Assembly (NCBI GenBank): GCA_041478145.1
Contig: JBGOVO010000001.1
Coordinates: 5,702 to 69,701, forward strand
Direction: 5' to 3'
DNA from: Candidatus Methylomirabilia bacterium
GTDB taxonomy: Bacteria; Methylomirabilota; Methylomirabilia; Rokubacteriales; CSP1-6
Length of the DNA: 64,000 nucleotides
Program-made: the position numbers and the translations under genes
The notes under the pieces: model-generated
Database searches by the model: none
Seen by the model: only the letters and a program-made list of their open reading frames with translations
What the model was told of the DNA's origin: nothing
In this document: piece after piece, positions 1 through 64,000 of the stretch
Position numbering within the stretch: position 1 is the stretch's first letter
Layout of the letters: the number at the start of each line of letters is the position of its first letter

Positions 1-938
1 CCGCGCGGATCCGGGAGCAGGGCGAGATGAACGTGGTCAAGGTCATCGACCCTCCCGGCTTCCCGAGCAAGGCGCCGAACCAGCGCCGCATGCAGTTCGT
101 GGGGCTGGCGCTCGCCCTGGCCCTCGTGATCGGTCTGGGCGCCCCCGCCACGGCCGAGTACTTCAACCGTCCAATCATGGGTGAGGTGGACGTCAAGCAT
201 CTCACCGGTCTGCCGATCCTGACCGCGGTGCCCCAGGTCCACTCGCAGAAAGTGATGATCAACTCGGCCGACGACCAGACTGGGCGAGAGGACTATCACC
301 TCTTCGTCGACGCCTTCCGCCGACTGCGCGTCGAGCTGCAGATGCTCGGCGGCGAGACGCCCCTGCGACGGATCCTGGTGGCCAGCTCCCTGCCCTTCGA
401 GGGTAAGTCCACGATCGTCTTCAACCTCGGCCTGGCCTTCGGTGAGGTCGGCAAGCGGGTCCTCATCGCGGACGCCGACTTCCACCGGCCCACGCTCCAC
501 CGGATCGCCAACGCCACGCCGCGGAAGGGCTTCACGGACCTGCTGGCGGGCGCGACCACGCTCGCCGACACGATCACGTCGATCACGGAGAACGTGCACC
601 TCACTCCGCGAGGCAGCGCCCTTACCGCCCCCGCCAAGACGGGCCTCGGGACCGAGCGGCTCGCCCGGATCCTCGGCGACATGGCGGACGAGGCCGACTA
701 CGTGTTGATGGACTCGTCGCCCATTCTCCTGATTCCGGACAACCTGTACATGGCCGCGGCGGCCGACGGCATTGTGCTCGTGGTGGCGGTGGGGCAAACG
801 CGTCCCCGCGATCTCGTCCGGAGCAAGGCCATCCTGGAGCGGTCCGGAACACCGATCGTCGGCGTGGTGCTGAACCGCACGCCGCTGAAGCACCTGAACT
901 CCTACTACAAGCAGTACAGCGCGTACTACAGCGACTGA
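1..938 (+). CDS. Wzc-like polysaccharide co-polymerase / BY-family tyrosine autokinase, C-terminal part (5' partial; first in-window Met at 27 is probably internal)
   Basis: A TM segment (FVGLALALALVIGLG) is followed by a ParA/MinD-like P-loop domain (PFEGKSTIVFNLGLAFGEVGKRVLIADADFHRPTLH) and a tyrosine-rich C-terminal tail (SYYKQYSAYYSD), as in BY-kinases. The reading frame is open to position 1. Confidence 0.6.
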   Translation, partial: ARIREQGEMNVVKVIDPPGFPSKAPNQRRMQFVGLALALALVIGLGAPATAEYFNRPIMGEVDVKHLTGLPILTAVPQVHSQKVMINSADDQTGREDYHLFVDAFRRLRVELQMLGGETPLRRILVASSLPFEGKSTIVFNLGLAFGEVGKRVLIADADFHRPTLHRIANATPRKGFTDLLAGATTLADTITSITENVHLTPRGSALTAPAKTGLGTERLARILGDMADEADYVLMDSSPILLIPDNLYMAAAADGIVLVVAVGQTRPRDLVRSKAILERSGTPIVGVVLNRTPLKHLNSYYKQYSAYYSD

Positions 939-976
939 CCTTCAACCCCCAAACCGCACAGGGAGCACTGACAGCC

Positions 977-2287
977 GTGTGGACCAAGATCCTCCGCGAG
1001 AAACTGGAGACGCGCAGCGCGCGCGTGAGTGTCATCGGACTCGGCTACGTCGGCCTCAGTCTCGCCGTCGAGCTGGCCAAGGCCGGGGTGGTCGTCCGCG
1101 GTATCGACCTGGACCTCGAGCGGGTCAGCCTCCTGAACCGCGGGGAGTCGTACCTGGTGGACGTCCCCACCGAGGCCCTCGCCCCGCTGGTGGCGGACGG
1201 CCGCCTGACCGCCTCCACCGCCTTCGACGAGGCGGGCGGCGCTGACGCCCTCATCATCTGCGTTCCGACTCCGCTCCGGAAGACCAAGGAGCCGGACATC
1301 TCCTTCATCCTCTCGGCGGTGGAGAGCCTCCTGCCGCACCTCCGGCCCGGCCAGCTCATGGTGCTGGAGAGCACGACGTACCCCGGCACGACTGAGGAGG
1401 TCGTCCAGCCGCGCCTCGAAGCGAGCGGGCTCGTGATCGGCCACGACTTCTTCCTCGCCTTCTCGCCTGAGCGGGTGGACCCCGGCAACAAGTGCTTCAC
1501 CACCGCCAACATCCCCAAGGTGGTGGGGGGCGTGACACCGGCCTGCACGCAACTCGCGGCCGCGCTCTACCGGCAGGTCACCACGAGCGTGTTCGAGGTC
1601 TCCAGCCCTCGTGTGGCCGAGACCGCAAAGCTCCTCGAGAACACCTTCCGGAGCGTGAACATCGCGCTCGCCAACGAGCTGGCCTTCGCCTGCCGGAAGA
1701 TCGGCGTGGATCCGTGGGAGGTCATCGACGCGGCGGCTACGAAGCCCTTCGGCTTCATGCCGTTCTATCCCGGGCCCGGCATCGGCGGTCATTGCATCCC
1801 GGTCGACCCCCTGTACCTCTCCTGGAAGATCCGTCTCACCGGCTACGAGGCGCAGTTCATCGCGCTGGCTGACCAGGTCAACCGGGCCATGCCGGAGCAC
1901 GTCGTCACCCTGGTCGTCGACGCCCTGAACGAGCGCGGGCGGGCCCTGCGTGGCGCTTCCGTCCTCGTCATGGGCGTCACCTACAAGGCGGACGTCAACG
2001 ATATCCGTGAGTCCCCGTCGCTCGAGATCATCGAGATGCTCGAGAAGAAGGGCGCGCAGGTCTCCTACGCGGATCCGTTCACCCCGCAGATCGTCTCGAG
2101 CGGCATCAAGCTGAGCGCGGTCGAGCCCAGCCCGGAGAACATCGCGGCCGCCGACTGCGTGCTGATCCTCACGAACCACTCGAGCTTCGACGGCGCCGTT
2201 ATCGCGGATCGCGCCAAGCTCGTGGTGGATACCCGGAACGCGCTCAAGGCTCATCGGCAGAGCCGCGCCTCCATCGTCACCCTCTGA
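977..2287 (+). CDS. UDP-N-acetyl-D-hexosamine 6-dehydrogenase (UDP-glucose/GDP-mannose dehydrogenase family, WbpA/TviB-like)
   Basis: N-terminal Rossmann motif VSVIGLGYVGLSLAVELAKAG and a catalytic-Cys region GPGIGGHCIPVDP. Length about 436 aa, with a GTG start. Confidence 0.85.
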   Translation: MWTKILREKLETRSARVSVIGLGYVGLSLAVELAKAGVVVRGIDLDLERVSLLNRGESYLVDVPTEALAPLVADGRLTASTAFDEAGGADALIICVPTPLRKTKEPDISFILSAVESLLPHLRPGQLMVLESTTYPGTTEEVVQPRLEASGLVIGHDFFLAFSPERVDPGNKCFTTANIPKVVGGVTPACTQLAAALYRQVTTSVFEVSSPRVAETAKLLENTFRSVNIALANELAFACRKIGVDPWEVIDAAATKPFGFMPFYPGPGIGGHCIPVDPLYLSWKIRLTGYEAQFIALADQVNRAMPEHVVTLVVDALNERGRALRGASVLVMGVTYKADVNDIRESPSLEIIEMLEKKGAQVSYADPFTPQIVSSGIKLSAVEPSPENIAAADCVLILTNHSSFDGAVIADRAKLVVDTRNALKAHRQSRASIVTL

Positions 2288-2295
2288 GGTTCACC

Positions 2296-3297
2296 ATGCG
2301 TACCGTCCTTGTCACCGGCGGCGCCGGCTTCATCGGCTCTCATCTCGTCGACCAGCTCCTGGACGGCGGGGCCGCCGTACGGGTTCTCGACAATCTCTCG
2401 ACGGGCTCCCTGGTCAACCTGCAGGCGGCCGCCGAGCGGCACCCGCAGCAAGGCCGCGCGCCGAACCGCGGCCGTCTCGAGTTCATCATCGGCGACATCC
2501 GGGATCGGGAACTCCTTCGCAAGGCCCTCCGGAACGTCAAGTACGTCTTTCATCTGGCGGCCCTGCCGCCGAGCGCCGTCTCGGTCACGGACCCCGGTGA
2601 CGTCCATGCCGTGAACGTGGAAGGCACCTTGAACCTGCTCCACGGCGCCCTCACGGAGGGGGTGTGGCGCGTGGTCCTCGGGTCCTGCGCCTCCGTGTAT
2701 GGGCTGCCCGAGGTCGTGCCGGTCTCCGAGGACGCCCCCCTGCGGCCCACCAGTCTCTTCGCCGCCTCCAAGGTGGCCGCGGAGACGTACTGTCGAGCCT
2801 TCCATGCGCGCCACCAGCTGGACACCGTGATGCTGCGCTATTTCACGATCTACGGTCCGCGACAGAGAGCGACGGCGGCCGGGGTCATCGCCCCCAAGCT
2901 GATCGAGGCCCTCCGGCAGCGCCACCCCTTCGTCGATCAGGACGACCGCAGCGCCGAGGATTTCACCTACGTGGAGGACGCCGTCGCCGCCACCCTGGCC
3001 GCGGCGCGCGCCCCGCGGGCCGCCGGCCGGGCCATCAACGTCGGCTCCGGCCAGATGGTGGCCATCAGCGACGTGCTGGGCATTCTCGCCAGTCTCGTGC
3101 GCGTACCGGTCACCACCGGTTTCCCGCGGAGCCCGGACGCGCCAGTGTACCGGATCTGCGCCCAGACAACGCTCGCCACCGAGCTGCTCGAGTTCACCCC
3201 GCGCGTGTCGCTGATCGCCGGGCTGGCGCGCATGGTCAGCTCCCTGGACGGACAGCCTGAACGAGCAGCCCTCGCGCCCGTGGGCTCCGATGATTAA
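2296..3297 (+). CDS. NAD-dependent epimerase/dehydratase (WbpP/TviC-like UDP-HexNAc(A) 4-epimerase candidate)
   Basis: MRTVLVTGGAGFIGSHLVDQLL Rossmann motif and SDR fold. Lies immediately downstream of the dehydrogenase, as in the WbpA-WbpP / TviB-TviC gene pairs. Confidence 0.8.
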   Translation: MRTVLVTGGAGFIGSHLVDQLLDGGAAVRVLDNLSTGSLVNLQAAAERHPQQGRAPNRGRLEFIIGDIRDRELLRKALRNVKYVFHLAALPPSAVSVTDPGDVHAVNVEGTLNLLHGALTEGVWRVVLGSCASVYGLPEVVPVSEDAPLRPTSLFAASKVAAETYCRAFHARHQLDTVMLRYFTIYGPRQRATAAGVIAPKLIEALRQRHPFVDQDDRSAEDFTYVEDAVAATLAAARAPRAAGRAINVGSGQMVAISDVLGILASLVRVPVTTGFPRSPDAPVYRICAQTTLATELLEFTPRVSLIAGLARMVSSLDGQPERAALAPVGSDD

Positions 3298-4150
3298 CGC
3301 CCTGACGTTCGACGTTGAGGATTATTTCCACGCCGAGGCCTTCGCGGGCGTCGTGCGGCCTGAGGAGTGGCCTGGCCTCGAGAGCCGGGTGGTGGCCGCC
3401 ACCGAGCGAATCCTGAGCCTGCTCGGGGAGACCGGCACGCGCGCGACCTTCTTCGTGCTGGGCTGGGTCGCGGAGCGTCATCCGCGCCTGGTGGCCGCCA
3501 TCCGGTCCAAGGGCCATGAGGTCGCCTGCCATGGCTATGGCCACCAGATGATCACGCGGCTGAGCCGGCCTCAGTTCGCCGCCGATCTGGAGCGCGCGAA
3601 GGCCACCCTGGAGGACGCCGCCGGCGTCGCGGTGGTCGGCTATCGAGCGCCGACCTTCTCGGTGGTACGCGAGACCCTCTGGAGCCTGGAGGTCCTCGCC
3701 GAGACCGGCTTCCTCTACGATTCGAGCATCTTTCCGATCGTGCACGACCGCTACGGCATCCCGGACGCGCCGCGCTTCCCACACCGGCGGGCCGTGGGCT
3801 CCGGGAGCGCCATCGCGGAGTTTCCGCTCTCGACGGTCTGCCGGCTGAGGTGGCGCTTCCCGGTCGCGGGCGGCGGCTACTTCCGGCTGCTTCCCTACGC
3901 GGTCACGGCCTGGGCGCTCCGCCAGCTCAACCGGAAGGAAAGCCAACCCGCGATCGTCTACCTGCACCCGTGGGAGATCGACCCCGGGCAGCCGCGGCTG
4001 CCGGTGGACCGGCTCACCCAGTTTCGCCACTCGGTCAATACCCGCACCACCGAGGCGAAGCTCCGACGGCTGCTGCGCGACTTCCACTTCGCCCCGGTCC
4101 GGGACGTGTTGGCGGGCTCCGGGATCATGGCGGCCGGAGGAGTCTCGTGA
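3290..4150 (+). CDS. polysaccharide deacetylase family protein, PEP-CTERM-locus subfamily
   Basis: N-terminus MINALTFDVEDYFH is typical of the NodB-like deacetylases that accompany exosortase A loci. Its ATG overlaps the stop of the upstream gene. Confidence 0.8.
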   Translation: MINALTFDVEDYFHAEAFAGVVRPEEWPGLESRVVAATERILSLLGETGTRATFFVLGWVAERHPRLVAAIRSKGHEVACHGYGHQMITRLSRPQFAADLERAKATLEDAAGVAVVGYRAPTFSVVRETLWSLEVLAETGFLYDSSIFPIVHDRYGIPDAPRFPHRRAVGSGSAIAEFPLSTVCRLRWRFPVAGGGYFRLLPYAVTAWALRQLNRKESQPAIVYLHPWEIDPGQPRLPVDRLTQFRHSVNTRTTEAKLRRLLRDFHFAPVRDVLAGSGIMAAGGVS

Positions 4151-5235
4151 GGATTCTCGCCGTCGTCGGAGCCCGGCCGAACTTCGTCAAGATCGCGCCG
4201 ATCATGGCGGAGCTGGCGGAGTACCCCTACATCGCCACCACGCTGGTGCACACCGGTCAGCACTACGACGCGCAGATGTCGGACTCCTTCTTCGCGAACC
4301 TCGAGATCCCGCGGCCGGACGTCAACCTGAAGGTGCAGGCGGCAAGAGCGGTGACCCAGATTGCGGAGATCATGACGCGGATCGAGCCGGTGATCGAGCA
4401 CACGCGCCCCGACGTCGTGGTGGTGGTGGGTGACGTCAACTCCACCGTGGCCGCCACCCTCGCCGCGGTCAAGGCGGGACGGCCGGTGGCGCACGTGGAG
4501 GCGGGACTCCGCAGCTTCGACCGCAACATGCCGGAAGAGGTGAACCGGGTCCTCACCGACGCCGTCTCCGATCTGCTCTTCACCACGGAGTTATCGGGGG
4601 ACGAGAACCTCGCGCGAGAGGGTGTGGCCGCCGACAAGGTCCACTTCGTCGGCAACGTGATGATCGACACCCTGTTCCGCTACCGGGAGCGCGCGCGCCA
4701 GTCGGACGTGCTCGATCGCCTCGGTCTCGGGTCCGCCGGGTACGCCGTGCTGACGCTGCACCGGCCGAGCAACGTGGACGACGAGGGCACGCTGGGGCTG
4801 CTCCTGGGCGCCATCGCGCGCATCCAGGCCGAGATCCCGGTGGTCTTCCCCGTGCACCCGAGGACGCGGCGGCGGCTGGAGGCGCTTTCCGCCGTCCTTC
4901 CTCCGATGCCCGGCCTTCGACTGGCCGATCCGATGCCGTATCTCGACTTCGTCCAGCTCATGGGGGAGTCACGCTGCATCCTGACGGACTCCGGCGGCAT
5001 CCAGGAGGAGACTACCGCGCTGGGGATTCCGTGCCTCACCCTCCGCCACAACACCGAAAGGCCGGTGACCGTGACGCGCGGCACCAACCGCATCGTGGGT
5101 ACGGAGCCCGACGCGATCTATCAAAGCTGGCGCGAGGTGGCGGAGGGGCGCTGGCCCGCGGGCGAGCTGCCGGAGCTGTGGGACGGCAAGGCTGCGGGGC
5201 GGATCGTACGCATTCTCCTCGGGACCACCAAGTAG
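4147..5235 (+). CDS. wecB: UDP-N-acetylglucosamine 2-epimerase (non-hydrolysing)
   Basis: VRILAVVGARPNFVKIAPIMAEL...HTGQHYD...VVVGDVNST...VHVEAGLRSFDR is the WecB/MnaA signature. A GTG at 4147 overlaps the upstream TGA (GTGA). The longer track ORF from 3850 overlaps the deacetylase and was rejected. Confidence 0.85.
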   Translation: MRILAVVGARPNFVKIAPIMAELAEYPYIATTLVHTGQHYDAQMSDSFFANLEIPRPDVNLKVQAARAVTQIAEIMTRIEPVIEHTRPDVVVVVGDVNSTVAATLAAVKAGRPVAHVEAGLRSFDRNMPEEVNRVLTDAVSDLLFTTELSGDENLAREGVAADKVHFVGNVMIDTLFRYRERARQSDVLDRLGLGSAGYAVLTLHRPSNVDDEGTLGLLLGAIARIQAEIPVVFPVHPRTRRRLEALSAVLPPMPGLRLADPMPYLDFVQLMGESRCILTDSGGIQEETTALGIPCLTLRHNTERPVTVTRGTNRIVGTEPDAIYQSWREVAEGRWPAGELPELWDGKAAGRIVRILLGTTK

Positions 5236-5247
5236 GCCGGGAACGCC

Positions 5248-6273
5248 GTGGACATCCGACCGCTCACGACCGAGACCGTTGAGTGGGATGCCTTCGTGCG
5301 CAGCGCGTCGGGAGGCAGCCCCTTCCACCTGATCGCCTGGAAGCGTGCAGTCGAGAGCGCCTTCGGGCACCGGCCACACTACCTCATGGCCGTGCGCGGA
5401 GGTGGCCTCGAAGGCGTGCTGCCCCTGTTCGAGGTGCGCGGGCTGTTCGGAGGCCGCGGGCTCGTTTCCGTGCCCTACGGCGTCTACGGCGGCATCTGCG
5501 CGTCGGTCGCGCCCGCTCGCCGCGCGCTCGTGGAAGCGGCGCGCGAGCTGGGCCGCCGCCTCGGCGTCGAGTACGTGGAGCTGAGGCATCGGCCCACCCA
5601 GCAGCTAGACGAGCTTCCGACCAAGAGCATGTACGTGACGTTCTCGCGTTCCGTCTCGGCCAACGACGAGGAGAACCTCACCGCTATCCCGCGCAAGCAG
5701 CGGCGGATGACGCGCCAGGGCCTCAAGCACGGGCTCCGCGCCGAGATCGGTCTGCACCACCTCGACGCTTTCTGGCACGTCTATGCCCACAGCGTGCACG
5801 CGCTCGGCTCGCCGGTGTTCCCGCGCCGGCTCTTCCGCGCGATCGCCCACGAGTTCGGCAAGGAGTGCGAGCTGCTGACGGTCTGGAAGGACGAGCGGAT
5901 GGTCTCGGGCGTGCTCTCGCTCTACTACGAGGACCAGGTGCTCCCCTACTACGGAGGAGCCCTGTCGGACGCGCTGCCGTACGCGGTGAACGACTTCATG
6001 TACTGGGAGCTCATGTGCCACGTGGCGAAGGCCGGCTGCCGGATCTTCGACTTCGGCCGCAGTCGCGAGGGCACCGGCGCCTATCATTTCAAGCGGCACT
6101 GGGGCTTCGAGCCCGTGCCGCTCCCGTATCAGTACATCCTGGCGGGCGGTCGTGAGATGCCCAATGTGAGCCCGTCCAACCCCAAGATGCGCCTGGCCGT
6201 GAAGACCTGGAAGCGACTGCCGCTGCCGCTGACGAAGGTCGTCGGCCCGCTGCTGACGCGATACCTGCCATGA
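5248..6273 (+). CDS. FemAB-family protein, PEP-CTERM system-associated subfamily
   Basis: About 340 aa with a FemAB/GNAT-like fold (HLIAWKRAV...YYGGALSDALPYAVNDFMYWELMCHVAKAGCRIFDFGRS). This architecture is typical of the pepcterm_femAB proteins of exosortase A loci. Confidence 0.7.
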   Translation: MDIRPLTTETVEWDAFVRSASGGSPFHLIAWKRAVESAFGHRPHYLMAVRGGGLEGVLPLFEVRGLFGGRGLVSVPYGVYGGICASVAPARRALVEAARELGRRLGVEYVELRHRPTQQLDELPTKSMYVTFSRSVSANDEENLTAIPRKQRRMTRQGLKHGLRAEIGLHHLDAFWHVYAHSVHALGSPVFPRRLFRAIAHEFGKECELLTVWKDERMVSGVLSLYYEDQVLPYYGGALSDALPYAVNDFMYWELMCHVAKAGCRIFDFGRSREGTGAYHFKRHWGFEPVPLPYQYILAGGREMPNVSPSNPKMRLAVKTWKRLPLPLTKVVGPLLTRYLP

Positions 6274-7526
6274 ATATCCTCATGCTCGGACGGTGGCTCC
6301 CGCCGCCGCGGCGGCCCGTCAAGGCCACGCGCGAGTACCAGTTCGCGCGCGAGCTGGCCCGGAGCCATCACCTCACGCTCGCGTTCATCAACGACAATCC
6401 CGACGCGGCCGGCGTGATATCCGCGCTGCGCAGCGATTTCGGCGATCTGGAGTTTGCCTCGGTGCCACGCGCCTGGAGGTCGCTCGCCGGCGCCATCAGC
6501 CTCGCCACCGGCGAGTCGTGCACGCTGTCGTACTTCCGGTCGGAAGCCCTGAGAACCCGGCTCGCCGAGCGGCTCCGTCGCGCTCCCTACGACGCCGTGC
6601 TCGTGACGTCCTCCAGCATGCTCCAGTACGCGCTCGGGGTGGACCGGGCCATTCCCCTGGTCGTGGACTTCGGCTCCGTGGACTCGGAGTGGTGGGCCGC
6701 CCAGGGCACGCGGAGCTCGTTCCCGTCGGGCCAATTCTTCCGGACCGAGGCCGCCCGCCTTCGGGCCGCGGAGTCGGCGGCCGCCAAGCTAGCCGCGCGC
6801 TGCATCGTCGCGACCTCGGAGGCGGCGCGGATCGTCCAGTCGCTCTCGGCGGGAGAGCCGACCGCGGTGATTCCCAACGGGCTGGATCTCGACTTTTTCG
6901 GTGCGGTGCCGCGTCCGAGCACCAGCCCGACCGTCATCCTGAATGCCGCGCCGGGTGTCGACGACGGGCTCGCCGACATCGTGCAGTTCTGCCGCGAAGT
7001 CGTTCCGCTGGTGAAGGCGCGCTTTCCGAAGGTCCGGTTCATCGTCTCCACCCGGGACCCGCTCGCCGGCGGCAAGCGGCCCGCTAGTCTCCCGGAGCTC
7101 GAGATCGCGGGGCCGGCGACCGACCTCCGTGCCCTCTTCCATAGCCACGCGGTGGCGGCGGCCCCGGCCGGCTCGAGGGTGGACGTGCGGAGCAGCGTGC
7201 TCGAGCCCATGGCGGCCGGCATCCCGGTGGTCGCGGGTACCTATCTTCGGGATGAGCTCGGGGCCAAGGCCGGCGGGGCGCTGCTCGTCTGCGAGACCGC
7301 GTTCGATTTCGGCCTGCGGATCATTCAGCTCCTGGAAGATGCGGCCTTCCGGGTGGAGCTCGGGGCGCGGGGCCGGGCGTATGCGGCCGCCCATCACGCC
7401 TGGAGCGTGCTGACGCCGAGGCTCGCCGAGATCGTGGAGAGCCTGGCCAAGCCGACCTGCGGGCCGCCCTCGCTGGCCCCCGCCGCGCTCAATCCCCGAA
7501 CTCCACTCCACGGCGACGCGCAATGA
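6270..7526 (+). CDS. glycosyltransferase family 4 (PEP-CTERM/EpsH1-associated sugar transferase-like, divergent)
   Basis: MNILMLGRWLPPP... N-terminus parallels the MNILFLCHRLPYPP gene at 20644. C-terminal GT-B fold motifs are present (EPMAAGIPVVAG). ATG overlaps the upstream stop. Confidence 0.65.
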   Translation: MNILMLGRWLPPPRRPVKATREYQFARELARSHHLTLAFINDNPDAAGVISALRSDFGDLEFASVPRAWRSLAGAISLATGESCTLSYFRSEALRTRLAERLRRAPYDAVLVTSSSMLQYALGVDRAIPLVVDFGSVDSEWWAAQGTRSSFPSGQFFRTEAARLRAAESAAAKLAARCIVATSEAARIVQSLSAGEPTAVIPNGLDLDFFGAVPRPSTSPTVILNAAPGVDDGLADIVQFCREVVPLVKARFPKVRFIVSTRDPLAGGKRPASLPELEIAGPATDLRALFHSHAVAAAPAGSRVDVRSSVLEPMAAGIPVVAGTYLRDELGAKAGGALLVCETAFDFGLRIIQLLEDAAFRVELGARGRAYAAAHHAWSVLTPRLAEIVESLAKPTCGPPSLAPAALNPRTPLHGDAQ

Positions 7527-9367
7527 GCGGCGTGGCGGGGATCGTCTTCCGGGATCCGGAGCGGCCGATCGAGGTGTCGGCGGCCGTCGCGTTTACGCCG
7601 GGAGTCGGTGACCACCCGCGGCCGGCACCGCTGTCGGCGCCCGGTCTCTTCCTGCAGGGCGTCGGCGGAAGCACACGCTCGGAGAAGCGGCCAGACGCGC
7701 TCGTCGTCGCCGATCTCGACGTCACGAACCTCGACGACCTTCTCACGAGTGCGCGCAGCGCCTCCCCGGGAGAAGCCCTGAGCCGGCTCTATCGTCGAGA
7801 GGGCGCCGAGTTCCTGACGCGGCTCCGGGGACCGTTCGCCCTGGCGATCTGGCTCCCGGTCGAGCGCCGTCTCCTGCTCGCGGGGGACCGCTTCGGCATC
7901 CGTCGCATCTACTACGCCGCCAGCGGCGACGGGCTGGCTTTCGGTCCGCAGGCGCCCGACGTCCTGGCGCGGGCGGACGGTCCGAGGGACCTGGATCCGA
8001 GCGCGATCTACGCCTACATGAACTTCGGCACCGTCCCGGCGCCCCAGAGCATGTACCGCGCCGTCCGGCGTCTGCCGCCCGGGCAGGCGCTTCTCTGGGA
8101 TGACGGCCACGTCTCGGTGCGGCCGTACTGGGACCTCGCCTACGAGGAGCAGCGGCGCCCACCCGCGATGGCCGCCGCCGACATGGTGCGCTACACCGAA
8201 GAGGCAGTACGTCAGGCTCTGGTCGGGACCGATCCGAAGAGCACCGGTGCCTTCCTCAGCGGCGGCACGGACAGCAGCACGGTGGTGGGCCTGATGGCCC
8301 GACTGACCGGCGAGCAGGTCCATACCTTCTCGATCGGCTTCCGTGAGCAGCGCTACAACGAGCTGGCCTACGCGCAGCTGGCCGCGCGCCACTTCAGCGC
8401 CGCCCACTATACGCAGCTGGTCACTCCCGACCAGGCGTTCGCTTGCCTCCCCGAGCTCGTCGCGGGGTACGACGAGCCCTTCGGCAACAACTCGGCGATC
8501 CCCACCTACCTCTGCGCGCGCCTGGCCCGCGAGAACGGCATGGAGCGGCTCCTGGCGGGCGATGGTGGCGACGAGATCTTCGGTGGCAACGAGCGCTACC
8601 GGCGGGAGCAAATCCTGGCCCGCTACGGTGTCATCCCCGCGCCGATCCGGGCCCGGCTCATCGAGCCCGTGCTCCGCGCGCTTCCGGCCGGAGGCCCGAC
8701 CCTCCTGGGCAAGGCCCAGCGCTACGTCGCTCGGGCGTCGCAGCCGAATCCCGACCGCTTCTACTCGAGCGAGTTCCTTCTCGCCCACGAAGGCGGCCGG
8801 CTGCTCGACCCGGGCTTCCTCGGGCTCGTCGACCGCGACGGGCCCCTGGAGATCGCTCGGGGCCACTACCGGGCCGCCCGCGCCACCTCCAATCTCAACC
8901 GCCTCCTCTACGTGGACATGAAGATCACCCTCGGGGACAACGATCTGCTCAAGGTCTCGCGAGCGGCCGAGCTGGCGGGCATCGCAGTCCGCTTTCCGAT
9001 GCTGGACCATCCGCTGGTTGAGTTCACCGCCACCCTCCCCGCTCGCGACAAGGTCCGAGGGACCGAGAAGCGTTACCTCTTCAAGCGCGCCTTCGCCTCG
9101 CTGCTTCCCCGCGAGATCCTGGCGAAGACGAAGCACGGCTTTGGTCTCCCGATCAGCGACTGGCTGAAGAATCACGCGCCGTTCCGGGACCTAGCCCGCG
9201 ACACGCTCCTATCGGCCCGGTCCCGCCAGCGTGGCTACTATGCGCCCGGTGCCCTCCAGTGGCTGTTCGACCAGCACCAGGCCGACGGGACGCCGTACTA
9301 CGGCGACATCCTCTGGTCGCTTCTCATGCTCGAGCTGTGGCACTGCCATCACGAGGCCGGCGAATGA
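7523..9367 (+). CDS. asparagine synthetase (AsnB)-family amidotransferase paralog with degenerate glutaminase domain (Cys1 to Ser)
   Basis: C-terminal synthetase domain is intact (FLSGGTDSST, DEPFGNNSAIPTYLCARLARENG..LAGDGGDEIFGGNERY). N-terminus is MSGVAGIVF instead of MCGI, and the HRGPD and NGEIYN glutaminase motifs are absent. Confidence 0.8.
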   Translation: MSGVAGIVFRDPERPIEVSAAVAFTPGVGDHPRPAPLSAPGLFLQGVGGSTRSEKRPDALVVADLDVTNLDDLLTSARSASPGEALSRLYRREGAEFLTRLRGPFALAIWLPVERRLLLAGDRFGIRRIYYAASGDGLAFGPQAPDVLARADGPRDLDPSAIYAYMNFGTVPAPQSMYRAVRRLPPGQALLWDDGHVSVRPYWDLAYEEQRRPPAMAAADMVRYTEEAVRQALVGTDPKSTGAFLSGGTDSSTVVGLMARLTGEQVHTFSIGFREQRYNELAYAQLAARHFSAAHYTQLVTPDQAFACLPELVAGYDEPFGNNSAIPTYLCARLARENGMERLLAGDGGDEIFGGNERYRREQILARYGVIPAPIRARLIEPVLRALPAGGPTLLGKAQRYVARASQPNPDRFYSSEFLLAHEGGRLLDPGFLGLVDRDGPLEIARGHYRAARATSNLNRLLYVDMKITLGDNDLLKVSRAAELAGIAVRFPMLDHPLVEFTATLPARDKVRGTEKRYLFKRAFASLLPREILAKTKHGFGLPISDWLKNHAPFRDLARDTLLSARSRQRGYYAPGALQWLFDQHQADGTPYYGDILWSLLMLELWHCHHEAGE

Positions 9368-10368
9368 GCGCCCGGACCCGCGCGATTCGCGCCGTCGCCG
9401 GGGGGCTCTACCACAGCGGCCTGCTCCGGCCCCTCGCGGCGGCGGCCTCGCGGCTCCGGAGAGGCAACGCCTTCACCGTGTTGACGTTCCACCGGGTGAA
9501 CGACGAGGTGGATCCGTTCTTTCCGTCGCTCGCGACGGCGGTCTTCGCGGAGCGCATGCAGCACATCGCGCAGAACTACTCCGTCCTCGCCGTGGAGGAG
9601 CTCGTGGATCTCCAGCGGCAGGAGCGCGTGCCGCGGAACGCCCTCGCCGTGACCTTCGACGACGGCTACCGCGACACCCTCACGCATGCGGCGCCGATCC
9701 TGGCCCGTCACGGGCTAGCCGCGACGGTGTTCCTTGCCACCGGGTACATCTCGAGCCCGTCCATGCCGTGGTACGACCTCTTGGCCCTCGCGCTCAAGAC
9801 GACCCGGCGGGAGAGTATCGAGCTCGCGCCCGGGGAGCGGCTCGCGCTCGACTCGCCCACCCGGCGGCTGCAGGCGCTCGCGAGTGCCCTCCGTCACATG
9901 AAGCGGCTGCCGGACCCGGCGCGCCGGCGCGCCGTGGACCGCCTCGTGTCCGAGCTCGAACCATCCGGCTCGGAGCGCCAGAAGCGTCTCATGCTGAACT
10001 GGGATGAGGTGCACGCGCTGCGCGGCCTCGGCTTTTCGATCGGGGCTCACACTGTGAGCCACCCGATCCTGTCGCGGCTCGAGCCCGATGAGGCCTGGGC
10101 CGAGATCCACGGCGCCAAGCAGAGCATCGAGGAGAATCTCGGGACCCGGGTCAAGGCATTCGCGTATCCGAACGGGGGCGCGGACGACTATGACCAGGTC
10201 GCGCTCGGGCTCCTCGAGCGGGCGGGTTTCACCTGCGCTGTGACCACCCGCCGTGGACTCAACACGGCCCGGACGCCGCGCTTCGAGCTCCGCCGGGGCG
10301 GCCCCTGGGAGCAGCACTTGCCGACGTACGCGCTGAAGCTGGCCTGTTACCAGCTCAGTGGCATCTAG
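9364..10368 (+). CDS. polysaccharide deacetylase (NodB homology domain)
   Basis: Motifs VLTFHRVNDE, TFDDGYRD and HTVSHPIL. ATGA overlap with the upstream AsnB-like gene. Confidence 0.75.
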   Translation: MSARTRAIRAVAGGLYHSGLLRPLAAAASRLRRGNAFTVLTFHRVNDEVDPFFPSLATAVFAERMQHIAQNYSVLAVEELVDLQRQERVPRNALAVTFDDGYRDTLTHAAPILARHGLAATVFLATGYISSPSMPWYDLLALALKTTRRESIELAPGERLALDSPTRRLQALASALRHMKRLPDPARRRAVDRLVSELEPSGSERQKRLMLNWDEVHALRGLGFSIGAHTVSHPILSRLEPDEAWAEIHGAKQSIEENLGTRVKAFAYPNGGADDYDQVALGLLERAGFTCAVTTRRGLNTARTPRFELRRGGPWEQHLPTYALKLACYQLSGI

Positions 10369-10382
10369 AGAGGAGAGCGTCC

Positions 10383-12221
10383 ATGTGCGGCATCGTGGGC
10401 TACATCGGTGGGCGGGACGCGGTCGCGACCCTGCTCGATGGACTTCGGCGTCTCGAGTATCGTGGCTACGACTCCGCCGGGCTGGCGGTCCAGAGCGGTT
10501 CCCGCCTCGAGGTCCGGCGCACCGCCGGAAACGTGGATCAGCTCGAGCGGCTGCTCCAGGAGTCGCCGGTGGCCGGGACCACCGGCCTCGGCCACACGCG
10601 CTGGGCGACCCACGGGCGTCCCTCGGACGGCAACGCCCATCCCCACGCCGACTGCACCGGCGGGGTCGTGGTCGTCCATAACGGCATCCTCGAGAACTAC
10701 CTCGACCTCAAAACCCGGCTGGAGGCGGATGGCCACCACTTCCGGTCGGAGACCGACACCGAGGTCATGGCTCACCTAGTCGAGCACTTCCTGGCGGCGG
10801 GCGACGACCTGCACCGGGCGGTCAAGGCGGCGCTCCGGGAGGTCCGTGGCGCCTATGCCTTCTGCGTGCTCTCCGCGCGTGAGCCGGGGCGGATCGTGGC
10901 CGCGAAGCGCGGGGCGGGCGCGGTGGTCGTCGGAGTCGGCAAGGGCGAGGTCTTCATCGCCTCCGACATCCCGGCCGTGCTGCCCCACACGCGGAGCGTG
11001 ATCATCCTCGAGGACGATGAGCTGGCCGTCCTGAGCCGGAGCGGTGTCTCCCTCTTCCGCGCGGATGACACGCCGGTCGAGCGCACCCCTTCCATCATCG
11101 CCTGGGACGCCGCCATGGCCCAGAAGGGCGGGTTCGCCCACTTCATGCTGAAGGAGATCTACGAGCAACCCGACGCGGTGACCGCCACCTTCCGGTCGTG
11201 CGTGAGCCCCGACGGCGGCACCGTGACCCTACCGGAAGCCAACGTGACACCCGAGGTCGCCGGGCGGCTCCGCCGGGTGGTCCTCGTGTCGTGCGGGACG
11301 TCCTACCACGCCGCGCTCGTCGGCCGTCTGATGATCGAGCGGCTCGCCGGGCTGACCGCGGAGGTCGATCTCGCCTCCGAGTTCAGGTACCGGGATCCGG
11401 TCATCGGACCGGACACCCTGGTTGTGGCCATCTCGCAGTCCGGCGAGACCGCCGATACGCTCGGGGCGGCCAAGACGGCCCGCCTGCGCGGGGCCCCGGT
11501 GATTGCCATCACGAATGTCGTCGGCTCCGCATTGGCCCGCGAGGCGGGCGGGGTGATCTACACCCACGCCGGTCCGGAGATCGGCGTCGCGTCCAGCAAG
11601 ACCTTCACGGCCACCCTGACCGCCTCGTATTTGCTCGCGCTCGCTCTGGGGCTTGGCCGCGGCTTCCTGACCGCGCGCGATGGGCAGAAGCGTATCGAGG
11701 AGCTCCTGGAGGTCCCCGGACTGATGGCGCAGGCCCTCGCCGCGGAAGAGCCGGTGCGCGAGCTGGCGACACTGCTGGCCGGGCACCGGAATTTCCTCTA
11801 CCTGGGCCGTGGCGTCCATTACCCCATCGCGCTCGAGGGCGCGCTGAAGCTGAAGGAGATCTCCTACATCCACGCCGAAGGCTACGCCGCGGGCGAGATG
11901 AAGCACGGGCCCATCGCCCTGATCGACGAGAGCCTGCCGGTGGTGGCCCTGGTCCCCCGCGACGGTACCTATGAGCGGATGGTCGGGAACGTCGAGGAGG
12001 TCAAGGCCCGCGCGGGCCGCGTGATCGCGGTCTGTCACCGGGGCGATTCCGCGATCGCGAGTCGTGCGGACCACGTCCTGGAAGTACCACCGGCCGCGGA
12101 CCTCCTCGCTCCCATGGTCACGGTGATCCCGCTGCAGCTCCTCGCGTATCACATCGCCGTGCTCCGCGGGTGCCACGTGGACCGCCCGCGCAACCTCGCC
12201 AAGAGCGTGACCGTCGAGTAA
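10383..12221 (+). CDS. glmS: glutamine--fructose-6-phosphate aminotransferase (isomerising)
   Basis: MCGIVGYIGGRDAVATLLDGLRRLEYRGYDSAGLAV N-terminus, two SIS domains, and the C-terminal tail KSVTVE typical of GlmS. 612 aa. Confidence 0.9.
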   Translation: MCGIVGYIGGRDAVATLLDGLRRLEYRGYDSAGLAVQSGSRLEVRRTAGNVDQLERLLQESPVAGTTGLGHTRWATHGRPSDGNAHPHADCTGGVVVVHNGILENYLDLKTRLEADGHHFRSETDTEVMAHLVEHFLAAGDDLHRAVKAALREVRGAYAFCVLSAREPGRIVAAKRGAGAVVVGVGKGEVFIASDIPAVLPHTRSVIILEDDELAVLSRSGVSLFRADDTPVERTPSIIAWDAAMAQKGGFAHFMLKEIYEQPDAVTATFRSCVSPDGGTVTLPEANVTPEVAGRLRRVVLVSCGTSYHAALVGRLMIERLAGLTAEVDLASEFRYRDPVIGPDTLVVAISQSGETADTLGAAKTARLRGAPVIAITNVVGSALAREAGGVIYTHAGPEIGVASSKTFTATLTASYLLALALGLGRGFLTARDGQKRIEELLEVPGLMAQALAAEEPVRELATLLAGHRNFLYLGRGVHYPIALEGALKLKEISYIHAEGYAAGEMKHGPIALIDESLPVVALVPRDGTYERMVGNVEEVKARAGRVIAVCHRGDSAIASRADHVLEVPPAADLLAPMVTVIPLQLLAYHIAVLRGCHVDRPRNLAKSVTVE

Positions 12222-12226
12222 GCCCC

Positions 12227-13603
12227 ATGGGCCCGACGCGCGACCTCCTCCTGGTGGCGATCCTGATCCCCCTGGTCCCCATCAGCTTCCTCCGGCCCTG
12301 GATCGGGCTCCTCGCCTGGTTCTGGATCGCCTATTTCGTGCCGCACAGCTTCACGTGGGGGTTCGCCCGGAATCTCCCGCTCGCCATGATGGTGGGAGGC
12401 GCGGCGCTGGCCGGCTTCGTCTTCACCGAGGAGCGAGCGCCCCTGCCCCGCTCCGCCAACGTGCTGCTGCTCCTTGCCTTCTCCGTGCACGTCACCGCGA
12501 GCACGGTCTTGGCCTTCAATCCGGAGGAAGCGTGGGGCAAGTGGGACTGGGTGAGCAAGTCGCTCCTGATGACGTTCGTCACGATGTGCCTCTTCCAGGA
12601 CCGGCAGCGCCTCCACTGGCTGTACGTGGTGGTGGCGACCAGCTTCGGCCTCCACGGGCTCAAGGGGGGCCTCTGGGTGCTCCGCACGGGAGGCGGCAAC
12701 CGCGTCTACGGGCCGGAGCGCAGCTTCTTCGGCGACAACAACACGCTCGGCCTCGCGCTCTGCATGGCCCTCCCCATGCTCCTGTACCTCTCCCGCCAGG
12801 AGAGCCGGCTGTGGCTCAAGCGGGCCTATCGGGTAATGTTCGGCTTCTCGATCATCGCCATCCTGTTCACGTATTCGCGGGGCGCGTTCGTCGGGCTCGT
12901 GGTCGTCACCGGCATCCTGGTGTGGCGGTCACCATGGCGGATGCGCTTCGCGGTCGCCATCGTCATCGCGGCCTTCGTGACCGCGGCCGTAATACCCGAC
13001 CGGCTCAAGGAGCGGATCGGATCGATCAGCGACCAGGAGTCGAGCGAGACGCGGGACAGCTCGGTGGCCGGACGCTTCGACGCTTGGCAGACCGCCAGCC
13101 GCATCGCGTCCACCCATCCGGTCTTCGGGGCGGGCTTCCGGGCGCTCTGGAACGCGGACGTGTGGGAGACCTTCTACGGGAGCGACTACGTGGCCGCGCG
13201 CGACGCCCACAGCATCTACTTCGAGCTCCTGGCGGAGCAAGGCTTCGTGGGGCTCGGCCTCTACCTGACCTTGCTCGTGAGCACCCTCTTCGCCCTCGGC
13301 CACGTCCGGAGGCGGTGGCGAGGACATCCGGAGTACGGATACCTTTCCGGCTACGCTGAGATGAACCAGCTCTCGCTGTACCCGTTCATGGTCAGCGGAG
13401 CATTTCTCGGGGTCGCCTACTTCGACTTGTACTTCCTGCTCGTGGGCACGTCGGCCGTCCTCTGGGAGCTGTCGGCCAAGGCGGAGGCGGCGGTCAGCGC
13501 CGCGGCGACGGCAACGCCGTCGGCGGCGCTCGCGAAGGCCGGACCGCGGGGGCGGGCCCTGCGCCGGCCGATCCGGCCCGTGCCCAACGCCGGAGGTCGC
13601 TGA
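12227..13603 (+). CDS. O-antigen ligase / Wzy_C-domain membrane protein (exosortase A-associated O-glycosylation ligase-like; candidate polymerase)
   Basis: About 10 predicted TM helices. A central Wzy_C-like region (YSRGAFVGLVVVTGILVW) follows a periplasmic loop. The internal ATG at 12227 was chosen over the long upstream-extended ORF. Confidence 0.65.
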   Translation: MGPTRDLLLVAILIPLVPISFLRPWIGLLAWFWIAYFVPHSFTWGFARNLPLAMMVGGAALAGFVFTEERAPLPRSANVLLLLAFSVHVTASTVLAFNPEEAWGKWDWVSKSLLMTFVTMCLFQDRQRLHWLYVVVATSFGLHGLKGGLWVLRTGGGNRVYGPERSFFGDNNTLGLALCMALPMLLYLSRQESRLWLKRAYRVMFGFSIIAILFTYSRGAFVGLVVVTGILVWRSPWRMRFAVAIVIAAFVTAAVIPDRLKERIGSISDQESSETRDSSVAGRFDAWQTASRIASTHPVFGAGFRALWNADVWETFYGSDYVAARDAHSIYFELLAEQGFVGLGLYLTLLVSTLFALGHVRRRWRGHPEYGYLSGYAEMNQLSLYPFMVSGAFLGVAYFDLYFLLVGTSAVLWELSAKAEAAVSAAATATPSAALAKAGPRGRALRRPIRPVPNAGGR

Positions 13604-13604
13604 T

Positions 13605-15500
<1,896 letters not shown>

Positions 15501-15506
15501 TTCCCG

Positions 15507-16727
15507 ATGGACAGCGGGCGACCGGGCCGCATCTTGCACGTCCTCGACCATTCCCTGCCGATTACCAGCGGCTACAGCTACCGGAGCCGGAGCATCGTGA
15601 CCTGGCAGAAGCGGCTCGGCCTCGATCCGGCGGTGCTCACCTCGCCCAAGCACGGCAGCGATCGGAACCATTGCGAGATGCTCGACGGGATCGCCCACTA
15701 CCGGACGGGCCGGGCCGGGGGGCGCCTGCCGGTCGTCAGTGAGCTGCGCCTGATGGCCCGGCTGGCCCGCCGGATCATGCGGGTGGCCCGGGAGGTGCGC
15801 GCGGAGGTCATCCACGCGCACTCGCCGGTGCTGAATGGCCTTCCCGCCTTGTGGGCGGGCCGGCGGCTCGGCCTCCCCACCGTCTACGAGGTCCGGACGT
15901 TCTGGGAGGATGCCGCAGTGAGCCACGGGACCCACGGCGAGGGCTCAGTGCGCTACCGGCTGAGTCGGGCCATGGAGACATCCGTGCTCCGCCGGGTGGA
16001 CACGGTGGTCGCGATCGGCCGTGGCATCCAGGGCGAGGTGAGGGCCCGCGGTGTCGCCCCGGATCGGATCGTCATCGTGCCTAATGGCGTAGACGCCGAA
16101 TGGCTCGAGCCGCGCCCCAGGATCGAGGACCTCGCTCATCGCCTTGGGATCGGAGCCGGCCCGGTCTTCGGCTACGTCGGGTCCTTCAGCCACTACGAGG
16201 GCCTGCCATTCCTCATCGCGGCCATGTCCGATCTGGCGGCCCGCATCCCGGGCGTCAGGCTCGTCATCGCGGGGAGCGGCCGCGACGAACACGCGGTGCG
16301 TGAGGCCGCCTGGAAGGCGGGGCCGGCGGTCACCCTCCTGGGCCGCATCCCTCAGGAGCAGGTCCGGGATCTCTATACCCTGCTCGATGTCCTCGTCCTC
16401 CCGCGGCAGCGGATCCGGCTCACGGAACTGGTCACCCCGCTCAAACCGCTCGAGGCCATGGCGGCCGGGACGGCGGTTCTCGCCAGCGACATCGGGGGCC
16501 ATGCCGAGATGATCGTCGATGGGGACACCGGTCTCCTCTTCAAGGCGGAGAGCCGGGACTCCCTCGTCGAGCAGGCGACTCGACTCGCCGGCGACGCTCC
16601 CCTGCGGAGGCACCTTCGGGAGAACGCCCGCCGCTTCATCGAGAGCGAGCGCACCTGGGACCGTGTCGTCGCGCGTTACCTCCCGATCTACGCGGGCGCG
16701 GCTCGCCGCGCTGGGGGGACGGGTTGA
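15507..16727 (+). CDS. glycosyltransferase family 4 (PEP-CTERM/exosortase-associated sugar transferase-like)
   Basis: ILHVLDHSLPITSGYSYRSRS N-terminus and a GT-B fold. C-terminal E-x7-E region (EAMAAGTAVLASDIGG). Confidence 0.75.
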   Translation: MDSGRPGRILHVLDHSLPITSGYSYRSRSIVTWQKRLGLDPAVLTSPKHGSDRNHCEMLDGIAHYRTGRAGGRLPVVSELRLMARLARRIMRVAREVRAEVIHAHSPVLNGLPALWAGRRLGLPTVYEVRTFWEDAAVSHGTHGEGSVRYRLSRAMETSVLRRVDTVVAIGRGIQGEVRARGVAPDRIVIVPNGVDAEWLEPRPRIEDLAHRLGIGAGPVFGYVGSFSHYEGLPFLIAAMSDLAARIPGVRLVIAGSGRDEHAVREAAWKAGPAVTLLGRIPQEQVRDLYTLLDVLVLPRQRIRLTELVTPLKPLEAMAAGTAVLASDIGGHAEMIVDGDTGLLFKAESRDSLVEQATRLAGDAPLRRHLRENARRFIESERTWDRVVARYLPIYAGAARRAGGTG

Positions 16728-17959
16728 TGCGCGTCCTGGTCCTGAGCTCGGTCTATCCGAGCGCGACGATCCCGACGCGCGGGATCTTCGTCCACGAGCG
16801 GACGCGCCATCTCGTGCCGGCCTGCGAGATCGAGGTGGTGGCGCCCGTCTCCTGGTTCCCGTTCAACCGGCTGCTGCGCGGGCCCGAGCGCGCGCTCGTC
16901 CCGCCCGTCGAGGCTCGGGACGGGCTGACTGTCTTCCATCCCCGATTCGGGAGCTTTCCCCGTGTCGGTAAGAGCCTCGACGGTTTTCTCTACTTCGCCT
17001 CCGTGGTCCCGTTCCTGATTCGGCTGAGGCGTCGCTTCCGCTTTGACCTCATCGACGCGCACTTCGCCTATCCGGATGGCCTGGCCGGCGTTCTCCTCGG
17101 CCGCGTCTTCGGCGTTCCGGTCACCGTCACGCTTCGAGGCACGGAGGTGCGCCTGGCCCGCGCGTGCCTGCAGCGTCCGCAGCTCGCCATGGTCTTTCGC
17201 AAGGCGGACCGCATCATCGCGGTCAGCCAGTCTCTGGCCGACCTCGCCGCCGCCATGGGGGCGCCCCGGGAGCGGCTTCGCGTGATCCCGAACGGGATCG
17301 ACGGCGCGCGCTTCCGCCCGGGATCGAAGGTCGAAGCTCGGCGGCGCCTCGGTCTGGCCGGGGAGCGCCCGCTCATCGTTTCGATCGGAGGCCTGACCGA
17401 GCGCAAGGGGCACCACCGGGTTCTCGCCGCCCTCCCCGACCTGCTCCCGAAGTATCCTGATCTGCTCTTCGCCGCGGTGGGCGGCTCGAGCGTCGAGGGG
17501 GACACCGGCCCCCTTCTGCGTCGTCTCACCGCCGAGCTGGGCCTGGCGGAGCACGTCCTGTTGCCCGGGGCGACACCGCACGACCGGATCGCGACATGGC
17601 TGCAGGCGGCGGACCTCTTCTGCCTCGCCACCGGGAACGAGGGACGGCCCAACGCGGTCCTGGAGGCGCTCGCCTGCGGGCTCCCGGTGGTCACCACGGA
17701 CGTGGGCGGCAACCGTGAGATCGTGCAATCAGGTCGGGACGGCTTCCTGGTTCCTTTCGGGGAAGGGCCCGCGCTCTCCGACGCTATTCTGACCGCGCTC
17801 GCCGGCCAGTGGGATCGCGAGGCCATCAGCGCGCGGGCGCGCAGCCGGACCTGGGAGCAGACGGCCAGCCAGGTGGTCGCCGAGTTCGGCTCCGCGCTCC
17901 GCGAGGGCGCTCGCTCGACGCCCAGCCGGCTGGACGATCCAGCCCGGAGGCTGCCGTGA
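16724..17959 (+). CDS. glycosyltransferase family 4
   Basis: MMRVLVLSSVYPS... and a GT-B C-terminal motif (EALACGLPVVTTDVGGNREIV). ATG overlaps the upstream TGA. Confidence 0.75.
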   Translation: MMRVLVLSSVYPSATIPTRGIFVHERTRHLVPACEIEVVAPVSWFPFNRLLRGPERALVPPVEARDGLTVFHPRFGSFPRVGKSLDGFLYFASVVPFLIRLRRRFRFDLIDAHFAYPDGLAGVLLGRVFGVPVTVTLRGTEVRLARACLQRPQLAMVFRKADRIIAVSQSLADLAAAMGAPRERLRVIPNGIDGARFRPGSKVEARRRLGLAGERPLIVSIGGLTERKGHHRVLAALPDLLPKYPDLLFAAVGGSSVEGDTGPLLRRLTAELGLAEHVLLPGATPHDRIATWLQAADLFCLATGNEGRPNAVLEALACGLPVVTTDVGGNREIVQSGRDGFLVPFGEGPALSDAILTALAGQWDREAISARARSRTWEQTASQVVAEFGSALREGARSTPSRLDDPARRLP

Positions 17960-19341
17960 ACGACGCCCTGGTCCGGCACGTCCTCCTCCCGCTGCACGAG
18001 CGCCTCAAGCGCAAGCCCACCTTCCAGCGGCTGCACGAGCTCGAGCGCACGCAGTGGCTCTCGCCCGCGGAGCTAGCCGAGTACCGCGCCGCCCGCCTCC
18101 GCCGGCTGATCGGATTTGCCTACGACCACGTCCCGTACTTCCGTGCGCTGCTGGAGGAGCACGACCTCCCGCCGGCCCGTGTGCAGTCGTTCGCCGATCT
18201 CGAGCGGCTCCCCTTCCTGACCCGAGACGTGCTGCAGAGCCGCTTCGAGGACCTCCGCGCTCGCGCCGTCCTGCCTCGCGTCCACCGGCGCTCGTCCGGA
18301 GGCTCAACCGGCACTCCGGTCACCGTGCTGGTCGACATGAACCGGATGGGCATGGTGGAGGCGGGGCGCCTCCGCGCCCACGCCTGGTTCGGGATCCACC
18401 CGGGTGCGCGGGAGACCATCCTGTGGGGGACGCCGGCCCGGCTCTCCCGCGAGGAGCTCGTCCGCCGGATCCGGGACCGGTTCCTGAACTCGCGGCTCCT
18501 GTCGGCGTTCGACATGGGCGAGGAAGCCCTCCGCCGCCACGCCTCCGCGCTGTTTCGCTTCCGCCCCGCCAAGATCTACGGATACGCCAGCGCGGCCTAC
18601 CTGCTCGCCGCCCACTTCGAGCGCCATGGGCTCACACCCCCCCGCGGGCTCAAGGCCGTCTTCACCACCGCCGAGCCGCTCTTCGACTTCCAGCGGAAGA
18701 CCATCGAGGCGGGCCTCGGCTGCCCGGCGGCCGTGGAATACGGCTGCCGCGACGGCGGCCTGGTGGCCCTGGAGTGCCCGGAGGGCGGTCTCCACATCTT
18801 CGCCGAGAGCATGCACGTGGAGATCCTCGATCCCGACGCCGACGGGCGCGGGGAGATCGCGCTCACCAACCTCGATTCCCATGCCTTCCCGATCATCCGC
18901 TACCGCACCGGCGACATCGGGAGCCTGGATCCCACGCCCTGCCGCTGCGGGCGCACCCTTCCGAAGCTCCGCAGCGTGGAAGGACGCCGGACCGACTTTC
19001 TCGTCACCCCTGCCGGCAGGGTGCTCCATGCCCTCTCGGCAATCTACATCCTCCGGGACTCCCCGCTCGTGCACGAGTTCCGGATCGTCCAGGACGCGCT
19101 CGATCATCTCACCGTCCAGATCGTCCCGACCCGGCCGCTCGGCCGGGGCGACGAGGCCGCCCTGAAGGCGCAATTCGCGGTCGTCTTCGGCTCGGACCTC
19201 ACGGTGGACATGGTGCAGCTCGATCACATCCCTCGCACCGCGGCGGGGAAGTTCCGCTACGTCGAGTCGCGGATCGCCACGCCGATCCTCGAGCAGCTGA
19301 TGCAGCGTGGTGCCCAAGGAGCCTCCAAGAATGAGCACTGA
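17956..19341 (+). CDS. phenylacetate-CoA ligase / coenzyme F390 synthetase-family adenylating enzyme (CapK-like)
   Basis: PaaK-like N-terminal domain (LSPAELAEYRAARLRRLIGFAYDHVPYFRALLEE) and the adenylation core SSGGSTGTPVTVL. A GTG start overlaps the upstream stop. Confidence 0.65.
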   Translation: MNDALVRHVLLPLHERLKRKPTFQRLHELERTQWLSPAELAEYRAARLRRLIGFAYDHVPYFRALLEEHDLPPARVQSFADLERLPFLTRDVLQSRFEDLRARAVLPRVHRRSSGGSTGTPVTVLVDMNRMGMVEAGRLRAHAWFGIHPGARETILWGTPARLSREELVRRIRDRFLNSRLLSAFDMGEEALRRHASALFRFRPAKIYGYASAAYLLAAHFERHGLTPPRGLKAVFTTAEPLFDFQRKTIEAGLGCPAAVEYGCRDGGLVALECPEGGLHIFAESMHVEILDPDADGRGEIALTNLDSHAFPIIRYRTGDIGSLDPTPCRCGRTLPKLRSVEGRRTDFLVTPAGRVLHALSAIYILRDSPLVHEFRIVQDALDHLTVQIVPTRPLGRGDEAALKAQFAVVFGSDLTVDMVQLDHIPRTAAGKFRYVESRIATPILEQLMQRGAQGASKNEH

Positions 19342-20647
19342 GCCCAGAGTCTGTGTCGTCGGGACGGGCCACATCGGCCTCCCGCTGGCCGCCGTCCTCG
19401 CCGACGCCGGTTTCCAGGTCACGGGTTACGACACCAACGACGATCTCGTCACCCGCGTCAACACCACCGGCACCGTGGACTTCCGGGAGGAGGGGCTGGC
19501 GGACCTGCTGCGGCGCCACCTCCACGGGCGCCTCACGCTGACCTCGACGCCGGCGGCCGAACAGGACGTCTACATCATCACGGTTGGCACGCCGCTCGAG
19601 CGCGGAACCGACCGGCCGAACCTCCAGCTCATCCGGAATGCGGTGGAGCGGCTGGCGCCGAGCTTCGGTCCCGATCCTCTGGTCATCCTCCGCAGCACCG
19701 TGAGCATCGGGACGTCGCGGGGGATCGTGATGCCGGAGATCCGCCGGCGGACCGAGCGGTTCGGGCTGGCCTTCTGCCCGGAGCGGACGATCGAGGGCCG
19801 GGCCATTCCGGAGATGCGCTCCCTGCCCCAGATCATCGGCGGGCTCGACGAGCGGAGCGCCGACCGCGCGGCGGCTCTTTTCCGTCGGATCACCCCCCAC
19901 ATCGTCCGGGTGTCCTCCCTGGAGGCGGCGGAGATGATCAAGCTCATCAACAACACGTACCGGGACCTCACCTTCGCCTTCGCGAACGAGGTCGCGCTCA
20001 TCGGCGAGCGCCTCGGTCTCAGCGCCGGCGAGCTGATCCACGCCGCCAACGTCGACTATCCCCGGTCGAACGTCGCGCGGCCCGGCTTCGTGGGGGGCCC
20101 GTGCCTCGAGAAGGACGCCCTCATCCTCATCGACAGCCTCCACCAGATCGACTTCCGGCCGCGGGTCATCGAGGAGGCCCGGCGGCTCAATCAGGAGCTT
20201 CCGAACCATGTGGCGGCGCGGATCATCAGCCGCCTCGAGGAGATTCACGGCTCGACGGCCGGCCTCCGCGTGCTCGTCACCGGGTTCGCCTTCAAGGGGC
20301 GCCCCGCCACGGAGGACGTACGCGGCTCGGCCGCGGTGCCGCTCATGCGGCGCCTGCAGGCGGCGGGCATCGAGGTCTGGGGCCATGACTTCGTCACGCC
20401 GGAGAAGGTGATCGCCGATCTCGGAGCGCGGGCGTGCACGCTGGAGGAGGGCTTCACGGGGGCGGACGCCGTGATCGTCATGAATAACCATCCGGGATAT
20501 CTCGACGCGCGGCTCCCGGTCCTCGCGGGTCGCCTGAGGCGGCCGGCGGTGGTGTTCGACAGCTGGGGCCTCCTGAGCGCCGACGACTTCCGCGACGTAG
20601 CCGGACTGCACTACGGCGCCCTGGGGAGCCCATTCACGCAGTCATGA
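19331..20647 (+). CDS. nucleotide-sugar dehydrogenase (UDP-glucose/GDP-mannose dehydrogenase family; WecC-like UDP-ManNAc dehydrogenase candidate)
   Basis: VCVVGTGHIGLPLAAVLADAG Rossmann motif. Central GGPCLEKD catalytic-Cys region and a C-terminal UDP-binding domain. Confidence 0.8.
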   Translation: MSTEPRVCVVGTGHIGLPLAAVLADAGFQVTGYDTNDDLVTRVNTTGTVDFREEGLADLLRRHLHGRLTLTSTPAAEQDVYIITVGTPLERGTDRPNLQLIRNAVERLAPSFGPDPLVILRSTVSIGTSRGIVMPEIRRRTERFGLAFCPERTIEGRAIPEMRSLPQIIGGLDERSADRAAALFRRITPHIVRVSSLEAAEMIKLINNTYRDLTFAFANEVALIGERLGLSAGELIHAANVDYPRSNVARPGFVGGPCLEKDALILIDSLHQIDFRPRVIEEARRLNQELPNHVAARIISRLEEIHGSTAGLRVLVTGFAFKGRPATEDVRGSAAVPLMRRLQAAGIEVWGHDFVTPEKVIADLGARACTLEEGFTGADAVIVMNNHPGYLDARLPVLAGRLRRPAVVFDSWGLLSADDFRDVAGLHYGALGSPFTQS

Positions 20648-21858
20648 ACATCCTGTTCCTCTGTCACCGGCTGCCTTACCCGCCGAAGCGTGGGGGTAAG
20701 ATCAGACCGTTCAACATGATCCGGCACCTCTCGCGGAATCATCGCGTCACGGTGGCCACCCTGGCGCGGAGCGCGGAGGAGGTGGCCGAGGGGCGGCCTC
20801 TCGCGGAGCACTGCCACGAGCTCCACGTCGAGCGGATCACCCCGGTCGCCGGCTGGCTCCGGTTCGGGCTTCATACCGCGACCGCTTACCCCGCCACCTT
20901 CGGGTACTTCTACTCGCCGGCGCTCGCCCGCACCGTGAAGCAGGTGCTCGCGCGGGGTGACATCGACGCCGTCCTGGTCCACTGCTCCTCCATGGGCCCC
21001 TACGTTGCCGAGCATCGCGGCTGCCGCAAGATCATGGACTTCGGCGATGCGGATTCGGAGAAGTGGCTCGAGTACGGCCGCTCCGCGCCCTTCCCCATCT
21101 CGGTCGGCTTCCGGCTCGAAGGTGAAAAGGTGCGGCGCTTCGAGCGGCAGCTCGCCGAGCGCTTCGACGCCTGCTCCGTCACCGCTCCCCGCGAGCGCGA
21201 GGTCCTCGGCGCCCACGTGAAAGCCCCGATCCACGTGTTCCCCAACGGGGTGGACTCCGGATATTTCCGCTCCGTACGACGGCCGACGGAGCCCTATGCC
21301 CCGCACCGCCTGCTCTTCACCGGGAACATGTCCTACCGGCCCAACGTGGAGGCGGTGCAGCACCTGGTCGTGGATATCCTCCCGCGGATCTGGGAGCGGC
21401 GGCCGGAGGCGGAGCTCTACATCGTGGGAATGGATCCCGCTCCGGCGGTCCGCCGGTTGGCCGACGGCCGCCGCGTGGTCGTGACGGGGCGCGTGGACGA
21501 CGTCCGGCCGTACTTCGAGTCAGCGGCGGTCGCGGTGGCCCCGCTCCGAATCGCGCGCGGGCTGCAGAACAAGGTCCTCGAGGCGATGGCCATGCGGGTC
21601 CCGGTCGTCGCCAGTCCCCAGGCCTTCAACGGAATCAATGCCGTGGCGGACCGCGACCTGCTGGTCGCGGAGGGTCCGGAGGCGTTCGGCCGCGCGGTGG
21701 TGTCCCTGCTCGACGATCCCGTGCGCCGCGAACGCTACGCCGCCGCCGGTCGGGCGTGTGTCGAGGAGAATCACGACTGGGAGCGCATCCTCCACGACCT
21801 GGAGGCCCTCGTGGTGGACGGCCTGGAGCGGCCGACGGCGAGGATCGGCGCCGCGTGA
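20644..21858 (+). CDS. sugar transferase, PEP-CTERM/EpsH1 system-associated type (GT4)
   Basis: MNILFLCHRLPYPPKRGGKIRPFNMIRHL is the hallmark N-terminus of this exosortase-associated GT family. GT-B C-terminus EAMAMRVPVVASPQAF. Confidence 0.8.
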   Translation: MNILFLCHRLPYPPKRGGKIRPFNMIRHLSRNHRVTVATLARSAEEVAEGRPLAEHCHELHVERITPVAGWLRFGLHTATAYPATFGYFYSPALARTVKQVLARGDIDAVLVHCSSMGPYVAEHRGCRKIMDFGDADSEKWLEYGRSAPFPISVGFRLEGEKVRRFERQLAERFDACSVTAPREREVLGAHVKAPIHVFPNGVDSGYFRSVRRPTEPYAPHRLLFTGNMSYRPNVEAVQHLVVDILPRIWERRPEAELYIVGMDPAPAVRRLADGRRVVVTGRVDDVRPYFESAAVAVAPLRIARGLQNKVLEAMAMRVPVVASPQAFNGINAVADRDLLVAEGPEAFGRAVVSLLDDPVRRERYAAAGRACVEENHDWERILHDLEALVVDGLERPTARIGAA

Positions 21859-23330
21859 TGGAGACCCGGAGCGCGCCCCCCATCCGCACGCTGGCCATGA
21901 GGTCGGCGGCCTGGTACGGAGCCACCCGGCTCTGGGGTCAGTTGATCTCCTGGCTCGTCACGCTCCTGCTGGCCCGCCTGCTGCTGCCCCGGGACTACGG
22001 TCTGTTCGCGATGGCCCTGAGCGTTCTGTCCCTGCTGGAGCTGCTGCAGGAGTTCGGACTGGGCACGGCCCTCATCCAGCGCCAGAACCTCACGCAGGAG
22101 CAGATCAACAGTGTCTTCTGGGTCGTGGCCGGCGCGAGCCTCGTGCTCACCGCCGGGACCTTCCTGGCCGCCGGCGCGATCAGCGGCGTGTACGGTGAGC
22201 CGCAGCTCGCGTGGCCGCTGCGGATCCTGTCACTCACCTTCCTGCTGAACTCGCTCGGGATGGTCCCGTACAGCCTCATGACCAAGGCCATCAACCTGCG
22301 CCAGCGATCGCTCGCGGAGGCGTGCGCCACCACCGCCTCGGCGCTGGTCGCCCTCACGCTCGCCTCGATGGGCTGGGGCGTGGCGGCGCTGGTCCTCGGC
22401 CATCTCGCCCGGGCGGTCGTCTCCTGCGCGCTGCTGACGATCTTCTCCGGGTGGCTGCCTGGGCTCGCGGTCAGCCGGGATGGGGTGCGGGGTCTCCTCA
22501 GCTTCGGCCTGAAGGTCGCCGGGTCCCACCTCGTGGGTTCCGGCTCGACGGCGCTCGGAACCTTCGTGATGGCCCGCATGCTGAGCAGCGCCGCGGTCGG
22601 CCTCTACAGCATGGCGGAGAGCCTCACCGAGGCGCCCCATCGCCTGTCCACCGCCGTGATCAACCAGGTCTCGCTGCCCGTGTTCGCGAAGCTCCAGCAC
22701 GATCGGGAGAGCTTGGCCGCTCACTTCCTCAAGATCTCGAAGTTTCTCTGCGTCGTGTCGCTGCCCATGCAGATCGGTCTCGCCCTGGTGGCGCCCGATC
22801 TCATCCCGCTCCTGCTGTCGCCGAGCTGGTCGCCGATGACCGTGCCGTTCCAGATCCTCTGCCTACAGAGCACGATGGTGCTGTCGACGCTCACCTGCAG
22901 CCCCCTCCTTACCGCCCGGGGGCGGGCGACGCTCCTGTTCGGTCTCTCGGTCGCGTCGTTCGCCTGTCTGGTCGGAGGCGTGCTCGTGGGCAGCCTGTTC
23001 GGGCTGGTCGGCATCGCGGTCGCGCGCCTGATCACCACCCTGCCTCTGCGACTGGTGATGCTGCTGCAGACCCTGCGGGAGCTCGAGGTCACCTTCGGCA
23101 CCTTCCTCAAGACCCTGTCGGCGCCGATCGGGGCCTCGGCGGTGATGACTGCGGCCGTGCTTGCCGTCCGGCACGCCTGGATCCAGCCTGCTAGCCGCAT
23201 TGAGCTTCTTACCCTGAGCATTGCAGGGGGCGCCGTGACCTATGCGGTGGCACTCTTCTTGCTCGATCGAACCCTGGTTCCTGACCTCAAGATCATGGCT
23301 CGAGATCTGCGGGGAACCTCAAACGCATAG
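21858..23330 (+). CDS. Wzx-like oligosaccharide flippase / polysaccharide biosynthesis protein (MOP superfamily)
   Basis: About 12 TM helices. N-terminal region (WGQLISWLVTLLLARLLLPRDYGLFAMALSVLSLLELLQEFGLGTALIQ) is typical of Wzx/RfbX flippases. Confidence 0.7.
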   Translation: METRSAPPIRTLAMRSAAWYGATRLWGQLISWLVTLLLARLLLPRDYGLFAMALSVLSLLELLQEFGLGTALIQRQNLTQEQINSVFWVVAGASLVLTAGTFLAAGAISGVYGEPQLAWPLRILSLTFLLNSLGMVPYSLMTKAINLRQRSLAEACATTASALVALTLASMGWGVAALVLGHLARAVVSCALLTIFSGWLPGLAVSRDGVRGLLSFGLKVAGSHLVGSGSTALGTFVMARMLSSAAVGLYSMAESLTEAPHRLSTAVINQVSLPVFAKLQHDRESLAAHFLKISKFLCVVSLPMQIGLALVAPDLIPLLLSPSWSPMTVPFQILCLQSTMVLSTLTCSPLLTARGRATLLFGLSVASFACLVGGVLVGSLFGLVGIAVARLITTLPLRLVMLLQTLRELEVTFGTFLKTLSAPIGASAVMTAAVLAVRHAWIQPASRIELLTLSIAGGAVTYAVALFLLDRTLVPDLKIMARDLRGTSNA

Positions 23331-23333
23331 GAG

Positions 23334-23825
23334 ATGGTGGGTATCATGCTTAGTCGAATCGTTCTGGCAGGCGGCCTGCTGCTTGCGTCTCTCGTCGTCC
23401 TCGCCGTAGAGGCGAGGCCGATCGCGGCCCAGTCCAACGACCCCCTGACGAAGAACACGAAGGATCCGAAGATCATCGCCACCCAGATCAAGAGCGCCCT
23501 GCCTCTCGCGGAGCGCGGGTTCGCGATGCTCAACACCTCGATGGACCCCCAGCCGACGGAGAGCGCGGTGGAGCTGCTCCTGACGTCGTATCGCTATCTG
23601 CGCGCCGCCTACCAGAGCAACGACCTGATCCTCTCCACCTCGAAGGTGCCGGACCCGCTGCTGGAGCTCGAGAACAAGCAGATCATGTACGTCCGGCAGC
23701 GGCTGCTCGACTGCACCGGCAACCGCCAGTACCTCACCGATACGGGTCGAATCCGTACCACGTGTATCGAAGGCCTGGCCCTGGGCCTCCGCACGCTGCG
23801 GACTCTCGCCGTCACGCTGCCATGA
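23334..23825 (+). CDS. hypothetical secreted/periplasmic protein (signal peptide, no recognisable domain)
   Basis: N-terminal hydrophobic signal MLSRIVLAGGLLLASLVVLAVEA. 163 aa. It is translationally coupled to both neighbours. Confidence 0.45.
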   Translation: MVGIMLSRIVLAGGLLLASLVVLAVEARPIAAQSNDPLTKNTKDPKIIATQIKSALPLAERGFAMLNTSMDPQPTESAVELLLTSYRYLRAAYQSNDLILSTSKVPDPLLELENKQIMYVRQRLLDCTGNRQYLTDTGRIRTTCIEGLALGLRTLRTLAVTLP

Positions 23826-24979
23826 CCGCAGCGCGCCTTCGGCCGGTCGATGAGCGCCCCGTGATCGTCCATGCGGTGCACTCGCTCGCCGTGGGCGGGC
23901 TCGAGAACGGCGTCGTCAATCTCGTGAACGCCACCGAGCCCATGTTCCGGCACGTCATCGTCTGCATGACCACCGAGGGGCCAATGCGCGAGCGCCTTCG
24001 CCCCGGTGTCGAAGTGCTCGCGCTCGGCAAGCGTCCCGGCCACGACTTGCCTGCCTTCGTGCGCCTCGTGCGTACCCTCCGGCGGATACGTCCGGCGGTG
24101 GTGCACTCGAGGAACTGGGCGGCCTTCGATGCGGTGCCGGCGGCCCGTCTGGCCCGTGTCCCGTTCGTGGTCCATGGCGAGCACGGGCGCGAGATGAGTG
24201 ACCCGCATGGGCGGATGGGGCGGCGCAACCGGGCGCGGCGGACGCTCGCGCCGCTGGTGAGCCGGTTCGTGACCGTCTCCGAGGACCTGCGGCGCTGGCT
24301 GGTCGAGGTGGTGGGAGTGCCCCCGCACAAGGTCACGACCATCCAGAACGGCGTGGACCTCTCCCGCTTCGGGCATCTGGAGCGTTACCCGGCGCGCCTG
24401 CGGCTGGAGCTCTCGGGCGACTCCGTGGTGGTCGGCACCGTCGGCCGGCTCGATCCCGTGAAGGACCAAGCGGGGCTCATCCGCGCCTTCGCCACGCTGG
24501 CCCCATCTCACCCGGAGGCGGTGCTCGTCATCGCCGGAGACGGCCCGTGCCGCCCGGCTCTGACGCGGCTCATCGAGGACCTCGGGATGGCCAGCCGTGT
24601 CCACCTGCTCGGCGCCCGGCCCGACGTGCCGGCGGTCCTGGCCGCCATGGACCTGTTCGTCCTCCCGTCCATCGCCGAAGGGATCTCCAATACCATCCTC
24701 GAGGCCATGGCCAGCGGTCTGCCGGTGGTGGCGACGCGGGTCGGGGGGAACCCGGAGCTGGTCGAGCACGGAGTCGGCGGGGCGCTCGTCCCGGCCCAGG
24801 AGCCGGCGGCGCTGGCCGCCGCGATGGCCGCCTATCTCGACGAGCCCGGAATCCGCGCGCTCCACGGCAAGTCCTCGCGGCAGCGCGCGGCCGAGCGCTT
24901 CGGGCTCGAGCGCATGTGCAGCGCCTATGCCGGCCTCTACCGCGACCTGCTGGCCGGCGCCGCGGTGAGGAGCGCCTGA
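23822..24979 (+). CDS. sugar transferase, PEP-CTERM/EpsH1-associated type (GT4)
   Basis: VIVHAVHSLAVGGLENGVVNLVN N-terminus and a GT-B C-terminal motif (EAMASGLPVVATRVGGNPELV). Confidence 0.8.
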   Translation: MTAARLRPVDERPVIVHAVHSLAVGGLENGVVNLVNATEPMFRHVIVCMTTEGPMRERLRPGVEVLALGKRPGHDLPAFVRLVRTLRRIRPAVVHSRNWAAFDAVPAARLARVPFVVHGEHGREMSDPHGRMGRRNRARRTLAPLVSRFVTVSEDLRRWLVEVVGVPPHKVTTIQNGVDLSRFGHLERYPARLRLELSGDSVVVGTVGRLDPVKDQAGLIRAFATLAPSHPEAVLVIAGDGPCRPALTRLIEDLGMASRVHLLGARPDVPAVLAAMDLFVLPSIAEGISNTILEAMASGLPVVATRVGGNPELVEHGVGGALVPAQEPAALAAAMAAYLDEPGIRALHGKSSRQRAAERFGLERMCSAYAGLYRDLLAGAAVRSA

Positions 24980-24981
24980 CC

Positions 24982-26907
24982 ATGTGCGGCATCAGTGGAG
25001 TGGTGTACACGGATCGCTCGCATCCGGTGGACCGCGAGCTGGTGCGGCGGCTGACGAGCACCCTGGCCCATCGGGGCCCGGATTCCGACGGCTTCCTGTT
25101 CGACGAGGGGGCGGCGCTGGGGCACCGCCGGCTGAGCATCATCGACCTCTCGACCGGTGATCAGCCGATCTACAACGAGGACCGCAGCAAGGCGGTGGTC
25201 TTCAACGGCGAGATCTACAACTTCCGCGCGCTGCGGGCCGAGCTCGAGGGGTGCGGCCACCGGTTCGAGACCGCCTCGGACACGGAAGTGATCCTCCACG
25301 CCTGGGAGGAGTACGGCGACGGCTTCGTCTCGCGCCTGCGTGGGATGTTCGCGTTCGCGGTCTGGGACCTCCGTCATCGGCGGCTTCTGCTCGCCCGGGA
25401 CCGGGTCGGAAAGAAACCGCTCTACTACGCTCACGACGCCGAGCGGCTTCTCTTCGGGTCCGAGCTCAAGGCCATCGTTGCCGACCCGTCGGTCAAGCGG
25501 GCCATCAGCCTGGAGGCGGTGGACGAGTATCTGACGTTCGGGGCCGTCCCCGCGCCCCGCACGATCTATCAGAGCGTGCAGCAGCTGCCCCCCGCGCACT
25601 ACCTGGTCTGGGAGGCCGGACGCGTTCGCCTCGTCGAATACTGGGACCTGACCTACTCCCGGGTTCCGGCGCGGTCGGAAGCCGCGTGGCTCGAGGAGTT
25701 CGAGTCCATCTTCGAGGAGGCCGTGCGGCTGCGACTGATCAGCGACGTGCCCCTCGGCGCCTTCCTGAGCGGCGGGGTGGACTCGACCGTGGTGGTGGCG
25801 GCCATGGCACAGGCGTCCGACCGTCCCGTGGCCACCACCACGGTGACTTTCGATGAGCGCGCGTTCAACGAGGCTCCCCATGCTCGCGCCGTGGCCCGAA
25901 GCCTCGGGACCGATCATCAGGAGGTCGTGGTCGCGCCGCGCGCGGTGGACATCCTTCCCACCATTGCCTGGCATCTGGACGAGCCGTTCGCCGACTCCTC
26001 GGCGCTCCCGACCTACTATGTCGCCCGGGCCGCGCGCCAACGGGTAACGGTGGCCCTCTCCGGCGACGGCGGCGACGAGATCTTCGCCGGCTACGAGTGG
26101 CGCTACGGGCTCAACCTGCTCGAGGACCGGATCCGGCGGCGGATTCCCGGTGGGCTCCGGCGGGGGATCTTCGGGCCGCTGTCCGCGGTGTGGCCGAAGG
26201 CCGACCGGCTTCCGCGTCCGCTCCGCTGGAAATACCTTCTCCGGAACGTGAGCCTCGAGCCGGAGACCGCCTACTTCCAGGACCTGAGCCGGTTCACGCC
26301 GGCCGACAAGCGCGATCTGCTCACGCCCGACTTCCGGCGGAGCCTGCATGGCCACGATCCCTTCCAGGGCTTCCGGCGCCACTTCGACCGCGTCCGGGGG
26401 CTCGACCACCTCAACCGGATCCTCTACGTGGACCTCAAGACGTGGCTGGCGAACGACATCCTCGTCAAGGTGGACCGGATGGCGATGGCGAGCTCCCTCG
26501 AGGTGCGCTCCCCGCTGCTCGACCATCACATCATCGAGTTCGCAGCGACGCTGCCGCCCGACCTGAAGTTCCGCAACGGGAAGGCCAAGTACCTCCTCAA
26601 GCGCTATGCGGAGCGCCGGGCGCCGGCCTCCGTCATCCACCGGCCCAAGCAGGGTTTCTCGATTCCGCTCGCCGCCTGGCTCCGCACGGACCTGCGGCCG
26701 ATGGCCGAGGATCTGCTGCTCTCCGAGCGGGCGCTGGGCCGCGGCTACTTCCAGCCGGAGGTTGTGCGCGGCCTGTGGGGCCGCCACCAGGAGAGGACGC
26801 GGGACCACGCCCACCAGATGTGGGCCCTCATGATGCTCGAGCTGTGGCACCGGCTCTTCGTGGACCAGACGCCCGGCGCGGCGCCAGCGGCTCCGGAGCC
26901 CCGCTGA
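24982..26907 (+). CDS. asparagine synthetase-family amidotransferase (exosortase A-associated type)
   Basis: MCGISGVVY...HRGPDSDG...FNGEIYNF and SGGVDST, GDGGDEIFAGYEWRY motifs. The internal ATG at 24982 was chosen because the upstream part of the track ORF overlaps the preceding GT. Confidence 0.85.
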   Translation: MCGISGVVYTDRSHPVDRELVRRLTSTLAHRGPDSDGFLFDEGAALGHRRLSIIDLSTGDQPIYNEDRSKAVVFNGEIYNFRALRAELEGCGHRFETASDTEVILHAWEEYGDGFVSRLRGMFAFAVWDLRHRRLLLARDRVGKKPLYYAHDAERLLFGSELKAIVADPSVKRAISLEAVDEYLTFGAVPAPRTIYQSVQQLPPAHYLVWEAGRVRLVEYWDLTYSRVPARSEAAWLEEFESIFEEAVRLRLISDVPLGAFLSGGVDSTVVVAAMAQASDRPVATTTVTFDERAFNEAPHARAVARSLGTDHQEVVVAPRAVDILPTIAWHLDEPFADSSALPTYYVARAARQRVTVALSGDGGDEIFAGYEWRYGLNLLEDRIRRRIPGGLRRGIFGPLSAVWPKADRLPRPLRWKYLLRNVSLEPETAYFQDLSRFTPADKRDLLTPDFRRSLHGHDPFQGFRRHFDRVRGLDHLNRILYVDLKTWLANDILVKVDRMAMASSLEVRSPLLDHHIIEFAATLPPDLKFRNGKAKYLLKRYAERRAPASVIHRPKQGFSIPLAAWLRTDLRPMAEDLLLSERALGRGYFQPEVVRGLWGRHQERTRDHAHQMWALMMLELWHRLFVDQTPGAAPAAPEPR

Positions 26908-26915
26908 GACGAGCC

Positions 26916-27947
26916 ATGGCCGTCAAGATCCGTCCGGGCGACGTCGAGGCAGACCGCGCGGCCGCCATCTCGCTGCTCTCGCGCTATGTCAACCCGGCCT
27001 ACGACGGCGCCCGGTTCGACTGGCTCTACCGCGCGAATCCGGCCGGCCGCGGCCGCCTCTGGATGGCCGTGGACGGCTCCACCGGCGACCTCATCGGCAC
27101 CGCGGGCGCCTTCCCGCGCTGGCTGTCCACCGGCGGGCGCGACCTGCGCGGCTGGCTCCTCGCCGACTTCTGTATCGCGGAAGGCCACCGCGCGCTCGGT
27201 CCTGCCCTGCAACTCCAGCGAGCCTGCCTCGAGGATCTGGCCGCCGACGGCGCGGCCTTCTGGTACGACTTCCCCAGCCGGACCATGGAGGCCGTCTATC
27301 GGCGCCTCGGCGTGGCTCCGCGCGTTCAGGTCACACGGCGCGTCCGGTTGCTGCGGTCCTATGACGTGCTCCGGCAGCGCCTCGGCTCCCCGGTCCTGGC
27401 CCGAGCCCTGGGGCTCGCCGTCGACCTCGCCCTCGCCTGGGGCACACGGGCGCCTGCGTCACTGCCGGTGACGCGCCACGAGGGCCCCTGCGGCGGGGAG
27501 TTCACCGACCTTGCCCGCACTGCCGGGCCCGGGTACGGTGCCGTCGTGCGGCGGCGGGCGGAGTACCTCAATTGGCGCTATCTCGACAACCCGATCCGCC
27601 GGCATGACATCCTCGCCGCGCGCCGGGACGGCCGTCTGCTCGGCTACGCCGCGGTTACCATGGACGGGGACAGCGCATCCATCGTGGACCTGTTCGGGAT
27701 TCCAGACCCGCGCCTCATCGAGGGGCTGACCCGGGGCACCCTGGGCTGGCTCCGCCGGCGCGGCGCCGCCAGCGTGACGCTCTGGCTGCTTCCGCCCCAG
27801 GCCTGGGTCCCGGGGCTCCACCGCCTCGGGTTTCGGCCGCGCGAGACCGCGCCCGTGATGCTGGAGGCCGCGGCCTCGCCCGCCGGAGCGCCACGACTCG
27901 ACGATCCCGCCCTCTGGCTCCTCACGCATGGCGACGGGGACAGCTGA
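26916..27947 (+). CDS. GNAT-like acyl/acetyltransferase, two-lobed (hypothetical)
   Basis: About 343 aa with two GNAT-like halves. First gene of a translationally coupled run that continues into the carrier-protein module. Confidence 0.45.
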   Translation: MAVKIRPGDVEADRAAAISLLSRYVNPAYDGARFDWLYRANPAGRGRLWMAVDGSTGDLIGTAGAFPRWLSTGGRDLRGWLLADFCIAEGHRALGPALQLQRACLEDLAADGAAFWYDFPSRTMEAVYRRLGVAPRVQVTRRVRLLRSYDVLRQRLGSPVLARALGLAVDLALAWGTRAPASLPVTRHEGPCGGEFTDLARTAGPGYGAVVRRRAEYLNWRYLDNPIRRHDILAARRDGRLLGYAAVTMDGDSASIVDLFGIPDPRLIEGLTRGTLGWLRRRGAASVTLWLLPPQAWVPGLHRLGFRPRETAPVMLEAAASPAGAPRLDDPALWLLTHGDGDS

Positions 27948-27962
27948 GCCCAGGAGACCTCC

Positions 27963-28226
27963 ATGACCCTTCACCCGATCACCGTGCGGATCCGAGAATT
28001 CCTGATCGAGCACTTCCCGTCCGCGCGTAAGCACCCGCTGACCGAGGACGATCACCTGCTCGCCAACGGGATCGTCGACTCCCTCGGGGTCCTCGATCTG
28101 GTCGCGTATCTCGAGCGGGAATTCAACATCGCGGTCGGGGACGACGATCTCGTGCCCGAGCACTTCGAATCCCTTCGCCGCTTGACCGCATTCGTTCAAG
28201 ATAGGATGAGCGTCGGCTCTCGCTGA
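27963..28226 (+). CDS. acyl/peptidyl carrier protein
   Basis: 87 aa with a phosphopantetheine-attachment motif GIVDSLGVLDLVAYLE (DSL). An AGGAGA RBS lies upstream. Confidence 0.75.
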   Translation: MTLHPITVRIREFLIEHFPSARKHPLTEDDHLLANGIVDSLGVLDLVAYLEREFNIAVGDDDLVPEHFESLRRLTAFVQDRMSVGSR

Positions 28227-28238
28227 CGGGAGGAGGAT

Positions 28239-29804
28239 ATGGATTTCCTGATCCACCACATGCTCCAGGCGAGCGCGCGCCGCCATTCCGCGAAGGAAGC
28301 GCTCGTCCATGCCGAGGAGCGCCTGGCCTACGATGACGTGGCGCGGCGGGTCTCCGGCCTCGCCACCGGCCTCCGCGAGGCCGGGCTCGAGCGAGGCGAC
28401 CGCATCGGCATCTATCTGGACGCGTCGGTGCCGCAGGTGCTCTCCATCTTCGGCGTCTCCCAGGCGGGCGGGGTCTACGTGCCCGTGAACGGGCTGCTCT
28501 TCCCCGATCAGGTGGCCTTCATCGCTCGGGACTGCGGGATGAAGGGGCTCATCACCACCCCCGAGAAACTGGCCCCGCTCGCGCAGGCCTTGAAAGAGGT
28601 CCCGTCTCTCGAGTTCGTCGTCCTCGTGGGCGGCTTCGGCCTCGTGGACAGCCCGCTCGCCGTCCACGATTTCGAGGCCTGCTGCGCGCTCCCGCCGCCC
28701 TCGCCGTGGCGCGAGCAGGCCATCGAGAAGGATCTGGCCGCCATCCTGTACACGTCGGGCTCCACCGGGAAGCCGAAGGGCGTCATGCTGAGCCACGCGC
28801 AGGTCATGGCCGGCAGCTCCATCGTGTCCGCCTATCTCCGGATCACCGAGGCGGATCGGATCCTCGCGGTGCTGCCCTTCAGCTTCGACGCCGGCATGAA
28901 CCAGCTCATGACGGCCTTCCAGCAAGGGGCGACGCTCATCCTGATCAACTTCGTCTTCGCCCGTGAGGTCGTCCGGACGCTGCTCCGCGAGCGGGTCACG
29001 GGCCTCGCCGGCGTGCCCACGTTCTGGAGCCTCCTCGCGCAGCCCACCTCGGGCCTGCAGAAGCAGCCGCTGCCCGACCTGCGCTACCTCACCAACACGG
29101 GCGGAGCGATGCCCCAGACCGTGCTGGCGACGCTTCGGTCCCTCCTGCCCTCCACCGACATCTTTCTCATGTACGGTCTCACGGAGGCCTTTCGCTCGAC
29201 GTATCTCCCGCCCGAGGAGCTCGCCTACCGGCCCACGTCCATCGGCAAGGCGATCCCGGACACCGAGATCCTGGTGATCAACGAGCACGGCGGCCTCTGC
29301 AAGCCGGGAGAGGTCGGCGAGCTGGTCCACCGGGGCCCCACCGTGTCCCTCGGGTATTGGGGTCATCCGGAGCTGACGGCCAAGGTGCTCCGGCCGAACC
29401 CGCTGCTGCCGCCCGAGCTCGCCGACGTGGTCTGCTACTCGGGCGACTACGTGAAGATGGACGAGGAGGGGTATCTGTACTTCGTCGGGCGGCGCGACGC
29501 AATGATCAAGTCGTCCGGCTTCCGTATCAGCCCGACCGAGGTCGAGGAAGTCCTGTTCCGCAGCGGCCGGCTCAAGGGCGCCGCCGTCATCGGGCTGCCC
29601 GACGAGGTGCTCGGGCAATCGATCAAGGCGCTCGTGGTGGTCCGGGACGGCGAGCCGCTGGACCCGGCCCAGCTGCGCGAGTTCTGCGCCGCCAACATGC
29701 CGCGCCACATGGTGCCCAAGGTCATCGAGGTGCTGGACGACCTGCCGAAGACCCCGAGCGGCAAGGTGGACTATCCTGCCCTTCGCCGGCGTGAAGGGCT
29801 CTAG
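28239..29804 (+). CDS. acyl-CoA/AMP-forming ligase (adenylation enzyme), exosortase A-associated type
   Basis: LYTSGSTGKPKGVMLSH adenylation box, plus YGLTE and GDYVKMDEEGYLYFVGRRDAMIKSSGFRISPTEVE motifs. A strong RBS GGGAGGAGG lies upstream. Confidence 0.85.
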   Translation: MDFLIHHMLQASARRHSAKEALVHAEERLAYDDVARRVSGLATGLREAGLERGDRIGIYLDASVPQVLSIFGVSQAGGVYVPVNGLLFPDQVAFIARDCGMKGLITTPEKLAPLAQALKEVPSLEFVVLVGGFGLVDSPLAVHDFEACCALPPPSPWREQAIEKDLAAILYTSGSTGKPKGVMLSHAQVMAGSSIVSAYLRITEADRILAVLPFSFDAGMNQLMTAFQQGATLILINFVFAREVVRTLLRERVTGLAGVPTFWSLLAQPTSGLQKQPLPDLRYLTNTGGAMPQTVLATLRSLLPSTDIFLMYGLTEAFRSTYLPPEELAYRPTSIGKAIPDTEILVINEHGGLCKPGEVGELVHRGPTVSLGYWGHPELTAKVLRPNPLLPPELADVVCYSGDYVKMDEEGYLYFVGRRDAMIKSSGFRISPTEVEEVLFRSGRLKGAAVIGLPDEVLGQSIKALVVVRDGEPLDPAQLREFCAANMPRHMVPKVIEVLDDLPKTPSGKVDYPALRRREGL

Positions 29805-31128
29805 AGGCGTCGCGGTGGGTGCCGTGGCCGCCCTGGTCGACCGCAACTTCCCCGGGTCGGGGCGCGAGCTCCTCGTGGGCGGCTGCCCGGTCACCGAGCT
29901 CGCCGGGCGCCACGGCACCCCGCTCTACGTCTACGACACCGCCACCATCGATCGGCAGCTCGCGCGGCTGCGCGGCAGTCTGCCGCCCGGATTCTCGGTC
30001 TACTACTCCGTCAAGGCCAACCCGAGCCGCGCGCTGCTGCGCCATTTCCTCGCGCGGGGATGCGGGCTCGAGGTGGCCTCCGCGGGAGAGCTCGGCGGGG
30101 CGCTGGCCGCCGGCTGCCCGGCCGACCGCATCTTCTTCGCCGGCCCCGGCAAGACGGAGGCCGAGCTCGAGGAGGCCGTGGTCCAGGGCGTCGGCGAGAT
30201 CCACGTGGAGTCGCTCACCGAGGCCCGGCGGATCGGCGCTATCGCGCGTCGGCACGGCACCCGCGCCCGCGCAGCCCTCCGGGTGAACCCCGGTGCGGAG
30301 GCCCAGGGCGGCGCCATGCGCATGGGTGGCAAGCCCGCGCCCTTCGGCGTGGACGAAGAGCGGATCGAGGAAGCGCTGGATCTGCTGGAAGGCGATGCCG
30401 CCATCGACCTGCAAGGCCTGCATCTCTTCACGGGCACGCAGATCCTCGACCATGCCATCGTGGTCGCCCAGTACCGACACGGTCTCCAGCTCGCCCGGCG
30501 GGTGGCGGCCCGCCTGGGCCGACCACTCCACACGCTCGATTTCGGCGGAGGCTTCGGGATCCCGTACTTCGCCAACGAGACCGAGCTCGACATGGACAAG
30601 CTTCGAGAGGAGCTGCGCGCGCTCCTCGCCGCCGTCGAGGGCGACCCGCTCTTCCACGGCACCCGGTTCGTGGTCGAGCCCGGGCGCTACCTCGTCGGGG
30701 AGGCCGGGATCTTCGTCACGCGGATCACCGACATCAAGGTCTCGCGGGGCAAGACATTCCTGATCACGGACGGCGGGATGAACAATCATCTCGCCGCGTC
30801 GGGGAACCTCGGCCAGGTCATCAAGCGCAACTATCCGATCGCCATCGCCGGTCGCCTCGCTGAGGATCAGGCCGCTGCCGTGGATGTCGTGGGCCCTCTC
30901 TGCACCCCCCTCGATACCCTTGCGCGCGATGTCAGTCTCCCGCCCGCGGACATCGGCGACCTGGTCGTGATCTTCCAGTCCGGCGCATACGGTCTCACCG
31001 CGAGCCCGGTGATGTTCCTCGGCCATCCGGTGCCCGCGGAGGTGCTCGTCACCGACGGCCGGTCCGAGGTCGTTCGCGCCCGCACGCCGTCGTCCGGGAC
31101 GCTTGCGTCTGACAGGATGGGAACGTGA
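29791..31128 (+). CDS. PLP-dependent decarboxylase, Orn/DAP/Arg decarboxylase family 2 (diaminopimelate decarboxylase-like), exosortase A-associated type
   Basis: TPLYVYD...YSVKANP motif with the PLP lysine, and an alanine-racemase-like TIM barrel plus C-terminal beta domain. Start uncertain (GTG 29791, overlaps the ligase stop). Confidence 0.8.
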   Translation: MKGSRGVAVGAVAALVDRNFPGSGRELLVGGCPVTELAGRHGTPLYVYDTATIDRQLARLRGSLPPGFSVYYSVKANPSRALLRHFLARGCGLEVASAGELGGALAAGCPADRIFFAGPGKTEAELEEAVVQGVGEIHVESLTEARRIGAIARRHGTRARAALRVNPGAEAQGGAMRMGGKPAPFGVDEERIEEALDLLEGDAAIDLQGLHLFTGTQILDHAIVVAQYRHGLQLARRVAARLGRPLHTLDFGGGFGIPYFANETELDMDKLREELRALLAAVEGDPLFHGTRFVVEPGRYLVGEAGIFVTRITDIKVSRGKTFLITDGGMNNHLAASGNLGQVIKRNYPIAIAGRLAEDQAAAVDVVGPLCTPLDTLARDVSLPPADIGDLVVIFQSGAYGLTASPVMFLGHPVPAEVLVTDGRSEVVRARTPSSGTLASDRMGT

Positions 31129-32201
31129 CCTGGACGCTCCACTCGGCAGCCGAGGCCTTCGAGGGGCACCGGGAGACCTGGGATGCGCTGAACCGGGCGA
31201 ACGGGAATCACGTCCTGCTGGACTCGGGGTTCGTCGCCATCCTTCTCCGTCATTTCGGTCACGCGGGGGTGAAGCTCGCCGTGTCCGAGCATCCGGAACG
31301 GCCGGGCCTGGCCCTGCTCGAAAGGACCCGCGGCGGCTTCTGGCGGACATTTCAGCCCTCGCAGGCGCCGCTCGGCCTGATTCTGTTCGGCTCCCGCCAG
31401 GACATCTTCGGCCAGATCCAGCGGCTCATTCGCGCCCTGCCCGGGTACGCGCTGGGCCTGGCCGTGCTGCAACAGGATCCGGACTTCACCTGCTTCGGAG
31501 ACCTCGCTCCGAGGCCAGATCTGGAAACCCTCGACTACATCCGGACGGCCCGGCTGACCCTGACCGGCTCCTTCGATGACTACTGGAGCTCTCGCGACCG
31601 GCGCTGGTCTCGCGACCTCGCGCGGCAGCGGCGCCGCCTGGTCGAACGCGGGGCCCGCCTCGAGCTCCAAATCACCCGTGAGCCGGAGGAGGTCGGCGCC
31701 GCCATCCGCGACTACGGGGTCCTGGAGGCTGCGGGCTGGAAGGCGAAGCACGGTACGGCCATCGCGCCCGAGAACGCCCAGGGGCAGTTCTACCGGGAGG
31801 CCCTCGAGTACTTCTGCGCCCGAAATGAAGGCGTCATCTACCGGCTGCGCCTCGAAGGGCAGACGGTGGCCGCCAACCTGTCCATCGAGCGCGACACGAT
31901 GCTGATCGTCCTCAAGATCACCTACGACGAGAGCATCCCGACCCTGTCGCCGGGACATTTCCTCGAGGCGGAGATGCTGCGCGCGGTGTTCGCGGAGGGG
32001 CGCATCAAGGTCGAGGAGTACTACGGCCCCTTCAAGGACTGGCAGGCCCGCTGGACCGACGAGATCCGGACCATGCACCACCTGAACTTCTACCGGTCCG
32101 CGGCGGCGGCGAGGGTTCGTCAGCTCCTGAAGACGGCCGCCGGCGGCGTGCGTGATCTCCGGCGCCGGATCGCCGGGCGAGGAGCCAGGGAGCAGCCGTG
32201 A
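31125..32201 (+). CDS. CelD/BioF2-like GNAT-fold acyltransferase (FemAB-related)
   Basis: About 358 aa. GTG start overlaps the upstream TGA. C-terminal GNAT-like region (LEAAGWKAKHGTAIAPENAQGQFYRE). Confidence 0.5.
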   Translation: MTWTLHSAAEAFEGHRETWDALNRANGNHVLLDSGFVAILLRHFGHAGVKLAVSEHPERPGLALLERTRGGFWRTFQPSQAPLGLILFGSRQDIFGQIQRLIRALPGYALGLAVLQQDPDFTCFGDLAPRPDLETLDYIRTARLTLTGSFDDYWSSRDRRWSRDLARQRRRLVERGARLELQITREPEEVGAAIRDYGVLEAAGWKAKHGTAIAPENAQGQFYREALEYFCARNEGVIYRLRLEGQTVAANLSIERDTMLIVLKITYDESIPTLSPGHFLEAEMLRAVFAEGRIKVEEYYGPFKDWQARWTDEIRTMHHLNFYRSAAAARVRQLLKTAAGGVRDLRRRIAGRGAREQP

Positions 32202-33472
32202 CGCAGCGGGTGCTCATGGTCGCCTTCCACTACCCACCCTGCGTCGGGAGCAGCGGCGTCCATCGCACGCTCAAGTTCTCCCGCTACCTGCTGGATCACG
32301 CCTGGCAGCCCGTCGTCCTGACCGCGAACCCTCGCGCCTATGCCCAGCGCGCCGAGCACCAGCTCGCCGAGATACCCGCGGCGGTGGCGGTCGCGCGCGC
32401 ATTCGCACTGGACTCGCGCCGCCACCTGGCGATCCGCGGCTCCAGCCTGCGGCTCACCGCCCTGCCGGATGCCTGGTCGAGCTGGTGGCTCGGAGCGATT
32501 CCGGCCGGGCTCCGCCTGATCCGCCGGTACCGTCCCGCCGCACTCTGGTCCACGTATCCGATCGCCACTGCGCATCTGATCGGCTTGACGCTCCACCGGC
32601 TCACCCGGATCCCCTGGGTCGCCGACTTCCGCGACTCGATGACCGAGGAGTTCTCCCCTTCGGATCCGGCGACCCGGCGAGCGTTTCTCTGGATCGAGCG
32701 GCACACCGTCCGCGCCGCGGCCCGGCTGGTCTTCACCGCGCCGTCGACGAAGCGCATGTACCTCGACCGCTACCCCGGCCTACCCGCGTCGCGCTGCCTC
32801 GTCATCTCGAACGGCTACGACGAGACCGACTTCGCCGGTCTCCTGCCCTCGACGCCTCCGACACCGGCCCCGCTCCGGCTCATCCACGCCGGCGTGATCT
32901 ACGAGTTCGAGCGGGACCCGCGGCCCTTCTTCCGCGCCCTTGCGCGGCTTCGCCGGGAGGGGCGGGTCGGCGCGCAGAGCCTCCGCGTAGAGCTGAGGGG
33001 ATCGGGGACAGACGCTTACTGCGCCCGCCTCATCCGCGAGCTCGGGATCGACGACTTCGTGCACGTCCTCCCCGCGCTCCCGTACCACGAGAGCCTCGAG
33101 GACTGCATGACGGCCAGCGCCCTTCTCCTCCTCCAGGGGGAGAGCTGCAATCACCAGATCCCGGCGAAGGCGTACGAGTATCTCCGCCTCGGCAAGCCGA
33201 TCCTCGCGTTGACGTCGGCCACCGGGGACACCGCCGGGCTCCTCACCGAATGCGGTGGCAGCACGATCGAGGATCTGGCGGACGAAGAGGCCATCTACCG
33301 GATCCTGCCGGGGTTTCTCGACTCGCTGCGCGCTGGCACCCACGCTCTGCCCGAGCCCGCGCGGGCCGGGCGCTATGCGCGGCACAGCCAAGCGCGGGAC
33401 CTGGCCGCCTGTCTGTCCGAGGTTGCCGCGGCGCGGAGGGACGGCGCCGCCGTCGGAGTCGGCGATGGGTGA
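32198..33472 (+). CDS. glycosyltransferase (GT-B fold, GT4-like)
   Basis: VLMVAFHYPPCVGSSGVHRTLKFSRYLLDHAWQPVVLT N-terminus and a C-terminal GT-B half. A GTG start overlaps the upstream stop. Confidence 0.6.
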   Translation: MTQRVLMVAFHYPPCVGSSGVHRTLKFSRYLLDHAWQPVVLTANPRAYAQRAEHQLAEIPAAVAVARAFALDSRRHLAIRGSSLRLTALPDAWSSWWLGAIPAGLRLIRRYRPAALWSTYPIATAHLIGLTLHRLTRIPWVADFRDSMTEEFSPSDPATRRAFLWIERHTVRAAARLVFTAPSTKRMYLDRYPGLPASRCLVISNGYDETDFAGLLPSTPPTPAPLRLIHAGVIYEFERDPRPFFRALARLRREGRVGAQSLRVELRGSGTDAYCARLIRELGIDDFVHVLPALPYHESLEDCMTASALLLLQGESCNHQIPAKAYEYLRLGKPILALTSATGDTAGLLTECGGSTIEDLADEEAIYRILPGFLDSLRAGTHALPEPARAGRYARHSQARDLAACLSEVAAARRDGAAVGVGDG

Positions 33473-33479
33473 GCTGCTC

Positions 33480-34664
33480 TCAGGCCGTGCGGCCAGCTCC
33501 GGCGACCCGGCGGATCCCCTCGACGATGAGCTCCAGATCGCGTCGCCTGAGGTTCTGATGGACCGGCAGCATCACCAGGTTGTCGTAGAGGAAGTCGGCC
33601 CGCGGGAACTGCTCCCGCGAGATATCGGGTGGGCGGACGCCGTCCCAGGCCACGGCGGGAATACCCAATCGGCGGAGGTCGAGGTGCGCCTTCGGGCGTC
33701 CCTCGAAGAGCATCGGGTAGACCCACGGGCAGACGCCCTCCTCCAGCCGCGGAAACAGCGCCCGCGCTCCCATGACGTCCTGCGTGTGCTTGGACACGAA
33801 CTGGTAGTGCTCTCTCCGCCGCTGTCGGATCGCCTCGACGTCGGCGTGAGCGAGCAGCCAGCGGGAAGGGCGGCTCATCGGCAGGTTCAGCCGGCTCCGC
33901 TCGAACCAGCGGCACTCCTCGGCAGCGCCTGCGACCGCCGGCCGGGCCCCGCCCCGTCGGAGGAGCGCCTTGGGCCGCTGCAGCCATTTGTACACCGCGT
34001 TGACCTTGGTCCACTCCGTCCAGGTCATCGTACGATCGCACAGGTCCTTCGCGACCTGGAGCGTGTGCAGCGCGGTTTCCCGCTGCCACCTCACGGCGAC
34101 GGGACGCTCCGGCACGTTGACGATCAGCGTCGCGCCGTCATCGACGGGCAAGAGCTTCGGCCAGCTGAAGACCGCCAGCTCGCCGACCCGTCCGAGCGTC
34201 GGTTCGCCGCCCGCCCTCGGCAGTACGTGCGCGCAATCCTCGAGGAGCACGAGCCGGTGCCGGTTACAGAGCTCGCGGAGCGCGTCGAGCCGCTGCGGGA
34301 ATCCGAAGTAGTGGACGCACATCACCGCCCGCGTCCTCGGCTGTATCTTCCGCTCGAGCGCCCCGACGTCCACGCTGCAGTCGTCGCGCACGTCGTGGAA
34401 GTCCACCGTCGCGCCGAGCGCCATCACCGGCTTGACGGCGGCGATGCAGAGATACGCGGGGACGAGCACCCGGTCACCCGCCCCGATGCCCAGCGCCGCG
34501 AGCCCGTGGTAGATGGCATTCCTCGCCAGCAGGAACTGATACGAGCGGGACGTCCCGCCTTCGGGACGAGGCTCCTTCCGGCCGGCCCAGCGCACGAACT
34601 CCAGCGACGGATACTGCCGGATCGGCATGACGAAGGCGTCGTTCCCCGTATCCATCTCGCCCAT
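33480..34664 (-). CDS. DegT/DnrJ/EryC1/StrS-family PLP-dependent sugar aminotransferase
   Basis: ALAALGIGAGDRVLVPAYLCIAAVKPVMALGATVDFHDV and VMCVHYFGFPQ motifs of the AAT-I sugar aminotransferases. Convergent with the upstream GT, only 7 bp apart. Confidence 0.8.
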   Translation of the reverse strand: MGEMDTGNDAFVMPIRQYPSLEFVRWAGRKEPRPEGGTSRSYQFLLARNAIYHGLAALGIGAGDRVLVPAYLCIAAVKPVMALGATVDFHDVRDDCSVDVGALERKIQPRTRAVMCVHYFGFPQRLDALRELCNRHRLVLLEDCAHVLPRAGGEPTLGRVGELAVFSWPKLLPVDDGATLIVNVPERPVAVRWQRETALHTLQVAKDLCDRTMTWTEWTKVNAVYKWLQRPKALLRRGGARPAVAGAAEECRWFERSRLNLPMSRPSRWLLAHADVEAIRQRRREHYQFVSKHTQDVMGARALFPRLEEGVCPWVYPMLFEGRPKAHLDLRRLGIPAVAWDGVRPPDISREQFPRADFLYDNLVMLPVHQNLRRRDLELIVEGIRRVAGAGRTA

Positions 34665-34689
34665 AGTACCTCAGCGGGTTTCGCCCACC

Positions 34690-35751
34690 ATGGCGATCGA
34701 CCTCGTCACTGACGAAGACGCGCTGCTGCGTCTCGAGAACGACTGGGAGTCGCTCCTCGCCGACTCCGCGCACCCGTCCATCTTCATGTCGTTCGACTAT
34801 CAGTACGCGGGCTGGAAGACCTTTCATCGTCCGCACTCGGAGCCGTTCGTCGTCTCGGTGCGTGACGCCCGGGGCGGGCTGATCGGGCTGGTGCCGTTCC
34901 GGAGCTCTCGCGACCGCGGCTCGTGGGTGCGCTGGCGGAGCCTCACCTACCTCGCCTCTTTCGAGATCGACCGCCCCGCTCCACTCATCCGCCTGGGATC
35001 CGAAGCCGAGTTCTGGGCGGCTCTCCAGCGTTTCCTCGCGGACGCGGGCGGCGGCTGGGACGTCCTCCGGATGCCGGAGCTGCCCGCGGACCAGGTGGCG
35101 GCCGCCCTGGCGGCGTTCAGCTCGCCGCGGCAGCGCTTCACGGCCTCGCCCGGCCCCTCCGCCATCGGCGTCGACCTGCGGCCGTCCTGGGACGAGTTCA
35201 TCGGGCAGCACCGGAACCTCCGGAAGCACGTCCGGGGGGTCGAGCGGAAGGTGCCCGGGCTCGACGTCTGGCTCTACGACGATCCCAGCCGGATTCTCGA
35301 GGGCTTCGCCCTCTTCACGGAGGTCGAGAGCCGGAGCTGGAAGGCGGGCAAGGTCGGCGTCTCGAAGGACGCCCGTCATACGGAGTTCTACCGTGATCTT
35401 CTCCAGCGCCTGGTCCGCCGCAAGCGGGTCGCCGTCCGGATCCTGGCCGCGGGAGACCAGCCGGTCGCGGGCGACATCACCTACACGCTCGGGCGGCGCG
35501 TGTTCTTCCATCACGGCACGTACGACCAGGCCTACGCCGACTGGTCCCCCGGTACCTTCCTCACCTGCCGCCTCTTCCAGGACTACATGGACTGCGGCTA
35601 CGACTCGGGGGACTTCCTCTGCGGCTTCGCGGACTACATGCGACCGTGGTGCACCATCGAATGGCACACCACGAACGTGATGATCACCCGGGAGTCCGGT
35701 CTCATGCGCCTCAGCCGGCTCGCCCAGCGCCTCAAGGCGCCCCGGTCATGA
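34690..35751 (+). CDS. CelD/BioF2-like GNAT-fold acyltransferase (second paralog)
   Basis: Same architecture as the 31125 gene (FMSFDYQYAGWKTF...). Internal ATG at 34690. Divergent from the DegT gene across about 25 bp. Confidence 0.5.
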   Translation: MAIDLVTDEDALLRLENDWESLLADSAHPSIFMSFDYQYAGWKTFHRPHSEPFVVSVRDARGGLIGLVPFRSSRDRGSWVRWRSLTYLASFEIDRPAPLIRLGSEAEFWAALQRFLADAGGGWDVLRMPELPADQVAAALAAFSSPRQRFTASPGPSAIGVDLRPSWDEFIGQHRNLRKHVRGVERKVPGLDVWLYDDPSRILEGFALFTEVESRSWKAGKVGVSKDARHTEFYRDLLQRLVRRKRVAVRILAAGDQPVAGDITYTLGRRVFFHHGTYDQAYADWSPGTFLTCRLFQDYMDCGYDSGDFLCGFADYMRPWCTIEWHTTNVMITRESGLMRLSRLAQRLKAPRS

Positions 35752-36794
35752 CGGAGCCCACGGCACTCTCACTCTCGGGCGTCTCGGTGGTCATTCCGAC
35801 CCACAATCGGGCCGCCCTCGTCACCCGCGCGGTCGCTTCGGCGCTCGCCCAGTGCCGCGAGGGCGACGAGGTGATCGTCGTGGACGACGATTCCCAAGAC
35901 GAGACCGAGGCGCGCCTCGCGCCCTATCGCGACCGGATCGTGTATCGGCGGGTCGCTCATGGTGGCGCCGGAAGAGCCCGAAATGTCGGGGTCGAACTCG
36001 CCAGGAACCCGCTCGTCGCCTTCCTGGACTCCGATGACGAATGGGTGCCCGGCAAGCTGGACATCCAGCGCGCGCTCCTGGCTGCACGGCCCGACGTTCT
36101 CTTCTGCTTCACCGATCAGATGTATCGCCAGCCATCCGGGCAGGAGTTCCACGGCGTCCTGCGCTACCTGTGCGGGGACGACTGGATGCGCGAGGACTGT
36201 GCGCCCGCGTTCCCCTTGTCGTCGATCGTGCGGCTGCCCGAAGGGCAGCCGGAGATCTCCGTCTACATCGGCGATGTCTATCCCAAGCAGATGGAAAAGG
36301 AGTTGCCTTCGGTGGTCACGCTAGTCTACCGTCGGGAGGCCGCGGGCGAATCGGTCCGGTTCCCCGAGGACCTCGAGACCCGGGAGGACTGGGAGTTTGT
36401 CGGGCGTCTGGCCCGGCAAGGCCTCGCCGCCTATCTGGACTACGAGGCGGCGATCGTGCACCAGCACAGCGGGCCACAGCTCACCAAGCTCGACAACGCG
36501 CTGCTCGTCCCGGCTCGCCTGACGCTGCTGCAGCGCGTGTGGGGGTCCGACGAAAAGTTCCTGAGAGAGCACGGCCAGCGCTATCGGCAGGTGCTCGACC
36601 AGCTACGACTGCAGCGGGCCCGGGATCTCCTGGGCTTTGGCCGCGCTGGAGAGGCACGGGAGGAACTCAGGCAGATTCGCCAAACACCGATCGCCCTTCG
36701 GCTGTTGAGTCATATTCCCGGGATCTTTACGCGCGAGCTGGTTCGGGCGCGACGGTATCTCCGGAGTAGGCTGCGGGCCAGGGACGGGCGCTGA
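35748..36794 (+). CDS. glycosyltransferase family 2
   Basis: VSVVIPTHNRAALVTRAVASALAQ...VIVVDDDSQDET...LDSDDEW: GT-A fold with DxD-type motifs. Confidence 0.75.
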   Translation: MTEPTALSLSGVSVVIPTHNRAALVTRAVASALAQCREGDEVIVVDDDSQDETEARLAPYRDRIVYRRVAHGGAGRARNVGVELARNPLVAFLDSDDEWVPGKLDIQRALLAARPDVLFCFTDQMYRQPSGQEFHGVLRYLCGDDWMREDCAPAFPLSSIVRLPEGQPEISVYIGDVYPKQMEKELPSVVTLVYRREAAGESVRFPEDLETREDWEFVGRLARQGLAAYLDYEAAIVHQHSGPQLTKLDNALLVPARLTLLQRVWGSDEKFLREHGQRYRQVLDQLRLQRARDLLGFGRAGEAREELRQIRQTPIALRLLSHIPGIFTRELVRARRYLRSRLRARDGR

Positions 36795-36833
36795 GCGACG
36801 TGACCGAGGTGCATCCGTGATCCGGAGAGTCCA

Positions 36834-38210
36834 ATGCGCGTCACAATGATCGGCCATGCCGCGTTGCTGTGCGAGACGGAAGACCTCCGCATTCTGATGG
36901 ACCCGTGGATCGCGGGCCCGGCCAACTTTAGGAGCTGGTGGCATGTCCCCGAGGTGTGTCATGAGGTCGCGCGACTGCCGCGCGTCGACTACATTTACAT
37001 CTCCCATCTTCACGGAGACCACTTTCACGAGGCCACGCTGGCTCAGCTCACACAACGGCCGACGGTGCTGGTGCCCCGCCTATACCACGACCGGATGGTA
37101 ACCAAACTTCGCCGACTTGGGTTCACGAGTATCCGCGAGCTCCCCCACGGAGCGGAAGTAGGGCTGAGCGCCAGGACGCGCGTCTGCTGCACGCAGATGG
37201 GCAACGACAGCGTGATCGCGGTGGCAGACTCGTCGGCGGCCATGCTGAACGCCAACGATGCTTTGCAGGGATCGCGCCCAGACATCAAGCTGCCGCTCTT
37301 GCGCACGCTCAGTCAGCGCTATCGGTTCGATATCGCGTTTCTGGCTTTCGGGACCGCGGGGGCTTTTCCGAAGTGCTACCGCATCGAGGACATGTCGCCG
37401 AAGAGCATGGATCCCTGGCGGAAGGAACGGGCCATGCTGAGCAACTTCGTGACGGGAGTCAAGACGATCAATCCCAAGAGCGTCGTGCCCTTCGCCGGGG
37501 GCTTTGCTCTTTTGGCCGATCGCGTGATGTGGATGAACGAAGCCAAGACGACACCGGCGGACGCCCTGGCCGCCCTCGCCGAGGCGAAACTCTCCACGAC
37601 CGGCTTCGAGATGAACCCGGGCGATATCTGGGACAGCCGGGAGGGTCTTCTGCAGGTCCATCCGGCAGTGGACTGGACTCGGCGTCTGGATGTGATCCGG
37701 GAAATGCAGAGCACGCGGGCGGTCGAGGTGGCCCGAATCGAGGCCGATGATCGGCAGGGACCGGCGGACCTCTACGAAATCTTCCAGCGTCGGCTCAGTC
37801 AGAATGTACGCCGGTTCCCTCTTCTGCGGCGGCGGATGGACTGCTCGGTGCTCTTCGTTGTCGAGGGTGAGCCGGGAGGGCTGTGGGAAGTCGACCTCCG
37901 GAGACCATCCGGCTGGTTCCGGAACGGTGATTCAGGAGATTGGTCCCTGCGCGTGACCATTCCGGCGGGGCTCCTCGCCAGCGTGCTGAGTGACCCGGAC
38001 GGCTGGGAAACGCTGGGCATCGCCTATAAGCTCGACCTCTACATCCGGAAGGGGGCGCGCGCCAAGGAGGGGCTCCTCGATCGCTTGATCAATACACCCT
38101 CGCCGTTCTGGTTTCTTAAGGCGGTGCTGGCTCCTCGCTTCGCCGAGTTCGTGATTCACCGTCGGCTCGAGTTCTCGCAGATCCTCCGCGAGAAGATTTC
38201 GGGAACGTGA
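36834..38210 (+). CDS. MBL-fold metallo-hydrolase (function unknown)
   Basis: HxHxDH zinc-binding motif (YISHLHGDHFH). 458 aa. Local GC is noticeably lower than the flanking genes. Confidence 0.6.
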   Translation: MRVTMIGHAALLCETEDLRILMDPWIAGPANFRSWWHVPEVCHEVARLPRVDYIYISHLHGDHFHEATLAQLTQRPTVLVPRLYHDRMVTKLRRLGFTSIRELPHGAEVGLSARTRVCCTQMGNDSVIAVADSSAAMLNANDALQGSRPDIKLPLLRTLSQRYRFDIAFLAFGTAGAFPKCYRIEDMSPKSMDPWRKERAMLSNFVTGVKTINPKSVVPFAGGFALLADRVMWMNEAKTTPADALAALAEAKLSTTGFEMNPGDIWDSREGLLQVHPAVDWTRRLDVIREMQSTRAVEVARIEADDRQGPADLYEIFQRRLSQNVRRFPLLRRRMDCSVLFVVEGEPGGLWEVDLRRPSGWFRNGDSGDWSLRVTIPAGLLASVLSDPDGWETLGIAYKLDLYIRKGARAKEGLLDRLINTPSPFWFLKAVLAPRFAEFVIHRRLEFSQILREKISGT

Positions 38211-38247
38211 CGCGGAGCCACCGCGCGTCTTGAGGACATCGGATGCC

Positions 38248-38264
38248 CCTGTTCCGGGAACAGG
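38248..38264. promoter_or_regulatory. perfect 17-bp palindrome CCTGTTCC-G-GGAACAGG after the MBL-hydrolase gene
   Basis: Lies 38 nt after stop codon 38210, within the 158-bp gap before the secreted Cys-rich gene. It could be a terminator stem or an operator. Confidence 0.3.
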
Positions 38265-38368
38265 TACACTGCTTGTCTGGCCAGTCCCTGTATACTCGCC
38301 ATGCGTGTTAACCAATTTGGATGCGGCGGGGAGCGTCCTTTCCGTTGAGCCGGTCGAGGAGGTATTCA

Positions 38369-39445
38369 ATGCGTTGGGGGTTCCTTTTTCTGACAGTCTT
38401 GGTCGTCTCGGTCGTTTTCATGGGGGCAAGTGGCTCGACGCAGCGACTCCCGCTGGGTGACTGCTCGTCCGAACCTGGTCTCGCCGGGCGCTCGGACATC
38501 GTGTTCTGCGAGCCATGGGAGTCGCCGACGTGGTGGCGGCAAGGGTATTTACGCGACGGGCGGGTGGATCGTCCCTTGCCGGCGAGACCGGAAGAGCTCG
38601 TCGACGCCACGCTCGAGGGCAATGGGTGCGTTTCCGGGAAGTGTCTCCGTCTCACGATGAAGCAGTTCGAGACAACGGCCCTGAACCTTTACTGGCCCCT
38701 GAAGAACGCCGGGCTCCGGCCCGAGCAGCTCTATTTGCGGTACTACCTCAAGTTGGGGCCCACTTGGGATAACGAGAACTGCCGCGAGGTGAACGGCAAG
38801 CCGGTGCCAGAGGATGCGGGAGGAAAATTCCCCGGCCTCGCCGATATCCGCAACGACGGCGACCAGGCGGGTCAATGCGGTTATGGCGGAGAGCCCGGTG
38901 ACGGCATCGACTGCTGGTCCCACCGGGCCTACTTCCGCGACTGCTACAGCGGCAGCACCGGGAACCAGATCTGTCGGACGGTTCCGGGAGCGATCACTCG
39001 CTACGGGGGGTACGTCTATTTCGCGGGTCAGGAGGGCTTCACGGGCAACCCGGCCATCTGGGACAGCGATCCCTGGGGCCAGGCGTTTGGACGGGGCGGC
39101 TCGTGCGCCACCGATCCCACGGATCTCTTCTGCCCCGTCGGCCGCAACGCGGGCGTGCTCGTTCGGGAGCGCTGGTACGCGCTTGAGCAGTTCATCAAGA
39201 TGAACACGCCGGGCAAAGCCGACGGCGTCATCCGCGGGTGGGTGGACGGGGTCCTGGCCTATGAAAAGACCAACATGATTTTTCGGCTGCCCGGCCACCA
39301 CGGGCTGCACATCCGGCAGCTCTGGCTCGACGTCTACAAGGGCGGCGTCTATGGAGGATGCCGCGACGGCGAGGTGTGGCTGGACCAGCTCGTGCTCGCC
39401 ACTAACGCGCCGATCGGGCCGATCAAGCGGCCCGTCTCGCGCTGA
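38369..39445 (+). CDS. secreted cysteine-rich protein, possible beta-jelly-roll polysaccharide lyase/hydrolase-like (hypothetical)
   Basis: Signal peptide MRWGFLFLTVLVVSVVFMGASG, preceded by a GGAGG RBS 8 nt upstream of ATG 38369. Many Cys residues, and a C-terminal WYALEQFIKMNTPGKADGVIRGWVDG pattern reminiscent of lectin/lyase jelly rolls. Confidence 0.45.
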   Translation: MRWGFLFLTVLVVSVVFMGASGSTQRLPLGDCSSEPGLAGRSDIVFCEPWESPTWWRQGYLRDGRVDRPLPARPEELVDATLEGNGCVSGKCLRLTMKQFETTALNLYWPLKNAGLRPEQLYLRYYLKLGPTWDNENCREVNGKPVPEDAGGKFPGLADIRNDGDQAGQCGYGGEPGDGIDCWSHRAYFRDCYSGSTGNQICRTVPGAITRYGGYVYFAGQEGFTGNPAIWDSDPWGQAFGRGGSCATDPTDLFCPVGRNAGVLVRERWYALEQFIKMNTPGKADGVIRGWVDGVLAYEKTNMIFRLPGHHGLHIRQLWLDVYKGGVYGGCRDGEVWLDQLVLATNAPIGPIKRPVSR

Positions 39446-39451
39446 GGCTGC

Positions 39452-40498
39452 GTGACGATGGCCGCCGCCAGGGTTCCGGCCCTCCTCTTGCTCGCCACCG
39501 CCGCTCTGCTCCCGGCTGCGCCCCGGGCCGCCGCGGCCTCGGCCCTCGGCGACCTGGCCGCTTCCATGGCTCCCGGGACCTGGGCGGAGCTCAAGACGAA
39601 CGGGCTGACGCCGGCCCTCCTCCAGGTCCCGCGCCCCGTCATGATCTACAACGTGCTGGAGTACCAGAACAGCGGGGTCTGGGATCCTACCTCGCACCAG
39701 GTGCTCTTCGTGGGCGGGCCGCACGACGGCCTTGGGAAGTTCATCACCTACGACGAGCAGACCAATACCTGGCGGCAGGAGCCGGACCCGAAGCCAGAGG
39801 ACATGCTCGCGACCCACGGATACGACCACAACACGATCAATCCCAACACGGGTGAGCTGTACTTCCGTCCTTACGACAGCTCGAACATCTGGAAGTACCA
39901 CATCCCGACGAAGACGTGGAGCCGGCTGACGAGGATCCCGAACGAGGAGTACAACTGCTGTGGCGCCATCGAGTATTTTCCCGAGCGGAACGGCATCCTC
40001 TTCGTCGGCCGGAACGAGATCGAGTTCTACAGCTTCGGCTGGCGGAGCTGGTCCACGCCGTCCGCGACCATCAAGACGGGGCCGTACCATGCCACCGCGG
40101 AGTACAGCCCGGTGGACAAGGTCGTGGTGTTTGGGGGAGGCAGCGGCGTCAAGACCGTGTACGTCATGGACCAAAAGGGAGGCGTCAAGCGCGCCACCGA
40201 CTCCCCGTTCCCGCTCGACAGCGGAGGTCACGCCATTTTCACGGCGGACCCGGCCAGCGGGAAGTTCCTGCTCTTCGCCGAGGACGGGACCTTTCACGTT
40301 TACGATGCGGTCACCGATCGCTGGCAGCTCCAGAGCCAGCGGCCGCCCTTCTTCGACGTCGGACAATACGGCCCGGTGAGCTGCTCCATCGCGATCCCGA
40401 TCAGCACCCACGGCGTGGTGATGGTGCTCACCTACAATGCGCGCCGGCCCACGGTCTTTCTCTACAAGCACGCGGCCGGCCCCGCCGCGCCACGGTAA
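39452..40498 (+). CDS. secreted Kelch-like beta-propeller protein (hypothetical)
   Basis: Ala-rich signal peptide MTMAAARVPALLLLATAALLPAAPRAAAA. Repeated Kelch-like blades (ILFVGRNE, VVVFGGGSG, FLLFAEDGTFHVYD). Confidence 0.45.
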   Translation: MTMAAARVPALLLLATAALLPAAPRAAAASALGDLAASMAPGTWAELKTNGLTPALLQVPRPVMIYNVLEYQNSGVWDPTSHQVLFVGGPHDGLGKFITYDEQTNTWRQEPDPKPEDMLATHGYDHNTINPNTGELYFRPYDSSNIWKYHIPTKTWSRLTRIPNEEYNCCGAIEYFPERNGILFVGRNEIEFYSFGWRSWSTPSATIKTGPYHATAEYSPVDKVVVFGGGSGVKTVYVMDQKGGVKRATDSPFPLDSGGHAIFTADPASGKFLLFAEDGTFHVYDAVTDRWQLQSQRPPFFDVGQYGPVSCSIAIPISTHGVVMVLTYNARRPTVFLYKHAAGPAAPR

Positions 40499-40510
40499 GC
40501 CCGGAGCGTA

Positions 40511-42730
40511 GTGACCACCCTCCTGTCCCTCTTGGCTCCGTTCGTCGTGATTGGTGCCGTGTGGCTTCCTCATCTCGCCCACTACTACGTGGCCAGCCCG
40601 TACGTGCCTCCCGCGCTCCTTGAAGCGAGCCGCGCCACGCCGGACGATTCGCGGCTGCGCGAGCTGGCCAGCTTCGGTCCCGGGTTCGGAGTCGCCCTGC
40701 CCGTCTTTGCGCTCCCGGATGCGGTGCCGGCCGCCAGGAAGCTGCTCGCGGGGGAGGTGGATGTCCCCGGCCTTCGCCGGATGCGCGTCACACTGCCGTT
40801 CGCACCGGCCGACCTGGACAAGGACGACAACGAAGAACCGCTGAGCTTCGCCGGGCTGGTCCTGCCCCAGCTCCTGCTCCGCGCCTACTTCCAGAGCGGG
40901 GAGGACCGCTACCTCTTTGCAGCCCGGGATATGATCGTCGCGTGGGCCGAGTACGAGCGGCACGCATGGCTTCCGAGAGGCTTCCTCTGGAATGATCACG
41001 CGGTCGCGGCCCGGGTCCCTGTCCTCGCCGCCTTCTGGCTCGCCTATCGTCACCACCCAGCCTACGACCCGGCGGTCGGCGCGACACTTCTCACGTTCGT
41101 GGCCCGGAGCGGGTTGCTGCTCGCGCGGCCGGCGCACTTCACGGTCGCAACCAATCACGGTGTCATGCAGAACCTGGCGCTCTGGCACCTGGCCCTCGCG
41201 TTCCCGGAGCTGCCCGAGACCGCCCAGTACCGGAACACCGCGCTGGCCCGGCTCGACGAGGAGATGGGTTTCTACATCGATGACCAGGGCGTGGTTCTCG
41301 AGCATTCAGCAGGCTACCACCGGGCCGGCGTAGAGCTGCTCGCGATGGCCTTGAGATATCTCACCCTCATGGAGATGCCGCTCCCGGAGTCCTGGGTGCA
41401 GAAGTACGAGCGAGCGATCGACTTCTACGCCCAGCTGCGCCGGCCCGACGGCAGCCTTCCGGTCTTTGGCGATACCACTGGCGACCCCACTGACGATGCG
41501 TTTCCGGCCGGGCCGCTAACCACGCGGGTCCGGCCCGACGGCCGCAGCGAGCCGCTCGCGTATCGCGCGAGCTGGCCGGCAGCGCAGGCGCGGTCTCTCT
41601 ATCCGGTGGCCGGCTATTCGTTCTGGTGGAATGGCCTCGGAGCTACACGCGACTCGCGACACGCGAGCCAGACCGTGGTGGCCTGGTCGTATTTTCCCGG
41701 GCACGGCCACAAGCACGCCGACGAGATGAGCGTCCTCCTATGGGCGGCGGGCCAGACGTGGATCACGAACGTGGGCTACTGGCCTTACGGTGTGGCGGGT
41801 CGCTCCCGGGCCGAGTCGTGGAGTGGATCCAACGCGCCGCATCTCGTGACGGAGTCCCCGGCGAGCGCGCGCTCCACCCGGCTGATCTCATCCGCCTGGT
41901 CGGATCGTCTGGCCGCGCTCGACCTCGAGCGGCATCTCGATGCCGGGTACGTCGCCCGACGGCAGATCGTCCAGGTCGATCCGGACCTCTGGGTCATCGT
42001 GGATCATTCATCGGGAGCGCCGACGGAGACTGCCCGGATCCAGTGGACGACCGCGGCCGACGTGAAACTTCGGCGGGTCGGCCCGGTCGGGGTCTACCAT
42101 GTGGAGCCGCCGACAGCCCCGCCCCGCTTGTCGCTGCGTCTGGCCTCGTCATCGGGAGCCACGGTCCGGCAACTCCGGGGCAGCCTTGACCCGTTTGCCG
42201 GGTGGCACGTCGTGAACGACCGGCCGAAGCCGGCGGACACCCTCCTCGTCGATCAGCCAGCGGGGAACTCCTGGACGGTGGCCGTGTGGTGTCTCGATGC
42301 GGTGCCCGCGTCGAACCCCTGCCCGGACGATCCGGTCTCTACCCAATTCTCGGGCGACGAGGACTGGACGGTCACCGTTCCCCGGGCCGGCTCGTCCCTC
42401 ACGGTCGCCCGTGCCGGTCGAGCCGTGCGCGTCAGCCAGGCCGCGGTGGCCACCCCCGCCTCCGTGACGCTCCAGCCCCCCCCAGACGTCGCGGGTGCCA
42501 GAGCCCGGATCCGGGCCGCCTACGAGGCGGGGGTCAGGAAGTATCCACGGTTCCGCGATCTCGGTCCCTACCGCCTGCGCGTGACCTACGCATTGCTGGT
42601 CGTCGCCGGGCTCCAGGAGGTCTTCTTCGCGACGCTGTGCCCGACCGGATACCGGCTCTGGCTCCGACGCGTGGCGATTCTGGCGTGGGTAGCCATCGGG
42701 TTCTGGCTCGTCGCGGTCTACTTCGGTTGA
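40511..42730 (+). CDS. heparinase II/III-like family protein (alginate-lyase-like N-domain), membrane-anchored
   Basis: WSYFPGHGHKHADEMSVLLWAAGQTWITNVGYWPYG is the heparinase II/III signature. N- and C-terminal hydrophobic segments. GTG start. Confidence 0.7.
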   Translation: MTTLLSLLAPFVVIGAVWLPHLAHYYVASPYVPPALLEASRATPDDSRLRELASFGPGFGVALPVFALPDAVPAARKLLAGEVDVPGLRRMRVTLPFAPADLDKDDNEEPLSFAGLVLPQLLLRAYFQSGEDRYLFAARDMIVAWAEYERHAWLPRGFLWNDHAVAARVPVLAAFWLAYRHHPAYDPAVGATLLTFVARSGLLLARPAHFTVATNHGVMQNLALWHLALAFPELPETAQYRNTALARLDEEMGFYIDDQGVVLEHSAGYHRAGVELLAMALRYLTLMEMPLPESWVQKYERAIDFYAQLRRPDGSLPVFGDTTGDPTDDAFPAGPLTTRVRPDGRSEPLAYRASWPAAQARSLYPVAGYSFWWNGLGATRDSRHASQTVVAWSYFPGHGHKHADEMSVLLWAAGQTWITNVGYWPYGVAGRSRAESWSGSNAPHLVTESPASARSTRLISSAWSDRLAALDLERHLDAGYVARRQIVQVDPDLWVIVDHSSGAPTETARIQWTTAADVKLRRVGPVGVYHVEPPTAPPRLSLRLASSSGATVRQLRGSLDPFAGWHVVNDRPKPADTLLVDQPAGNSWTVAVWCLDAVPASNPCPDDPVSTQFSGDEDWTVTVPRAGSSLTVARAGRAVRVSQAAVATPASVTLQPPPDVAGARARIRAAYEAGVRKYPRFRDLGPYRLRVTYALLVVAGLQEVFFATLCPTGYRLWLRRVAILAWVAIGFWLVAVYFG

Positions 42731-42748
42731 CCGGAGCGACCTGGGGTG

Positions 42749-43543
42749 TCAAGCGGGACAACCAGTGGCCCGGAAGTAGAGGGAATCGGTCAGGATCACC
42801 TTGACGCGAGGATCCCGGGTGAGCTCGCACAGCGTGCCGGGATCATTGACGGTGAACAGGTGGATCGGCACGCGCGCGAACACGAAACCCACCGACCTGT
42901 CATATTGCATGTAATCGAGTGATACGGCGGCAAAGCTCGCTGAGCGGAATCGCATGCCGGCCACGAGGAGATCGCGTACATGCGCCAGGCGGCCCGCCCG
43001 CGTCGGGGTGATCTGGAGCCAGAGGCTGGTTCGCATCCCTAGGCTGGCCACTGCGCCGAGTCTCCTCGGATCCACGGACTCGACGATCGCCCGGTCACGC
43101 ATTCGGGCGGTCTCGAGCTCGGTCCGCAGGCTATCGGTGGCGCGCTGCGCATCCGTGTCGGACAGCGTTCTCAGGTTCCAAAAGTCCAGCCAGACCAGGC
43201 CGTGTGGCGGCACGGCGGCGAGCATTTCGGTCAGATGCAGAACCGCGGGCAGCCTCGCCGCAACCGCCTCTTCCGAGATCACGTAGAGTCCATTCCGCCG
43301 GGCATCGTAGATCACGTCGATCTCGACACCAGGTGCCCCGAGGGCAAAGGCGCGTCGGAGCCCCTGCGGAGAGTTCTCCGGCGCGCCGTCCGAGAGGGCC
43401 CGGTGAGACCAGGCCTTGCTCGGGCCCTGGTAGAAGACCGGCACCGTCGGATTCGGCCGGAGAACGTAGACGAGCGCCCCACCGAAGGCCAGGGGCGCGA
43501 TGGCAGCTGAGATCAGAATCGACCGCGCGGACCTGACCCGCAA
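42749..43543 (-). CDS. glycerophosphodiester phosphodiesterase family protein (membrane-anchored)
   Basis: GP-PDE motif HRALSDGAPENSPQGLRRAFALGAPGVEIDV with an N-terminal TM anchor. Last gene of the minus-strand operon. Confidence 0.7.
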   Translation of the reverse strand: MRVRSARSILISAAIAPLAFGGALVYVLRPNPTVPVFYQGPSKAWSHRALSDGAPENSPQGLRRAFALGAPGVEIDVIYDARRNGLYVISEEAVAARLPAVLHLTEMLAAVPPHGLVWLDFWNLRTLSDTDAQRATDSLRTELETARMRDRAIVESVDPRRLGAVASLGMRTSLWLQITPTRAGRLAHVRDLLVAGMRFRSASFAAVSLDYMQYDRSVGFVFARVPIHLFTVNDPGTLCELTRDPRVKVILTDSLYFRATGCPA

Positions 43544-43574
43544 GCTCTCTCCTGTCAGGCAGCGCCGCGGGCGC

Positions 43575-45461
43575 CTACGGGCGCGGCGGGCTAGAGGGCC
43601 GGGCCGGGCGCATCCGTGTCAGATTGACGGTTCGAACGACGGACGCTTCGTCGTCGACGTCACCGCTCACGAGCCCGGTCGTGTCGCCCGCGACCCGTAT
43701 CGTACCTTCCCGGCTCCCGCACTTGACGAAGATCAGGTCGCGGTCGTCGCCCCGCGCATGCATGATGCAGCGACCGGGCCTGGGCGGGTCGGCCAGGAAG
43801 GCACCCTCCTGCGGGCCCACGCAGTGCCGCTCGCCGAGCAGCGCCTCGATTGAGGCGCCGAAATCACGCTGTTGGAAGTGCTCGTCCAGCACTCGTGGCA
43901 GGGCGATGGCGCGGGTCACGATCACCCCCGGTATGCGCGTGACCGCGGATGCGCCGAAGCGAGCGAACTCGTCCTTCCGGAATGGCTCCATGGCCCGGTG
44001 GTCGCCGGTGATGAACAGCAGCCCGTTCTCGAAGAAGCGCGCGGCCATCAGTCGGTCGTAGAGCGCCCCGATTTGCGCGTCGGTCTCCCGGATCACCTGC
44101 TCCTCGCCGTGGAGCTGAGCGCCATCCGGAGTCATGAACGGGCGATGGCTCCAGTACGTCTGGATGACCGCGAAGTATGGTCGGCTCGCGGGCATCCCGC
44201 GGAGCTCCTCCAGCGCGACCGCGTAGAGCAGACGATCCGGCACCGAGTCGAAGGGCCCGCGCACGGTCTGTCCGTCGAACCGGGGATCGTCATGCCCGAC
44301 GAGCTTCTGGAAGCCCTGTGTCCGCAGCCACGTGTCCTGCCCGAGGAACCCCAGGTCTCCGCCCGCGATGAACTCGGTGCGGTAGCCCTGGTCCGACAGC
44401 ACCCGCGCGAGGGATCGCGAGGTATCCCCGAAGTCGGTGAGTCGCGGCGATCCCCACTTGTTGAACTCCGTCTTTTCCGGGACGAACGGAAACGTCCGCG
44501 TCAACAGCGAGATCAGCCCGCCGATCGTGGTCCACCCGTTGGCGTGGAAGTTGGTGAGCGACGTCTCCCGCTTCGCGATCTCATCGAGCCTCGGGGTCCA
44601 GTCCTCCACGCCCGAGAAGTATCTCGAGTGATACGCCGAGAGGCTCTCGACGATGAGGAGGATCACGTTGACGCGCCGCTGCCGGCTCAGGTGGCACGTC
44701 TCGGGCGGCGGGGGCGTCGCGAGTAGACTGGCGCGGAACGGGTCGGTGAAGTTGCTGTGGATGAAGAAGTTCGCGTTTCGCTCGAGGAAGTTCTCGAAGA
44801 GAGGCTTGTCACCGAACGAGTAGACATACCCTGGAATCGGAACGAAATGGAAGAACGTCAGCAGGAGGGCCGCAAAGACAAGAGACCGGCTCCGAAGAGG
44901 TTGGCGAGCCGGTCGGACGAAGAACAGGTAGCAGGTGTACAACGCCATCCAGACCACGACCCCGCCGACTGCGAGCTTGACGACGAGCTTCCAGGCCGGG
45001 ATGCCGAAGGCGATCAACCAGCCGGTGCGCAGCAAGGAAAAGATCGAACCAAGCTCCGCCGAGAAGGTGACGATGTCGCTGACGTAGAGGCGCGTGGCGA
45101 AGAAATAGTAGGCGAAGACGTCCGCGGTGTACAAGAGGACGATCGCGAGGCAGGTGACCATAGAAAGCCGGGACACGATGCCGGCGGCGCGGCTGGACGA
45201 GTGGCGCGCCACCGCCAGGGCCGCCGCGTAGAGGACCAGGAGCAGGGCGAGGATGGTCGCGTCGTGCTGGATGATGGCCAGGAGGATCCATCCGGTCGCG
45301 GCCGGTCGCATGAGCTTCACCTTGAAGAGGAGCGTCGCCATCACGAAGATCGCGAGGGCGAGCTCTGGACGGCGGACACGCAAGACAGAGAGGAGCCCCA
45401 CTTCATGGACAGTCGTGCGTTCCGTAGAGGGTTCGGAGGTCGCATCGCGCATCGGGTCCAT
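43575..45461 (-). CDS. LtaS/MdoB-like phosphoglycerol (or phosphoethanolamine) transferase, alkaline-phosphatase/sulfatase superfamily membrane protein
   Basis: Five N-terminal TM helices followed by a sulfatase-fold domain (NVILLIVESLSAYHSRYFSG ... FITGDHRAMEP). Confidence 0.7.
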   Translation of the reverse strand: MDPMRDATSEPSTERTTVHEVGLLSVLRVRRPELALAIFVMATLLFKVKLMRPAATGWILLAIIQHDATILALLLVLYAAALAVARHSSSRAAGIVSRLSMVTCLAIVLLYTADVFAYYFFATRLYVSDIVTFSAELGSIFSLLRTGWLIAFGIPAWKLVVKLAVGGVVVWMALYTCYLFFVRPARQPLRSRSLVFAALLLTFFHFVPIPGYVYSFGDKPLFENFLERNANFFIHSNFTDPFRASLLATPPPPETCHLSRQRRVNVILLIVESLSAYHSRYFSGVEDWTPRLDEIAKRETSLTNFHANGWTTIGGLISLLTRTFPFVPEKTEFNKWGSPRLTDFGDTSRSLARVLSDQGYRTEFIAGGDLGFLGQDTWLRTQGFQKLVGHDDPRFDGQTVRGPFDSVPDRLLYAVALEELRGMPASRPYFAVIQTYWSHRPFMTPDGAQLHGEEQVIRETDAQIGALYDRLMAARFFENGLLFITGDHRAMEPFRKDEFARFGASAVTRIPGVIVTRAIALPRVLDEHFQQRDFGASIEALLGERHCVGPQEGAFLADPPRPGRCIMHARGDDRDLIFVKCGSREGTIRVAGDTTGLVSGDVDDEASVVRTVNLTRMRPARPSSPPRP

Positions 45462-45479
45462 CCCTCCTTGGCGTGGGCG

Positions 45480-46421
45480 CTACTTCGGAAGAGCGGCTCG
45501 GCCGAAGATCGCGCTCAGCTCCGCGTGCAGCTCCTGGAGCAGCACGGTGCGTGCGCCGACTGCGCGTCGCGAGATCCGGCCGAGCAGCGCGAGCTTCTGT
45601 CGCGGGCTCAGGGGGCTGCGGCGGATCGCCCGCAGGTAGCCGGCGTAGTGCCGCCAGTAGTAGAACTGGGCGCGCCCCTTCTGTGTCGGCACCATGTAGG
45701 CGACCTTCTCTTCCAGCGACCCCAGGCCGCTGAAGGCCTCGCCGTGCATACGCCGGTAGAAGAGCCGCTCGTCGATCTCGTGGAATTGGCCATGCAGCGC
45801 GAGCTCCGCGACCAGCACCATGTCGGAGCCGAGGTAGCGCTCCATCAGCCCCGTCGTGATGAGCGCGTCCAGCCGCACCACGCCCTGCATCATGTTCACG
45901 AGGCCGAGCCGTCGGAGCACGGTCACGAAGCGCTCGCCCGGGTCCGGGTCCCGGACGTCCAGATCGTCGTCGTAGTCGCGGATCCGGCGGCCCTGCTCGT
46001 CGATCAGGGTCGTCCGGCCGAAGCAGGCGACCACCTCACAGTGAGCGTCCAGGACCCCGACACACTTCTCGACCAGGGTCAGGTCACACAGGTCGTCGGC
46101 ATTGGCGAGTTTGAAGTACGTGCCGGTCGAGAGGGTGATGACCCGGTTGAAGTTCCACGCCGAGCCGGCGTTGGTCTCGGCGCGATGGTAGCGGATGCGT
46201 GGGTCCATCGCCGCGTAGTCGCGGCAGATCTCGGGCGTCTCGTCGGTGGACGCGTTGTCGGAGATAACGATCTCGCTGTCCCGCCAGGTCTGGCCGACGA
46301 TGCAGTCGAGCGTCTCGCGGAGGAACGGCGCCCCGTTGAACACCGGGATCCCGATGCTCACCCGGGGACGCCGCTCCCGAGCCGCGTCAGCTGACATCCG
46401 GCGCCTCTCGCCTCCGCCCAC
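45480..46421 (-). CDS. glycosyltransferase family 2
   Basis: VSIGIPVFNGAPFLRETLDCIVGQT...VISDNASTDET: GT-A fold. Abuts the upstream stop codon. Confidence 0.75.
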   Translation of the reverse strand: MGGGERRRMSADAARERRPRVSIGIPVFNGAPFLRETLDCIVGQTWRDSEIVISDNASTDETPEICRDYAAMDPRIRYHRAETNAGSAWNFNRVITLSTGTYFKLANADDLCDLTLVEKCVGVLDAHCEVVACFGRTTLIDEQGRRIRDYDDDLDVRDPDPGERFVTVLRRLGLVNMMQGVVRLDALITTGLMERYLGSDMVLVAELALHGQFHEIDERLFYRRMHGEAFSGLGSLEEKVAYMVPTQKGRAQFYYWRHYAGYLRAIRRSPLSPRQKLALLGRISRRAVGARTVLLQELHAELSAIFGRAALPK

Positions 46422-47729
46422 CTAGTTACGCTGCCGCATGACCGGCTTCACCGGGCGGCCCAGCAGGTACTTGCCGATGCCTTCCTCGAGGGCCCGCCGG
46501 TACACGACGAGCGCCTCGCCCACGGCCTCCACCGTGCGATCGATGTCCTGGTCGGAGTGCGAGAAGCTCACCACCATGGACGGCATGATGAACCCGCGCT
46601 TCAGCATCTCCTGGAGGAACAACGTCCGGTGGGCCTGCGAGGGCTGCTTGTTCTCGTCGCGCGCCGCATAGACGAGGTTGCAAGGCATGCCGAGCACCTG
46701 GAAGTGCTCGGTCAAGCGGAGGCTGGCGATCACCTGCCCGAGTCCATCGCGCAGCCGCTGGCCCTGATGCCAGAGGTATTCGACGACCTTCTCCCGCTGG
46801 TAGATCCGCATGACCTCGATGGCGGCGGCCAGGCTGTGCGTCTCCGCGCCGTGCGTGGTGGAGAGCAGGAACACCCGGTCCCGGTCGTGCTGGAGACCGC
46901 CCAGGGCCATGATCTCCCGCTTGCCGACCATCGCCGAGACCGAGAAGCCGTTCCCCATCGCTTTCCCGAAGGAGGCCAAGTCGGGAACGACTCCGTAGTA
47001 CTCCTGGCCACCTCCCAGGTGCCAGCGGAAGCCGGTGATCATCTCGTCGAGCACGAACAGCGCCCCGTGCCGGGCGCACAGCCGCTGGACTTCGGTGAGG
47101 AAGCCGTCCACCGGCTCCATCGCGGTGGCCGGCTCGAGCATCACGCAGGCGATGCGCCCCGGGTACTGGGCGAACAGGGCCTCGATCCCCGCGCGATCGT
47201 TGTAGTGGAACTTCACGGTGAGCGCCTTCACCGCGTCCGGAATGCCCGCCGAGACCGGCGTGGTCCCGATGAACCAGTCCTCGACGGAGAAGAAGGGGTG
47301 CTCCGCGCAGACCGCCACCATGTCCCGGCCGGTGTAGGCGCGGGAGAGCTTCACCGCCGCCGTCGTCACGTCCGAGCCGTTCTTGGCGAACTTCACCATC
47401 TCGGCGCCGTGGATAAGCCCGAGGAGCTCCTCCGCGCATTCGAGCTCGATGGTCGCGGGGCGGGTGAAGTTGCTGCCGAGCAGCATTTGCCGCTGCGCCG
47501 CCTCGACCACCGGCCCGTAGGCGTGGCCGAGCGTCACCGCCCGGAGCCCCATGCCGTACTCGACGAGCTCGTTGCCGTCCGCGTCCCAGACGTGGCTGCC
47601 CGCTCCCCGCACGATGTAGGGCGCCGAGTGCTCGGGATACTGGTCGTCCCCCTTGGCGTAGGTGTGGCTGCCCCCGGGAATGACGGCGTGGAACCTCGAC
47701 TGCAACGCTTGCGATTTGGCGAAGTTCAT
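46422..47729 (-). CDS. class III PLP aminotransferase (glutamate-1-semialdehyde aminomutase-like)
   Basis: AVIPGGSHTY...YIVRGAGSHVWDADGNELVEYGMG...FVLDEMITGFRW...ASFGKAMGNGF: GSA-AM/AT-III signature including the PLP lysine. Confidence 0.8.
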   Translation of the reverse strand: MNFAKSQALQSRFHAVIPGGSHTYAKGDDQYPEHSAPYIVRGAGSHVWDADGNELVEYGMGLRAVTLGHAYGPVVEAAQRQMLLGSNFTRPATIELECAEELLGLIHGAEMVKFAKNGSDVTTAAVKLSRAYTGRDMVAVCAEHPFFSVEDWFIGTTPVSAGIPDAVKALTVKFHYNDRAGIEALFAQYPGRIACVMLEPATAMEPVDGFLTEVQRLCARHGALFVLDEMITGFRWHLGGGQEYYGVVPDLASFGKAMGNGFSVSAMVGKREIMALGGLQHDRDRVFLLSTTHGAETHSLAAAIEVMRIYQREKVVEYLWHQGQRLRDGLGQVIASLRLTEHFQVLGMPCNLVYAARDENKQPSQAHRTLFLQEMLKRGFIMPSMVVSFSHSDQDIDRTVEAVGEALVVYRRALEEGIGKYLLGRPVKPVMRQRN

Positions 47730-47748
47730 ACGCGTTTGGCCCCCGATG

Positions 47749-49095
47749 TCATGCGGTCGTGGTGCGCGGATGCTTCTCTCCGAACAGGGTGTCGAACTGC
47801 GACTCCAGCGCCCGCCGGCAGCGCCCGGCCTCCTCCTCGAGCCGGGCCGCGATCCGGGCTCGCGCGGACTCGAGCGCCTCGAAGCGCTCGGCGAGCGATC
47901 GGCTATCCAGGCCGGCCGCGGGCAGCAGGTAGGCGTCCTGGCCGGCCCGCTGCATCAGCTCGTCGATCTTGCTCTGGTACGATAGCCCCACCACCGGCTT
48001 GCGGAGCAGGAACGAGAGGAGGATGCCGTGGAACCTCCCGCTCACGACCAGGTCGAGCGTCGAGATCGTGGCCACGAGGTCGTCCACCGTTTCCACCGTC
48101 CGCTCCAGCACCCGCCCCGGCAGCCCCGGCCCGCGGGCGGCCAGCCGCGTCTTCAGGTCCGCGATCACGCGCGGGTCCGACCGCAGCTGCGTCGGGAAGA
48201 GCACCACCGAGTACCCGCGGGCGAGCAGCCACTCCGTGAAGCCCGCCAGGGTGTCCAGGTAGCCCTCGTACCGCGCGCGCTTCCCGCCCGGCCAGTACCG
48301 CGCGTCCTCGTGGGGAAACGGGTTGAGCCCGACCACCAGCGGCGCGCTCCCGGGCCGGGACGCGGCTTCCGCCTTCTCCACCCGCAGCGCCCACGCGGGA
48401 TCCGCATAGACCGCGCCCGCCACGCCGAGGGTCGCGATCAGCGCGCGCGAGCCCTCGTCGCGGAATGAGCGGTGGTCGCCGAGCCTCAGGGCGGCTCCGA
48501 CGAAGAGCCGGGCGAGGCGCGAGTCGAGCGGGCCCGCGCCCACGCTCACGAACAGCACCCGAGCCCCGGCCAGCCGCGCCATCACCGTCCACTTCAGGAC
48601 GAGGTACGGGAACGCCCACGTCCCGCCGAAATCGTCGGAGAGCTGGCCGCCGCCGCCCACCACGAGGCAATCGATCCCGCGCAGGGCCCTCACCGTCCGC
48701 GTGACGAAGGCCGCCTCCCCCACCAGACCCCGAGTTCCCGTCCAGAGGGCTCGCAGCCCACGCAGGAGCCGGCCCACGACCGGAGCGGCCCGCAGCCGCG
48801 CCTTGAGGCGGTCGAGAGCCGTGACCAGCCGGCCGCGCTGACTTGGGGCGGCGCTGACGACCTCGCGGCCGGATATCCTGGCGGCCTTCCGGGTCTGGCG
48901 CTGGGCGGGCAGCGCGATCACGCCGTGCCGGGCCTCCGTGTCCTCGGGGTCGAACGAGATCGCATAGAGCCGGGCCCCTTCACGCCGATCCCGGACCTGC
49001 TGCAGGATCGCCGCGAGCGTGGCTTCGTCCCCGAGGTTGCGGTTCCCGTAGTTGCTGAGGACCGCGATCGCCCCGACCCTGCCCCGGCGGTTCAC
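47749..49095 (-). CDS. polysaccharide pyruvyl transferase family protein (CsaB/WcaK-like)
   Basis: GNRNLGDEATLAAIL N-terminal motif and a C-terminal VVSGRFHGILLSF. Confidence 0.75.
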   Translation of the reverse strand: MNRRGRVGAIAVLSNYGNRNLGDEATLAAILQQVRDRREGARLYAISFDPEDTEARHGVIALPAQRQTRKAARISGREVVSAAPSQRGRLVTALDRLKARLRAAPVVGRLLRGLRALWTGTRGLVGEAAFVTRTVRALRGIDCLVVGGGGQLSDDFGGTWAFPYLVLKWTVMARLAGARVLFVSVGAGPLDSRLARLFVGAALRLGDHRSFRDEGSRALIATLGVAGAVYADPAWALRVEKAEAASRPGSAPLVVGLNPFPHEDARYWPGGKRARYEGYLDTLAGFTEWLLARGYSVVLFPTQLRSDPRVIADLKTRLAARGPGLPGRVLERTVETVDDLVATISTLDLVVSGRFHGILLSFLLRKPVVGLSYQSKIDELMQRAGQDAYLLPAAGLDSRSLAERFEALESARARIAARLEEEAGRCRRALESQFDTLFGEKHPRTTTA

Positions 49096-49102
49096 GAGCG
49101 CT

Positions 49103-49759
49103 TCAGCCCAGGATCAGCTTCCGGCCGTAGAAGCCTTCCGCGTATCCGTCCGGCGCGTTCGACTCCATGCCCCGCAACCTCAGGATCGCCTGGAAGGTCT
49201 CCTCCGAGAACCAGCGCCGGTCCGCCTGGCTCGGGAAGCTCCGGATGAGGTTCTCGATCTTGCGTCGGCAGAGAGCCCGGTCCAGGTGGACGAAGACGTT
49301 CGGCGACCCGAGGTCTCCGTCGAACTTGGGGATCTCGTACTCGAGGATCAGGTGGTCGCGAAAGGTATTCCACGTCAGCTCCGACACGAGCCGGTGGTCC
49401 TGGTGCAGGTCGGCGCGATAGTGCGTGAACACCATGTCCGGAGCCGCGATCTTCTTCAGCTCCTCGAAGGCCTCCTTGACCTCCGCGCCGTGGTACGGAA
49501 GGAACCCGTCGCGGAAGCTCTTGATCACGATGTGCTTTGCCTTCACGCCGGCCAGGATCGCCTCCGCGCTCGCGCGGGCCTCCCGGGCTCGCAGGTCGTT
49601 GGAGCTCCACACCACCCAGGTCACCGTCAGCCCCGGGTGCTCGTCCGCCAGCTTGGCGATCGTCCCGCCGCAGCCGATCTCGATGTCGTCGCAGTGAGCC
49701 CCCAGGCACAGGACGTGCCCGAGCCGCGGTTTCGTCCAGTCGAGTCCGATCGTGAGCAC
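49103..49759 (-). CDS. PIG-L/LmbE-family N-deacetylase
   Basis: VLCLGAHCDDIEIGCGGT and HQDHRLV zinc-binding motifs. Confidence 0.8.
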   Translation of the reverse strand: MLTIGLDWTKPRLGHVLCLGAHCDDIEIGCGGTIAKLADEHPGLTVTWVVWSSNDLRAREARASAEAILAGVKAKHIVIKSFRDGFLPYHGAEVKEAFEELKKIAAPDMVFTHYRADLHQDHRLVSELTWNTFRDHLILEYEIPKFDGDLGSPNVFVHLDRALCRRKIENLIRSFPSQADRRWFSEETFQAILRLRGMESNAPDGYAEGFYGRKLILG

Positions 49760-49771
49760 GCCGCCTCCCGC

Positions 49772-50644
49772 TCAGTCGGCGCGGCCGTCCAGCCGGCTCA
49801 TGACCTGCATCCGCTGCTCGTCGCCGTTGCCGTGGTGCGGGACCGGCTCCCCCGGAGCTCCCCTTCCGCCCGCCTTCCACACTTCCCACGGCCGCTCGCC
49901 CCGCGCGTGCATCTCGTCGAACAGCTGCTTGTCCTTCAGCGTGTCCATGCAGCCCCAGAAGCCCTCGTGCCGGTAGGCCATGAGCTGGTCACCCGCGATG
50001 AGCCGGTGGAACGGCTCCTGGACCAGCTCCTCGCCCTCGCGCATGTAGTCGAACACCTCGCGCCGGAACGCGAAGAACCCGCCGTTGATCCACAGCCCCG
50101 ACTTGGCCACGTGCTTGATGTCCTTCACGGCCCCTTCCGGGGAGAGCGAGACGAGATGGAAACTGTAGTTGGGCCGCACGCAGACAAAGCTGCCGACCTT
50201 GCCCTGGCTCAGGAAGTCGTCGAGATACCAGTCCAGCGGCAGGTCGGAGAGGCCGTCCGTATAGTTGGCGAGGAACACCTCCTCGCCGTCGAGGTACCGC
50301 TCCACCGCCTTGAGGCGCTGCCCGATGTTGGAGTGCTGTCCCGTGTCGGCGAACGTGATCGTCCAGTCCGCGATGTCACGCCCGTAGAGCCGTACGTCCT
50401 TGCCGCCCTTCGACAGCACGAAGTCGTTGGACAGGCACTCGTCGTAATTAAGGAAGTAATTCTTGACCATGTCGCCGCGGTATCCGAGGCAGAGAATGAA
50501 GTCGGTATGGCCGAAGTGGGCGTAGTACTTCATCACGTGCCAGATGATCGGCCGCGGCCCGATATTAACCATGGGCTTCGGGATGGTGTCGGAGTATTCC
50601 CGGAGCCGCGTCCCCAGTCCTCCGCAGAACAAGACGACCTTCAC
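49772..50644 (-). CDS. rfbF: glucose-1-phosphate cytidylyltransferase
   Basis: VKVVLFCGGLGTRLREYSDTIPKPMVNIGPRPIIWHVMKYY. A GTG at 50644 lies 6 nt downstream of GAGGGGG. The longer N-terminal extension in the track ORF overlaps the upstream gene in another frame and was rejected. Confidence 0.85.
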   Translation of the reverse strand: MKVVLFCGGLGTRLREYSDTIPKPMVNIGPRPIIWHVMKYYAHFGHTDFILCLGYRGDMVKNYFLNYDECLSNDFVLSKGGKDVRLYGRDIADWTITFADTGQHSNIGQRLKAVERYLDGEEVFLANYTDGLSDLPLDWYLDDFLSQGKVGSFVCVRPNYSFHLVSLSPEGAVKDIKHVAKSGLWINGGFFAFRREVFDYMREGEELVQEPFHRLIAGDQLMAYRHEGFWGCMDTLKDKQLFDEMHARGERPWEVWKAGGRGAPGEPVPHHGNGDEQRMQVMSRLDGRAD

Positions 50645-50693
50645 GATGGCCACCCCCTCTTCGCCCGGCAGGTGAAAGTTCCGATGCCGTCGG

Positions 50694-52010
50694 TCATTTC
50701 GCGAGCTCCTTGAGTAGGCCGTTGGCCTCGAGCAGATCGGCCGCTCGGCGGATCGCCCCCAGCTCGCGGTCCGAGCGCCGCGAGATGTCCAGCAGGGAGT
50801 GCTCCCCGTCGGACAGGTTGAGCACCCAGAGCAGGGCCAGCTCGTCCACCCCGTCCTGCGCGTAACCGCCCATCGACCGGTACAGGCCGCGCTTGCCGAG
50901 CTGCGGCTCACCCTTCGGGTTCTGGTTCAGGTAGCGCTGGTTGCCTTCGAGAGCGTCCAGGATCGCCAGGACCGTCTCGAGCGACTCCGCGAGCGACGCC
51001 GCCGAGACCAGGCCCGGGTTGTCGGCCGAGGTGTGGTACTCGGGGAAGCGTCCGTGCGGCGTGCGCATGAAGCAGCCGACCGGCAGGTTGAAGCCGGGCG
51101 AGCAGAACTGCCGCTCGTCGTACCCGTAGGGCGTGAACTCCTCAATCCGATGCGCGACACCCCGCTCCTGGAGCACGTGGGCGACCACGCGGTCCACCTC
51201 CGCGTCCCCGCGGCGACTCTTCTTGTAGGTGAAGGCCCCGCGGTCCCCCACGCACGCGAGCACGAGGCCGTGCTTGATCCGGTCCACCGTGGCCTCGTTG
51301 AGGGCCAGCCACGTGATAGAGCCGATGGTCCCTGGGATGAAGAGGAAGCGGTACGAGTACCGGAGCGCGCACTCGCGCAGCCGGCTGGCCAGCATCATCG
51401 CGAGCACGACACCCGAGAGGTTGTCGTTGGCGAGGGACGGATGGCAGACGTGGCAGGAGATCAGGACCTCATCCGACGTCGCTCCCGGCAGGTAGCACTC
51501 CCCGTAGGTGAGGGCGCCCGGCTCCAGGGTGGAGTCGATGCAGACCTCGTACTGGTCCTCGGGGAGGGTGGTCATCTGGCGGTGGCTGAGGCAGAACCCC
51601 CAGGTCTCGCGGTAGTACGACGTCCGGTACGGCACCCAGTCCGGCGCGGCCGGGAGGGTGTGCAGGTGGGGCACCAGCTCCTGCAGCGACATCCGCGCCC
51701 GGACAGGCGAGCTGTAGTTGACCACGTGAAGGTTCGAGCGACGGAAGTCGACCACCCGCTCTCCGCTCGAGCTGGCGATGTAGGCCTCCCGGATGTTCCA
51801 CTCCTTCGGCACTGCCCAGTCGAGCACCTGCGTTCCCGAAGGCACCTCGCGCAGCGCCAGCGGCGCGCGCTCGGCGACGTAGCGGAGCGTCTGCCGGAGC
51901 CCGTTGCCGGTGATGCTCCGGCACAGCGGGTAGAGGTCTTCCACGGCGCGGTACATGGCCGCGCCGGCCGCGCCCCGGTCGAGCCCCGCCCGCACGTCTG
52001 CGATCCGCAT
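50694..52010 (-). CDS. DUF4910/DUF2172-type aminopeptidase-like protein with C-terminal winged-helix region (polysaccharide-locus associated, function unknown)
   Basis: LYPLCRSITGNG N-terminal motif, an M28-like central fold, and a C-terminal wHTH-like tail. The start at MRIADV (ATG 52010) has a GAGG RBS and lies 10 nt after the RfbC-like stop. Confidence 0.55.
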   Translation of the reverse strand: MRIADVRAGLDRGAAGAAMYRAVEDLYPLCRSITGNGLRQTLRYVAERAPLALREVPSGTQVLDWAVPKEWNIREAYIASSSGERVVDFRRSNLHVVNYSSPVRARMSLQELVPHLHTLPAAPDWVPYRTSYYRETWGFCLSHRQMTTLPEDQYEVCIDSTLEPGALTYGECYLPGATSDEVLISCHVCHPSLANDNLSGVVLAMMLASRLRECALRYSYRFLFIPGTIGSITWLALNEATVDRIKHGLVLACVGDRGAFTYKKSRRGDAEVDRVVAHVLQERGVAHRIEEFTPYGYDERQFCSPGFNLPVGCFMRTPHGRFPEYHTSADNPGLVSAASLAESLETVLAILDALEGNQRYLNQNPKGEPQLGKRGLYRSMGGYAQDGVDELALLWVLNLSDGEHSLLDISRRSDRELGAIRRAADLLEANGLLKELAK

Positions 52011-52020
52011 GCCCGTCGCC

Positions 52021-52551
52021 TCAGGCCGGGAAGTCCGGATAGCTCCGGTCATGGTCGGAGATGGTCCGCTCGGCATCCGGCCACCGGATGCCGAAGACCG
52101 GATCGTCCCACCTCACCCCACGGGCGTGATCCGGCGCGTAGAACTCGGACATCTGATAGAAAACCTCGGTCTCGTCCTCGAGCGTCTGGAAACCGTGCGC
52201 GACGCCCTCAGGCACGTAGAGCATGCGGCGGCTGTCCGCGTCGAGCACCACCGCCTCGTGACGCCGGAAGGCCGGCGAGTCGGGGCGGAGGTCGATGATC
52301 ACGTCATGAATCGCTCCGCGCGTGCACCGGATGAGCTTGGCCTCCCGGTGTGGCACCGCCTGGTAGTGCATGCCGCGGAGGGTGCCCCGGCACTTGTTGA
52401 AGGACACGTTGCACTGCACGAGGCGGGGGTTGAGCCCCCGCTCCTGGAAGTCGCGCTCGCACCAGCTCCGCGCGAAGAAGCCCCGCGCGTCCTCGAGCCG
52501 CTCGAGGTCCACGATCCACGCGCCCGGGAGCGCGGTCTCGGTGAAGATCAC
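52021..52551 (-). CDS. NDP-4-keto-6-deoxyhexose 3,5-epimerase, cupin fold (RfbC-like)
   Basis: 176 aa covering only the C-terminal third of the 655-aa track ORF (the rest is off-frame junk). Motifs RGFFARSW, RGMHYQ and GVAHGFQTLED. GTG start overlaps the methyltransferase stop (GTGA). Confidence 0.8.
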   Translation of the reverse strand: MIFTETALPGAWIVDLERLEDARGFFARSWCERDFQERGLNPRLVQCNVSFNKCRGTLRGMHYQAVPHREAKLIRCTRGAIHDVIIDLRPDSPAFRRHEAVVLDADSRRMLYVPEGVAHGFQTLEDETEVFYQMSEFYAPDHARGVRWDDPVFGIRWPDAERTISDHDRSYPDFPA

Positions 52552-53786
52552 CGCACGACCTCGAGCCGCGGGATCGGGATCACGAACTGGCCGCCCCAGG
52601 TCCGGATCTCGACCATCTGCGCCATGATCTCGTCCTTGAGGTTCCAGGGCAGGATCAGGACGTAGTCCGGGCGCGTCTCCTTGATCTTCTCGGGATGGAA
52701 GATGGGGATGTGGGTGCCCGGCAGGAAGCGTCCGTGCTTGTAGGGGTTCCGGTCCACCGTGTAGTCGAGGAAGTCGGTCCGGATGCCGCAATAGTTGAGG
52801 AGCGTGTTGCCCTTGCCCGGCGCCCCGTACCCGACGATGGTCTTTCCTTCCCGCTTGGCCGCGATCAGGAACTCGAGGAGCCGGCGCTTGGTCTCCTGCA
52901 CCTGCTCGGTGAAGCGCGCGTACTTCTCGAGGCGGTCCAGGCTGGCCGCCCGCTCGCGGGCCAGGAGCTTCTCGACCCGGGGACCCCCCGGCCGCGACTC
53001 GTCCTCGGCGTGGCGCGCATAGATCCGCAGGGAGCCGCCGTGGGTCCAGAGCTCCTCGACGTCGAACAGGGTCAGGCCGTGCTTGGCGAAGATCCGCTCG
53101 ACGGTCAGGAAGGAGAAGTAGGAGAAATGCTCGTGGTAGATCGTGTCGAACTGGTTCTCGTCCATCAGGCGCAGGAGGTGGGGGAACTCCATGGTGATCA
53201 CGCCCTGCGGCTTCAGCAGCATCTTCATACCGGCCACGAAGCCGTTCAGGTCGGTGACCTGCGCCAGCACGTTGTTGCCGATGATCAGGTCGGCCCGGCC
53301 CCGCTCGGCCAGGAGCGCACCGGCCGTCTCCAGCCCGAACAGGCGGGTGGTGGTGGGCACGCCCTGCTTCACCGCCGCCGCCGCCACATTCGCGGCGGGC
53401 TCCACCCCGAGCACCGGGATGCTCTTCGCCACGAAGTTCCGCAGCAGGTAGCCGTCGTTGCTGCCCAGCTCCACCACGTAGCTGCCGGATCCGAGCTGGA
53501 GCCGGGAGGTGATCATATCCACGTAGGACTTTGCGTGCTCGAGCCACGCCGTCGAGAAGGAAGAGAAATATGCGTACTCGCTGAAGATCCGCTCCGGTCC
53601 GACGTACTCTTCCACCTGGACCAGGAAGCACCGCCCGCAGACATAGGCGTGCAGTGGGTAGAACGGCTCCATCTGGTTCACCTGCTCGCGGGTGAGGAAG
53701 CTTTCGCACAGCGGCGACATCCCCAGGTCCACGAAGGTGTGGTGGAGGCTCGCGCCGCAGAACCGGCATCCGGCCATGGTGGTCAT
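52548..53786 (-). CDS. SAM-dependent sugar C-methyltransferase with N-terminal zinc ribbon (TylCIII/NovU-like)
   Basis: Zinc ribbon CRFCGASL...CGRC, a class I methyltransferase core (VVELGSNDGYLL), and the C-terminal domain typical of NDP-hexose C-methyltransferases. Confidence 0.75.
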   Translation of the reverse strand: MTTMAGCRFCGASLHHTFVDLGMSPLCESFLTREQVNQMEPFYPLHAYVCGRCFLVQVEEYVGPERIFSEYAYFSSFSTAWLEHAKSYVDMITSRLQLGSGSYVVELGSNDGYLLRNFVAKSIPVLGVEPAANVAAAAVKQGVPTTTRLFGLETAGALLAERGRADLIIGNNVLAQVTDLNGFVAGMKMLLKPQGVITMEFPHLLRLMDENQFDTIYHEHFSYFSFLTVERIFAKHGLTLFDVEELWTHGGSLRIYARHAEDESRPGGPRVEKLLARERAASLDRLEKYARFTEQVQETKRRLLEFLIAAKREGKTIVGYGAPGKGNTLLNYCGIRTDFLDYTVDRNPYKHGRFLPGTHIPIFHPEKIKETRPDYVLILPWNLKDEIMAQMVEIRTWGGQFVIPIPRLEVVR

Positions 53787-53825
53787 CGCTCCTCTGACGG
53801 GTATGGGTGCGTGGGCGCGCTCGCG

Positions 53826-54857
53826 CTAGACGCGAACCCACCTCAGGTCGCGGTCCAGCCGTCCCTGGTCGAGCAGGTGCTTGATCTGGGTGAGGCGGAT
53901 GAATCGGCGCCCCTGGAACTCGGCCAGCGTCACGTCCGCGTCCTGGAGCGCGTCGTAGAGGTCCTTGGCGCCGAACGAGGCGTTCCACTGTGGCCGGAAA
54001 TCGGGGAGCGTCCGCGTCAGCTTCGAGAAGTCCACGCGGTAGCTGCGGGGGTCCGGGCCGGCACCTTCCGCGTACTCCACCGTGCAGCCCGCGACGGTGG
54101 CCCGCACGATCTCGGCCAGCTCGCGCACCTGATAGTTCTCGCCGTTCGCGCCCACGTTGAAGGCCTGGTTGTGGATGGCTTCGCGCGGCGCGGCCAGCGC
54201 GGCTGCGAACGCGCGCGAGATGTCCTGGACGTGCACGATGGGACGCCAGGGCGTTCCGTCACTCATGATGCGGATGCGGCCCGTCGTGTGTGCCCAGCAC
54301 ACGAGGTTGTTGAGTACGACGTCGGCCCGGAGCCGCGGGGATACGCCGTAGGCCGTGGCGTTCCGCATGAACACCGGGCTGAAGGAGCTGTCGGCGAGCT
54401 TGGCGACGTCTTCCTCGGTTCGCACCTTGGAGACCGCGTAGGCGGTGAGCGGTCGCAGCGGAGCGTCCTCGGTGAGCAGGTCGTCGGCGCCCGCCGCGCC
54501 GTACATGCTGCACGACGAGGCGTACAGGTAGCGCTTCACTCCCGCCTCGCGGGCGAGCCGGGCCAGGTCCACCGACGCCCGGTGGTTGATGTCGTGCGTC
54601 CACTCTGGATGCAGGTCCCCGAGAGGGTCGTTGCAGAGCGCGGCCAAGTGGGCCACGGCATCGAAGCCCTCCAGGTCGGACGATCGGATGTCCCGGATAT
54701 CCTTGCGGAGCACGGCGATGCGCTCGCTGCCATCCCTGAGGGTGCAGTCCTCGAAGAAGAACGTATCCAGCCCAACCACGTCGTGACCGGCCGCCTGCAG
54801 CACGGGAAGCATGACCGACCCGATGTAGCCGTTGTGCCCAGTCAGAAGAACGCGCAT
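53826..54857 (-). CDS. NAD-dependent epimerase/dehydratase (SDR; candidate CDP-hexose 4,6-dehydratase or 4-ketoreductase)
   Basis: MRVLLTGHNGYIGSVMLPVL Rossmann motif and a YAVSK catalytic dyad. First gene of the minus-strand operon. Confidence 0.8.
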   Translation of the reverse strand: MRVLLTGHNGYIGSVMLPVLQAAGHDVVGLDTFFFEDCTLRDGSERIAVLRKDIRDIRSSDLEGFDAVAHLAALCNDPLGDLHPEWTHDINHRASVDLARLAREAGVKRYLYASSCSMYGAAGADDLLTEDAPLRPLTAYAVSKVRTEEDVAKLADSSFSPVFMRNATAYGVSPRLRADVVLNNLVCWAHTTGRIRIMSDGTPWRPIVHVQDISRAFAAALAAPREAIHNQAFNVGANGENYQVRELAEIVRATVAGCTVEYAEGAGPDPRSYRVDFSKLTRTLPDFRPQWNASFGAKDLYDALQDADVTLAEFQGRRFIRLTQIKHLLDQGRLDRDLRWVRV

Positions 54858-54927
54858 TCCTGCTCCTCTCTCCTCTTAAAGGTCAGGGTGAGAACATCCG
54901 ACCCTGCCAAGTCGGGACGTGATGAGA

Positions 54928-54942
54928 GCAAACAAAGTGCCA
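54928..54942 (-). promoter_or_regulatory. sigma-54 (-24/-12) promoter for the minus-strand decoration operon
   Basis: The plus strand reads GCAAACAAAGTGCCA, so the minus strand reads TGGCAC-TTTGT-TTGCT, a perfect GG-N10-GC consensus. It lies about 70 nt upstream of the first operon gene, whose start is at 54857. Confidence 0.55.
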
Positions 54943-55158
54943 CCGAGGGGGGACTCTTTATTTCTAACCCATTGATTTATTTGGGGATAGAAGGCAATGA
55001 GATAGAGAAGTCGATTCGCTTCATTGGGAAACCGGATTCACTCCGATGTCGAAAGTGCGTGTGGATGCCGCGAGGACGGCCGAAACCTAGAAGAACACGC
55101 TTTGAATCAATTGGTTACGCCACACACTACCTACGCAAAACTTGCGCGACGGATCGAG

Positions 55159-56397
55159 TCATGGTTGGGGACTCAACTGAATCGGGCCGCTGGGTCGCTC
55201 GACCGCTCCGAGCGTCGGCGGGTTCCCGCGCTTCGAGCCGAAGAAGTCATCCGCGACCACGTCCTCACCGCGCACCCCCCCCAGCCCCTGCAGCAGGGAG
55301 CCCGGAGCCGGTGAGAAATCGAGGGCGTCGGGGTTCACAAAGCACGCTGCCCAGGTGCAGTCGACGTTGCCGCCCAGCCGCACGCCTACCCGAGGCCTGG
55401 GCAGGGCCGGGGTGCCGGACCGCACGTGCGCGGCGTTGTTGAGGATGCGCGCCAGCAGCAGTCCGGACTCGGGCGCGGTGATCCCACCCTGCCCGTTGTT
55501 GTAGACCGTGTTGTGGATCAGCGTGATGGCCCGGAGGAGTCCCCGCTGCTGATAGTTCTCCAGACCGATCCCTGCTTCCGCATTCCACCCGGAGATGTTG
55601 TTCCGGACGACGGCTGGGCCTCCCCCCACGACGATGCCCGACGAGGTGCGCGAGCCTCGCACGAAGTTGCGCTCGATCACGCTAACGAGCGTGATGTCGC
55701 GCGACCCGAAGACCATGATACCCGGGCCCTTCGTGCCCACGATGCGGTTGTCGCGAATCACCCCCGCCGAGTTCAGCTTCACCTCGAGCCCGTAGCCCAC
55801 CTCCTCGGGCACCGCCGTCACGCCGTGGATGTAGTTGCCCTCCACGAGCAGTCCGCTGACGGCGCACGCGGTACCATTGTGGCAGCCGAAGTACATGCCG
55901 GTAGAGCCGGAATCCACGATCACGTTGCCGCGAACCGTGAGGCCCTGCACACTCGCGTGGGTCGAGGCGATCGCGATCCCTCCCAGCTCGGAGAAACGGC
56001 AGTCTTCCACGGTGATGCGGTTGCCCGACATGATCCGCACTCCATCCGCTTCTCCGCGGGCCGCCCAGAAGTCGAGGCCCCGGATCGTGATATCGCTGGC
56101 GCGGATCTCGAGAAGATTGACCGGCTGGCCCGGATACACGAGTCGTGCCCGGTGGTCGGGATCCACCGACCGGATGACGAGCGGGCGTCCCGACTCTCCT
56201 CCGCGCCGCAGCTTGCAGCCTCCTCGATAGTCGCCCGGCCGGAGGACGAGCTCCTCGCCTGGCGGCAGCGCCCGGATGGCGGCACACAGATCCGACTCCG
56301 GACCGATCTCGAGCGCCCGCGCCGCGGCGGGGACGAGGCCGCCGGCCAGCAGGGCTGCCAAAGCGATGCCGGCGCCATCCATCAGTCGTGTCAACAC
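55159..56397 (-). CDS. secreted right-handed parallel beta-helix repeat protein (pectate-lyase fold; candidate polysaccharide lyase/depolymerase or C5-epimerase-like)
   Basis: Signal peptide MLTRLMDGAGIALAALLAGGLVPAAARA. Repeated beta-helix rungs (ITIRGLDFWA, ITVEDCRFSE, VQGLTVRGNVIVDS, LLVEGNYIHG, IRDNRIVG, VVRNNISG). Confidence 0.65.
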   Translation of the reverse strand: MLTRLMDGAGIALAALLAGGLVPAAARALEIGPESDLCAAIRALPPGEELVLRPGDYRGGCKLRRGGESGRPLVIRSVDPDHRARLVYPGQPVNLLEIRASDITIRGLDFWAARGEADGVRIMSGNRITVEDCRFSELGGIAIASTHASVQGLTVRGNVIVDSGSTGMYFGCHNGTACAVSGLLVEGNYIHGVTAVPEEVGYGLEVKLNSAGVIRDNRIVGTKGPGIMVFGSRDITLVSVIERNFVRGSRTSSGIVVGGGPAVVRNNISGWNAEAGIGLENYQQRGLLRAITLIHNTVYNNGQGGITAPESGLLLARILNNAAHVRSGTPALPRPRVGVRLGGNVDCTWAACFVNPDALDFSPAPGSLLQGLGGVRGEDVVADDFFGSKRGNPPTLGAVERPSGPIQLSPQP

Positions 56398-56490
56398 AGC
56401 ACCTCCTATGCGCTTGTCCGCTCCTGATCGTATACGCTAGACTCCCGTCGACGCCAATGTATAAGCCGAACACGCCTTGCCGGCTCCGCC

Positions 56491-56940
56491 ATGTCTGATG
56501 AGGCCGGCCCGACGCCCCGAATCTTCCCGGACATGGAGATGCGCCATCTCCTGGCCCGGGAGGTGCAGCGCTGCACGCGCTACCAAGCGTTCCTCTCGGT
56601 CTGTCTGATCCGCGCCGCCTATTCGGGCGCGCCGCGAGCCGACATGGAGAGCGCGATCGCCCGGCGCATCGCCGACATGCTGCGCTCCACCGATATCGTC
56701 GGCGTCATCGGGCAGGATATCGCGGTGGTCCTCGTGCACACGCCGGACACGGACGCGGCCACGATCGCCGACCGCATGCGTGATCGGGTCCAGAGCGACT
56801 CCTCCGGCGCGCCGCCGTCGGAAGGCCGCGTGGACCTCAGCATCGGCGTCGCCTCGTTTCCCACCGACGCCACGAGCGACCCCGGCCTTCTCGCGCACGC
56901 TCAGGCCCAGCTCCAGGCCGCGCGGCGCGCAGCCGGTTGA
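56491..56940 (+). CDS. stand-alone degenerate GGDEF-like domain protein (GQDIA in place of GGDEF, RxxD I-site retained)
   Basis: Aligns to the GGDEF core: RSTD-IVGVI-GQDIAVVLVHTPDTD corresponds to RxxD-5aa-GGEEFvvllPdtd, and the C-terminal VDLSIGVASFP corresponds to the ITvSiGVA element. The N-terminal substrate-binding part of the domain is missing. Confidence 0.5.
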   Translation: MSDEAGPTPRIFPDMEMRHLLAREVQRCTRYQAFLSVCLIRAAYSGAPRADMESAIARRIADMLRSTDIVGVIGQDIAVVLVHTPDTDAATIADRMRDRVQSDSSGAPPSEGRVDLSIGVASFPTDATSDPGLLAHAQAQLQAARRAAG

Positions 56941-56990
56941 GATGAGGCCAGAAGTCGGCTAACATCCCCCCAGCCCGGAGGAGGTAGGGC

Positions 56991-57650
56991 ATGGCTCTCT
57001 ACGTGGTCGAGCGCGATCTGAGCAATATCCCCCCGGAGCAATTGCGTCTCGACCAGCGCGATGTCGCCTCCGTGTGCATCCAGCTCAAGGCGCGGGGCAA
57101 GCGCATCCGCTATATCAGCAGCGCGGTGGTGCCGTCCGACGGACGCGCGCTCGATCTGTTCGGGGCGGAAAATGCCGAGCTGATCAAAGAGGCCCACGCC
57201 TCCGCCGGCGTCCACTACTCGCGCATCGTGGAGATTCTCGACCTCACGCCGAGCTTCGTCCACCGGGATACGTCGCGATCGAGGCGCTCACTGCAGCGAT
57301 CCGTCGGTGCCTCCGCCGATGCGGGCGCCGTGAAAGGGACCGGGCACACCATGACTGCAAACTCGGCGCCCGAGCTGGCACGATGGCTCGCCGACGGCCA
57401 GCGGCTCTTCGGCGTGTGCCTGGAAGCGCTCGAGAACCTGGAGCGCTTGCAGAGCCGGAGTCACACGCTGGAGAGGGAGAACGAGATGCTCCGGGAGGAG
57501 GTCGCGCGCCTGCGCCAGAAGGTCGATGTGCTGCAGGCAGACCGGTCCGAGATGGTGGCCGCGTTCAATGATCTCGCCGGCCACGTCACGCAGGTCGTGG
57601 ACCACATCCTGCAAAAGTCCGAGGACGGAGAAAACTCGAACCCGAAGTGA
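56991..57650 (+). CDS. DUF4242-like N-terminal domain protein with C-terminal coiled coil (hypothetical)
   Basis: MALYVVERDLSNIPPEQLRLDQRD...YISSAVVPSDGRALDLFGAENAELIKEAHASAGVHYSRIVEI resembles the DUF4242 (SCO4226-like) fold. C-terminus has heptad-like LERENEMLREEVARLRQKVDVLQ. A GGAGGAGG RBS lies upstream. Confidence 0.45.
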   Translation: MALYVVERDLSNIPPEQLRLDQRDVASVCIQLKARGKRIRYISSAVVPSDGRALDLFGAENAELIKEAHASAGVHYSRIVEILDLTPSFVHRDTSRSRRSLQRSVGASADAGAVKGTGHTMTANSAPELARWLADGQRLFGVCLEALENLERLQSRSHTLERENEMLREEVARLRQKVDVLQADRSEMVAAFNDLAGHVTQVVDHILQKSEDGENSNPK

Positions 57651-57668
57651 TCGCGAGGCAGCCGCGTC

Positions 57669-57685
57669 GGTGTAAAAGTTACACC
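57669..57685. promoter_or_regulatory. perfect 7-bp inverted repeat with 3-nt spacer (GGTGTAA-AAG-TTACACC); hairpin or operator candidate
   Basis: Lies 18 nt after the stop of the DUF4242-like gene. The extended arms pair over 8-9 bp (CGGTGTAA/TTACACCG). No U-tract follows. Confidence 0.3.
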
Positions 57686-58230
57686 GAACGTCGGTAAGTT
57701 CTTCGGGCGATCGACCCCGGAAAGATCAGCGCGGCGACGGGGGCCCGGTCCGTGACCGTTCATCCTGCCGCGCGTCAAAAACTCCGACACCATTTTCCGG
57801 GTCATGCTATGTGCAATTAAGATGTGCACACCGGGCGAGCAAGGACGCCGGCTCGCTTACGGGAGGGAGTCTCCTGGTTGCCGGGCAGCTTCGCAGAGGC
57901 GCTAACCATCCGGGAAGTCAGTCGAATTCGCCACTTCTTCTCCGCGGGCTGGAGTTGGCGCCGTACCGGAAGAAAAGTAGAAAGCTCGGTCACCGTGAAG
58001 CGCCTAGCACATTCCTTCGTAGTGCATGCAACAGTTGCGAGCGCTGAGCCTGCCCGGAAGTCATTGAATTCGGTGGCATTAATTCACGAGGAAACGCCAG
58101 CACGTCAGTCTTCATTAACAGTGGCGTCAGAAAGGAACTGGATTTCCCATTAAGTGAAGTTGATTGCCTCTCCACCGCGGCGTTCTGGTTCGGTAGATCA
58201 GGCACTTGCACACTTCAGTGATAAGTCCGG

Positions 58231-58245
58231 ATGGCACCTCCTTTG
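58231..58245 (+). promoter_or_regulatory. sigma-54 (-24/-12) promoter upstream of the enhancer-binding-protein operon
   Basis: TGGCAC-CTCCT-TTGCT is a perfect GG-N10-GC consensus, about 80 nt upstream of ATG 58325. Confidence 0.55.
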
Positions 58246-58324
58246 CTCTTCGTAACCACGCCAACGCGTATGGTCGGGATTTCACACGAGGGCTCATCTG
58301 AACCCCTGGACGAAAGATGACGCA

Positions 58325-59719
58325 ATGAAGAACAGACTAGTGCTCGTCGCTGCCCCGGAAGCGCGCTCCCAGCAGCACCTCGCCGCGACACTCAGCGAAT
58401 GGGGCTATGAGCCGGTGTGTACGAGCTCGCTCGAAGACGCGCTGCCGGAAATGGCGCAGCGACGGTTCTTGCTGAGCCTCCTCGACCTCGGCGCGAGCGC
58501 GGGAGAGCTGCTCCGCCGCCTCCGGACGCAAGGAGGCTCGCCGGGCGCCATCGTCGTGATCGCCGACGCCGACGCGGGCGAACGCGCTGTGGAGGCCACC
58601 TCGCTCGGCGCCGACGACTTCCTCCAGAAGCCGTTCACGTCCGACGACCTCGAGAACGTGATCAAGAGCGCCCTGTCACGCCCGCGGCGAAGCTGGGAGC
58701 GCACGCCCGACGACGAGACTCGGAGCCGACTCCACGAAGAGGTCGGGCTCTGGCGCAGCGCGAAGATGAGGGAGGTCCGCGACATCATCGAGCAGGCGGC
58801 CCGCGTGGACGTCACCGTGCTCATCTGCGGCGAGACGGGCACCGGCAAGGACGTCGTCGCGCGCGCGGTCCACGACGAGTCGATCCGCGAGAGCGGCCCC
58901 TTCGTCAAGGTCAACTGCGCCGCGGTGCCCCGCGAGCTGCTCGAGAGCGAGCTATTCGGCCACGAGCGCGGGGCCTTCACGGGCGCGCACCAGCTCAAGA
59001 TCGGCAAGTTCGAGTCGGCCGACCGCGGCACCATTTTCCTGGACGAGATCGGCGATCTGCATCCCGCGCTCCAGGGCAAGCTCCTGCACGTGTTGCAGGA
59101 CGGTCAGTTCTCGCGCGTGGGCGGCCGCTCCACCGTCAAGGTGGACGTCCGCGTGCTCGCCGCCACCAACCAGGATCTCGAGCAGGCGGTGGCGACGGGG
59201 CGGTTCCGGGAGGATCTCTACTACCGGCTGAACGTCATCCAGATCGTGGTGCCGCCGCTGCGCGAGCGCCCCGAAGAGATCCCGGTCCTCGCCGAGTACT
59301 TCATGCAGCGCTACTCGCAGCTCTTCCGCCGCGAGAGCCTGCGCCTCCCCGCGGAGACCGTGCAGCGGCTCATGCACCACCGGTTCCCGGGCAATGTCCG
59401 GGAGCTGGAGAACATGATCAAGCGCATGATCGTCCTCGGCGACCCGCTCCTGCGGCGCAGTCCCCTGCCCGGCGGCGTGCCCGTGACCGAGGAGAACGGC
59501 GCCCCGCGCCCGGCCAAGGCCGCGACGCTGTCGTTGAAGGACATTTCGCGCAAGGCCGCCCAGATCGCGGAGCGCGAAGCCATCCTTCAGGCGCTGGAGC
59601 AGACGCAGTGGAACCGCGTCCGCGCCGCCAAGCTCCTGGAGATCTCGTACCGGGCCCTCCTGTACAAGATCAAGGACGCCGGGCTGGACCGTGAGCGCCG
59701 CGGAGCCCACCGGTCATGA
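58325..59719 (+). CDS. sigma-54-dependent Fis-family transcriptional regulator (PEP-CTERM-box response-regulator PrsR-like) with atypical receiver domain
   Basis: AAA+ sigma-54 activator core (VLICGETGTGKDVVARAVH, ESELFGHERGAFTGA, GAFTGA-type loop) and a C-terminal Fis HTH (NRVRAAKLLEISYRALLYKIK). In the N-terminal receiver-like domain the acidic pair is replaced (LVLVAAPE), while LLDL and KPF are retained. Confidence 0.85.
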   Translation: MKNRLVLVAAPEARSQQHLAATLSEWGYEPVCTSSLEDALPEMAQRRFLLSLLDLGASAGELLRRLRTQGGSPGAIVVIADADAGERAVEATSLGADDFLQKPFTSDDLENVIKSALSRPRRSWERTPDDETRSRLHEEVGLWRSAKMREVRDIIEQAARVDVTVLICGETGTGKDVVARAVHDESIRESGPFVKVNCAAVPRELLESELFGHERGAFTGAHQLKIGKFESADRGTIFLDEIGDLHPALQGKLLHVLQDGQFSRVGGRSTVKVDVRVLAATNQDLEQAVATGRFREDLYYRLNVIQIVVPPLRERPEEIPVLAEYFMQRYSQLFRRESLRLPAETVQRLMHHRFPGNVRELENMIKRMIVLGDPLLRRSPLPGGVPVTEENGAPRPAKAATLSLKDISRKAAQIAEREAILQALEQTQWNRVRAAKLLEISYRALLYKIKDAGLDRERRGAHRS

Positions 59720-61299
59720 GCGACGCGGTCCGGGGCCTCGACGACGCGGCCGCCACCCCGCGCGGCTCCGGCCTCGGCCGCTTGCGCCTGGCCTGGAGCC
59801 GGCGGAAGTGGCTGGGCATGCTTGTGGCCTTGGTGCCGCTCACCGGCGGCGTCAGCATCATCATGGCGCTGCCGGATCTTTACCAGTCCACCGCCCTCGT
59901 GATGATCGAGCGCCAGCAGGTTCCGGAGGCGTTCGTCAGACCCACGGTGACGAGCCAGCTCGAGATCCGCCTGCAGACCATCAGTCAGGAGATCCTCAGC
60001 CGCTCCCGCCTCGACACCCTCATCACCCGCTTCAATCTGTACCCCGAGCTGCGGAAGGCCACCTCCTCCGAGGAGGCGGTGGACCGGCTGCGGACCGACA
60101 TCCGGCTCGAGCTGAAGGCCGACGCCGGCAGGGTCGGCACCACGACCGCCTTCGCCCTCTCCTACCGGGGACGCGACCCGCAGACGGTGGCGCTCGTCAC
60201 CAACACCCTGGCGTCCTTCTACATCGAGGAGAATCTCAAGGCGCGGGAGCGACAGGCGACGGGAACCGCCGAGTTCCTGCGTGTCCAGCTCACGGAAGCC
60301 AAGAAGCGCCTCGACGACCAGGAGACGCGGGTGAGCGGCCTGCGGCGCCGGTACCTTGGGCAGCTCCCCCAGCAGATGCAGGGTAACCTCGCCACCCTGG
60401 ATTCGCTCACCGGGCAACTCCGCATCAACAGCGACAACCAGGTCCGCCTGGCCGAGCGACGCGACCAGCTCGTCTCCCAGCTCGCCCAGGCCCGAATTGT
60501 CGCCGGCGACGAGACCGACGAGATGCTCCTGGCCCGGCTGCGGCGCGAGCTCAGCCTGCTGCGCATCAAGTACACGGACCTGTGGCCGGATATCATCCGG
60601 ATCAAGGACGAGATCGCCAACCTCGAGAAGCAGATAGCGGGGCCGAAGCCCAAGGCCGCGGCCAAGACACCGCCTCCGCCCAGCCCCGAGGTCATGCGGA
60701 TCCAGGAGGCGATCCAGATCGCCGAGACCGAGATGAAGCTGTTGAAGGTGGATGAGCAGCGCATCCGCCGCTCCCTCGAGACGTACCAGTCTCGCGTCGA
60801 GAACGCTCCCAAGAGCGAGCAGGAGTTTCTCGAGATGACGCGCGACTACGAGGGGACCCGGGAGCTCTACCAGACGCTCTCGAAGCGCTACGAGGAAGCT
60901 CTGCTCGCCGAGAGCATGGAGCAGCGCCAGAAGGGCGAGCAGTTCCGGGTCCTGGACCCGGCCCTCGCGTCCTCGGTGCCCACCGCGCCCAAGCGGTCAC
61001 GGCTTCTTCTCGCCTGCGTCGCGCTGTCACTGGCCCTCGGCGCCGGCGCCGTGGTGCTCGCGGAAATGCTCGATACCTCGTTCCATTCGACCGGCGATCT
61101 CCGTGCCTACACCACCGTCCCGGTCCTGGTGAGCATTCCGAGGATCTCGACCGGAGCGGACTCGCGGCGCGAGCGGTGGCGGTTCCGGTTCGCGGCCGCC
61201 GGCGTGCTCGTTTGCCTCGTGGTGCTCGCCGGCTCCTGCTACTTCTTCGCTCACGGGAACGAGCAGCTCGCCCAGCTGCTCTCCCGCGGGCGCGCGTGA
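59716..61299 (+). CDS. polysaccharide chain-length determinant protein, PEP-CTERM-locus subfamily (Wzz/PCP-like)
   Basis: N-terminal TM segment (WLGMLVALVPLTGGVSIIMAL), a long coiled-coil periplasmic domain, and a C-terminal TM segment (LLLACVALSLALGAGAVVLA). ATG overlaps the upstream TGA. Confidence 0.8.
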   Translation: MSDAVRGLDDAAATPRGSGLGRLRLAWSRRKWLGMLVALVPLTGGVSIIMALPDLYQSTALVMIERQQVPEAFVRPTVTSQLEIRLQTISQEILSRSRLDTLITRFNLYPELRKATSSEEAVDRLRTDIRLELKADAGRVGTTTAFALSYRGRDPQTVALVTNTLASFYIEENLKARERQATGTAEFLRVQLTEAKKRLDDQETRVSGLRRRYLGQLPQQMQGNLATLDSLTGQLRINSDNQVRLAERRDQLVSQLAQARIVAGDETDEMLLARLRRELSLLRIKYTDLWPDIIRIKDEIANLEKQIAGPKPKAAAKTPPPPSPEVMRIQEAIQIAETEMKLLKVDEQRIRRSLETYQSRVENAPKSEQEFLEMTRDYEGTRELYQTLSKRYEEALLAESMEQRQKGEQFRVLDPALASSVPTAPKRSRLLLACVALSLALGAGAVVLAEMLDTSFHSTGDLRAYTTVPVLVSIPRISTGADSRRERWRFRFAAAGVLVCLVVLAGSCYFFAHGNEQLAQLLSRGRA

Positions 61300-61306
61300 G
61301 CGCCCC

Positions 61307-62350
61307 GTGGCCATCTACGTCAACTTCTACGGGTTGGAGCGCGATCCCTTCGGGCCGACGCCCGATCCGGACTTCCTCTTCCTCACCCCGGGCCACAAGG
61401 AAGCCCTCGCCCAGCTGCTCTACGCCATCCAGGAGCGGAAGGGCTTCATCCTGGTCACGGCCGAGGTGGGCATGGGGAAGACGATGCTCCTGCAGGCCCT
61501 CCGCCAGGAGCTCGACAGCACGACGGCCGTCGCCTACGTGTCGAACTCGATGCTCCCCTTCCCCGGCATCCTCGAATACATGCTGGCGGAGTTCGAGATC
61601 CAGAAGCCCGGCGAGTCCCACGCCCAGCGGCTGGTGGCGCTCCAGAACTTCCTGCTCGAGCGCCACCGGACCGGGCAGAGCACGGTCCTGATCCTCGACG
61701 AGGCGCAAAACCTCTACCCGCAGACGCTCGAGCAGATCCGGCTCCTGTCCAACTTCGAGACCACCAAGGAGAAGATCCTCCAGATCGTGCTGGTTGGGCA
61801 GCCCGAGCTACTGGCCCGCCTCGATCTCCCGGAGCTGCGGCAGCTCAAGCAGCGCATCGCCATCCTGTGCACGATTCCGCCGATGACAGCGTCCGGAACC
61901 CGGAACTATATCCGGACCCGGCTGCGCCTAGCCGGTTCCCGGGATCTCGGGATCTTCACGGAAGAGGCGCTGGCCCGCATCTCGGCCCACGCCGCCGGCA
62001 TCCCGCGCGTGGTCAACACGCTCTGCGATCACTGCCTGCTCATCGGCTACGCCGACCAGACCCGACGCATCGACGGCGGCATCGTCGACCAGGCCGTATC
62101 CTATTTCCATGGCGGTCTGCCGGCCCGGCCGGCGCGGCGGGTGCGCTCGACCCCGAGCGTCGCGCGGCGGCGAGCCCGCCGCCGCATGGGGCCGCTCGGC
62201 TGGGGCCTTCTCGGCACGTCGGCCGCCGTCGTGGCCGCCGTCGGCGCCCTGGTCATCCTCCATCCCGGGCTTTTGCCCCAGGCGATGGGCCTCTCGAGCG
62301 ATCAGTTCTGGGACATGGCGCGCACCCTGCGCACCTTGATCGGCGGATGA
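61307..62350 (+). CDS. AAA ATPase of the PEP-CTERM/XrtA-locus secretion-ATPase type (ExeA/GspA-like)
   Basis: LERDPFGPTPDPDFLFLTPGHKEALAQLLYAIQERKGFILVTAEVGMGKTML contains the Walker A motif, and the Walker B motif is VLILDEAQNL. GTG start. Confidence 0.8.
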   Translation: MAIYVNFYGLERDPFGPTPDPDFLFLTPGHKEALAQLLYAIQERKGFILVTAEVGMGKTMLLQALRQELDSTTAVAYVSNSMLPFPGILEYMLAEFEIQKPGESHAQRLVALQNFLLERHRTGQSTVLILDEAQNLYPQTLEQIRLLSNFETTKEKILQIVLVGQPELLARLDLPELRQLKQRIAILCTIPPMTASGTRNYIRTRLRLAGSRDLGIFTEEALARISAHAAGIPRVVNTLCDHCLLIGYADQTRRIDGGIVDQAVSYFHGGLPARPARRVRSTPSVARRRARRRMGPLGWGLLGTSAAVVAAVGALVILHPGLLPQAMGLSSDQFWDMARTLRTLIGG

Positions 62351-63231
62351 GCAAGTTCTCGAAGGCCCTCGAGCAGGCGCAGCGAGACCGGGTCCTCCGG
62401 GCCCGGCCCGTCCCGACCGACAACGGGCACGCTGCCGAGCCGCGACCGACGCGACCGGTGCCCAAGCCCCCGTCGACGCGTCGGCGCGGGGTGGGACCGA
62501 CCGGAGCCGTCGATGACCACCTGGTGAGCCTGGTGGCCCCCGCGGGCCTGGAGGCCGAGCAATATCGCGCGCTCCGTCACGTGGTGGAGCAGCGGCGTCG
62601 GAGCGACAATCTGACCGTGATCGCCGTCTCGAGTCCCGGGGGCGGCGACGGCAAGACGATCACCGCCATCAACCTGGCCGGCGCGCTGGCCCAGGCGCCG
62701 GACGCCCGGGTGCTGCTGGTCGAGGCGGACCTGCGTCGGCCCTCGATCGGGTCTCTCCTCGGTCTCAACGATCCCGGCGCTCCGGGGCTGGTGCACGCCA
62801 TCCTCGATCCGGGTCTGTCACTGGCCCAGGTCGCCCAGACCCTGACGACGTTCAATCTGAGCGTGGTGCTTGCCGGCCAGACCCCGCCAAGCCCCTACGA
62901 GATCCTGAAGTCGCCCCGTCTGGCCGAGCTGCTCGACGAGGCCCGCCGCGACTATGACTATGTCGTCCTGGACACGCCGCCCCTGGTTCCGGTCCAGGAT
63001 TGCCGGCTGATCGCCCGCCTGGTGGACGGGCTCGTCCTCGTGGTGGCCGCCCACCGCACGCCGCGCCCGATGCTCGAGGCGGCGCTCGACGTCCTTGACC
63101 CCACGCGACTGATCGGTCTCGTCTTCAATGGCGACGATCACCTTCTGGCCGGCCGCCAGCTCGGGTACAACGCCGGCTACTACGCGCCGCCGAAGGCAAG
63201 GAGTCGGCGGCCCACGGATCGGTCACGGTGA
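62347..63231 (+). CDS. exopolysaccharide/PEP-CTERM-locus tyrosine autokinase (CpsD/CapB-like BY-kinase)
   Basis: Walker A VSSPGGGDGKTITAINLAGALA, plus VVLDTPPLVPVQD and a Tyr-rich tail (LGYNAGYYAPP). ATGA overlap with the ATPase gene. The upstream part of the track ORF is off-frame junk. Confidence 0.8.
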   Translation: MSKFSKALEQAQRDRVLRARPVPTDNGHAAEPRPTRPVPKPPSTRRRGVGPTGAVDDHLVSLVAPAGLEAEQYRALRHVVEQRRRSDNLTVIAVSSPGGGDGKTITAINLAGALAQAPDARVLLVEADLRRPSIGSLLGLNDPGAPGLVHAILDPGLSLAQVAQTLTTFNLSVVLAGQTPPSPYEILKSPRLAELLDEARRDYDYVVLDTPPLVPVQDCRLIARLVDGLVLVVAAHRTPRPMLEAALDVLDPTRLIGLVFNGDDHLLAGRQLGYNAGYYAPPKARSRRPTDRSR

Positions 63232-64000
63232 GCCTCGCCATCCTCGAGGGCCTCGTCTTGTTCCTGGCGGTGTCCGGAAGCATCTTCGCCTGGGGCCATC
63301 TCCTGCTCGTGGATTGGCTCGACGTCGCCACGCTGCTCTGGCAAGCCGCGGCAGTGTCGCTCTGCTGCATCGTCGCCTTCTACTACAACGATCTGTACGA
63401 CATCCAGGTCGTCCGGAGCTTCAGCCTCTTTGCGTCCCGGCTGCTCCAGTCCTTCGGCGTGGCCCTGATCCTGCTGGCCGGCTTCTACACGCTCTTCCCC
63501 GCGACGCAGATCCGCGAGAGCGCCTTCTTCTCGAGCCTGGTGGTCAGCGCCGGTCTCCTGGTCCCCCTCCGCGCCGTGGGCTATGCGATCATGCGCCGCC
63601 GGGCCTTCGCCGATCGCGTGCTCATCCTGGGCACCGGCCCCCTGGCCACGCGGCTGCTGCGCGAGATCGAGGCGCGGCCGAACTTCCGCTACTCGATCGC
63701 CGGCGTCGCCGATGAGGGCACCGGGGCTCCGCCGAGCGATCTCCCGTATCCGGTGCTCGGTCCGGTGGAGCGCCTGGACAAGATCATCGAGGAGGTCAAG
63801 CCCGACCGCATCATCGTGGCCCTCGCCGAGCGGCGCGGGCGAATGCCGGTGGGCCATCTCCTCGAGTGCGGCGCGCGGGGCATCCTGGTCGAGGACGGGC
63901 TGCGGACTTACGAGTACTTCACCGGGAAGCTTCCGATCGAGTCGCTCACGCCGTCGTTCCTCATCTTCTCGGGGGCCTTCCGCAAGTCCCGCCTTCAGCT
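63228..64000 (+). CDS. polyprenyl-phosphate sugar phosphotransferase, PEP-CTERM-associated (WbaP/CpsE-like priming transferase), 3' partial
   Basis: By-eye translation from GTG 63228 gives VSLAILEGLVLFLAVSGS...AFYYNDLYDIQVVRSFS...VLILGTGPLATRLLREIEARPNFRYSIAGV. This matches the TM plus Rossmann-like N-half of EPS priming transferases. The frame is open to the window end. Confidence 0.7.
   Translation, partial: MSLAILEGLVLFLAVSGSIFAWGHLLLVDWLDVATLLWQAAAVSLCCIVAFYYNDLYDIQVVRSFSLFASRLLQSFGVALILLAGFYTLFPATQIRESAFFSSLVVSAGLLVPLRAVGYAIMRRRAFADRVLILGTGPLATRLLREIEARPNFRYSIAGVADEGTGAPPSDLPYPVLGPVERLDKIIEEVKPDRIIVALAERRGRMPVGHLLECGARGILVEDGLRTYEYFTGKLPIESLTPSFLIFSGAFRKSRLQ

Follow-up and report, generated by a model that had tools for sequence, protein, structure and literature searches.

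PEP-CTERM/exosortase systems are widespread in bacteria of soil, sediment, and wastewater and are the basis of floc and biofilm formation. Their loci are routinely described with several "asparagine synthases." Literature searches turned up no prior description of a Cys-less paralog of AsnB in loci for exosortase systems or exopolysaccharides (EPS). Haft 2006 makes no mention of such a paralog, and papers on Rubrivivax and Shinella merely list multiple "asparagine synthase" genes.

Here, we analyze one such gene (the target) from a Candidatus Methylomirabilia bacterium, in a window of 64,000 nucleotides that comprises the whole stretch of DNA under study. With Escherichia coli AsnB (1CT9; TIGR01536), the target has in common the fold, the PP-loop, and the equivalents of Asp351, Glu352, and Lys449; it differs in the loss of all glutaminase residues and in a genomic context that offers no link to amino acid metabolism. 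TIGR03108 proteins (XrtA/PEP-CTERM amidotransferase, eps_aminotran_1) and WbpS/WbqG-type uronamide synthases likewise share the two-domain AsnB fold, and TIGR03108 is found in the same type of EPS locus. Unlike these enzymes, the target lacks Cys1 and the glutamine pocket and carries the changes Ser346 to Ala and Lys429 to Arg (E. coli AsnB numbering).

Cys1 is absent from beta-lactam synthetase, carbapenam synthetase, and the lasso cyclases, whose nucleophiles are substrate-borne amines. In beta-lactam synthetase (1JGT/1MBZ), CarA (1Q15), and the lasso cyclases, a vestigial N-terminal domain without Cys1 is joined to an intact ATP/PP-loop site, as it is in the target. Beta-lactam synthetase and CarA match the target in Foldseek with E values of 1e-18 to 1e-20, at an identity of only 16 to 18%. 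However, the target is longer than this group by a helical insertion of ~100 residues, and it lies in a polysaccharide context rather than in a natural-product or RiPP cluster. Lactamization and lasso cyclization are both performed by enzymes of the asparagine synthetase (AS) family (PMC13060819).

The Wbp/Vim pathway of Porphyromonas gingivalis provides another comparison, as it includes the deacetylase VimE, the FemAB-like transferase VimA, and the amidotransferase WbpS (PMC7468200). A deacetylase, a FemAB-like acyltransferase, and an AsnB-type enzyme make up the set of this linking-sugar pathway, which the authors tied to PEP-CTERM loci; VimA matches TIGR03019 (PMC7468200), a family also encoded in the window. 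The target locus resembles the pathway in having a CE4 deacetylase, a FemAB/GNAT-like acyltransferase, and an AsnB-type enzyme beside uronic acid genes and a glycosyltransferase. WbpS was placed in the canonical TIGR03108 by its authors, whereas the AsnB-type member at the target locus is Cys-less.

Reading frame and two-domain architecture

The target gene occupies positions 7523 to 9367 on the forward strand of the window, as given by the list of open reading frames, and encodes 614 amino acids plus a stop codon. A Pfam Asn_synthase E value of 2.4e-82, together with conservation across more than 120 orthologous clusters, establishes it as a genuine gene rather than an ORF that arose by chance, and its product is a full-length AsnB-fold protein. 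An AF2 model of the whole protein (pLDDT 92, pTM 0.92) displays the two-domain AsnB fold with high confidence, and Foldseek ranks TsnB9, beta-lactam synthetase, E. coli AsnB, and CarA first among solved structures. The ATG of the gene overlaps the stop of an upstream glycosyltransferase gene in an ATGA at 7523 to 7526; at the other end, its stop codon shares an ATGA (9364 to 9367) with the first codon of a downstream deacetylase gene. The protein begins with MSGVAGIVF. The preliminary description of this DNA had named, as a finding that would refute its reading, an upstream start that restores an M-C-G N terminus. This was rejected: from the preceding stop (7253 to 7255) to 7523, the reading frame runs through 89 codons, none of them ATG, GTG, or TTG, and hence has no start codon with a Cys after it.

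The N-terminal domain (residues 1 to 205; 7523 to 8137, forward strand) is a degenerate Ntn-type, class II glutaminase-like domain, as evidenced by a partial GATase_7 match and lost residues. In Pfam, the GATase_7 match covers profile positions 47 to 117 only and scores 43.9 bits, compared with 166 and 162 bits for the two paralogs in the window; there is also a partial match to GATase_6, and Foldseek returns weak matches to PurF and GlmS. Alignment to E. coli AsnB revealed that Cys1 is replaced by Ser2, that the Arg49-Leu50-x-Ile52 loop is missing or has Gly in its place, that Asn74-Gly75-Glu76 corresponds to Asp64-Leu65-Asp66, and that Asp98 corresponds to Pro82. The only Cys residues of the protein are 308, 331, and 608, so that residues 1 to 307, and with them the whole N-terminal domain, are Cys-free. 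We compared sites across 94 sequences, of which 12 are canonical and 82 Cys-less: the glutaminase residues are invariant in 12/12 canonical sequences, unconserved in the 82 others, and all lost in the target. The protein therefore has none of the residues that mark a class II glutamine amidotransferase (Cys1, Arg49, Asn74, Gly75, Glu76, and Asp98).

Nevertheless, the N-terminal domain is predicted to fold, with the strands and helices of an Ntn alpha-beta-beta-alpha sandwich over residues 3 to 201 and a pLDDT mostly above 88 in the AF2 model. Residues 21 to 30 have a pLDDT of 46, and residues 12 to 60 are just 23% conserved within the family, while residues 101 to 205 are well conserved. In place of the canonical FNGEIYN oxyanion-hole/glutamine-binding motif, the alignment places ADLDVTN (residues 63 to 69; 7709 to 7729, forward strand); the clade has a new conserved ADLD..N motif here, of which Asp66 is nearly invariant in family alignment A1.

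The synthetase domain is intact. Pfam Asn_synthase (PF00733) matches over profile positions 7 to 353 of 354 and scores 277.8 bits (cutoff, 21). The ATP pyrophosphatase motif SGGTDSS (residues 246 to 252; 8258 to 8278) is invariant in the 94 sequences. AGDGGDEIFGG (residues 345 to 355; 8555 to 8587) is equivalent to the Ser346-Asp351-Glu352 AMP/Mg site of E. coli AsnB, and KTKHGFGLP (residues 535 to 543; 9125 to 9151) contains Lys537, the Lys449 equivalent; all three motifs are on the forward strand. The Lys449 equivalent is invariant in all 94 sequences, and those of Gly347, Asp351, and Glu352 are invariant too, including in all 82 Cys-less sequences. Ser346 to Ala and Lys429 to Arg are clade-specific changes in the synthetase site, and the target's helical insertion is common to EPS-type AsnBs. 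The preliminary description had claimed that Cys1 is replaced by Ser and the catalytic motifs are lost, that the glutaminase half is probably inactive, and that the PP-loop domain is unimpaired, and it had proposed an E. coli AsnB alignment as a check. The alignment and the site table bear out the loss of the Cys1, Arg49, Asn74, and Asp98 equivalents and the integrity of the synthetase half, and, as far as sequence can indicate, they support an inactive glutaminase half.

A Cys-less clade and its gene neighborhood

Three AsnB-like genes, and only three, are present in the window. The other two, at 13605 to 15500 and 24982 to 26907 (both on the forward strand), encode canonical, Cys1-bearing AsnB-type amidotransferases that keep MCGI, HRGPD, and FNGEIYNF, as previously described; their best NCBIfam match is TIGR03108, with 707 and 758 bits, respectively, below its cutoff of 816.9. 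The target is 36% identical to the first over target residues 78 to 606 and 34% identical to the second, and its synthetase domain is 37 to 38% identical to those of these two TIGR03108-like copies. The target is not a recently degenerated copy of these two genes. Its scores reach 349 bits or more with all of 150 representatives, its own family's included, but only 291 to 322 bits with the window's canonical paralogs, and a neighbor-joining tree of the synthetase domain places it in a monophyletic Cys-less clade apart from the canonical group, with TIGR03108-type sequences as the sister clade. On these grounds, recent pseudogenization of an in-window paralog was rejected.

The clade is old, separate, and widely distributed, with members in Methylomirabilota, Acidobacteriota, Actinomycetota, Desulfobacterales, and Proteobacteria. 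Cys1 and both motifs are absent from at least 120 clusters of close homologs and, among the best-scoring representatives at 50% identity, from 148 of the 149 besides the target's own. There is no curated NCBIfam model for it; the target, four distant members, the GNAT, and the deacetylase gave only subthreshold matches. TIGR03108 is the best-scoring curated model for the target, at 338.7 bits against the cutoff of 816.9 and over profile positions 87 to 623 only, and proteobacterial and acidobacterial members of the clade score 256 to 346 bits. TIGR01536 gives 237.8 bits against a cutoff of 267.1, in a match that begins at profile position 99.

The target gene is translationally coupled on both sides. 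Upstream lies a GT4 glycosyltransferase gene (TIGR03087-like by Pfam and NCBIfam; 6270 to 7526, forward strand), an order also found in L089, L090, and L091, and downstream lies a gene for a 334-residue CE4 polysaccharide deacetylase (Pfam PF01522; 9364 to 10368, forward strand). Farther upstream, also on the forward strand, are genes for a FemAB-family XrtA/PEP-CTERM-associated protein that is an analogue of VimA (TIGR03019, 398 bits, cutoff 260; 5248 to 6273) and an XrtA-system polysaccharide deacetylase (TIGR03006, DUF3473, 369.8 bits, cutoff 276; 3290 to 4150). A UDP-sugar dehydrogenase (977 to 2287) and a UDP-GlcNAc 2-epimerase (within 3850 to 5235) are encoded as well. TIGR03006, TIGR03019, TIGR03097, TIGR04063, TIGR03088, and TIGR03098 reach their cutoffs in the window, gene families that identify an exosortase-A-type EPS locus. 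Among the window ORFs scanned with Pfam or NCBIfam, no exosortase gene was recognized. The window thus holds a Wbp/Vim-like set of CE4 deacetylase, FemAB/GNAT-like transferase, AsnB-type enzyme, and uronic acid genes.

Within the subfamily of at least 50% identity, a CE4 deacetylase gene is directly 3′ in 12/12 related loci examined, and an Acetyltransf_6 GNAT gene is directly 5′ in seven of the 12 (L002, L004 to L006, and L008 to L010). The GNAT is not present in the window, L007, or L089 to L091; L003 begins with a gene for 357 amino acids at the GNAT position and is not counted among the seven. This GNAT (AT6b) belongs to an Acetyltransf_6 subfamily different from TIGR03019, and elsewhere in the window, a search for it found only Acetyltransf_6 paralogs of 25 to 30% identity (31125 to 32201 and 34627 to 35751). 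In four independent protein clusters, the GNAT is fused to the N terminus of the AS-like protein. In a set of 80 genome loci that are more distant, ~25 have a homolog of the deacetylase within 6 kb and ~16 have the GNAT; tight linkage to both is thus limited to the subfamily of at least 50% identity. A canonical copy occurs within 6 kb in only ~7 of the 80, although a canonical MCGI gene directly adjoins in four acidobacterial loci (L014, L015, L017, and L021). The informative partners of the target are therefore the cotranslated CE4 deacetylase and, in relatives, the Acetyltransf_6 GNAT, not the canonical paralogs.

Candidate chemistry and competing explanations

With its AS fold, absent Cys1, and intact adenylation site, the target has the architecture of the glutaminase-less AS-like enzymes. 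We tentatively propose, as the leading reading but one short of even confidence, that it is a glutamine-independent, ATP-dependent, carboxylate-adenylating amide synthetase for the modification of a sugar in a PEP-CTERM/XrtA-type exopolysaccharide. The Ntn-glutaminase domain would survive only as a structural module, and so nitrogen would not come from glutamine in cis. Modification would take place on a cytoplasmic sugar precursor, probably an N-acetyl-hexosaminuronic acid, given that genes for a UDP-GlcNAc 2-epimerase and UDP-sugar dehydrogenases are part of the locus. Its partners may be the cotranslated CE4 deacetylase and glycosyltransferase, joined in most relatives by the Acetyltransf_6 GNAT. 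Because the PP-loop site is intact, we infer that it would adenylate a carboxylate, either the uronate C-6 or that of an attached amino acid; an amine not derived from glutamine would then attack the acyl-AMP to yield an amide. By analogy with characterized glutaminase-less AS-like enzymes, the favored nucleophile is a substrate-borne amine, for example, a sugar amine bared by the adjacent deacetylase or an amino acid amine; the coupled CE4 deacetylase and the GNAT give this choice its only, indirect, support. In favor of the reading as a whole are the lost glutaminase residues beside a conserved adenylation site, the predicted AsnB fold, the old separate clade, the gene coupling and GNAT fusions, and the Wbp/Vim-type enzyme set.

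The main rival, which we consider possible but somewhat unlikely, is a uronamide synthase that uses free ammonia from the cytoplasm for WbpS-type conversion of the uronate C-6 carboxylate to a carboxamide. E. coli AsnB accepts ammonia in place of glutamine, the adenylation site of the target is intact, and its closest models, led by TIGR03108, are sugar/EPS amidotransferases. Moreover, WbpS-type enzymes produce uronamides (PMC7468200), and AS-like enzymes take ammonia instead of glutamine (PMC13060819). However, two glutamine-dependent copies are already present at this site, and therefore a plain ammonia-dependent duplicate would add little; this rival also leaves unexplained the clade-wide folded N-terminal domain with its new ADLD..N motif and the tight coupling to deacetylase and GNAT, including the GNAT fusions. 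To our knowledge, characterized Cys-less AS-like enzymes do not use ammonia. Several points count against the amide synthetase reading: close linkage to the deacetylase and the GNAT is confined to the subfamily of at least 50% identity, the GNAT is missing from the window, and free-ammonia use by AsnB enzymes offers the simplest alternative. A partner-subunit role, in which a noncatalytic or regulatory pseudoenzyme forms a heteromer with canonical AsnB-type paralogs via the N-domain dimer interface, is improbable; of the three roles raised in the preliminary description, the amidoligase and free-ammonia ones both rank well above it. The canonical copies in the same locus, the directly adjacent canonical genes in Acidobacteriota, and the conservation of residues 101 to 205 are consistent with such a role, but ATP-site and catalytic residues that are invariant across the clade would be unexpected in a scaffold, and canonical copies near the Cys-less gene are scarce. 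Also, the ammonia tunnel of AsnB (1CT9) is intramolecular, and a partner therefore could not feed the target.

It is highly improbable that the enzyme still depends on glutamine and that Ser2 or some other residue serves as an unconventional N-terminal nucleophile. Other Ntn hydrolases do use Ser or Thr in this role, and position 2 is Ser or Thr in about half of distant representatives. Among close orthologs, however, residue 2 can be S, N, R, I, T, or A, so Ser2 is not a conserved replacement nucleophile; the GNAT fused in four clusters buries the N terminus and rules out a nucleophile there; and the Arg49 loop, Asn74, Gly75, and Asp98 are all gone. Ser2 was rejected as a replacement on its variability and the N-terminal fusions. 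We see equally little chance that the target is a peptide or small-molecule natural-product cyclase (lasso-peptide, beta-lactam, or macrolactam type) that lies in an EPS locus by accident. Such enzymes share its Cys-less AS-like architecture, beta-lactam synthetase and CarA resemble it structurally, and there are weak NCBIfam matches to the lasso-peptide isopeptide cyclase (NF033535, 134 bits) and the macrolactam cyclase (NF033561, 65.5 bits). These scores are far under the cutoffs of 525 and 300, though, no lasso protease/RRE or beta-lactam pathway genes are nearby, all neighbors are polysaccharide genes, and the gene is translationally coupled to those for a glycosyltransferase and a deacetylase. 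Membership in the lasso, macrolactam, or beta-lactam families was rejected on the scores and the polysaccharide context.

A possible extension to polysaccharide chemistry

A more speculative idea, which we regard as doubtful, is that the clade represents the polysaccharide counterpart of beta-lactam synthetase/lasso cyclase chemistry, joining an EPS-sugar carboxylate to an amine that is exposed by the deacetylase or installed by the GNAT. If so, the enzyme would form a substituted amide, a lactam, or a cross-link between residues, and this product could be the acceptor, or "linking sugar," where exosortase attaches PEP-CTERM proteins. Ligation of amines other than ammonia would carry AS-like amide-ligase chemistry beyond antibiotics and RiPPs and into polysaccharides. 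The CE4 deacetylase, the GNAT, and the Cys-less AsnB-type enzyme provide a concrete set for reconstitution.

One of the "asparagine synthases" of PEP-CTERM loci is thus a separate, old, glutaminase-less lineage with a conserved CE4 deacetylase, a GNAT, and GNAT fusions. The JGI label "asparagine synthase (glutamine-hydrolysing)," given to the target and most named homolog clusters, is corrected accordingly.

Glutaminase and synthetase residues of the target

The AsnB-like ORF at 7523-9367 (+) encodes a 614-aa protein that does begin MSGVAGIVF, as the preliminary description had it. Its ATG shares an ATGA (7523-7526) with the stop of the upstream glycosyltransferase gene (6270-7526), and a second ATGA (9364-9367) overlaps its stop with the ATG of the downstream CE4 deacetylase gene (9364-10368). 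Because no ATG, GTG, or TTG lies in frame between the preceding stop (7253-7255) and 7523, an alternative start cannot restore Met-Cys-Gly; an upstream MCG start, which had been named as grounds for refutation, was thus looked for back to that stop and is not there. The first cysteine in the protein is residue 308. The canonical paralogs at 13605-15500 and 24982-26907 both retain MCGI, HRGPD, and FNGEIYNF, in agreement with the earlier reading, and no fourth AsnB-like copy was found in the window.

The Pfam Asn_synthase profile covers the synthetase domain of the target end to end (277.8 bits), and GATase_7 matches only through the second half of its profile (43.9 bits, versus 166 and 162 bits for the paralogs). 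An alignment was made of E. coli asnB (from NC_000913), the three proteins of the window, and 112 homologs, and catalytic positions, numbered as in E. coli AsnB, were tabulated for 12 canonical and 82 Cys-less sequences (94 in total). Each of the 12 canonical sequences has Cys1, Arg49, Leu50, Ile52, Asn74, Gly75, Glu76, Asn79, and Asp98. The target has Ser in place of Cys1, Asp64-Leu65-Asp66 in place of Asn74-Gly75-Glu76, and Pro82 in place of Asp98, and its Arg49 loop has a nine-residue deletion, so that Cys1, Arg49, Asn74, and Asp98 are all lost, as had been predicted. The PP-loop (SGGTDSS, residues 246 to 252 of the target), which had been described as intact, is invariant in 94/94 sequences, as are the equivalents of Gly347, Asp351, Glu352, and Lys449. 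Taken together, the residue alignment indicates that the glutaminase site of the target is gone and that its adenylation site is under strict constraint, and it upholds the original view that the Ntn-hydrolase half is probably inactive.

Two further substitutions mark the Cys-less clade: Ser346 becomes Ala in 77 of the 82 sequences (Ala345 in the target; window 8555-8557) and Lys429 becomes Arg in 81, while canonical sequences keep Ser and Lys. These positions may be usable as diagnostic residues and might be related to changed handling of the substrate or nucleophile.

An AlphaFold2 model of the target, built from a 53-sequence alignment (pLDDT 92, pTM 0.92), retains a folded beta-sandwich in the N-domain. 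Residues 21 to 30, the counterpart of the canonical HRGPD loop, reach a pLDDT of 46. Conservation within the family is only 23% over residues 12 to 60, versus 69% for the synthetase domain, and a new conserved motif, ADLDxxN (residues 63 to 69), stands where canonical proteins have NGEIYN. Among solved structures, the model lies closest to TsnB9, beta-lactam synthetase, E. coli and human asparagine synthetase, and carbapenam synthetase.

Age and breadth of the Cys-less clade

At 55 to 79% identity, at least 120 full-length clusters were found as homologs, chiefly from Rokubacteria/Methylomirabilota genomes; none has Cys at position 2, where the residue varies (S, N, R, I, T, or A). In an exhaustive search of 50%-identity representatives, Cys2, HRGPD, and NGEIYN were missing from 148 of the 149 best representatives, with the target's own family representative set aside. 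The 150 best hits all score at least 349 bits, versus only 291 to 322 bits between the target and the canonical paralogs of its own window. In a neighbor-joining tree of synthetase-domain columns, drawn with no bootstrap, the Cys1-bearing sequences all fall into one clade and the Cys-less sequences all into its sister. On these scores and separate clades, we rejected the idea that the target is a decaying duplicate of a window paralog.

A scan of species-representative genomes found the clade in Methylomirabilota, Acidobacteriota, Actinomycetota, and Desulfobacterales, as well as in many Beta- and Gammaproteobacteria, among them Janthinobacterium, Massilia, Duganella, Nitrosospira, Thiobacillus, Methylomonas, and Methylibium. 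Orthologs occur in cultured bacteria such as Janthinobacterium (L057, L069, L083), Massilia (L042, L045), Methylomonas methanica (L084), and Nitrosospira sp. NpAV (L068). Many distant members (P0121-P0269; L011, L013, L018, L022, L057, and others) begin MSG[IL]CGW, where the Cys is residue 5 rather than 2, and some Acidobacteriota members begin MAICGIA, as if two residues had been added ahead of CGIA; both groups also lack the Arg49, Asn74, and Asp98 equivalents.

Neither the target nor any of four distant clade members reached the cutoff of an NCBIfam model. In public records the proteins go by generic or wrong names ("asparagine synthase-related protein" and "asparagine synthase [glutamine-hydrolysing]"), and a prior description of the lineage was not found in the searchable literature. 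Glutaminase-less asparagine synthetase (AS)-like enzymes are already known; this lineage falls short of every named family (TIGR01536, TIGR03108, lasso cyclase, and macrolactam cyclase) and differs in its biological setting and in having its own partners.

Deacetylase and acetyltransferase partners

Related loci, which can themselves exceed 40 kb, were examined with 6-kb flanks. A CE4 deacetylase gene lies directly 3' of the Cys-less gene in every examined subfamily locus of at least 50% identity (L002-L010, L089-L091). Directly 5', with overlapping ends, seven loci (L002, L004-L006, L008-L010) carry an Acetyltransf_6 GNAT of 366 to 368 aa, a count that leaves out L003, which starts with a 357-aa gene at the corresponding place. 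The GNAT gene stands between the glycosyltransferase and Cys-less genes at, for example, L002:8901-10004, L004:5428-6534, L005:8901-10004, and L006:3873-4973. The window (compared at 6270-9367) and its closest relative, L089, do not have it; since most close relatives do, it may have been lost in one sublineage. The GNAT paralogs of the window (31125-32201 and 34627-35751) are only 25 to 30% identical.

In four independent clusters (P0243, P0270, P0271, and P0272; 1,032 to 1,087 aa; L087:3236-6499), a Cys-less AS-like protein carries the Acetyltransf_6 GNAT fused at its N terminus. This natural fusion argues, from gene architecture, that the GNAT and AS-like activities probably work together. 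The neighborhood of the L087 fusion consists of polysaccharide genes (flippase, GT4, UbiA, and Acyl_transf_3/SGNH), and XrtA marker families were not found in it.

Neighborhoods vary in more distant lineages. In Acidobacteriota, the gene directly upstream of the Cys-less one is a canonical AsnB-type gene with MCGI (L014:3390-7056, L015:4133-7848, L017:3507-7225, and L021:3850-7599); the two may be left over from the original tandem duplication or may form a functional pair. In Janthinobacterium, a deacetylase and an O-antigen-ligase-like gene occupy the opposite strand, and in Massilia an AMP-binding ligase adjoins the Cys-less gene. At L088:4816-8261 (a Massilia sp. MAG), two Hydrolase_4 genes are followed by an AMP-binding acyl ligase gene whose end overlaps the Cys-less gene; this is a sub-cluster of a proteobacterial XrtA locus unlike that of the window.

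Proposed chemistry and locus setting

The window is a PEP-CTERM/XrtA-type exopolysaccharide locus. Among its genes are matches above cutoff to TIGR03006 (deacetylase), TIGR03019 (FemAB-like), TIGR03097, TIGR04063, TIGR03088, and TIGR03098, along with genes for UDP-sugar dehydrogenases, UDP-GlcNAc 2-epimerase, GlmS, a flippase, and many GT4 enzymes. No exosortase gene was recognized among the window ORFs scanned.

In characterized Cys1-less AS enzymes (beta-lactam synthetase, CarA, and lasso cyclases), the amine comes from the substrate. Enzymes of the AS family adenylate a carboxylate before transferring nitrogen onto it, with known variants that amidate peptide C termini, form lactams, or close lasso peptides (PMC13060819, PMC13622209). 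The Porphyromonas gingivalis linking sugar, 2-N-seryl-3-N-acetylglucuronamide, is built by a deacetylase, a FemAB-like transferase, and an AsnB-type enzyme (PMC7468200); this Wbp/Vim set is the same as that in the window, and those authors already pointed out the parallel with PEP-CTERM loci (PMC7468200). On the basis of AS chemistry, the Cys1-less precedents, and the Wbp/Vim enzyme set, we propose that the target would adenylate the carboxylate of a putative aminouronic-acid precursor, after which an amide would form independently of glutamine. To the first observation, this work mainly adds that the clade is old and broad, that it is linked with the deacetylase and the GNAT and has fusions, and that the target has an analogy in the Wbp/Vim set, through which its function becomes testable.

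For the nucleophile, we tentatively favor a substrate-borne amine; free ammonia as the nitrogen source is the main rival and seems to us somewhat unlikely. That the target is a noncatalytic partner is improbable because its active site is invariant. Residual glutamine dependence is very improbable, given that the N-terminal GNAT fusions are incompatible with an N-terminal-nucleophile mechanism. We give just as little credence to a role as a natural-product cyclase.

Elsewhere in the locus, the gene pair at 28239-31128 encodes an exosortase-A-associated acyl-CoA ligase (TIGR03098, above cutoff at 624.7 bits) and, after it, a diaminopimelate-decarboxylase-like PLP enzyme (TIGR03099, 466 bits, just under the cutoff of 478); the two could provide the polysaccharide with an amine or acyl substituent. 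The ORF at 33255-34712 (485 aa) has no family match. In the distal part, genes for polysaccharide-lyase-14-like, heparinase II/III-like, and sulfatase-family proteins and a pyruvyl transferase (38321-45461 and 47749-49095) are a hint that the polymer is acidic, perhaps substituted, and subject to turnover. At 58325-62350, a PrsR-like sigma-54-dependent response regulator precedes an AAA_22 ATPase and a chain-length-determinant-like gene of the GNVR type, an arrangement reminiscent of the end of PEP-CTERM loci that encodes regulation and assembly. Among the sugar-modification genes lies a DUF4910/DUF2172/HTH_47 protein on the minus strand (50694-52076; 374 bits to DUF4910).

Follow-up and report, generated by a model that had tools for sequence, protein, structure and literature searches.

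Related systems

In the BtrJ/I/K, CtaD/E/F and FlvN/L/O systems, Glu or Asp is held on a carrier protein by its side-chain carboxyl and decarboxylated to a GABA or beta-alanine unit (PMC11350588, PMC7857480). BtrJ/BtrI/BtrK serve the AHBA side chain of butirosin in Niallia circulans, and BtrK is labelled 'L-glutamyl-[BtrI acyl-carrier protein] decarboxylase'. BtrJ is an ATP-grasp enzyme. VinN/VinL/VinO, FlvN/FlvL/FlvO and CtaD/CtaE/CtaF, which provide the starter units of vicenistatin, fluvirucin and closthioamide, combine an ANL-type adenylation enzyme, a stand-alone carrier and a PLP decarboxylase to give a beta-aminoacyl carrier protein. In DltABCD (teichoic acid D-alanylation) and AlmEFG (glycine on Vibrio lipid A), an adenylating enzyme likewise charges a stand-alone carrier protein, and the amino acid finally resides on a cell-envelope polymer; these two systems have no decarboxylation step.

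A similar logic is found in the Wbp/Vim linking-sugar pathway of the type IX secretion system in P. gingivalis and T. forsythia. There, a uronic-acid amino sugar is amidated by the AsnB-like WbpS, de-N-acetylated by the CE4 enzyme VimE and N-aminoacylated by VimA, which matches TIGR03019, after which a glycosyltransferase inserts the sugar and a sortase-like enzyme joins proteins to the free amine (PMC7468200). The authors speculated that VimA-like proteins of exosortase A (XrtA) loci make such an acceptor (PMC7468200). XrtA loci also hold adjacent ligase and decarboxylase genes of TIGR03098 and TIGR03099, 'hypothetical equivalog' families that have stayed uncharacterised for ca. 20 years. A preceding reading of the present locus, made from the sequence only, had taken the substrate of this pair to be without a known answer, and the searchable literature indeed yielded no functional study of it, nor any biochemistry or genetics on a member of either family. 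In canonical proteobacterial loci, two alpha/beta hydrolases (TIGR03100 and TIGR03101) stand beside the pair.

Organisation and conservation of the gene run

The window, a stretch of 64,000 nucleotides from a Candidatus Methylomirabilia bacterium, contains a dense, single-strand run of six genes, which is part of a longer plus-strand array (positions 3 to 42730). The run encodes a tandem-GNAT N-acyltransferase (26916-27947, 343 aa), a stand-alone carrier protein (27963-28226, 87 aa), an adenylate-forming AMP-ligase (28239-29804, 521 aa), a fold-type-III PLP decarboxylase (29815-31128, 437 aa), a Fem-fold acyltransferase (Acetyltransf_6, CelD/VimA-like; 31125-32201, 358 aa) and a GT4-like glycosyltransferase (32198-33472, 424 aa). 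A convergent minus-strand gene for a DegT-family sugar aminotransferase (33480-34664, 394 aa) and a plus-strand gene for a second Acetyltransf_6 paralogue (34690-35751, 353 aa) follow. All genes named by the sequence-only reading were present at or near the coordinates it gave, and its family assignments stand. It had also described the six genes as linked by ATGA/GTGA overlaps. True GTGA overlaps were found at two of the five junctions (decarboxylase/Acetyltransf_6 and Acetyltransf_6/glycosyltransferase), while the other three are gaps: 15 nt between GNAT and carrier protein, with a GGAGA motif inside; 12 nt between carrier protein and ligase, with a GGAGGAGG motif inside; and 10 nt between ligase and decarboxylase, when the latter starts at GTG 29815. 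This start, the gene caller's pick, is consistent with the N-termini of homologues, and the alternative GTG at 29791 would produce a 14-nt overlap with the ligase gene, not a 4-nt one. No terminator-like site above background was found along the six-gene run.

Gene neighbourhoods were compared in about 40 related loci, with the ligase and the upstream partners counted in 41 loci and the downstream partners in 35. The ligase gene adjoins the decarboxylase gene in 40 of the 41 loci; the carrier protein gene lies upstream of the decarboxylase gene in at least 36 and the GNAT gene in 30. The commonest downstream partner of the core is the GT4-like gene (25 of 35). Tandem GNAT, carrier protein, ligase and decarboxylase make up the conserved core, with the GT4-like gene next in most cases, and among the acyltransferases it is the tandem GNAT that accompanies the carrier protein. 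The same block was recovered in loci reached independently via GNAT or Acetyltransf_6 homologues. The six genes do not form one unit as had been supposed: both the Fem-fold acyltransferase and DegT are optional, each in ca. 30% of the related loci, and the former occurs mostly alongside the latter. DegT was present in 12 of the 35 loci, in 10 of these on the plus strand; the gene points the other way in this lineage but runs with the module in most others. We read the core, with moderate confidence, as a thiotemplated omega-aminoacyl carrier-protein pathway (GABA/beta-alanine type) that N-acylates an amino sugar of the EPS.

Ligase, carrier protein and GNAT

The ligase scored 624.7 bits against TIGR03098, over the curated cutoff of 592.35, whereas the decarboxylase scored 466.4 bits against TIGR03099, 12 bits under the cutoff of 478.45; the earlier placement of the pair in the exosortase A-associated families thus holds for the ligase and narrowly misses for the decarboxylase. 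The best single-domain solved relative of the ligase was VinN (3wvn, 197.6 bits), at low identity, and the 287 bits obtained with LgrA are the sum of two A domains. FadD5 and feruloyl-CoA synthetase reached ca. 192 bits as against 198 for VinN, and PRK06187 scored 355 bits as against 256 bits for AA-adenyl-dom. The ligase is about equally similar to acyl-CoA synthetases and NRPS A domains, and its substrate may therefore be a non-amino acyl group.

The specificity-code positions of the ligase read DANATTMRSK, an assignment confirmed by HMMER's own alignment. D217 corresponds to the amino-group-binding D235 of GrsA, and R319 aligns with position 330 of the beta13-beta14 loop, where VinN has K330/R331 (residue roles in VinN from PMC11253843). 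The ligase thus shares with VinN an amino-binding Asp and a basic residue in this loop. At every code position the residue is that of the majority and occurs in 59-61 of the 62 ligases aligned, with two distant ligases from loci L005 and L016 as the exceptions. To our knowledge, this code has no match among known codes or characterised enzymes, and Asp, Glu, aminoadipate and DAP therefore all remain candidate substrates. Together with homology, these residues suggest that the carrier protein is charged by the ligase with an acidic amino acid.

The carrier protein has its phosphopantetheine-attachment Ser40 (codon 28080-28082) in the DSL of GIVDSLG and matched Pfam PP-binding at 27.3 bits (cutoff 20.8). 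Its nearest solved relatives were the stand-alone peptidyl carrier proteins 2my5 (52 bits), PltL and PigG, with VinL weakly similar. The run had been called a Dlt-like module. Against DltC, the carrier protein scored 20 bits (cutoff 68), and no DltB (MBOAT), DltD or AlmG-type transferase was identified among the scanned gene calls of the window; the resemblance to the Dlt and Alm systems is a loose analogy, not membership, and BtrJ/I/K, FlvN/L/O, CtaD/E/F and VinN/L/O are the better precedents.

The GNAT matched Acetyltransf_9 and Acetyltransf_1 weakly, and its top structural matches were Eis, N-myristoyltransferase (NMT), glucosamine N-acetyltransferase and MshD, all of them amine N-acyltransferases that use pantetheine thioesters, which in these closest structural relatives are CoA thioesters. 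By analogy with these folds, we propose that the GNAT takes an aminoacyl group off the carrier-protein thioester and attaches it to an amine acceptor; N-acylation of the tethered amine is proposed as an alternative role, and the enzyme may simply N-acetylate something.

The presence of NMT among these matches also bears on a lipid reading of the genes, in which a fatty-acyl-AMP ligase would load a fatty acid on the carrier protein for a lipid anchor or a surfactant, not a sugar decoration, while the GNAT would make an N-acyl amino acid and the decarboxylase would turn that or a free amino acid into an amine. After TIGR03098, the best NCBIfam matches of the ligase were long-chain fatty-acid-CoA ligase subfamilies, and the GNAT could be likened to the exosortase-linked N-acyl amino acid synthases of 2011 work, as cited in PMC11072679. 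Nevertheless, we consider this reading unlikely, since the amino-group-binding Asp and the conserved pocket Arg of the ligase would be odd in a fatty-acid pocket, the GNAT matched no NCBIfam family at E<=0.01, the exosortase-associated acyltransferase family included, and the decarboxylase groups with the carrier-dependent BtrK and has relatives fused to carrier domains.

A BtrK-type decarboxylase

The nearest solved relative of the decarboxylase was BtrK (7ru7, 2j66; 295 bits, E 1e-86, 38% identity), a kinship that is new relative to the sequence-only reading. The two proteins have the motifs DGGMNNHLAAS, GPLCTPLD and GAYGLTASPVMFLGHPVP in common, and the predicted PLP-binding Lys67 of the window protein is encoded at 30013-30015. 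DAP decarboxylases instead carry IRP, CE[ST](G)D and a conserved NYN-containing stretch (11 of 11 compared). In the structure of M. tuberculosis LysA, the IRP and CE[ST] motifs hold the distal end of DAP. Among the 150 nearest cluster representatives of the decarboxylase, none has CE[ST] and 126 have C-T-[PST].

Natural fusions join relatives of the decarboxylase to an AMP-ligase (P0244 and P0319) or to a PP-binding carrier domain (P0266 and P0305); in P0244, the ligase part shares 47% identity with the window ligase, and its pocket code is DANGTTMRSK as against DANATTMRSK. The idea of decarboxylation on the carrier, already put forward by the sequence-only reading, gains from both kinds of fusion and from the amino-binding Asp and invariant pocket Arg of the ligase. 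Likewise, its proposal that an amino acid is loaded and decarboxylated on a stand-alone carrier agrees with BtrK as the nearest relative and with the absence of DAP-decarboxylase motifs. Action of the decarboxylase on a carrier-tethered amino acid, as its kinship and fusions suggest, is the best supported part of the proposed pathway.

A decarboxylase of LysA or ornithine/lysine type acting on a free substrate would instead produce lysine or a diamine (cadaverine or putrescine, for example), which the AsnB-like enzymes would amide-link to uronic acids, with the ligase and carrier protein serving an unrelated acylation. The public annotation is indeed 'diaminopimelate decarboxylase', the lysA model scored 290.5 bits, only 7 under its cutoff of 297.9, and the module is flanked by several AsnB-like amidotransferases. 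We judge this very unlikely, because the ligase gene is adjacent almost throughout, fusions to ligase and carrier exist, and the identity as a DAP decarboxylase was rejected: IRP and CE[ST], invariant in the DAP decarboxylases compared, are both replaced, and the best match to a solved DAP decarboxylase was 178 bits, 117 below BtrK.

Accessory genes and EPS context

A Fem-type fold was predicted with high confidence for the CelD-like protein, in line with its earlier designation as FemAB-type, and identity to the aminoacyl-tRNA-dependent transferases FemX/FemA/FemB, MprF and Sbb17 is only ca. 10-12%. The second Acetyltransf_6 protein matched the Pfam family at 71.9 bits; the two paralogues share ca. 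20% identity over 149 residues (pairwise BLASTP E 2.6e-7), and the gene of the second has an ATGA overlap with the next gene, a GT2 gene (35748-36794). DegT matched Pfam DegT_DnrJ_EryC1 (101.6 bits, residues 50-168), and its C-terminal half is divergent. Its nearest solved relative was the Kdo8N aminotransferase 5k8b, and K170 aligns with the Lys of SFDSVK in that protein, which we take to be the PLP-binding Lys. The GT4-like protein matched Glyco_transf_4 weakly (29 bits, cutoff 28.5), and a sequence search of solved structures returned none similar; its orthologues in loci L016, L018, L099 and L101 match Glyco_transf_4 and Glyco_trans_4_4 clearly.

An AsnB-like amidotransferase gene (25000-26907, plus strand) lies directly upstream of the GNAT gene as a context gene. 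Its product resembles TIGR03108 (757 bits, under the 816.9 cutoff) and WbpS, and many of the related loci likewise have an AsnB-like gene beside the module. Further upstream are plus-strand genes for another AsnB-like amidotransferase (7523-9367) and a CE4 polysaccharide deacetylase (9364-10368), both with NCBIfam matches. In other lineages such a pair stands directly upstream of the block, giving the order AsnB, CE4, GNAT, carrier, ligase, decarboxylase in loci L018, L057, L099 and L100. The same plus-strand array encodes an XrtA-system deacetylase, a FemAB protein, stp1/2/3 glycosyltransferases, an O-antigen-ligase-like protein, Wzx, UDP-ManNAc-type dehydrogenases and WecB. The locus resembles XrtA loci in its adjacent ligase and decarboxylase genes and its many XrtA-system marker families. 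It differs in that no exosortase gene, XrtA included, was found from ca. 6.6 kb left to ca. 10 kb right of the window (ca. 80 kb), and may also differ in the TIGR03100 and TIGR03101 hydrolases, neither of which was identified at the locus.

The AsnB-like, CE4, TIGR03019 and Fem-fold genes of the Wbp/Vim type are all in the window. However, the Vim pathway works without a carrier protein, a ligase or a decarboxylase and adds Ser or Gly, whereas the acyl donor here would be a decarboxylated aminoacyl carrier protein, and attachment of proteins would be hypothetical. The Btr system likewise pairs an 87-aa stand-alone carrier protein with an ATP-dependent ligase, through which an acidic amino acid becomes attached by its side-chain carboxyl; its fold-type-III PLP decarboxylase works on the substrate in this tethered form and has active-site motif variants in common with the window enzyme. 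The window loader differs from BtrJ in being an ANL adenylating enzyme. In addition, butirosin synthesis hydroxylates the acyl group, protects it with a gamma-glutamyl unit and moves it to the aminoglycoside by BtrH, whereas no equivalent of BtrH, BtrG, BtrO or BtrV was identified at the window locus, where the context is EPS and the candidate transferase is the tandem GNAT. PKS or thiotemplate assembly lines, which the Vin, Flv and Cta products prime, are absent from the window. That the genes are an embedded cluster for a diffusible beta- or gamma-amino-acid metabolite of the butirosin, fluvirucin or closthioamide style, with the EPS location incidental, is highly improbable: the characterised relatives of the cassette are all in secondary metabolism, and in a Prosthecobacter MAG (L005) the ligase-decarboxylase-carrier trio lies beside an amidase with no recognised EPS genes nearby, but PKS, NRPS condensation-domain and aminoglycoside genes were not found in the window, and in dozens of loci the block adjoins GT4, Wzy_C/O-antigen-ligase-like, AsnB, CE4 and priming-transferase genes on the same strand.

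Proposed pathway

In the omega-aminoacyl pathway that we favour, the substrate adenylated by the ligase would be a dicarboxylic amino acid, with Asp or Glu the likeliest as judged from homology and pocket residues, and its side-chain carboxyl would form a thioester with the phosphopantetheine arm of the carrier. The decarboxylase would then strip the free alpha-carboxyl on the carrier to give beta-alanyl- or 4-aminobutyryl-S-carrier, the best-supported step. Going by fold and synteny, the Eis/NMT/MshD-like tandem GNAT would pass the acyl group to a sugar precursor that bears a free amine, probably on a hexosamine or hexosaminuronic residue unmasked by a CE4 deacetylase, and the GT4-like enzyme would put the modified sugar into the polymer. 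Transfer onto the EPS or an amino sugar, with the acceptor and the order of steps, is inferred from the neighbouring genes, and we know of no EPS of this lineage that carries GABA or beta-alanine. Where present, DegT and the Fem-fold acyltransferases may serve as an extra unit that introduces a further amine and aminoacylates it, with aminoacyl-tRNA as the putative donor by fold analogy or, alternatively, the carrier protein.

Decarboxylase of the module

The decarboxylase gene (29815-31128, plus strand) most likely starts at GTG 29815, because the gene caller chose this codon and the N-termini of homologues agree with it. The product scored 466.4 bits with TIGR03099, which is 12 bits under the cutoff of 478.45 but still makes this its top family by 176 bits, and none of the ten nearest 50%-cluster representatives scored reached the cutoff. 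The best match among all solved structures was BtrK of the butirosin pathway (295 bits, E 1e-86), deposited under the title 'L-glutamyl-[BtrI acyl-carrier protein] decarboxylase', and the top diaminopimelate (DAP) decarboxylase scored 178 bits. Alignments showed that the window decarboxylase and BtrK have in common the motifs DGGM(N/H)xH(L)AAS, GPLCTPxD, and GAYGL(T/S)xSPxxFLGHPxPxE. At those positions, all 11 DAP decarboxylases compared (one solved and ten LysA-like genome proteins) have xxIRP, C-E-[ST]-(G)-D, and a conserved NYN-containing stretch. The window protein has HLAAS in place of IRP and CTP in place of CE[ST]; in Mycobacterium tuberculosis LysA, IRP and CES presumably hold the distal carboxylate and distal amine of DAP by their Arg and Glu residues. 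The public annotation as LysA/DAP decarboxylase (TIGR01048) was rejected on a score of 290.5 bits against a cutoff of 297.9 and on the absence of the IRP and CE[ST] motifs.

The protein is nearer to BtrK than to DAP, ornithine, or arginine decarboxylases (295 vs at most 178 bits), keeps the PLP-binding K67, which was invariant in the homologue alignment, carries the BtrK variants of the motifs, and is encoded alongside a stand-alone carrier and an ATP-dependent loading enzyme, and it was assigned to the BtrK-type class on these grounds. Judged from these sequence features, it is likely to decarboxylate an amino acid tethered to the carrier.

An exhaustive search of 1.84 billion cluster representatives returned 2102 matches at E<=1e-30. 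The best 150 of these all scored at least 266 bits; CE[ST] was found in none of the 150, and C-T-[PST] in 126. Natural fusions also occurred among the best 150 of the 2102 matches, joining the decarboxylase to an AMP-ligase (P0244, 992 aa; P0319, 968 aa) or to a PP-binding carrier domain (P0266, P0305). The ligase half of P0244 showed 47% identity to the window ligase and had a nearly identical pocket code. These fusions argue that the ligase, carrier, and decarboxylase would act on one tethered substrate. Other fusion partners in the BtrK-like clade were sulfotransferases (P0289, P0388), an acyl-CoA dehydrogenase (P0323), and the pantoate-beta-alanine ligase PanC (P0367), the last of which hints that some members of the clade may make beta-alanine from aspartate. 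Relatives of the decarboxylase are plentiful in soil metagenomes: at least 536 were encoded among the 600 matches listed in a metagenome scan, and each of the best 80 of the listed matches was at least 59% identical to the window protein.

Ligase and carrier protein

The ligase (28239-29804, plus strand) passed the TIGR03098 cutoff over its full length (624.7 vs 592.35 bits), and its gene adjoins that of the decarboxylase in the window and in 40 of 41 related loci. The sequence-only reading had matched the pair to the exosortase A-associated families, and this was borne out, with the ligase inside TIGR03098 and the decarboxylase at the edge of TIGR03099. The top single-domain solved match of the ligase was VinN, the vicenistatin ligase (197.6 bits), with acyl-CoA synthetases close behind at ca. 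192 bits. LgrA was rejected as a specially close relative, since its 287 bits are the sum of two A domains, the best of which scored 164.7.

Pocket positions mapped by motifs agreed with a HMMER alignment to the A domains of LgrA. D217 takes the place of GrsA D235, which binds the substrate's amino group, and M311, R319, and S320 correspond to positions 322, 330, and 331, giving the ten-residue code DANATTMRSK. Each residue of this code was the majority residue at its position, in 59 to 61 of the 62 ligases aligned, and D, T, M, R, and K are retained in a more distant ligase encoded in a Prosthecobacter metagenome-assembled genome (MAG). We know of no identical A-domain code, so the code did not discriminate between Asp and Glu. 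In VinN, D230 binds the amino group of 3-methylaspartate, and K330 and R331 lie in the same beta13-beta14 loop (PMC11253843). The pocket Asp together with the invariant Arg would fit a substrate in which an amine and a carboxylate are both free, meaning an acidic amino acid that is activated through its second carboxyl. Such a route is known from the butirosin (BtrJ/I/K), closthioamide (CtaD/E/F), and fluvirucin (FlvN/L/O) cassettes, in which Glu or Asp is tethered via its side-chain carboxyl and decarboxylated on the carrier to GABA or beta-alanine (PMC11350588, PMC7857480).

The carrier (27963-28226, plus strand) is an 87-aa protein with a DSL serine and is nearer to stand-alone peptidyl carrier proteins than to fatty-acid ACPs or DltC. 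The module had been likened to the Dlt system, but the DltC model gave 20.2 bits against a cutoff of 68, DltA was outside the best 25 of the 107 NCBIfam families matching the ligase, and no match to an MBOAT protein (DltB) or DltD was found among the scanned gene calls of the window. Membership of the Dlt system was rejected on these results, and Dlt D-alanylation is a loose analogy only.

Organisation and conservation of the gene block

All eight genes named by the sequence-only reading were present in the gene calls, and Pfam and NCBIfam upheld their family assignments. The translational coupling proposed for six of them by ATGA/GTGA overlaps held in part: GTGA overlaps join the decarboxylase to the Acetyltransf_6 gene (31125-32201, plus strand) and the latter to the GT4-like gene (32198-33472, plus strand), and the other three junctions are gapped, by 15 nt (GNAT-carrier), 12 nt (carrier-ligase), and 10 nt (ligase-decarboxylase), with GGAG-type motifs before the first two. 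A promoter and terminator scan of 23-40 kb gave no signal over the shuffled background.

Metagenome and genome loci whose decarboxylase was more than 55% identical were compared; 41 had enough upstream and 35 enough downstream sequence. Upstream, on the same strand and within 4.3 kb, the ligase was found in 40/41 loci, the carrier in at least 36/41, and the GNAT in at least 30/41, and downstream the GT4-like gene was found in 25/35, DegT in 12/35, and Acetyltransf_6 in 10/35. From these counts, the conserved unit comprises the GNAT, carrier, ligase, and decarboxylase genes, in most cases together with the GT4-like gene, and DegT and the Fem-fold Acetyltransf_6 enzyme are an optional pair. The block was recovered again in loci reached independently through homologues of the GNAT (L099, L100) or of the Acetyltransf_6 protein (L101), where the frequent order was AsnB, CE4 deacetylase, GNAT, carrier, ligase, decarboxylase, GT4, DegT, Acetyltransf_6, and a Wzy_C/O-antigen-ligase-like gene. 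The AsnB/CE4 pair that lies directly 5' of the GNAT elsewhere is located at 7523-10368 of the window, in the same array.

In several loci, the carrier and ligase genes are separated by an additional gene for a protein of 275-323 aa (L017, 6575-7546; L101, 6201-7028; L023, L029, L057, L058, and L097); this protein has no Pfam match, shows weak similarity to the window GNAT (29-33% identity), and is absent from the window. Two loci have no recognised EPS genes nearby. The Prosthecobacter MAG carries a ligase-decarboxylase-carrier trio ca. 1.3 kb from an amidase gene (L005, 8490-11472), and a Cellvibrionaceae MAG carries a hexapeptide acyltransferase gene just upstream of the decarboxylase, followed by the ligase and an 81-aa ORF that has no Pfam match and may be a carrier (L004, 9342-13052). 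The cassette evidently moves between pathway types.

Acyltransferases and aminotransferase

The 343-aa GNAT (26916-27947, plus strand) had no sequence relative among solved structures, and no NCBIfam model matched it at E<=0.01. Its predicted structure (pLDDT 92) is a tandem GNAT, and the nearest structures were Eis-type enzymes, N-myristoyltransferase, a glucosamine N-acetyltransferase, and MshD, all of which are N-acyltransferases that move an acyl group from a pantetheine thioester to an amine. Assignment of the protein as a PEP-CTERM/exosortase-linked N-acyl amino acid synthase was rejected, as no NCBIfam family matched and the fold class differs (Eis/NMT-type tandem GNAT).

The label 'FemAB/CelD-type' given earlier to the protein encoded at 31125-32201 proved right at the fold level: its model (pLDDT 94) has the two GNAT lobes of the Fem fold and matches FemX and FemA, an aminoacyl-tRNA-dependent peptide synthase, and the synthase domain of MprF. 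This protein and its paralogue encoded at 34690-35751 (plus strand) share ca. 20% identity, and neither was detectably similar to the TIGR03019 protein of the locus in BLASTP. K170 of the DegT protein (33480-34664, minus strand) aligns with the Lys in the 'SFDSVK' motif of the nearest solved aminotransferase, which we take to be the PLP-binding Lys.

The surrounding exopolysaccharide locus

The window has a G+C content of 65-72%, and positions 3-42730 form an almost entirely single plus-strand gene array. By NCBIfam and Pfam scans, the module lies in a large exopolysaccharide locus that is of the XrtA/PEP-CTERM type as judged from its marker families. Those above cutoff in the window were the XrtA-system polysaccharide deacetylase TIGR03006 (3290-4150), the FemAB-family protein TIGR03019 (5248-6273), the O-antigen-ligase-like protein TIGR03097 (12227-13603), TIGR03087, TIGR03088, TIGR04063, and TIGR03007. 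The locus also encodes the glycosyltransferases stp1, stp2, and stp3, three AsnB-like amidotransferases resembling TIGR03108, GlmS, WecB, two NDP-sugar dehydrogenases, and a Wzx flippase. At the right end lie a sigma-54 response regulator, the chain-length determinant TIGR03007, and a protein resembling the XrtA-system ATPase TIGR03015 (250.9 bits, under the cutoff of 324.5). Neither the window nor its flanks from the same metagenome (ca. 6.6 kb left and ca. 10 kb right) yielded an exosortase gene or a PEP-CTERM tail. Either XrtA is encoded elsewhere in the genome, or in this lineage the link between the 'XrtA system' marker families and XrtA is not a strict one.

The nearest genome, the sole close one returned by a single-protein genome scan, was a Candidatus Deferrimicrobiaceae MAG (L003) with identical gene order and a decarboxylase 83% identical to that of the window; further close homologues carry the labels Rokuibacteriota or Methylomirabilota.

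Other features of the region were as follows. A second adenylate-forming enzyme of the PaaK/F390-synthetase/DVU_1553 type (17956-19341, plus strand; 119.9 bits to NF045666) is encoded between a GT4 gene and an NDP-sugar dehydrogenase gene in the EPS array, and a homologue adjoins the AsnB/CE4 pair in the related locus L086. A 163-aa protein without a family match (23334-23825, plus strand), whose N-terminal hydrophobic stretch may be a signal peptide, is kept between Wzx and stp2 in related loci. Directly 3' of the module (36834-42730, plus strand) are genes for a 458-aa MBL-fold protein, a PL14-like polysaccharide lyase, a Kelch-like beta-propeller, and a 739-aa heparinase II/III-like protein. 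The propeller and heparinase-like genes are again found beside the decarboxylase in L017, L023, L024, L029, and L030, and this recurrence suggests that EPS trimming enzymes are linked to the module. A separate minus-strand cassette (43575-56040) resembles a modified CDP-sugar pathway and encodes a glucose-1-phosphate cytidylyltransferase, an NDP-hexose C-methyltransferase (Methyltransf_13/14), an RmlC-like epimerase, an SDR, a PRK06209-type aminotransferase (720 bits), a DUF4910/M28-like protein, a PIG-L deacetylase, a CsaB-type pyruvyl transferase, a GT2, and a sulfatase-like phosphoglycerol-transferase homologue. A 149-aa GGDEF-domain protein (56491-56940, plus strand), for which the Pfam match came from the identical gene in L102, is encoded 5' to the sigma-54 regulator. 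An ORF cut off by the window end (63228-63998, plus strand) encodes the N-terminal part (CoA_binding_3) of a priming sugar transferase of 452 aa; the gene lies at 10882-12240 of L102. A homologue of this gene immediately precedes the GNAT-carrier-ligase-decarboxylase block, in divergent orientation, in more than 20 related loci; in the window the distance is 35 kb. From -6.6 kb to +74 kb (L104, window, and L102), chain-length/tyrosine-kinase and priming-transferase genes occur in two sets, one at each end.

Proposed pathway

On the basis of these results, the module may function as described below. Asp or Glu would be loaded onto the carrier via its side-chain carboxyl group. Decarboxylation on the carrier, the best-supported step, would then give beta-alanyl- or GABA-S-carrier. 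As suggested by its fold and by synteny, the tandem GNAT would move the acyl group to a sugar amine, probably one exposed by a CE4 deacetylase, and the GT4-like enzyme would incorporate the sugar. We regard the four steps taken together as somewhat more likely than not, and decarboxylation on the carrier, taken alone, as more probable still. Weak points of this mechanism are that the ligase is about as near to acyl-CoA synthetases as to NRPS A domains, and that the GNAT may use acetyl-CoA as its donor instead of the carrier-bound acyl group.

A further, improbable extension of the four-step pathway is that the product of the module is a beta-alanyl- or 4-aminobutyryl-type spacer with a terminal amine, attached to a de-N-acetylated hexosaminuronic residue of the EPS, and that this amine is the acceptor to which an exosortase-type transpeptidase ligates PEP-CTERM proteins. 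We set its probability low partly because there is no exosortase gene within ca. 80 kb. Such a spacer would correspond, on the EPS, to the Fem/pentaglycine-sortase system and to the Wbp/Vim linking sugar of the T9SS, the latter being the closest parallel in logic; unlike in both systems, the linker would be a thiotemplated, decarboxylated amino acid. In the Wbp/Vim pathway, AsnB-like WbpS, CE4 VimE, and TIGR03019-like VimA yield a 2-N-aminoacyl uronamide, secreted proteins are attached to the free amine of this sugar, and the authors of that work already speculated that XrtA loci act similarly (PMC7468200).

Significance

TIGR03098 and TIGR03099 are already known as curated, uncharacterised families, and the pair described here belongs to or borders them. 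For some two decades their annotation has been 'acyl-CoA ligase' and 'PLP decarboxylase, exosortase A system-associated', names that give no substrate, and the usual metagenome name of the decarboxylase is 'diaminopimelate decarboxylase'. In the searchable literature, we found no work on the ligase, the decarboxylase, or the carrier protein associated with exosortase, and no link of TIGR03098/TIGR03099 to BtrK-type chemistry or of BtrK to exosortase. A BtrK-like cassette within an EPS locus, using a tandem GNAT for the transfer, would be new. If the decarboxylase is of the BtrK type and acts on a carrier-tethered amino acid, both annotations are misleading, and a cassette that loads an amino acid onto a carrier and then decarboxylates it, so far known to us only from antibiotic pathways, would be in wide use among environmental bacteria for the decoration of exopolysaccharides. 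An EPS with a free primary amine would differ in charge, adhesion, and flocculation properties. Such an amine is also the type of nucleophile needed by a sortase-like enzyme, and it would then be possible to test directly to what exosortase attaches its substrates.

Follow-up and report, generated by a model that had tools for sequence, protein, structure and literature searches.

The locus raises the question of why four genes for apparent polysaccharide-processing proteins (36834-42730) should lie amongst EPS genes, and whether they arrived there together. The first-pass annotation took them for a lower-GC island of four secreted or membrane proteins, acquired as an EPS processing or depolymerisation module and including a Cys-rich protein of no clear family. 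Four ORFs were found at or near these positions, and the same four genes were called independently on metagenome contigs of identical sequence. They and their neighbours are as follows.

35748..36794, + strand: GT2 glycosyltransferase (Pfam Glycos_transf_2, 92 bits); strain-variable
36834..38210, + strand: metalloprotein of the MBL fold, 458 aa, HxHxDH motif (SHLHGDHFH); strain-variable, with the lowest GC of the region
38211..38368, + strand: intergenic gap of 158 bp with a GC-rich hairpin (about 38247-38266), read from the sequence
38369..39445, + strand: secreted Cys-rich PL14-type beta-jelly-roll polysaccharide lyase homolog, 358 aa (Pfam PF21294, AF2 model)
39458..40498, + strand: secreted Kelch-type beta-propeller of six blades, 346 aa; Ala-rich signal peptide (AF2/Foldseek)
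40511..42730, + strand: membrane-anchored PL12/heparinase-III-like enzyme, 739 aa (Hepar_II_III_N and Hepar_II_III_C)
42749..43543, - strand: protein of 264 aa, N-terminal hydrophobic segment, no family; strain-variable, GC3 0.792
43575..45461, - strand: polytopic membrane protein of sulfatase/phosphoglycerol-transferase type (Pfam Sulfatase, 77 bits); strain-variable

Judged from its gene content, the whole window (the 64-kb stretch of DNA analysed) is an XrtA/PEP-CTERM (Wzx/Wzy-type) EPS locus. TIGR03087, TIGR04063, TIGR03097, TIGR03098, TIGR03006, TIGR03019 and TIGR03007 all score above their NCBIfam cutoffs within it, and a Wzx flippase is encoded, as are a TviC-like epimerase, WecB and two NDP-sugar dehydrogenases, one of which is both UDP-ManNAc-dehydrogenase-like and TviB-like. 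The product is predicted, on sequence grounds, to contain N-acetylhexosaminuronic acids such as ManNAcA. We consider it probable that three of the four genes, encoding a secreted PL14-type lyase, a Kelch propeller and an anchored PL12-like enzyme, serve to process this uronate polymer of the locus itself.

The secreted or membrane character claimed for all four products holds for these three and fails for the MBL protein, in which hydropathy reveals neither a signal peptide nor a hydrophobic segment, and which looks cytoplasmic. Its match to Pfam Lactamase_B_3 (35.3 bits; gathering score 24) covers residues 2-81 only, its C-terminal half of around 250 aa has no Pfam match and no family, and in the PDB it best matches the diiron monooxygenase 8a90 (4e-8) and CmlA. 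A role as a secreted hydrolase was not supported, given the missing signal peptide and the diiron monooxygenases as best solved relatives. The gene was not found in close syntenic relatives, nor were any relatives of it found in a metagenome pattern scan; the adjacent GT2 gene, of uncertain start (35646 for the longest ORF, against a JGI call of 348 aa), is missing from the syntenic relatives L005-L008 and L033-L034. The two probably constitute a separate, cytoplasmic, strain-specific tailoring cassette. Beyond the 3' end of the heparinase-like gene, the sole Pfam match of the 42749-43543 product is a sub-threshold GDPD hit (17.5 bits against 23.6), whilst the 43575-45461 product, which also matches the NCBIfam phosphoglycerol transferase I model below its cutoff (1e-13), is likely to be a decoration enzyme; both genes are missing from L005 and L033-L034.

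The anchored heparinase-like enzyme and its Kelch neighbour

The description of the last gene product as a membrane-anchored heparinase II/III-like protein was borne out. Both Pfam domains are present (Hepar_II_III_N, 62.7 bits; Hepar_II_III_C, 45.9 bits), the catalytic region consists of a toroid and a beta-sandwich, and hydropathy marks hydrophobic segments at residues 1-19, 691-709 and 721-739. Seven Lys/Arg residues precede the second of these, making the topology ambiguous and a cytoplasmic domain possible. In the PDB the protein matches heparinase III (4mmh, 9e-12), which has Tyr294, His424 and Asn240 as its catalytic residues (PMC12088678). Residue-by-residue alignment places N215, Y269 and H400 on heparinase III Asn240, Tyr294 and His424 respectively; Y269 and H400 never vary across 27 sequences, in which N215 is at least 90% conserved, and the family has more than 845 homologs. 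The domain architecture and Asn/Tyr/His triplet are therefore common to this protein and the PL12 heparinase III enzymes of Pedobacter heparinus (4MMH) and Bacteroides thetaiotaomicron (5JMD). It differs from the latter in its one N-terminal and two C-terminal hydrophobic segments and in its setting in soil-bacterial EPS biosynthesis loci; heparan sulfate is an unlikely substrate.

A possible alternative, though one we regard as considerably less likely than cleavage, is that the PL12-like protein acts as a polymer-level uronate C5-epimerase on the nascent chain, by analogy with human dermatan sulfate epimerase 1 (DS-epi1), rather than as a depolymerase. The gene occurs in biosynthetic loci of many lineages, far more commonly than the PL14-like and Kelch genes, and DS-epi1 itself acts on polymer during biosynthesis. 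Its toroid and beta-sandwich fold and His/Tyr active-site residues are common to PL8, PL12 and PL21 lyases, and small changes have been argued to be capable of turning a lyase into an epimerase (PMC8006597). The signal peptide, luminal catalytic region and C-terminal double-pass anchor of DS-epi1 mirror the three hydrophobic segments found here, and an invariant Tyr423 lies 23 residues past His400, the same spacing as that from His450 to Tyr473 in DS-epi1. However, DS-epi1 is a eukaryotic Golgi enzyme, the likeness being one of fold, topology and residue spacing, and the conserved Asn/Tyr/His triplet exactly matches that of heparinase III, a lyase. No bacterial epimerase of the Hepar_II_III family is known to us. 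As the double-Tyr arrangement is found in true lyases too (PMC8006597), no residue distinguishes a lyase from an epimerase.

The Kelch-like propeller with an Ala-rich signal peptide was likewise recovered: the AF2 model (pLDDT 91.7) is six-bladed and retrieves Kelch propellers in Foldseek at 4e-12 to 1e-8. Pfam matches are weak (Kelch_6, 28.3; gathering score 25.3), none of the matched stretches being significant individually, and there are 73 homologs. The gene starts at ATG 39458, with GTG 39452 a possible alternative.

Base composition and linkage

The proposal that this region was horizontally acquired as one unit, an EPS-depolymerisation module on a lower-GC island, we judge improbable. 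There is a real dip: GC in 1-kb bins is 0.653, 0.638 and 0.625 over 36-39 kb and 0.665 and 0.671 over 39-41 kb, so that values across 36.8-40.4 kb are 0.63-0.66. It is modest, however, and its borders do not match those of the four genes, as the bins at 41-43 kb (0.685 and 0.687) are at background. GC falls about as low at several other places in the window, namely at 23-24 kb (0.652), 44-45 kb (0.645), 50-51 kb (0.642), 53-56 kb (0.651-0.657) and 57-59 kb (0.640-0.642). Against per-gene means of 0.682 (sd 0.023) for GC and 0.881 (sd 0.051) for GC3, GC is 0.630 in the MBL gene (z -2.3), 0.651 in the PL14-like gene (-1.4) and 0.660 in the Kelch gene (-1.0), but is not low in the heparinase-like gene (0.691, +0.4). 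GC3 falls below the mean in the MBL (0.789), PL14-like (0.822) and heparinase-like (0.836) genes, and it is low too in the flanking GT2 gene (0.817) and the 42749-43543 ORF, yet all GC3 z-scores exceed -2. The GC3 of the Kelch gene is normal (0.897), its low GC being attributable to amino-acid composition (GC1 0.60); an 89%-identical ortholog has the same GC1 and a normal GC3 of 0.951, and the PL14-like and Kelch genes of L005 both have normal GC3.

Linkage across relatives points the same way. The PL14-like, Kelch and heparinase-like genes are separated by gaps of 6-12 bp; they are kept in synteny in L005-L008 and L033, and L022 and L024 also carry all three. At 87, 89 and 68% respectively, their identities to the syntenic relatives resemble those of the flanking genes, which span 60-91%. 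In the close relative L034 the PL14-like gene alone is missing; it is hence an optional addition. The Kelch gene directly precedes the heparinase-like one in L005, L031, L033, L034, L038 and L041, a pairing kept within one clade, whilst heparinase-like genes recur widely in XrtA-type EPS loci: amongst 32 heparinase-like loci with flanks, 13 have a homolog of GT4_32198, 12 an XrtA-associated acyl-CoA ligase and 10 a PLP decarboxylase. With the heparinase-like gene widespread, the Kelch pairing clade-limited and the PL14-like gene optional, the four genes do not form one acquired island. The absence of the MBL and GT2 genes from relatives, that of the PL14-like gene from one of them, and the 158-bp gap with its hairpin between the MBL and PL14-like genes would suit acquisition, but neither tRNA genes nor long flanking repeats were found in the 64-kb window, nor an integrase or transposase among the window ORFs screened. 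Acquisition as a single unit is largely refuted by synteny, identities and composition together. Rather, as the trio is kept in synteny whilst the MBL and GT2 genes and the downstream unknown and sulfatase genes are missing, the centre of the locus appears to be a hotspot of gain and loss around a Kelch-heparinase core. Since the PL14-like gene is dispensable in L034, and most heparinase-like loci lack both partners, the trio need not be one machine.

The Cys-rich protein and its relatives

The Cys-rich protein, held to be the likeliest new family, in fact falls in a known one: it passes the threshold of PF21294 (Polysaccharide_lyase_14; 37 bits, gathering score 27) and has 6,277 relatives at E<=1e-3. 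PF21294 is carried by nearly all of 116 homolog clusters. Some relatives are fusions with CBM96, disaggregatase repeats or fn3 domains. Its other ascribed features stood: a hydrophobic N-terminus (residues 4-22) consistent with a signal peptide, 12 Cys, a good ribosome-binding site (AGGAGG, 6 nt 5' of ATG 38369) and a jelly-roll-like fold, the AF2 model (pLDDT 90.2) being a beta-jelly roll. No sigma-70-like promoter was found across 36.7-43.7 kb. Foldseek matches to the model are led by uronate lyases of PL36, PL14 and PL20 (Aly36B, 1e-13; AkAly30, 1e-11; PL20, 1e-9; vAL-1, 3e-9).

PF21294 and the beta-jelly roll are shared with the PL14 lyases vAL-1 of a Chlorella virus (PDB 3GNE/3A0N) and AkAly30 of Aplysia kurodai (PDB 5GMT), at target-normalised TM-scores of 0.63-0.70 and 11-17% identity. 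The GGKxPGL, C...CxSxR and YxY motifs align to AkAly30, and the GGK(L/F)PGL lysine, CxSxR, YxY and the active-site-loop Cys pair are common to PL14 lyases and this protein. No variation is seen amongst its homologs at K153, R186, Y215 or Y217, and conservation is at least 90% at S184, C170 and C182. K153, S184, R186, Y215 and Y217 are predicted to be catalytic, following the Lys, Ser-x-Arg, Tyr-x-Tyr pattern that we take to be that of PL14; the Ser-x-Arg match rests on a collinear alignment, one that taken alone is not significant, and PL14 structures were not found with the profile of the family's catalytic segment alone. C170 and C182 align with Cys115-Cys124 of AkAly30, an active-site-loop disulfide (PMC8618178), and are predicted to form the equivalent bond. 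The protein differs from vAL-1 and AkAly30 in having about 80-100 extra residues, its 12 cysteines and, between the Arg and Tyr-x-Tyr, an insertion of 17 residues that contains Cys, and in being encoded in a bacterial EPS biosynthesis locus rather than by a virus or in a herbivore gut. The best structural match is the bacterial jelly-roll uronate lyase Aly36B, a PL36 alginate lyase (PDB 6KCV/6KCW/6KZK; target-normalised TM-score 0.67-0.70, 16-17% identity), which is also the best profile-to-PDB sequence match (1.2e-4). However, Aly36B is catabolic and a single Lys serves it as base and as acid (PMC8618178), whereas the residue pattern here is that of PL14.

It is quite improbable that this protein is instead a non-catalytic, lectin-like carbohydrate-binding jelly roll. 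Lectins of this fold and toxin binding domains do appear amongst the weaker fold matches, and the PL14 profile is matched over its C-terminal third only, but the best fold matches are all enzymes, and the invariant Lys, Arg and Tyr-x-Tyr occupy PL14 active-site positions.

Processing of the predicted polymer

Other EPS biosynthetic loci encode self-directed depolymerases, active in the periplasm or on the cell surface: AlgL (PL5) of the Pseudomonas and Azotobacter alginate operons, ExoK/ExsH, PslG and BcsZ. These have other folds and belong to other families, and their systems are synthase-dependent or employ hydrolases, whereas the present Wzx/Wzy XrtA-type locus encodes two lyase-fold proteins and a propeller. 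Lyases are also noted to be expressed by alginate producers that do not draw on alginate for carbon (PMC8286568). Although characterised PL14, PL36, PL20 and PL12 enzymes are degradative, feeding on foreign alginate, glucuronan or glycosaminoglycans, with the position in an EPS locus incidental, is the least probable reading, as the Pfam/NCBIfam-screened window ORFs near the trio include no transporter, sugar-catabolism, TonB-dependent receptor, oligo-uronate lyase or KDG-pathway gene and the neighbours are all biosynthetic, membrane anchoring is ill-suited to external polymers, and the link to XrtA-type EPS genes recurs across phyla, with EPS genes near the PL14-like gene in 12 of 16 genome loci with long flanks.

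Both enzymes have residue sets suited to abstraction of the uronate C5 proton, so the most likely chemistry is beta-elimination of the locus's own acidic polymer. The finding is mostly an ordinary one, the apparent orphan belonging to a known lyase family. On our preferred reading, the PL14-like protein would, as a secreted disulfide-rich lyase, cleave the cell's own acidic EPS; the PL12-like enzyme, anchored in the inner membrane, would cut the same polymer or possibly remodel it, with the Kelch propeller probably its binding or scaffolding partner. The site of action is likely to be the periplasm or the cell surface, where such processing would likely serve the control of chain length, the release of polymer or the clearance of stalled polymer.

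Gene content and base composition of the trio region

The first-pass annotation had described a lower-GC island of four secreted or membrane proteins, looking like an acquired EPS module. These genes and their immediate neighbours are as follows.

Genes of the region and its flanks
35748-36794: glycosyltransferase (GT2) gene
36834-38210 (+): MBL-fold protein
38369-39445: Cys-rich, PL14-like protein, 358 aa
39458-40498: Kelch-like protein
40511-42730: heparinase-like (PL12-like) protein, 739 aa
42749-43543 (-): membrane-anchored protein of no assigned family, 264 aa
43575-45461 (-): polytopic sulfatase/phosphoglycerol-transferase-like protein

All four of the ORFs (the MBL-fold gene and the trio of PL14-like, Kelch-like and PL12-like genes) are real, the same genes having been called independently on 100% identical metagenome contigs. 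The lower GC content was borne out at 36-41 kb, but not at 41-43 kb: against a window average of approximately 0.68-0.69, successive 1-kb bins gave 0.653, 0.638 and 0.625 from 36 to 39 kb and 0.665 and 0.671 from 39 to 41 kb, before returning to a background level of 0.685-0.687 at 41-43 kb, within the heparinase-like gene. Similar dips, in bins of the same size, are found elsewhere in the window at 23-24, 44-45, 50-51, 53-56 and 57-59 kb. In the per-gene comparison, the entry at 50930-52112 was in the wrong frame and was disregarded. A soft depression of GC3 spans the genes from the GT2 (35.7 kb) to the ORF of no assigned family (ending at 43.5 kb), with no single gene lying more than two standard deviations from the mean. 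The low GC content of the Kelch gene is attributable to amino acid composition (GC1 of 0.60); its 89% identical orthologue in L005, a locus from a relative, shares this GC1, yet its GC3 is normal (0.951). The composition of the region deviates only mildly.

Base composition per gene (total GC; GC3)
MBL-fold: 0.630; 0.789
PL14-like: 0.651; 0.822
Kelch-like: 0.660; 0.897
Heparinase-like: 0.691; 0.836
Gene mean (standard deviation): 0.682 (0.023); 0.881 (0.051)

A genomic island would combine atypical composition with hallmarks of mobility and absence from relatives. Here the compositional signal is mild, the window contains no tRNA gene and no bounding repeats beyond short ones expected by chance, no mobility gene turned up amongst the ORFs screened, and the trio is syntenic in relatives; hence this is not one acquired unit. 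Only two gene pairs, one on each side of the trio, are strain-specific.

The first of these pairs, the MBL-fold gene and the upstream GT2, is missing from syntenic relatives and appears to be a separate, cytoplasmic cassette. The MBL-fold protein has no signal peptide by hydropathy, and so does not belong amongst the secreted or membrane proteins. It carries the HxHxDH motif as SHLHGDHFH and matches Pfam Lactamase_B_3 (35.3 against 24) over residues 2-81 only, whilst its C-terminal half (around 250 aa) matches no Pfam family. Amongst solved structures, it is closest to the diiron monooxygenases 8a90 (4e-8) and CmlA (0.01), which rank above hydrolases or are interspersed with them; a possible function is that of an oxygenase tailoring a carrier protein-bound or sugar substrate. 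When metagenome contigs were scanned with a pattern, no relatives of the protein came up. The second pair, at 42749-45461, is absent from close syntenic relatives and looks like another strain-specific cassette, possibly adding a glycerol phosphate-type decoration; the 264 aa protein has only a sub-threshold match to GDPD.

Enzymes and propeller of the trio

The Cys-rich protein, previously thought to have no clear family, passes the Pfam Polysacc_lyase_14 model (PF21294) at 37 bits (gathering score 27); the match, however, covers only positions 128-197 of the 215 in the profile, corresponding to the C-terminal third. More canonical relatives cover most of it: the homologue P0116 scores 138.9 bits over positions 8-215, and P0114 63.5 bits over positions 39-199. 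A homologue search returned 116 clusters, nearly all with PF21294. A 90% cluster mate of the protein originates from a Candidatus Rokuibacteriota MAG. An exhaustive profile search retrieved 6,277 representatives at E<=1e-3, many of which are multi-domain proteins, and 372 at E<=1e-30. Relatives are found fused to CBM96, fn3 and disaggregatase repeats, domain combinations that would fit extracellular matrix-degrading enzymes. An AF2 model built on 50 sequences (pLDDT 90.2, pTM 0.88) predicts a beta-jelly-roll fold, for which the top Foldseek matches are jelly-roll uronate lyases of families PL36, PL14 and PL20.

Foldseek matches to the model of the PL14-like protein
Aly36B, PL36: 1e-13
AkAly30, PL14: 1e-11
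Trichoderma glucuronan lyase, PL20: 1e-9
vAL-1, PL14: 3e-9

Across 50 sequences of the family, K153 (in GGKFPG), W183, R186, Y215 and Y217 are invariant, with S184, C170 and C182 conserved at 90% or more. We take the catalytic Lys and Tyr-x-Tyr to be K99, Y140 and Y142 in AkAly30 and K197, Y233 and Y235 in vAL-1, with S126 and R128 presumably completing the AkAly30 set as its active-site Ser-x-Arg. P0114, a less divergent member of the family with CBM96 and PL14 domains, aligns with AkAly30 (E 4e-5) in one continuous stretch that includes the GGK (GGKxPGL) and YAY motifs, thereby tying K153, Y215 and Y217 of the window protein to K99, Y140 and Y142. In HMMER alignments, GGKFPGL...QC...CWSHR pairs with GGKLPGL...KC...CFSLR of AkAly30, the CWSHR/CFSLR correspondence coming from collinear alignments that are not significant alone (1.8 and 4.6 bits). 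With a chain-to-paper offset of 12, C170 and C182 fall on Cys115-Cys124, the active-site loop disulfide of AkAly30 (PMC8618178), whose numbering also served to cross-check the AkAly30 residues named above. A profile of residues 112-232 found no PL14 structure amongst PDB sequences, only chance matches to spider toxins; hence the Ser-x-Arg correspondence is the weakest link, and the catalytic mapping rests on the full-length and transitive alignments. Residue conservation points to an active enzyme. It differs from the solved PL14 and PL36 enzymes in being around 100 residues longer and in having 12 cysteines, including those of an inserted loop between R186 and Y215. The N-terminus is hydrophobic by hydropathy; assignment as a lipoprotein was rejected on inspection, as PLGDC is not a lipobox.

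The heparinase-like protein matches both Hepar_II_III_N (62.7 bits, gathering score 22) and Hepar_II_III_C (45.9 bits, gathering score 24), and a heparinase III structure in the PDB at 9e-12, although it falls far under the NCBIfam HepC equivalog cutoff (39 against 700). In heparinase III, Tyr294 and His424 are catalytic and Asn240 is the neutraliser (PMC12088678). Counted by hand, N215, Y269 and H400 of the window protein align with N216, Y270 and H400 of the heparinase III chain, which are native residues 240, 294 and 424. Both Y269 and H400 are invariant amongst 27 members of the family, in which N215 is conserved at 90% or more; the family is large, with more than 845 full-length matches of around 740 aa. 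The context, a locus for EPS biosynthesis in a soil bacterium, nevertheless speaks against heparan sulfate as a substrate.

Hydropathy identifies an N-terminal hydrophobic segment (residues 1-19) and two at the C-terminus (691-709 and 721-739). The positive-inside rule leaves the orientation unsettled, there being seven Lys or Arg residues before the second hydrophobic segment. Dermatan sulfate epimerase 1 (DS-epi1) is laid out likewise, with a signal segment, a large catalytic region and a C-terminal hairpin, or double-pass, anchor; by analogy, this arrangement would place the catalytic region of the PL12-like protein in the periplasm. An invariant tyrosine, Tyr423, lies 23 residues beyond the catalytic His400, the same spacing as that between His450 and Tyr473 of DS-epi1, whereas heparinase III has a valine at the aligned position and a tyrosine three residues later.

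The Kelch-like protein gives borderline matches to Kelch_6 (28.3 against 25.3) and Kelch_1 (20.2 against 20.1) as a whole protein, with no single stretch significant, and most of its 73 homologues lack Pfam annotation. Its AF2 model (pLDDT 91.7) has around 24 strands, forming a six-bladed propeller of four-stranded blades, and matches the Kelch domains of MKLN1, KLHL and KEAP1 proteins generically in Foldseek (4e-12 to 1e-8). There is no pointer to a catalytic function, and we assign the protein a role in binding or scaffolding. No stretch of the alignment was conserved enough to seed a collection scan.

The XrtA/PEP-CTERM-type locus and its relatives

The entire 64-kb window is an XrtA/PEP-CTERM-type EPS locus, as judged by markers that exceed their NCBIfam cutoffs.

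XrtA-locus markers (score; NCBIfam cutoff)
TIGR03087, XrtA-system glycosyltransferase: 438.8; 316.65
TIGR04063, XrtA-system glycosyltransferase: 475.3; 442.05
TIGR03097, O-antigen-ligase-like: 426.6; 188.1
TIGR03098, acyl-CoA ligase: 624.6; 592.35
TIGR03006, XrtA deacetylase: 369.4; 276.2
TIGR03019, FemAB-family: 398.1; 260.35
TIGR03007, chain-length determinant: 290.7; 278.85

The exosortase XrtA itself had no match among the approximately 45 ORFs scanned, and its gene may sit outside the window. Inspection of the C-termini of all three trio proteins found no PEP-CTERM motif, and such sorting tails were rejected for them. A promoter scan found no sigma-70-like site in 36.7-43.7 kb, where terminator-like matches are mostly intragenic. 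A sigma-54-dependent response regulator at 58256-59719 (+) resembles the PEP-CTERM-box regulator TIGR02915, at 344 bits under the cutoff of 502.6; the locus may use RpoN-dependent promoters, which would explain the lack of a sigma-70-like promoter near the trio.

The locus also encodes a Wzx flippase, a TviC-like epimerase, WecB and two NDP-sugar dehydrogenases, one UDP-ManNAc-dehydrogenase-like and TviB-like. Three paralogous AsnB-type XrtA/PEP-CTERM amidotransferases (7727-9367, 13605-15500 and 24982-26907 (+)) and a GlmS paralogue are present too; together with the dehydrogenases and WecB, they suggest amidated hexosaminuronic acids in the polymer. On the basis of the dehydrogenases, the TviC-like epimerase and WecB, the polymer is predicted to contain N-acetylhexosaminuronic acids, the kind of residue attacked by lyases.

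A 425 aa right-handed beta-helix protein is encoded in the same locus at 55159-56436 (-) (Pfam Beta_helix 66.7 bits, NosD 41.6 bits). Pectate, alginate and chondroitin lyases use this fold, as do AlgG-type C5-epimerases, and the protein is thus a third candidate polymer-level enzyme; in the locus L064, a NosD-like homologue adjoins heparinase-like and PL14-like genes. Genes at 49772-53825 (-), encoding a glucose-1-phosphate cytidylyltransferase, a DUF4910/DUF2172/M28-like protein with a winged-helix domain and a C-methyltransferase (Methyltransf_13/14), suggest a branch of the pathway leading to a CDP-linked, C-methylated deoxysugar. The pyruvyl transferase and class III aminotransferase are separate genes in the window (46422-49095) and in the related locus L008, and a single fused 889 aa call in the 82% identical L005 (15281-17950).

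The gaps between the trio genes are just 6-12 bp, and contigs of the 82% identical relative keep the order of FemAB-like, PL14-like, Kelch and heparinase-like genes, followed by a GT2. The trio proteins are 87%, 89% and 68% identical there, compared with 60-91% for flanking genes; missing are the MBL-fold and GT2 pair, and also the two genes that come after the trio in the window, the ORF of no assigned family and the sulfatase-like gene.

In a scan of one genome per species, PL14-like genes were found in many lineages, including Gammaproteobacteria (Bowmanella, Lacimicrobium and Lentisalinibacter), Methylomirabilota, Gemmatimonadota, Myxococcota and Acidimicrobiales; where the flanks were long, EPS genes lay within 8 kb at 12 of 16 loci. 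A metagenome scan for the heparinase-like family found 368 relatives, 32 of them at loci flanked by 3 kb or more on each side. The neighbours at these 32 loci included a homologue of the window glycosyltransferase GT4_32198 (13 loci), the XrtA-associated acyl-CoA ligase (12) and a PLP decarboxylase (10). The Kelch gene was present at four, always directly upstream and only where the heparinase-like protein was at least 51% identical, and the PL14-like gene at two. In the close relative L034, the Kelch and heparinase-like genes are present without the PL14-like gene, and a 36% identical Kelch homologue occurs in another XrtA-type locus with no recognisable heparinase-like gene. The pattern is a nested one: the PL12-like component is widespread in XrtA-type loci, one clade pairs it with the Kelch protein, and the PL14-like gene is an optional extra.

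Possible roles in EPS processing

The best-supported model, which we hold with moderate confidence, is that the trio enzymes are self-directed, located in the envelope and act at C5 of uronates in the cell's own polymer. On this view, the PL14-like protein would act as a secreted, soluble lyase, predicted from its conserved residues and modelled fold to cleave a uronate polymer by beta-elimination, and the PL12-like protein a membrane-tethered enzyme near the Wzy/Wzc machinery. They might act in chain-length control, release or the clearance of stalled polymer, roles that would be analogous to those of AlgL and other depolymerases of EPS loci.

The main rival, which we consider doubtful, has the PL12-like enzyme acting as an epimerase instead of a lyase. 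The structure of DS-epi1 revealed that lyases and epimerases share a fold and the arrangement of the active site, and it has been argued that small changes can switch between the two chemistries (PMC8006597); none of the PL12-like residues examined discriminates between them. The protein has the layout common to dermatan sulfate epimerase, with a signal segment, a toroid and beta-sandwich, and a C-terminal double-pass anchor, and at around 740 aa it recurs in XrtA-type EPS loci across many bacterial phyla. It would then be a bacterial enzyme that epimerises uronates at C5 within the polymer, or that tailors the polymer in some other non-degradative way, with the Kelch protein as a partner in one clade and the PL14-like protein as the sole true depolymerase, a scheme to which we give the same low weight. 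Catabolism of a foreign polymer is unlikely, since the flanks contain neither transporters nor catabolic genes.

Relative to the first-pass annotation, the main outcome is negative: the 'orphan' protein belongs to a family, and the 'island' does not form one acquired unit. Both enzyme folds of the trio belong to known families, and lyases directed at the cell's own polymer are already familiar from EPS loci. Nothing relevant emerged from literature searches that combined heparinase or PL14 with exosortase or EPS gene clusters; in the literature that could be searched, neither the recurrent association of lyase folds with XrtA-type loci nor the Cys-rich bacterial PL14-like clade appears to have been described.

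In soil and wastewater bacteria, the formation of flocs and biofilms is driven by XrtA/PEP-CTERM loci, whose polymers and periplasmic processing are, to our knowledge, almost uncharacterised. Such loci frequently include a PL12-like membrane enzyme, joined at 4/32 by a Kelch partner and at 2/32 by a PL14-type lyase, and the three proteins are concrete candidates for setting EPS chain length, release or uronate stereochemistry. The trio enzymes could also be new lyases for N-acetylhexosaminuronate polymers; epimerisation by the PL12-like enzyme would, if true, be the more interesting outcome, and it is testable.
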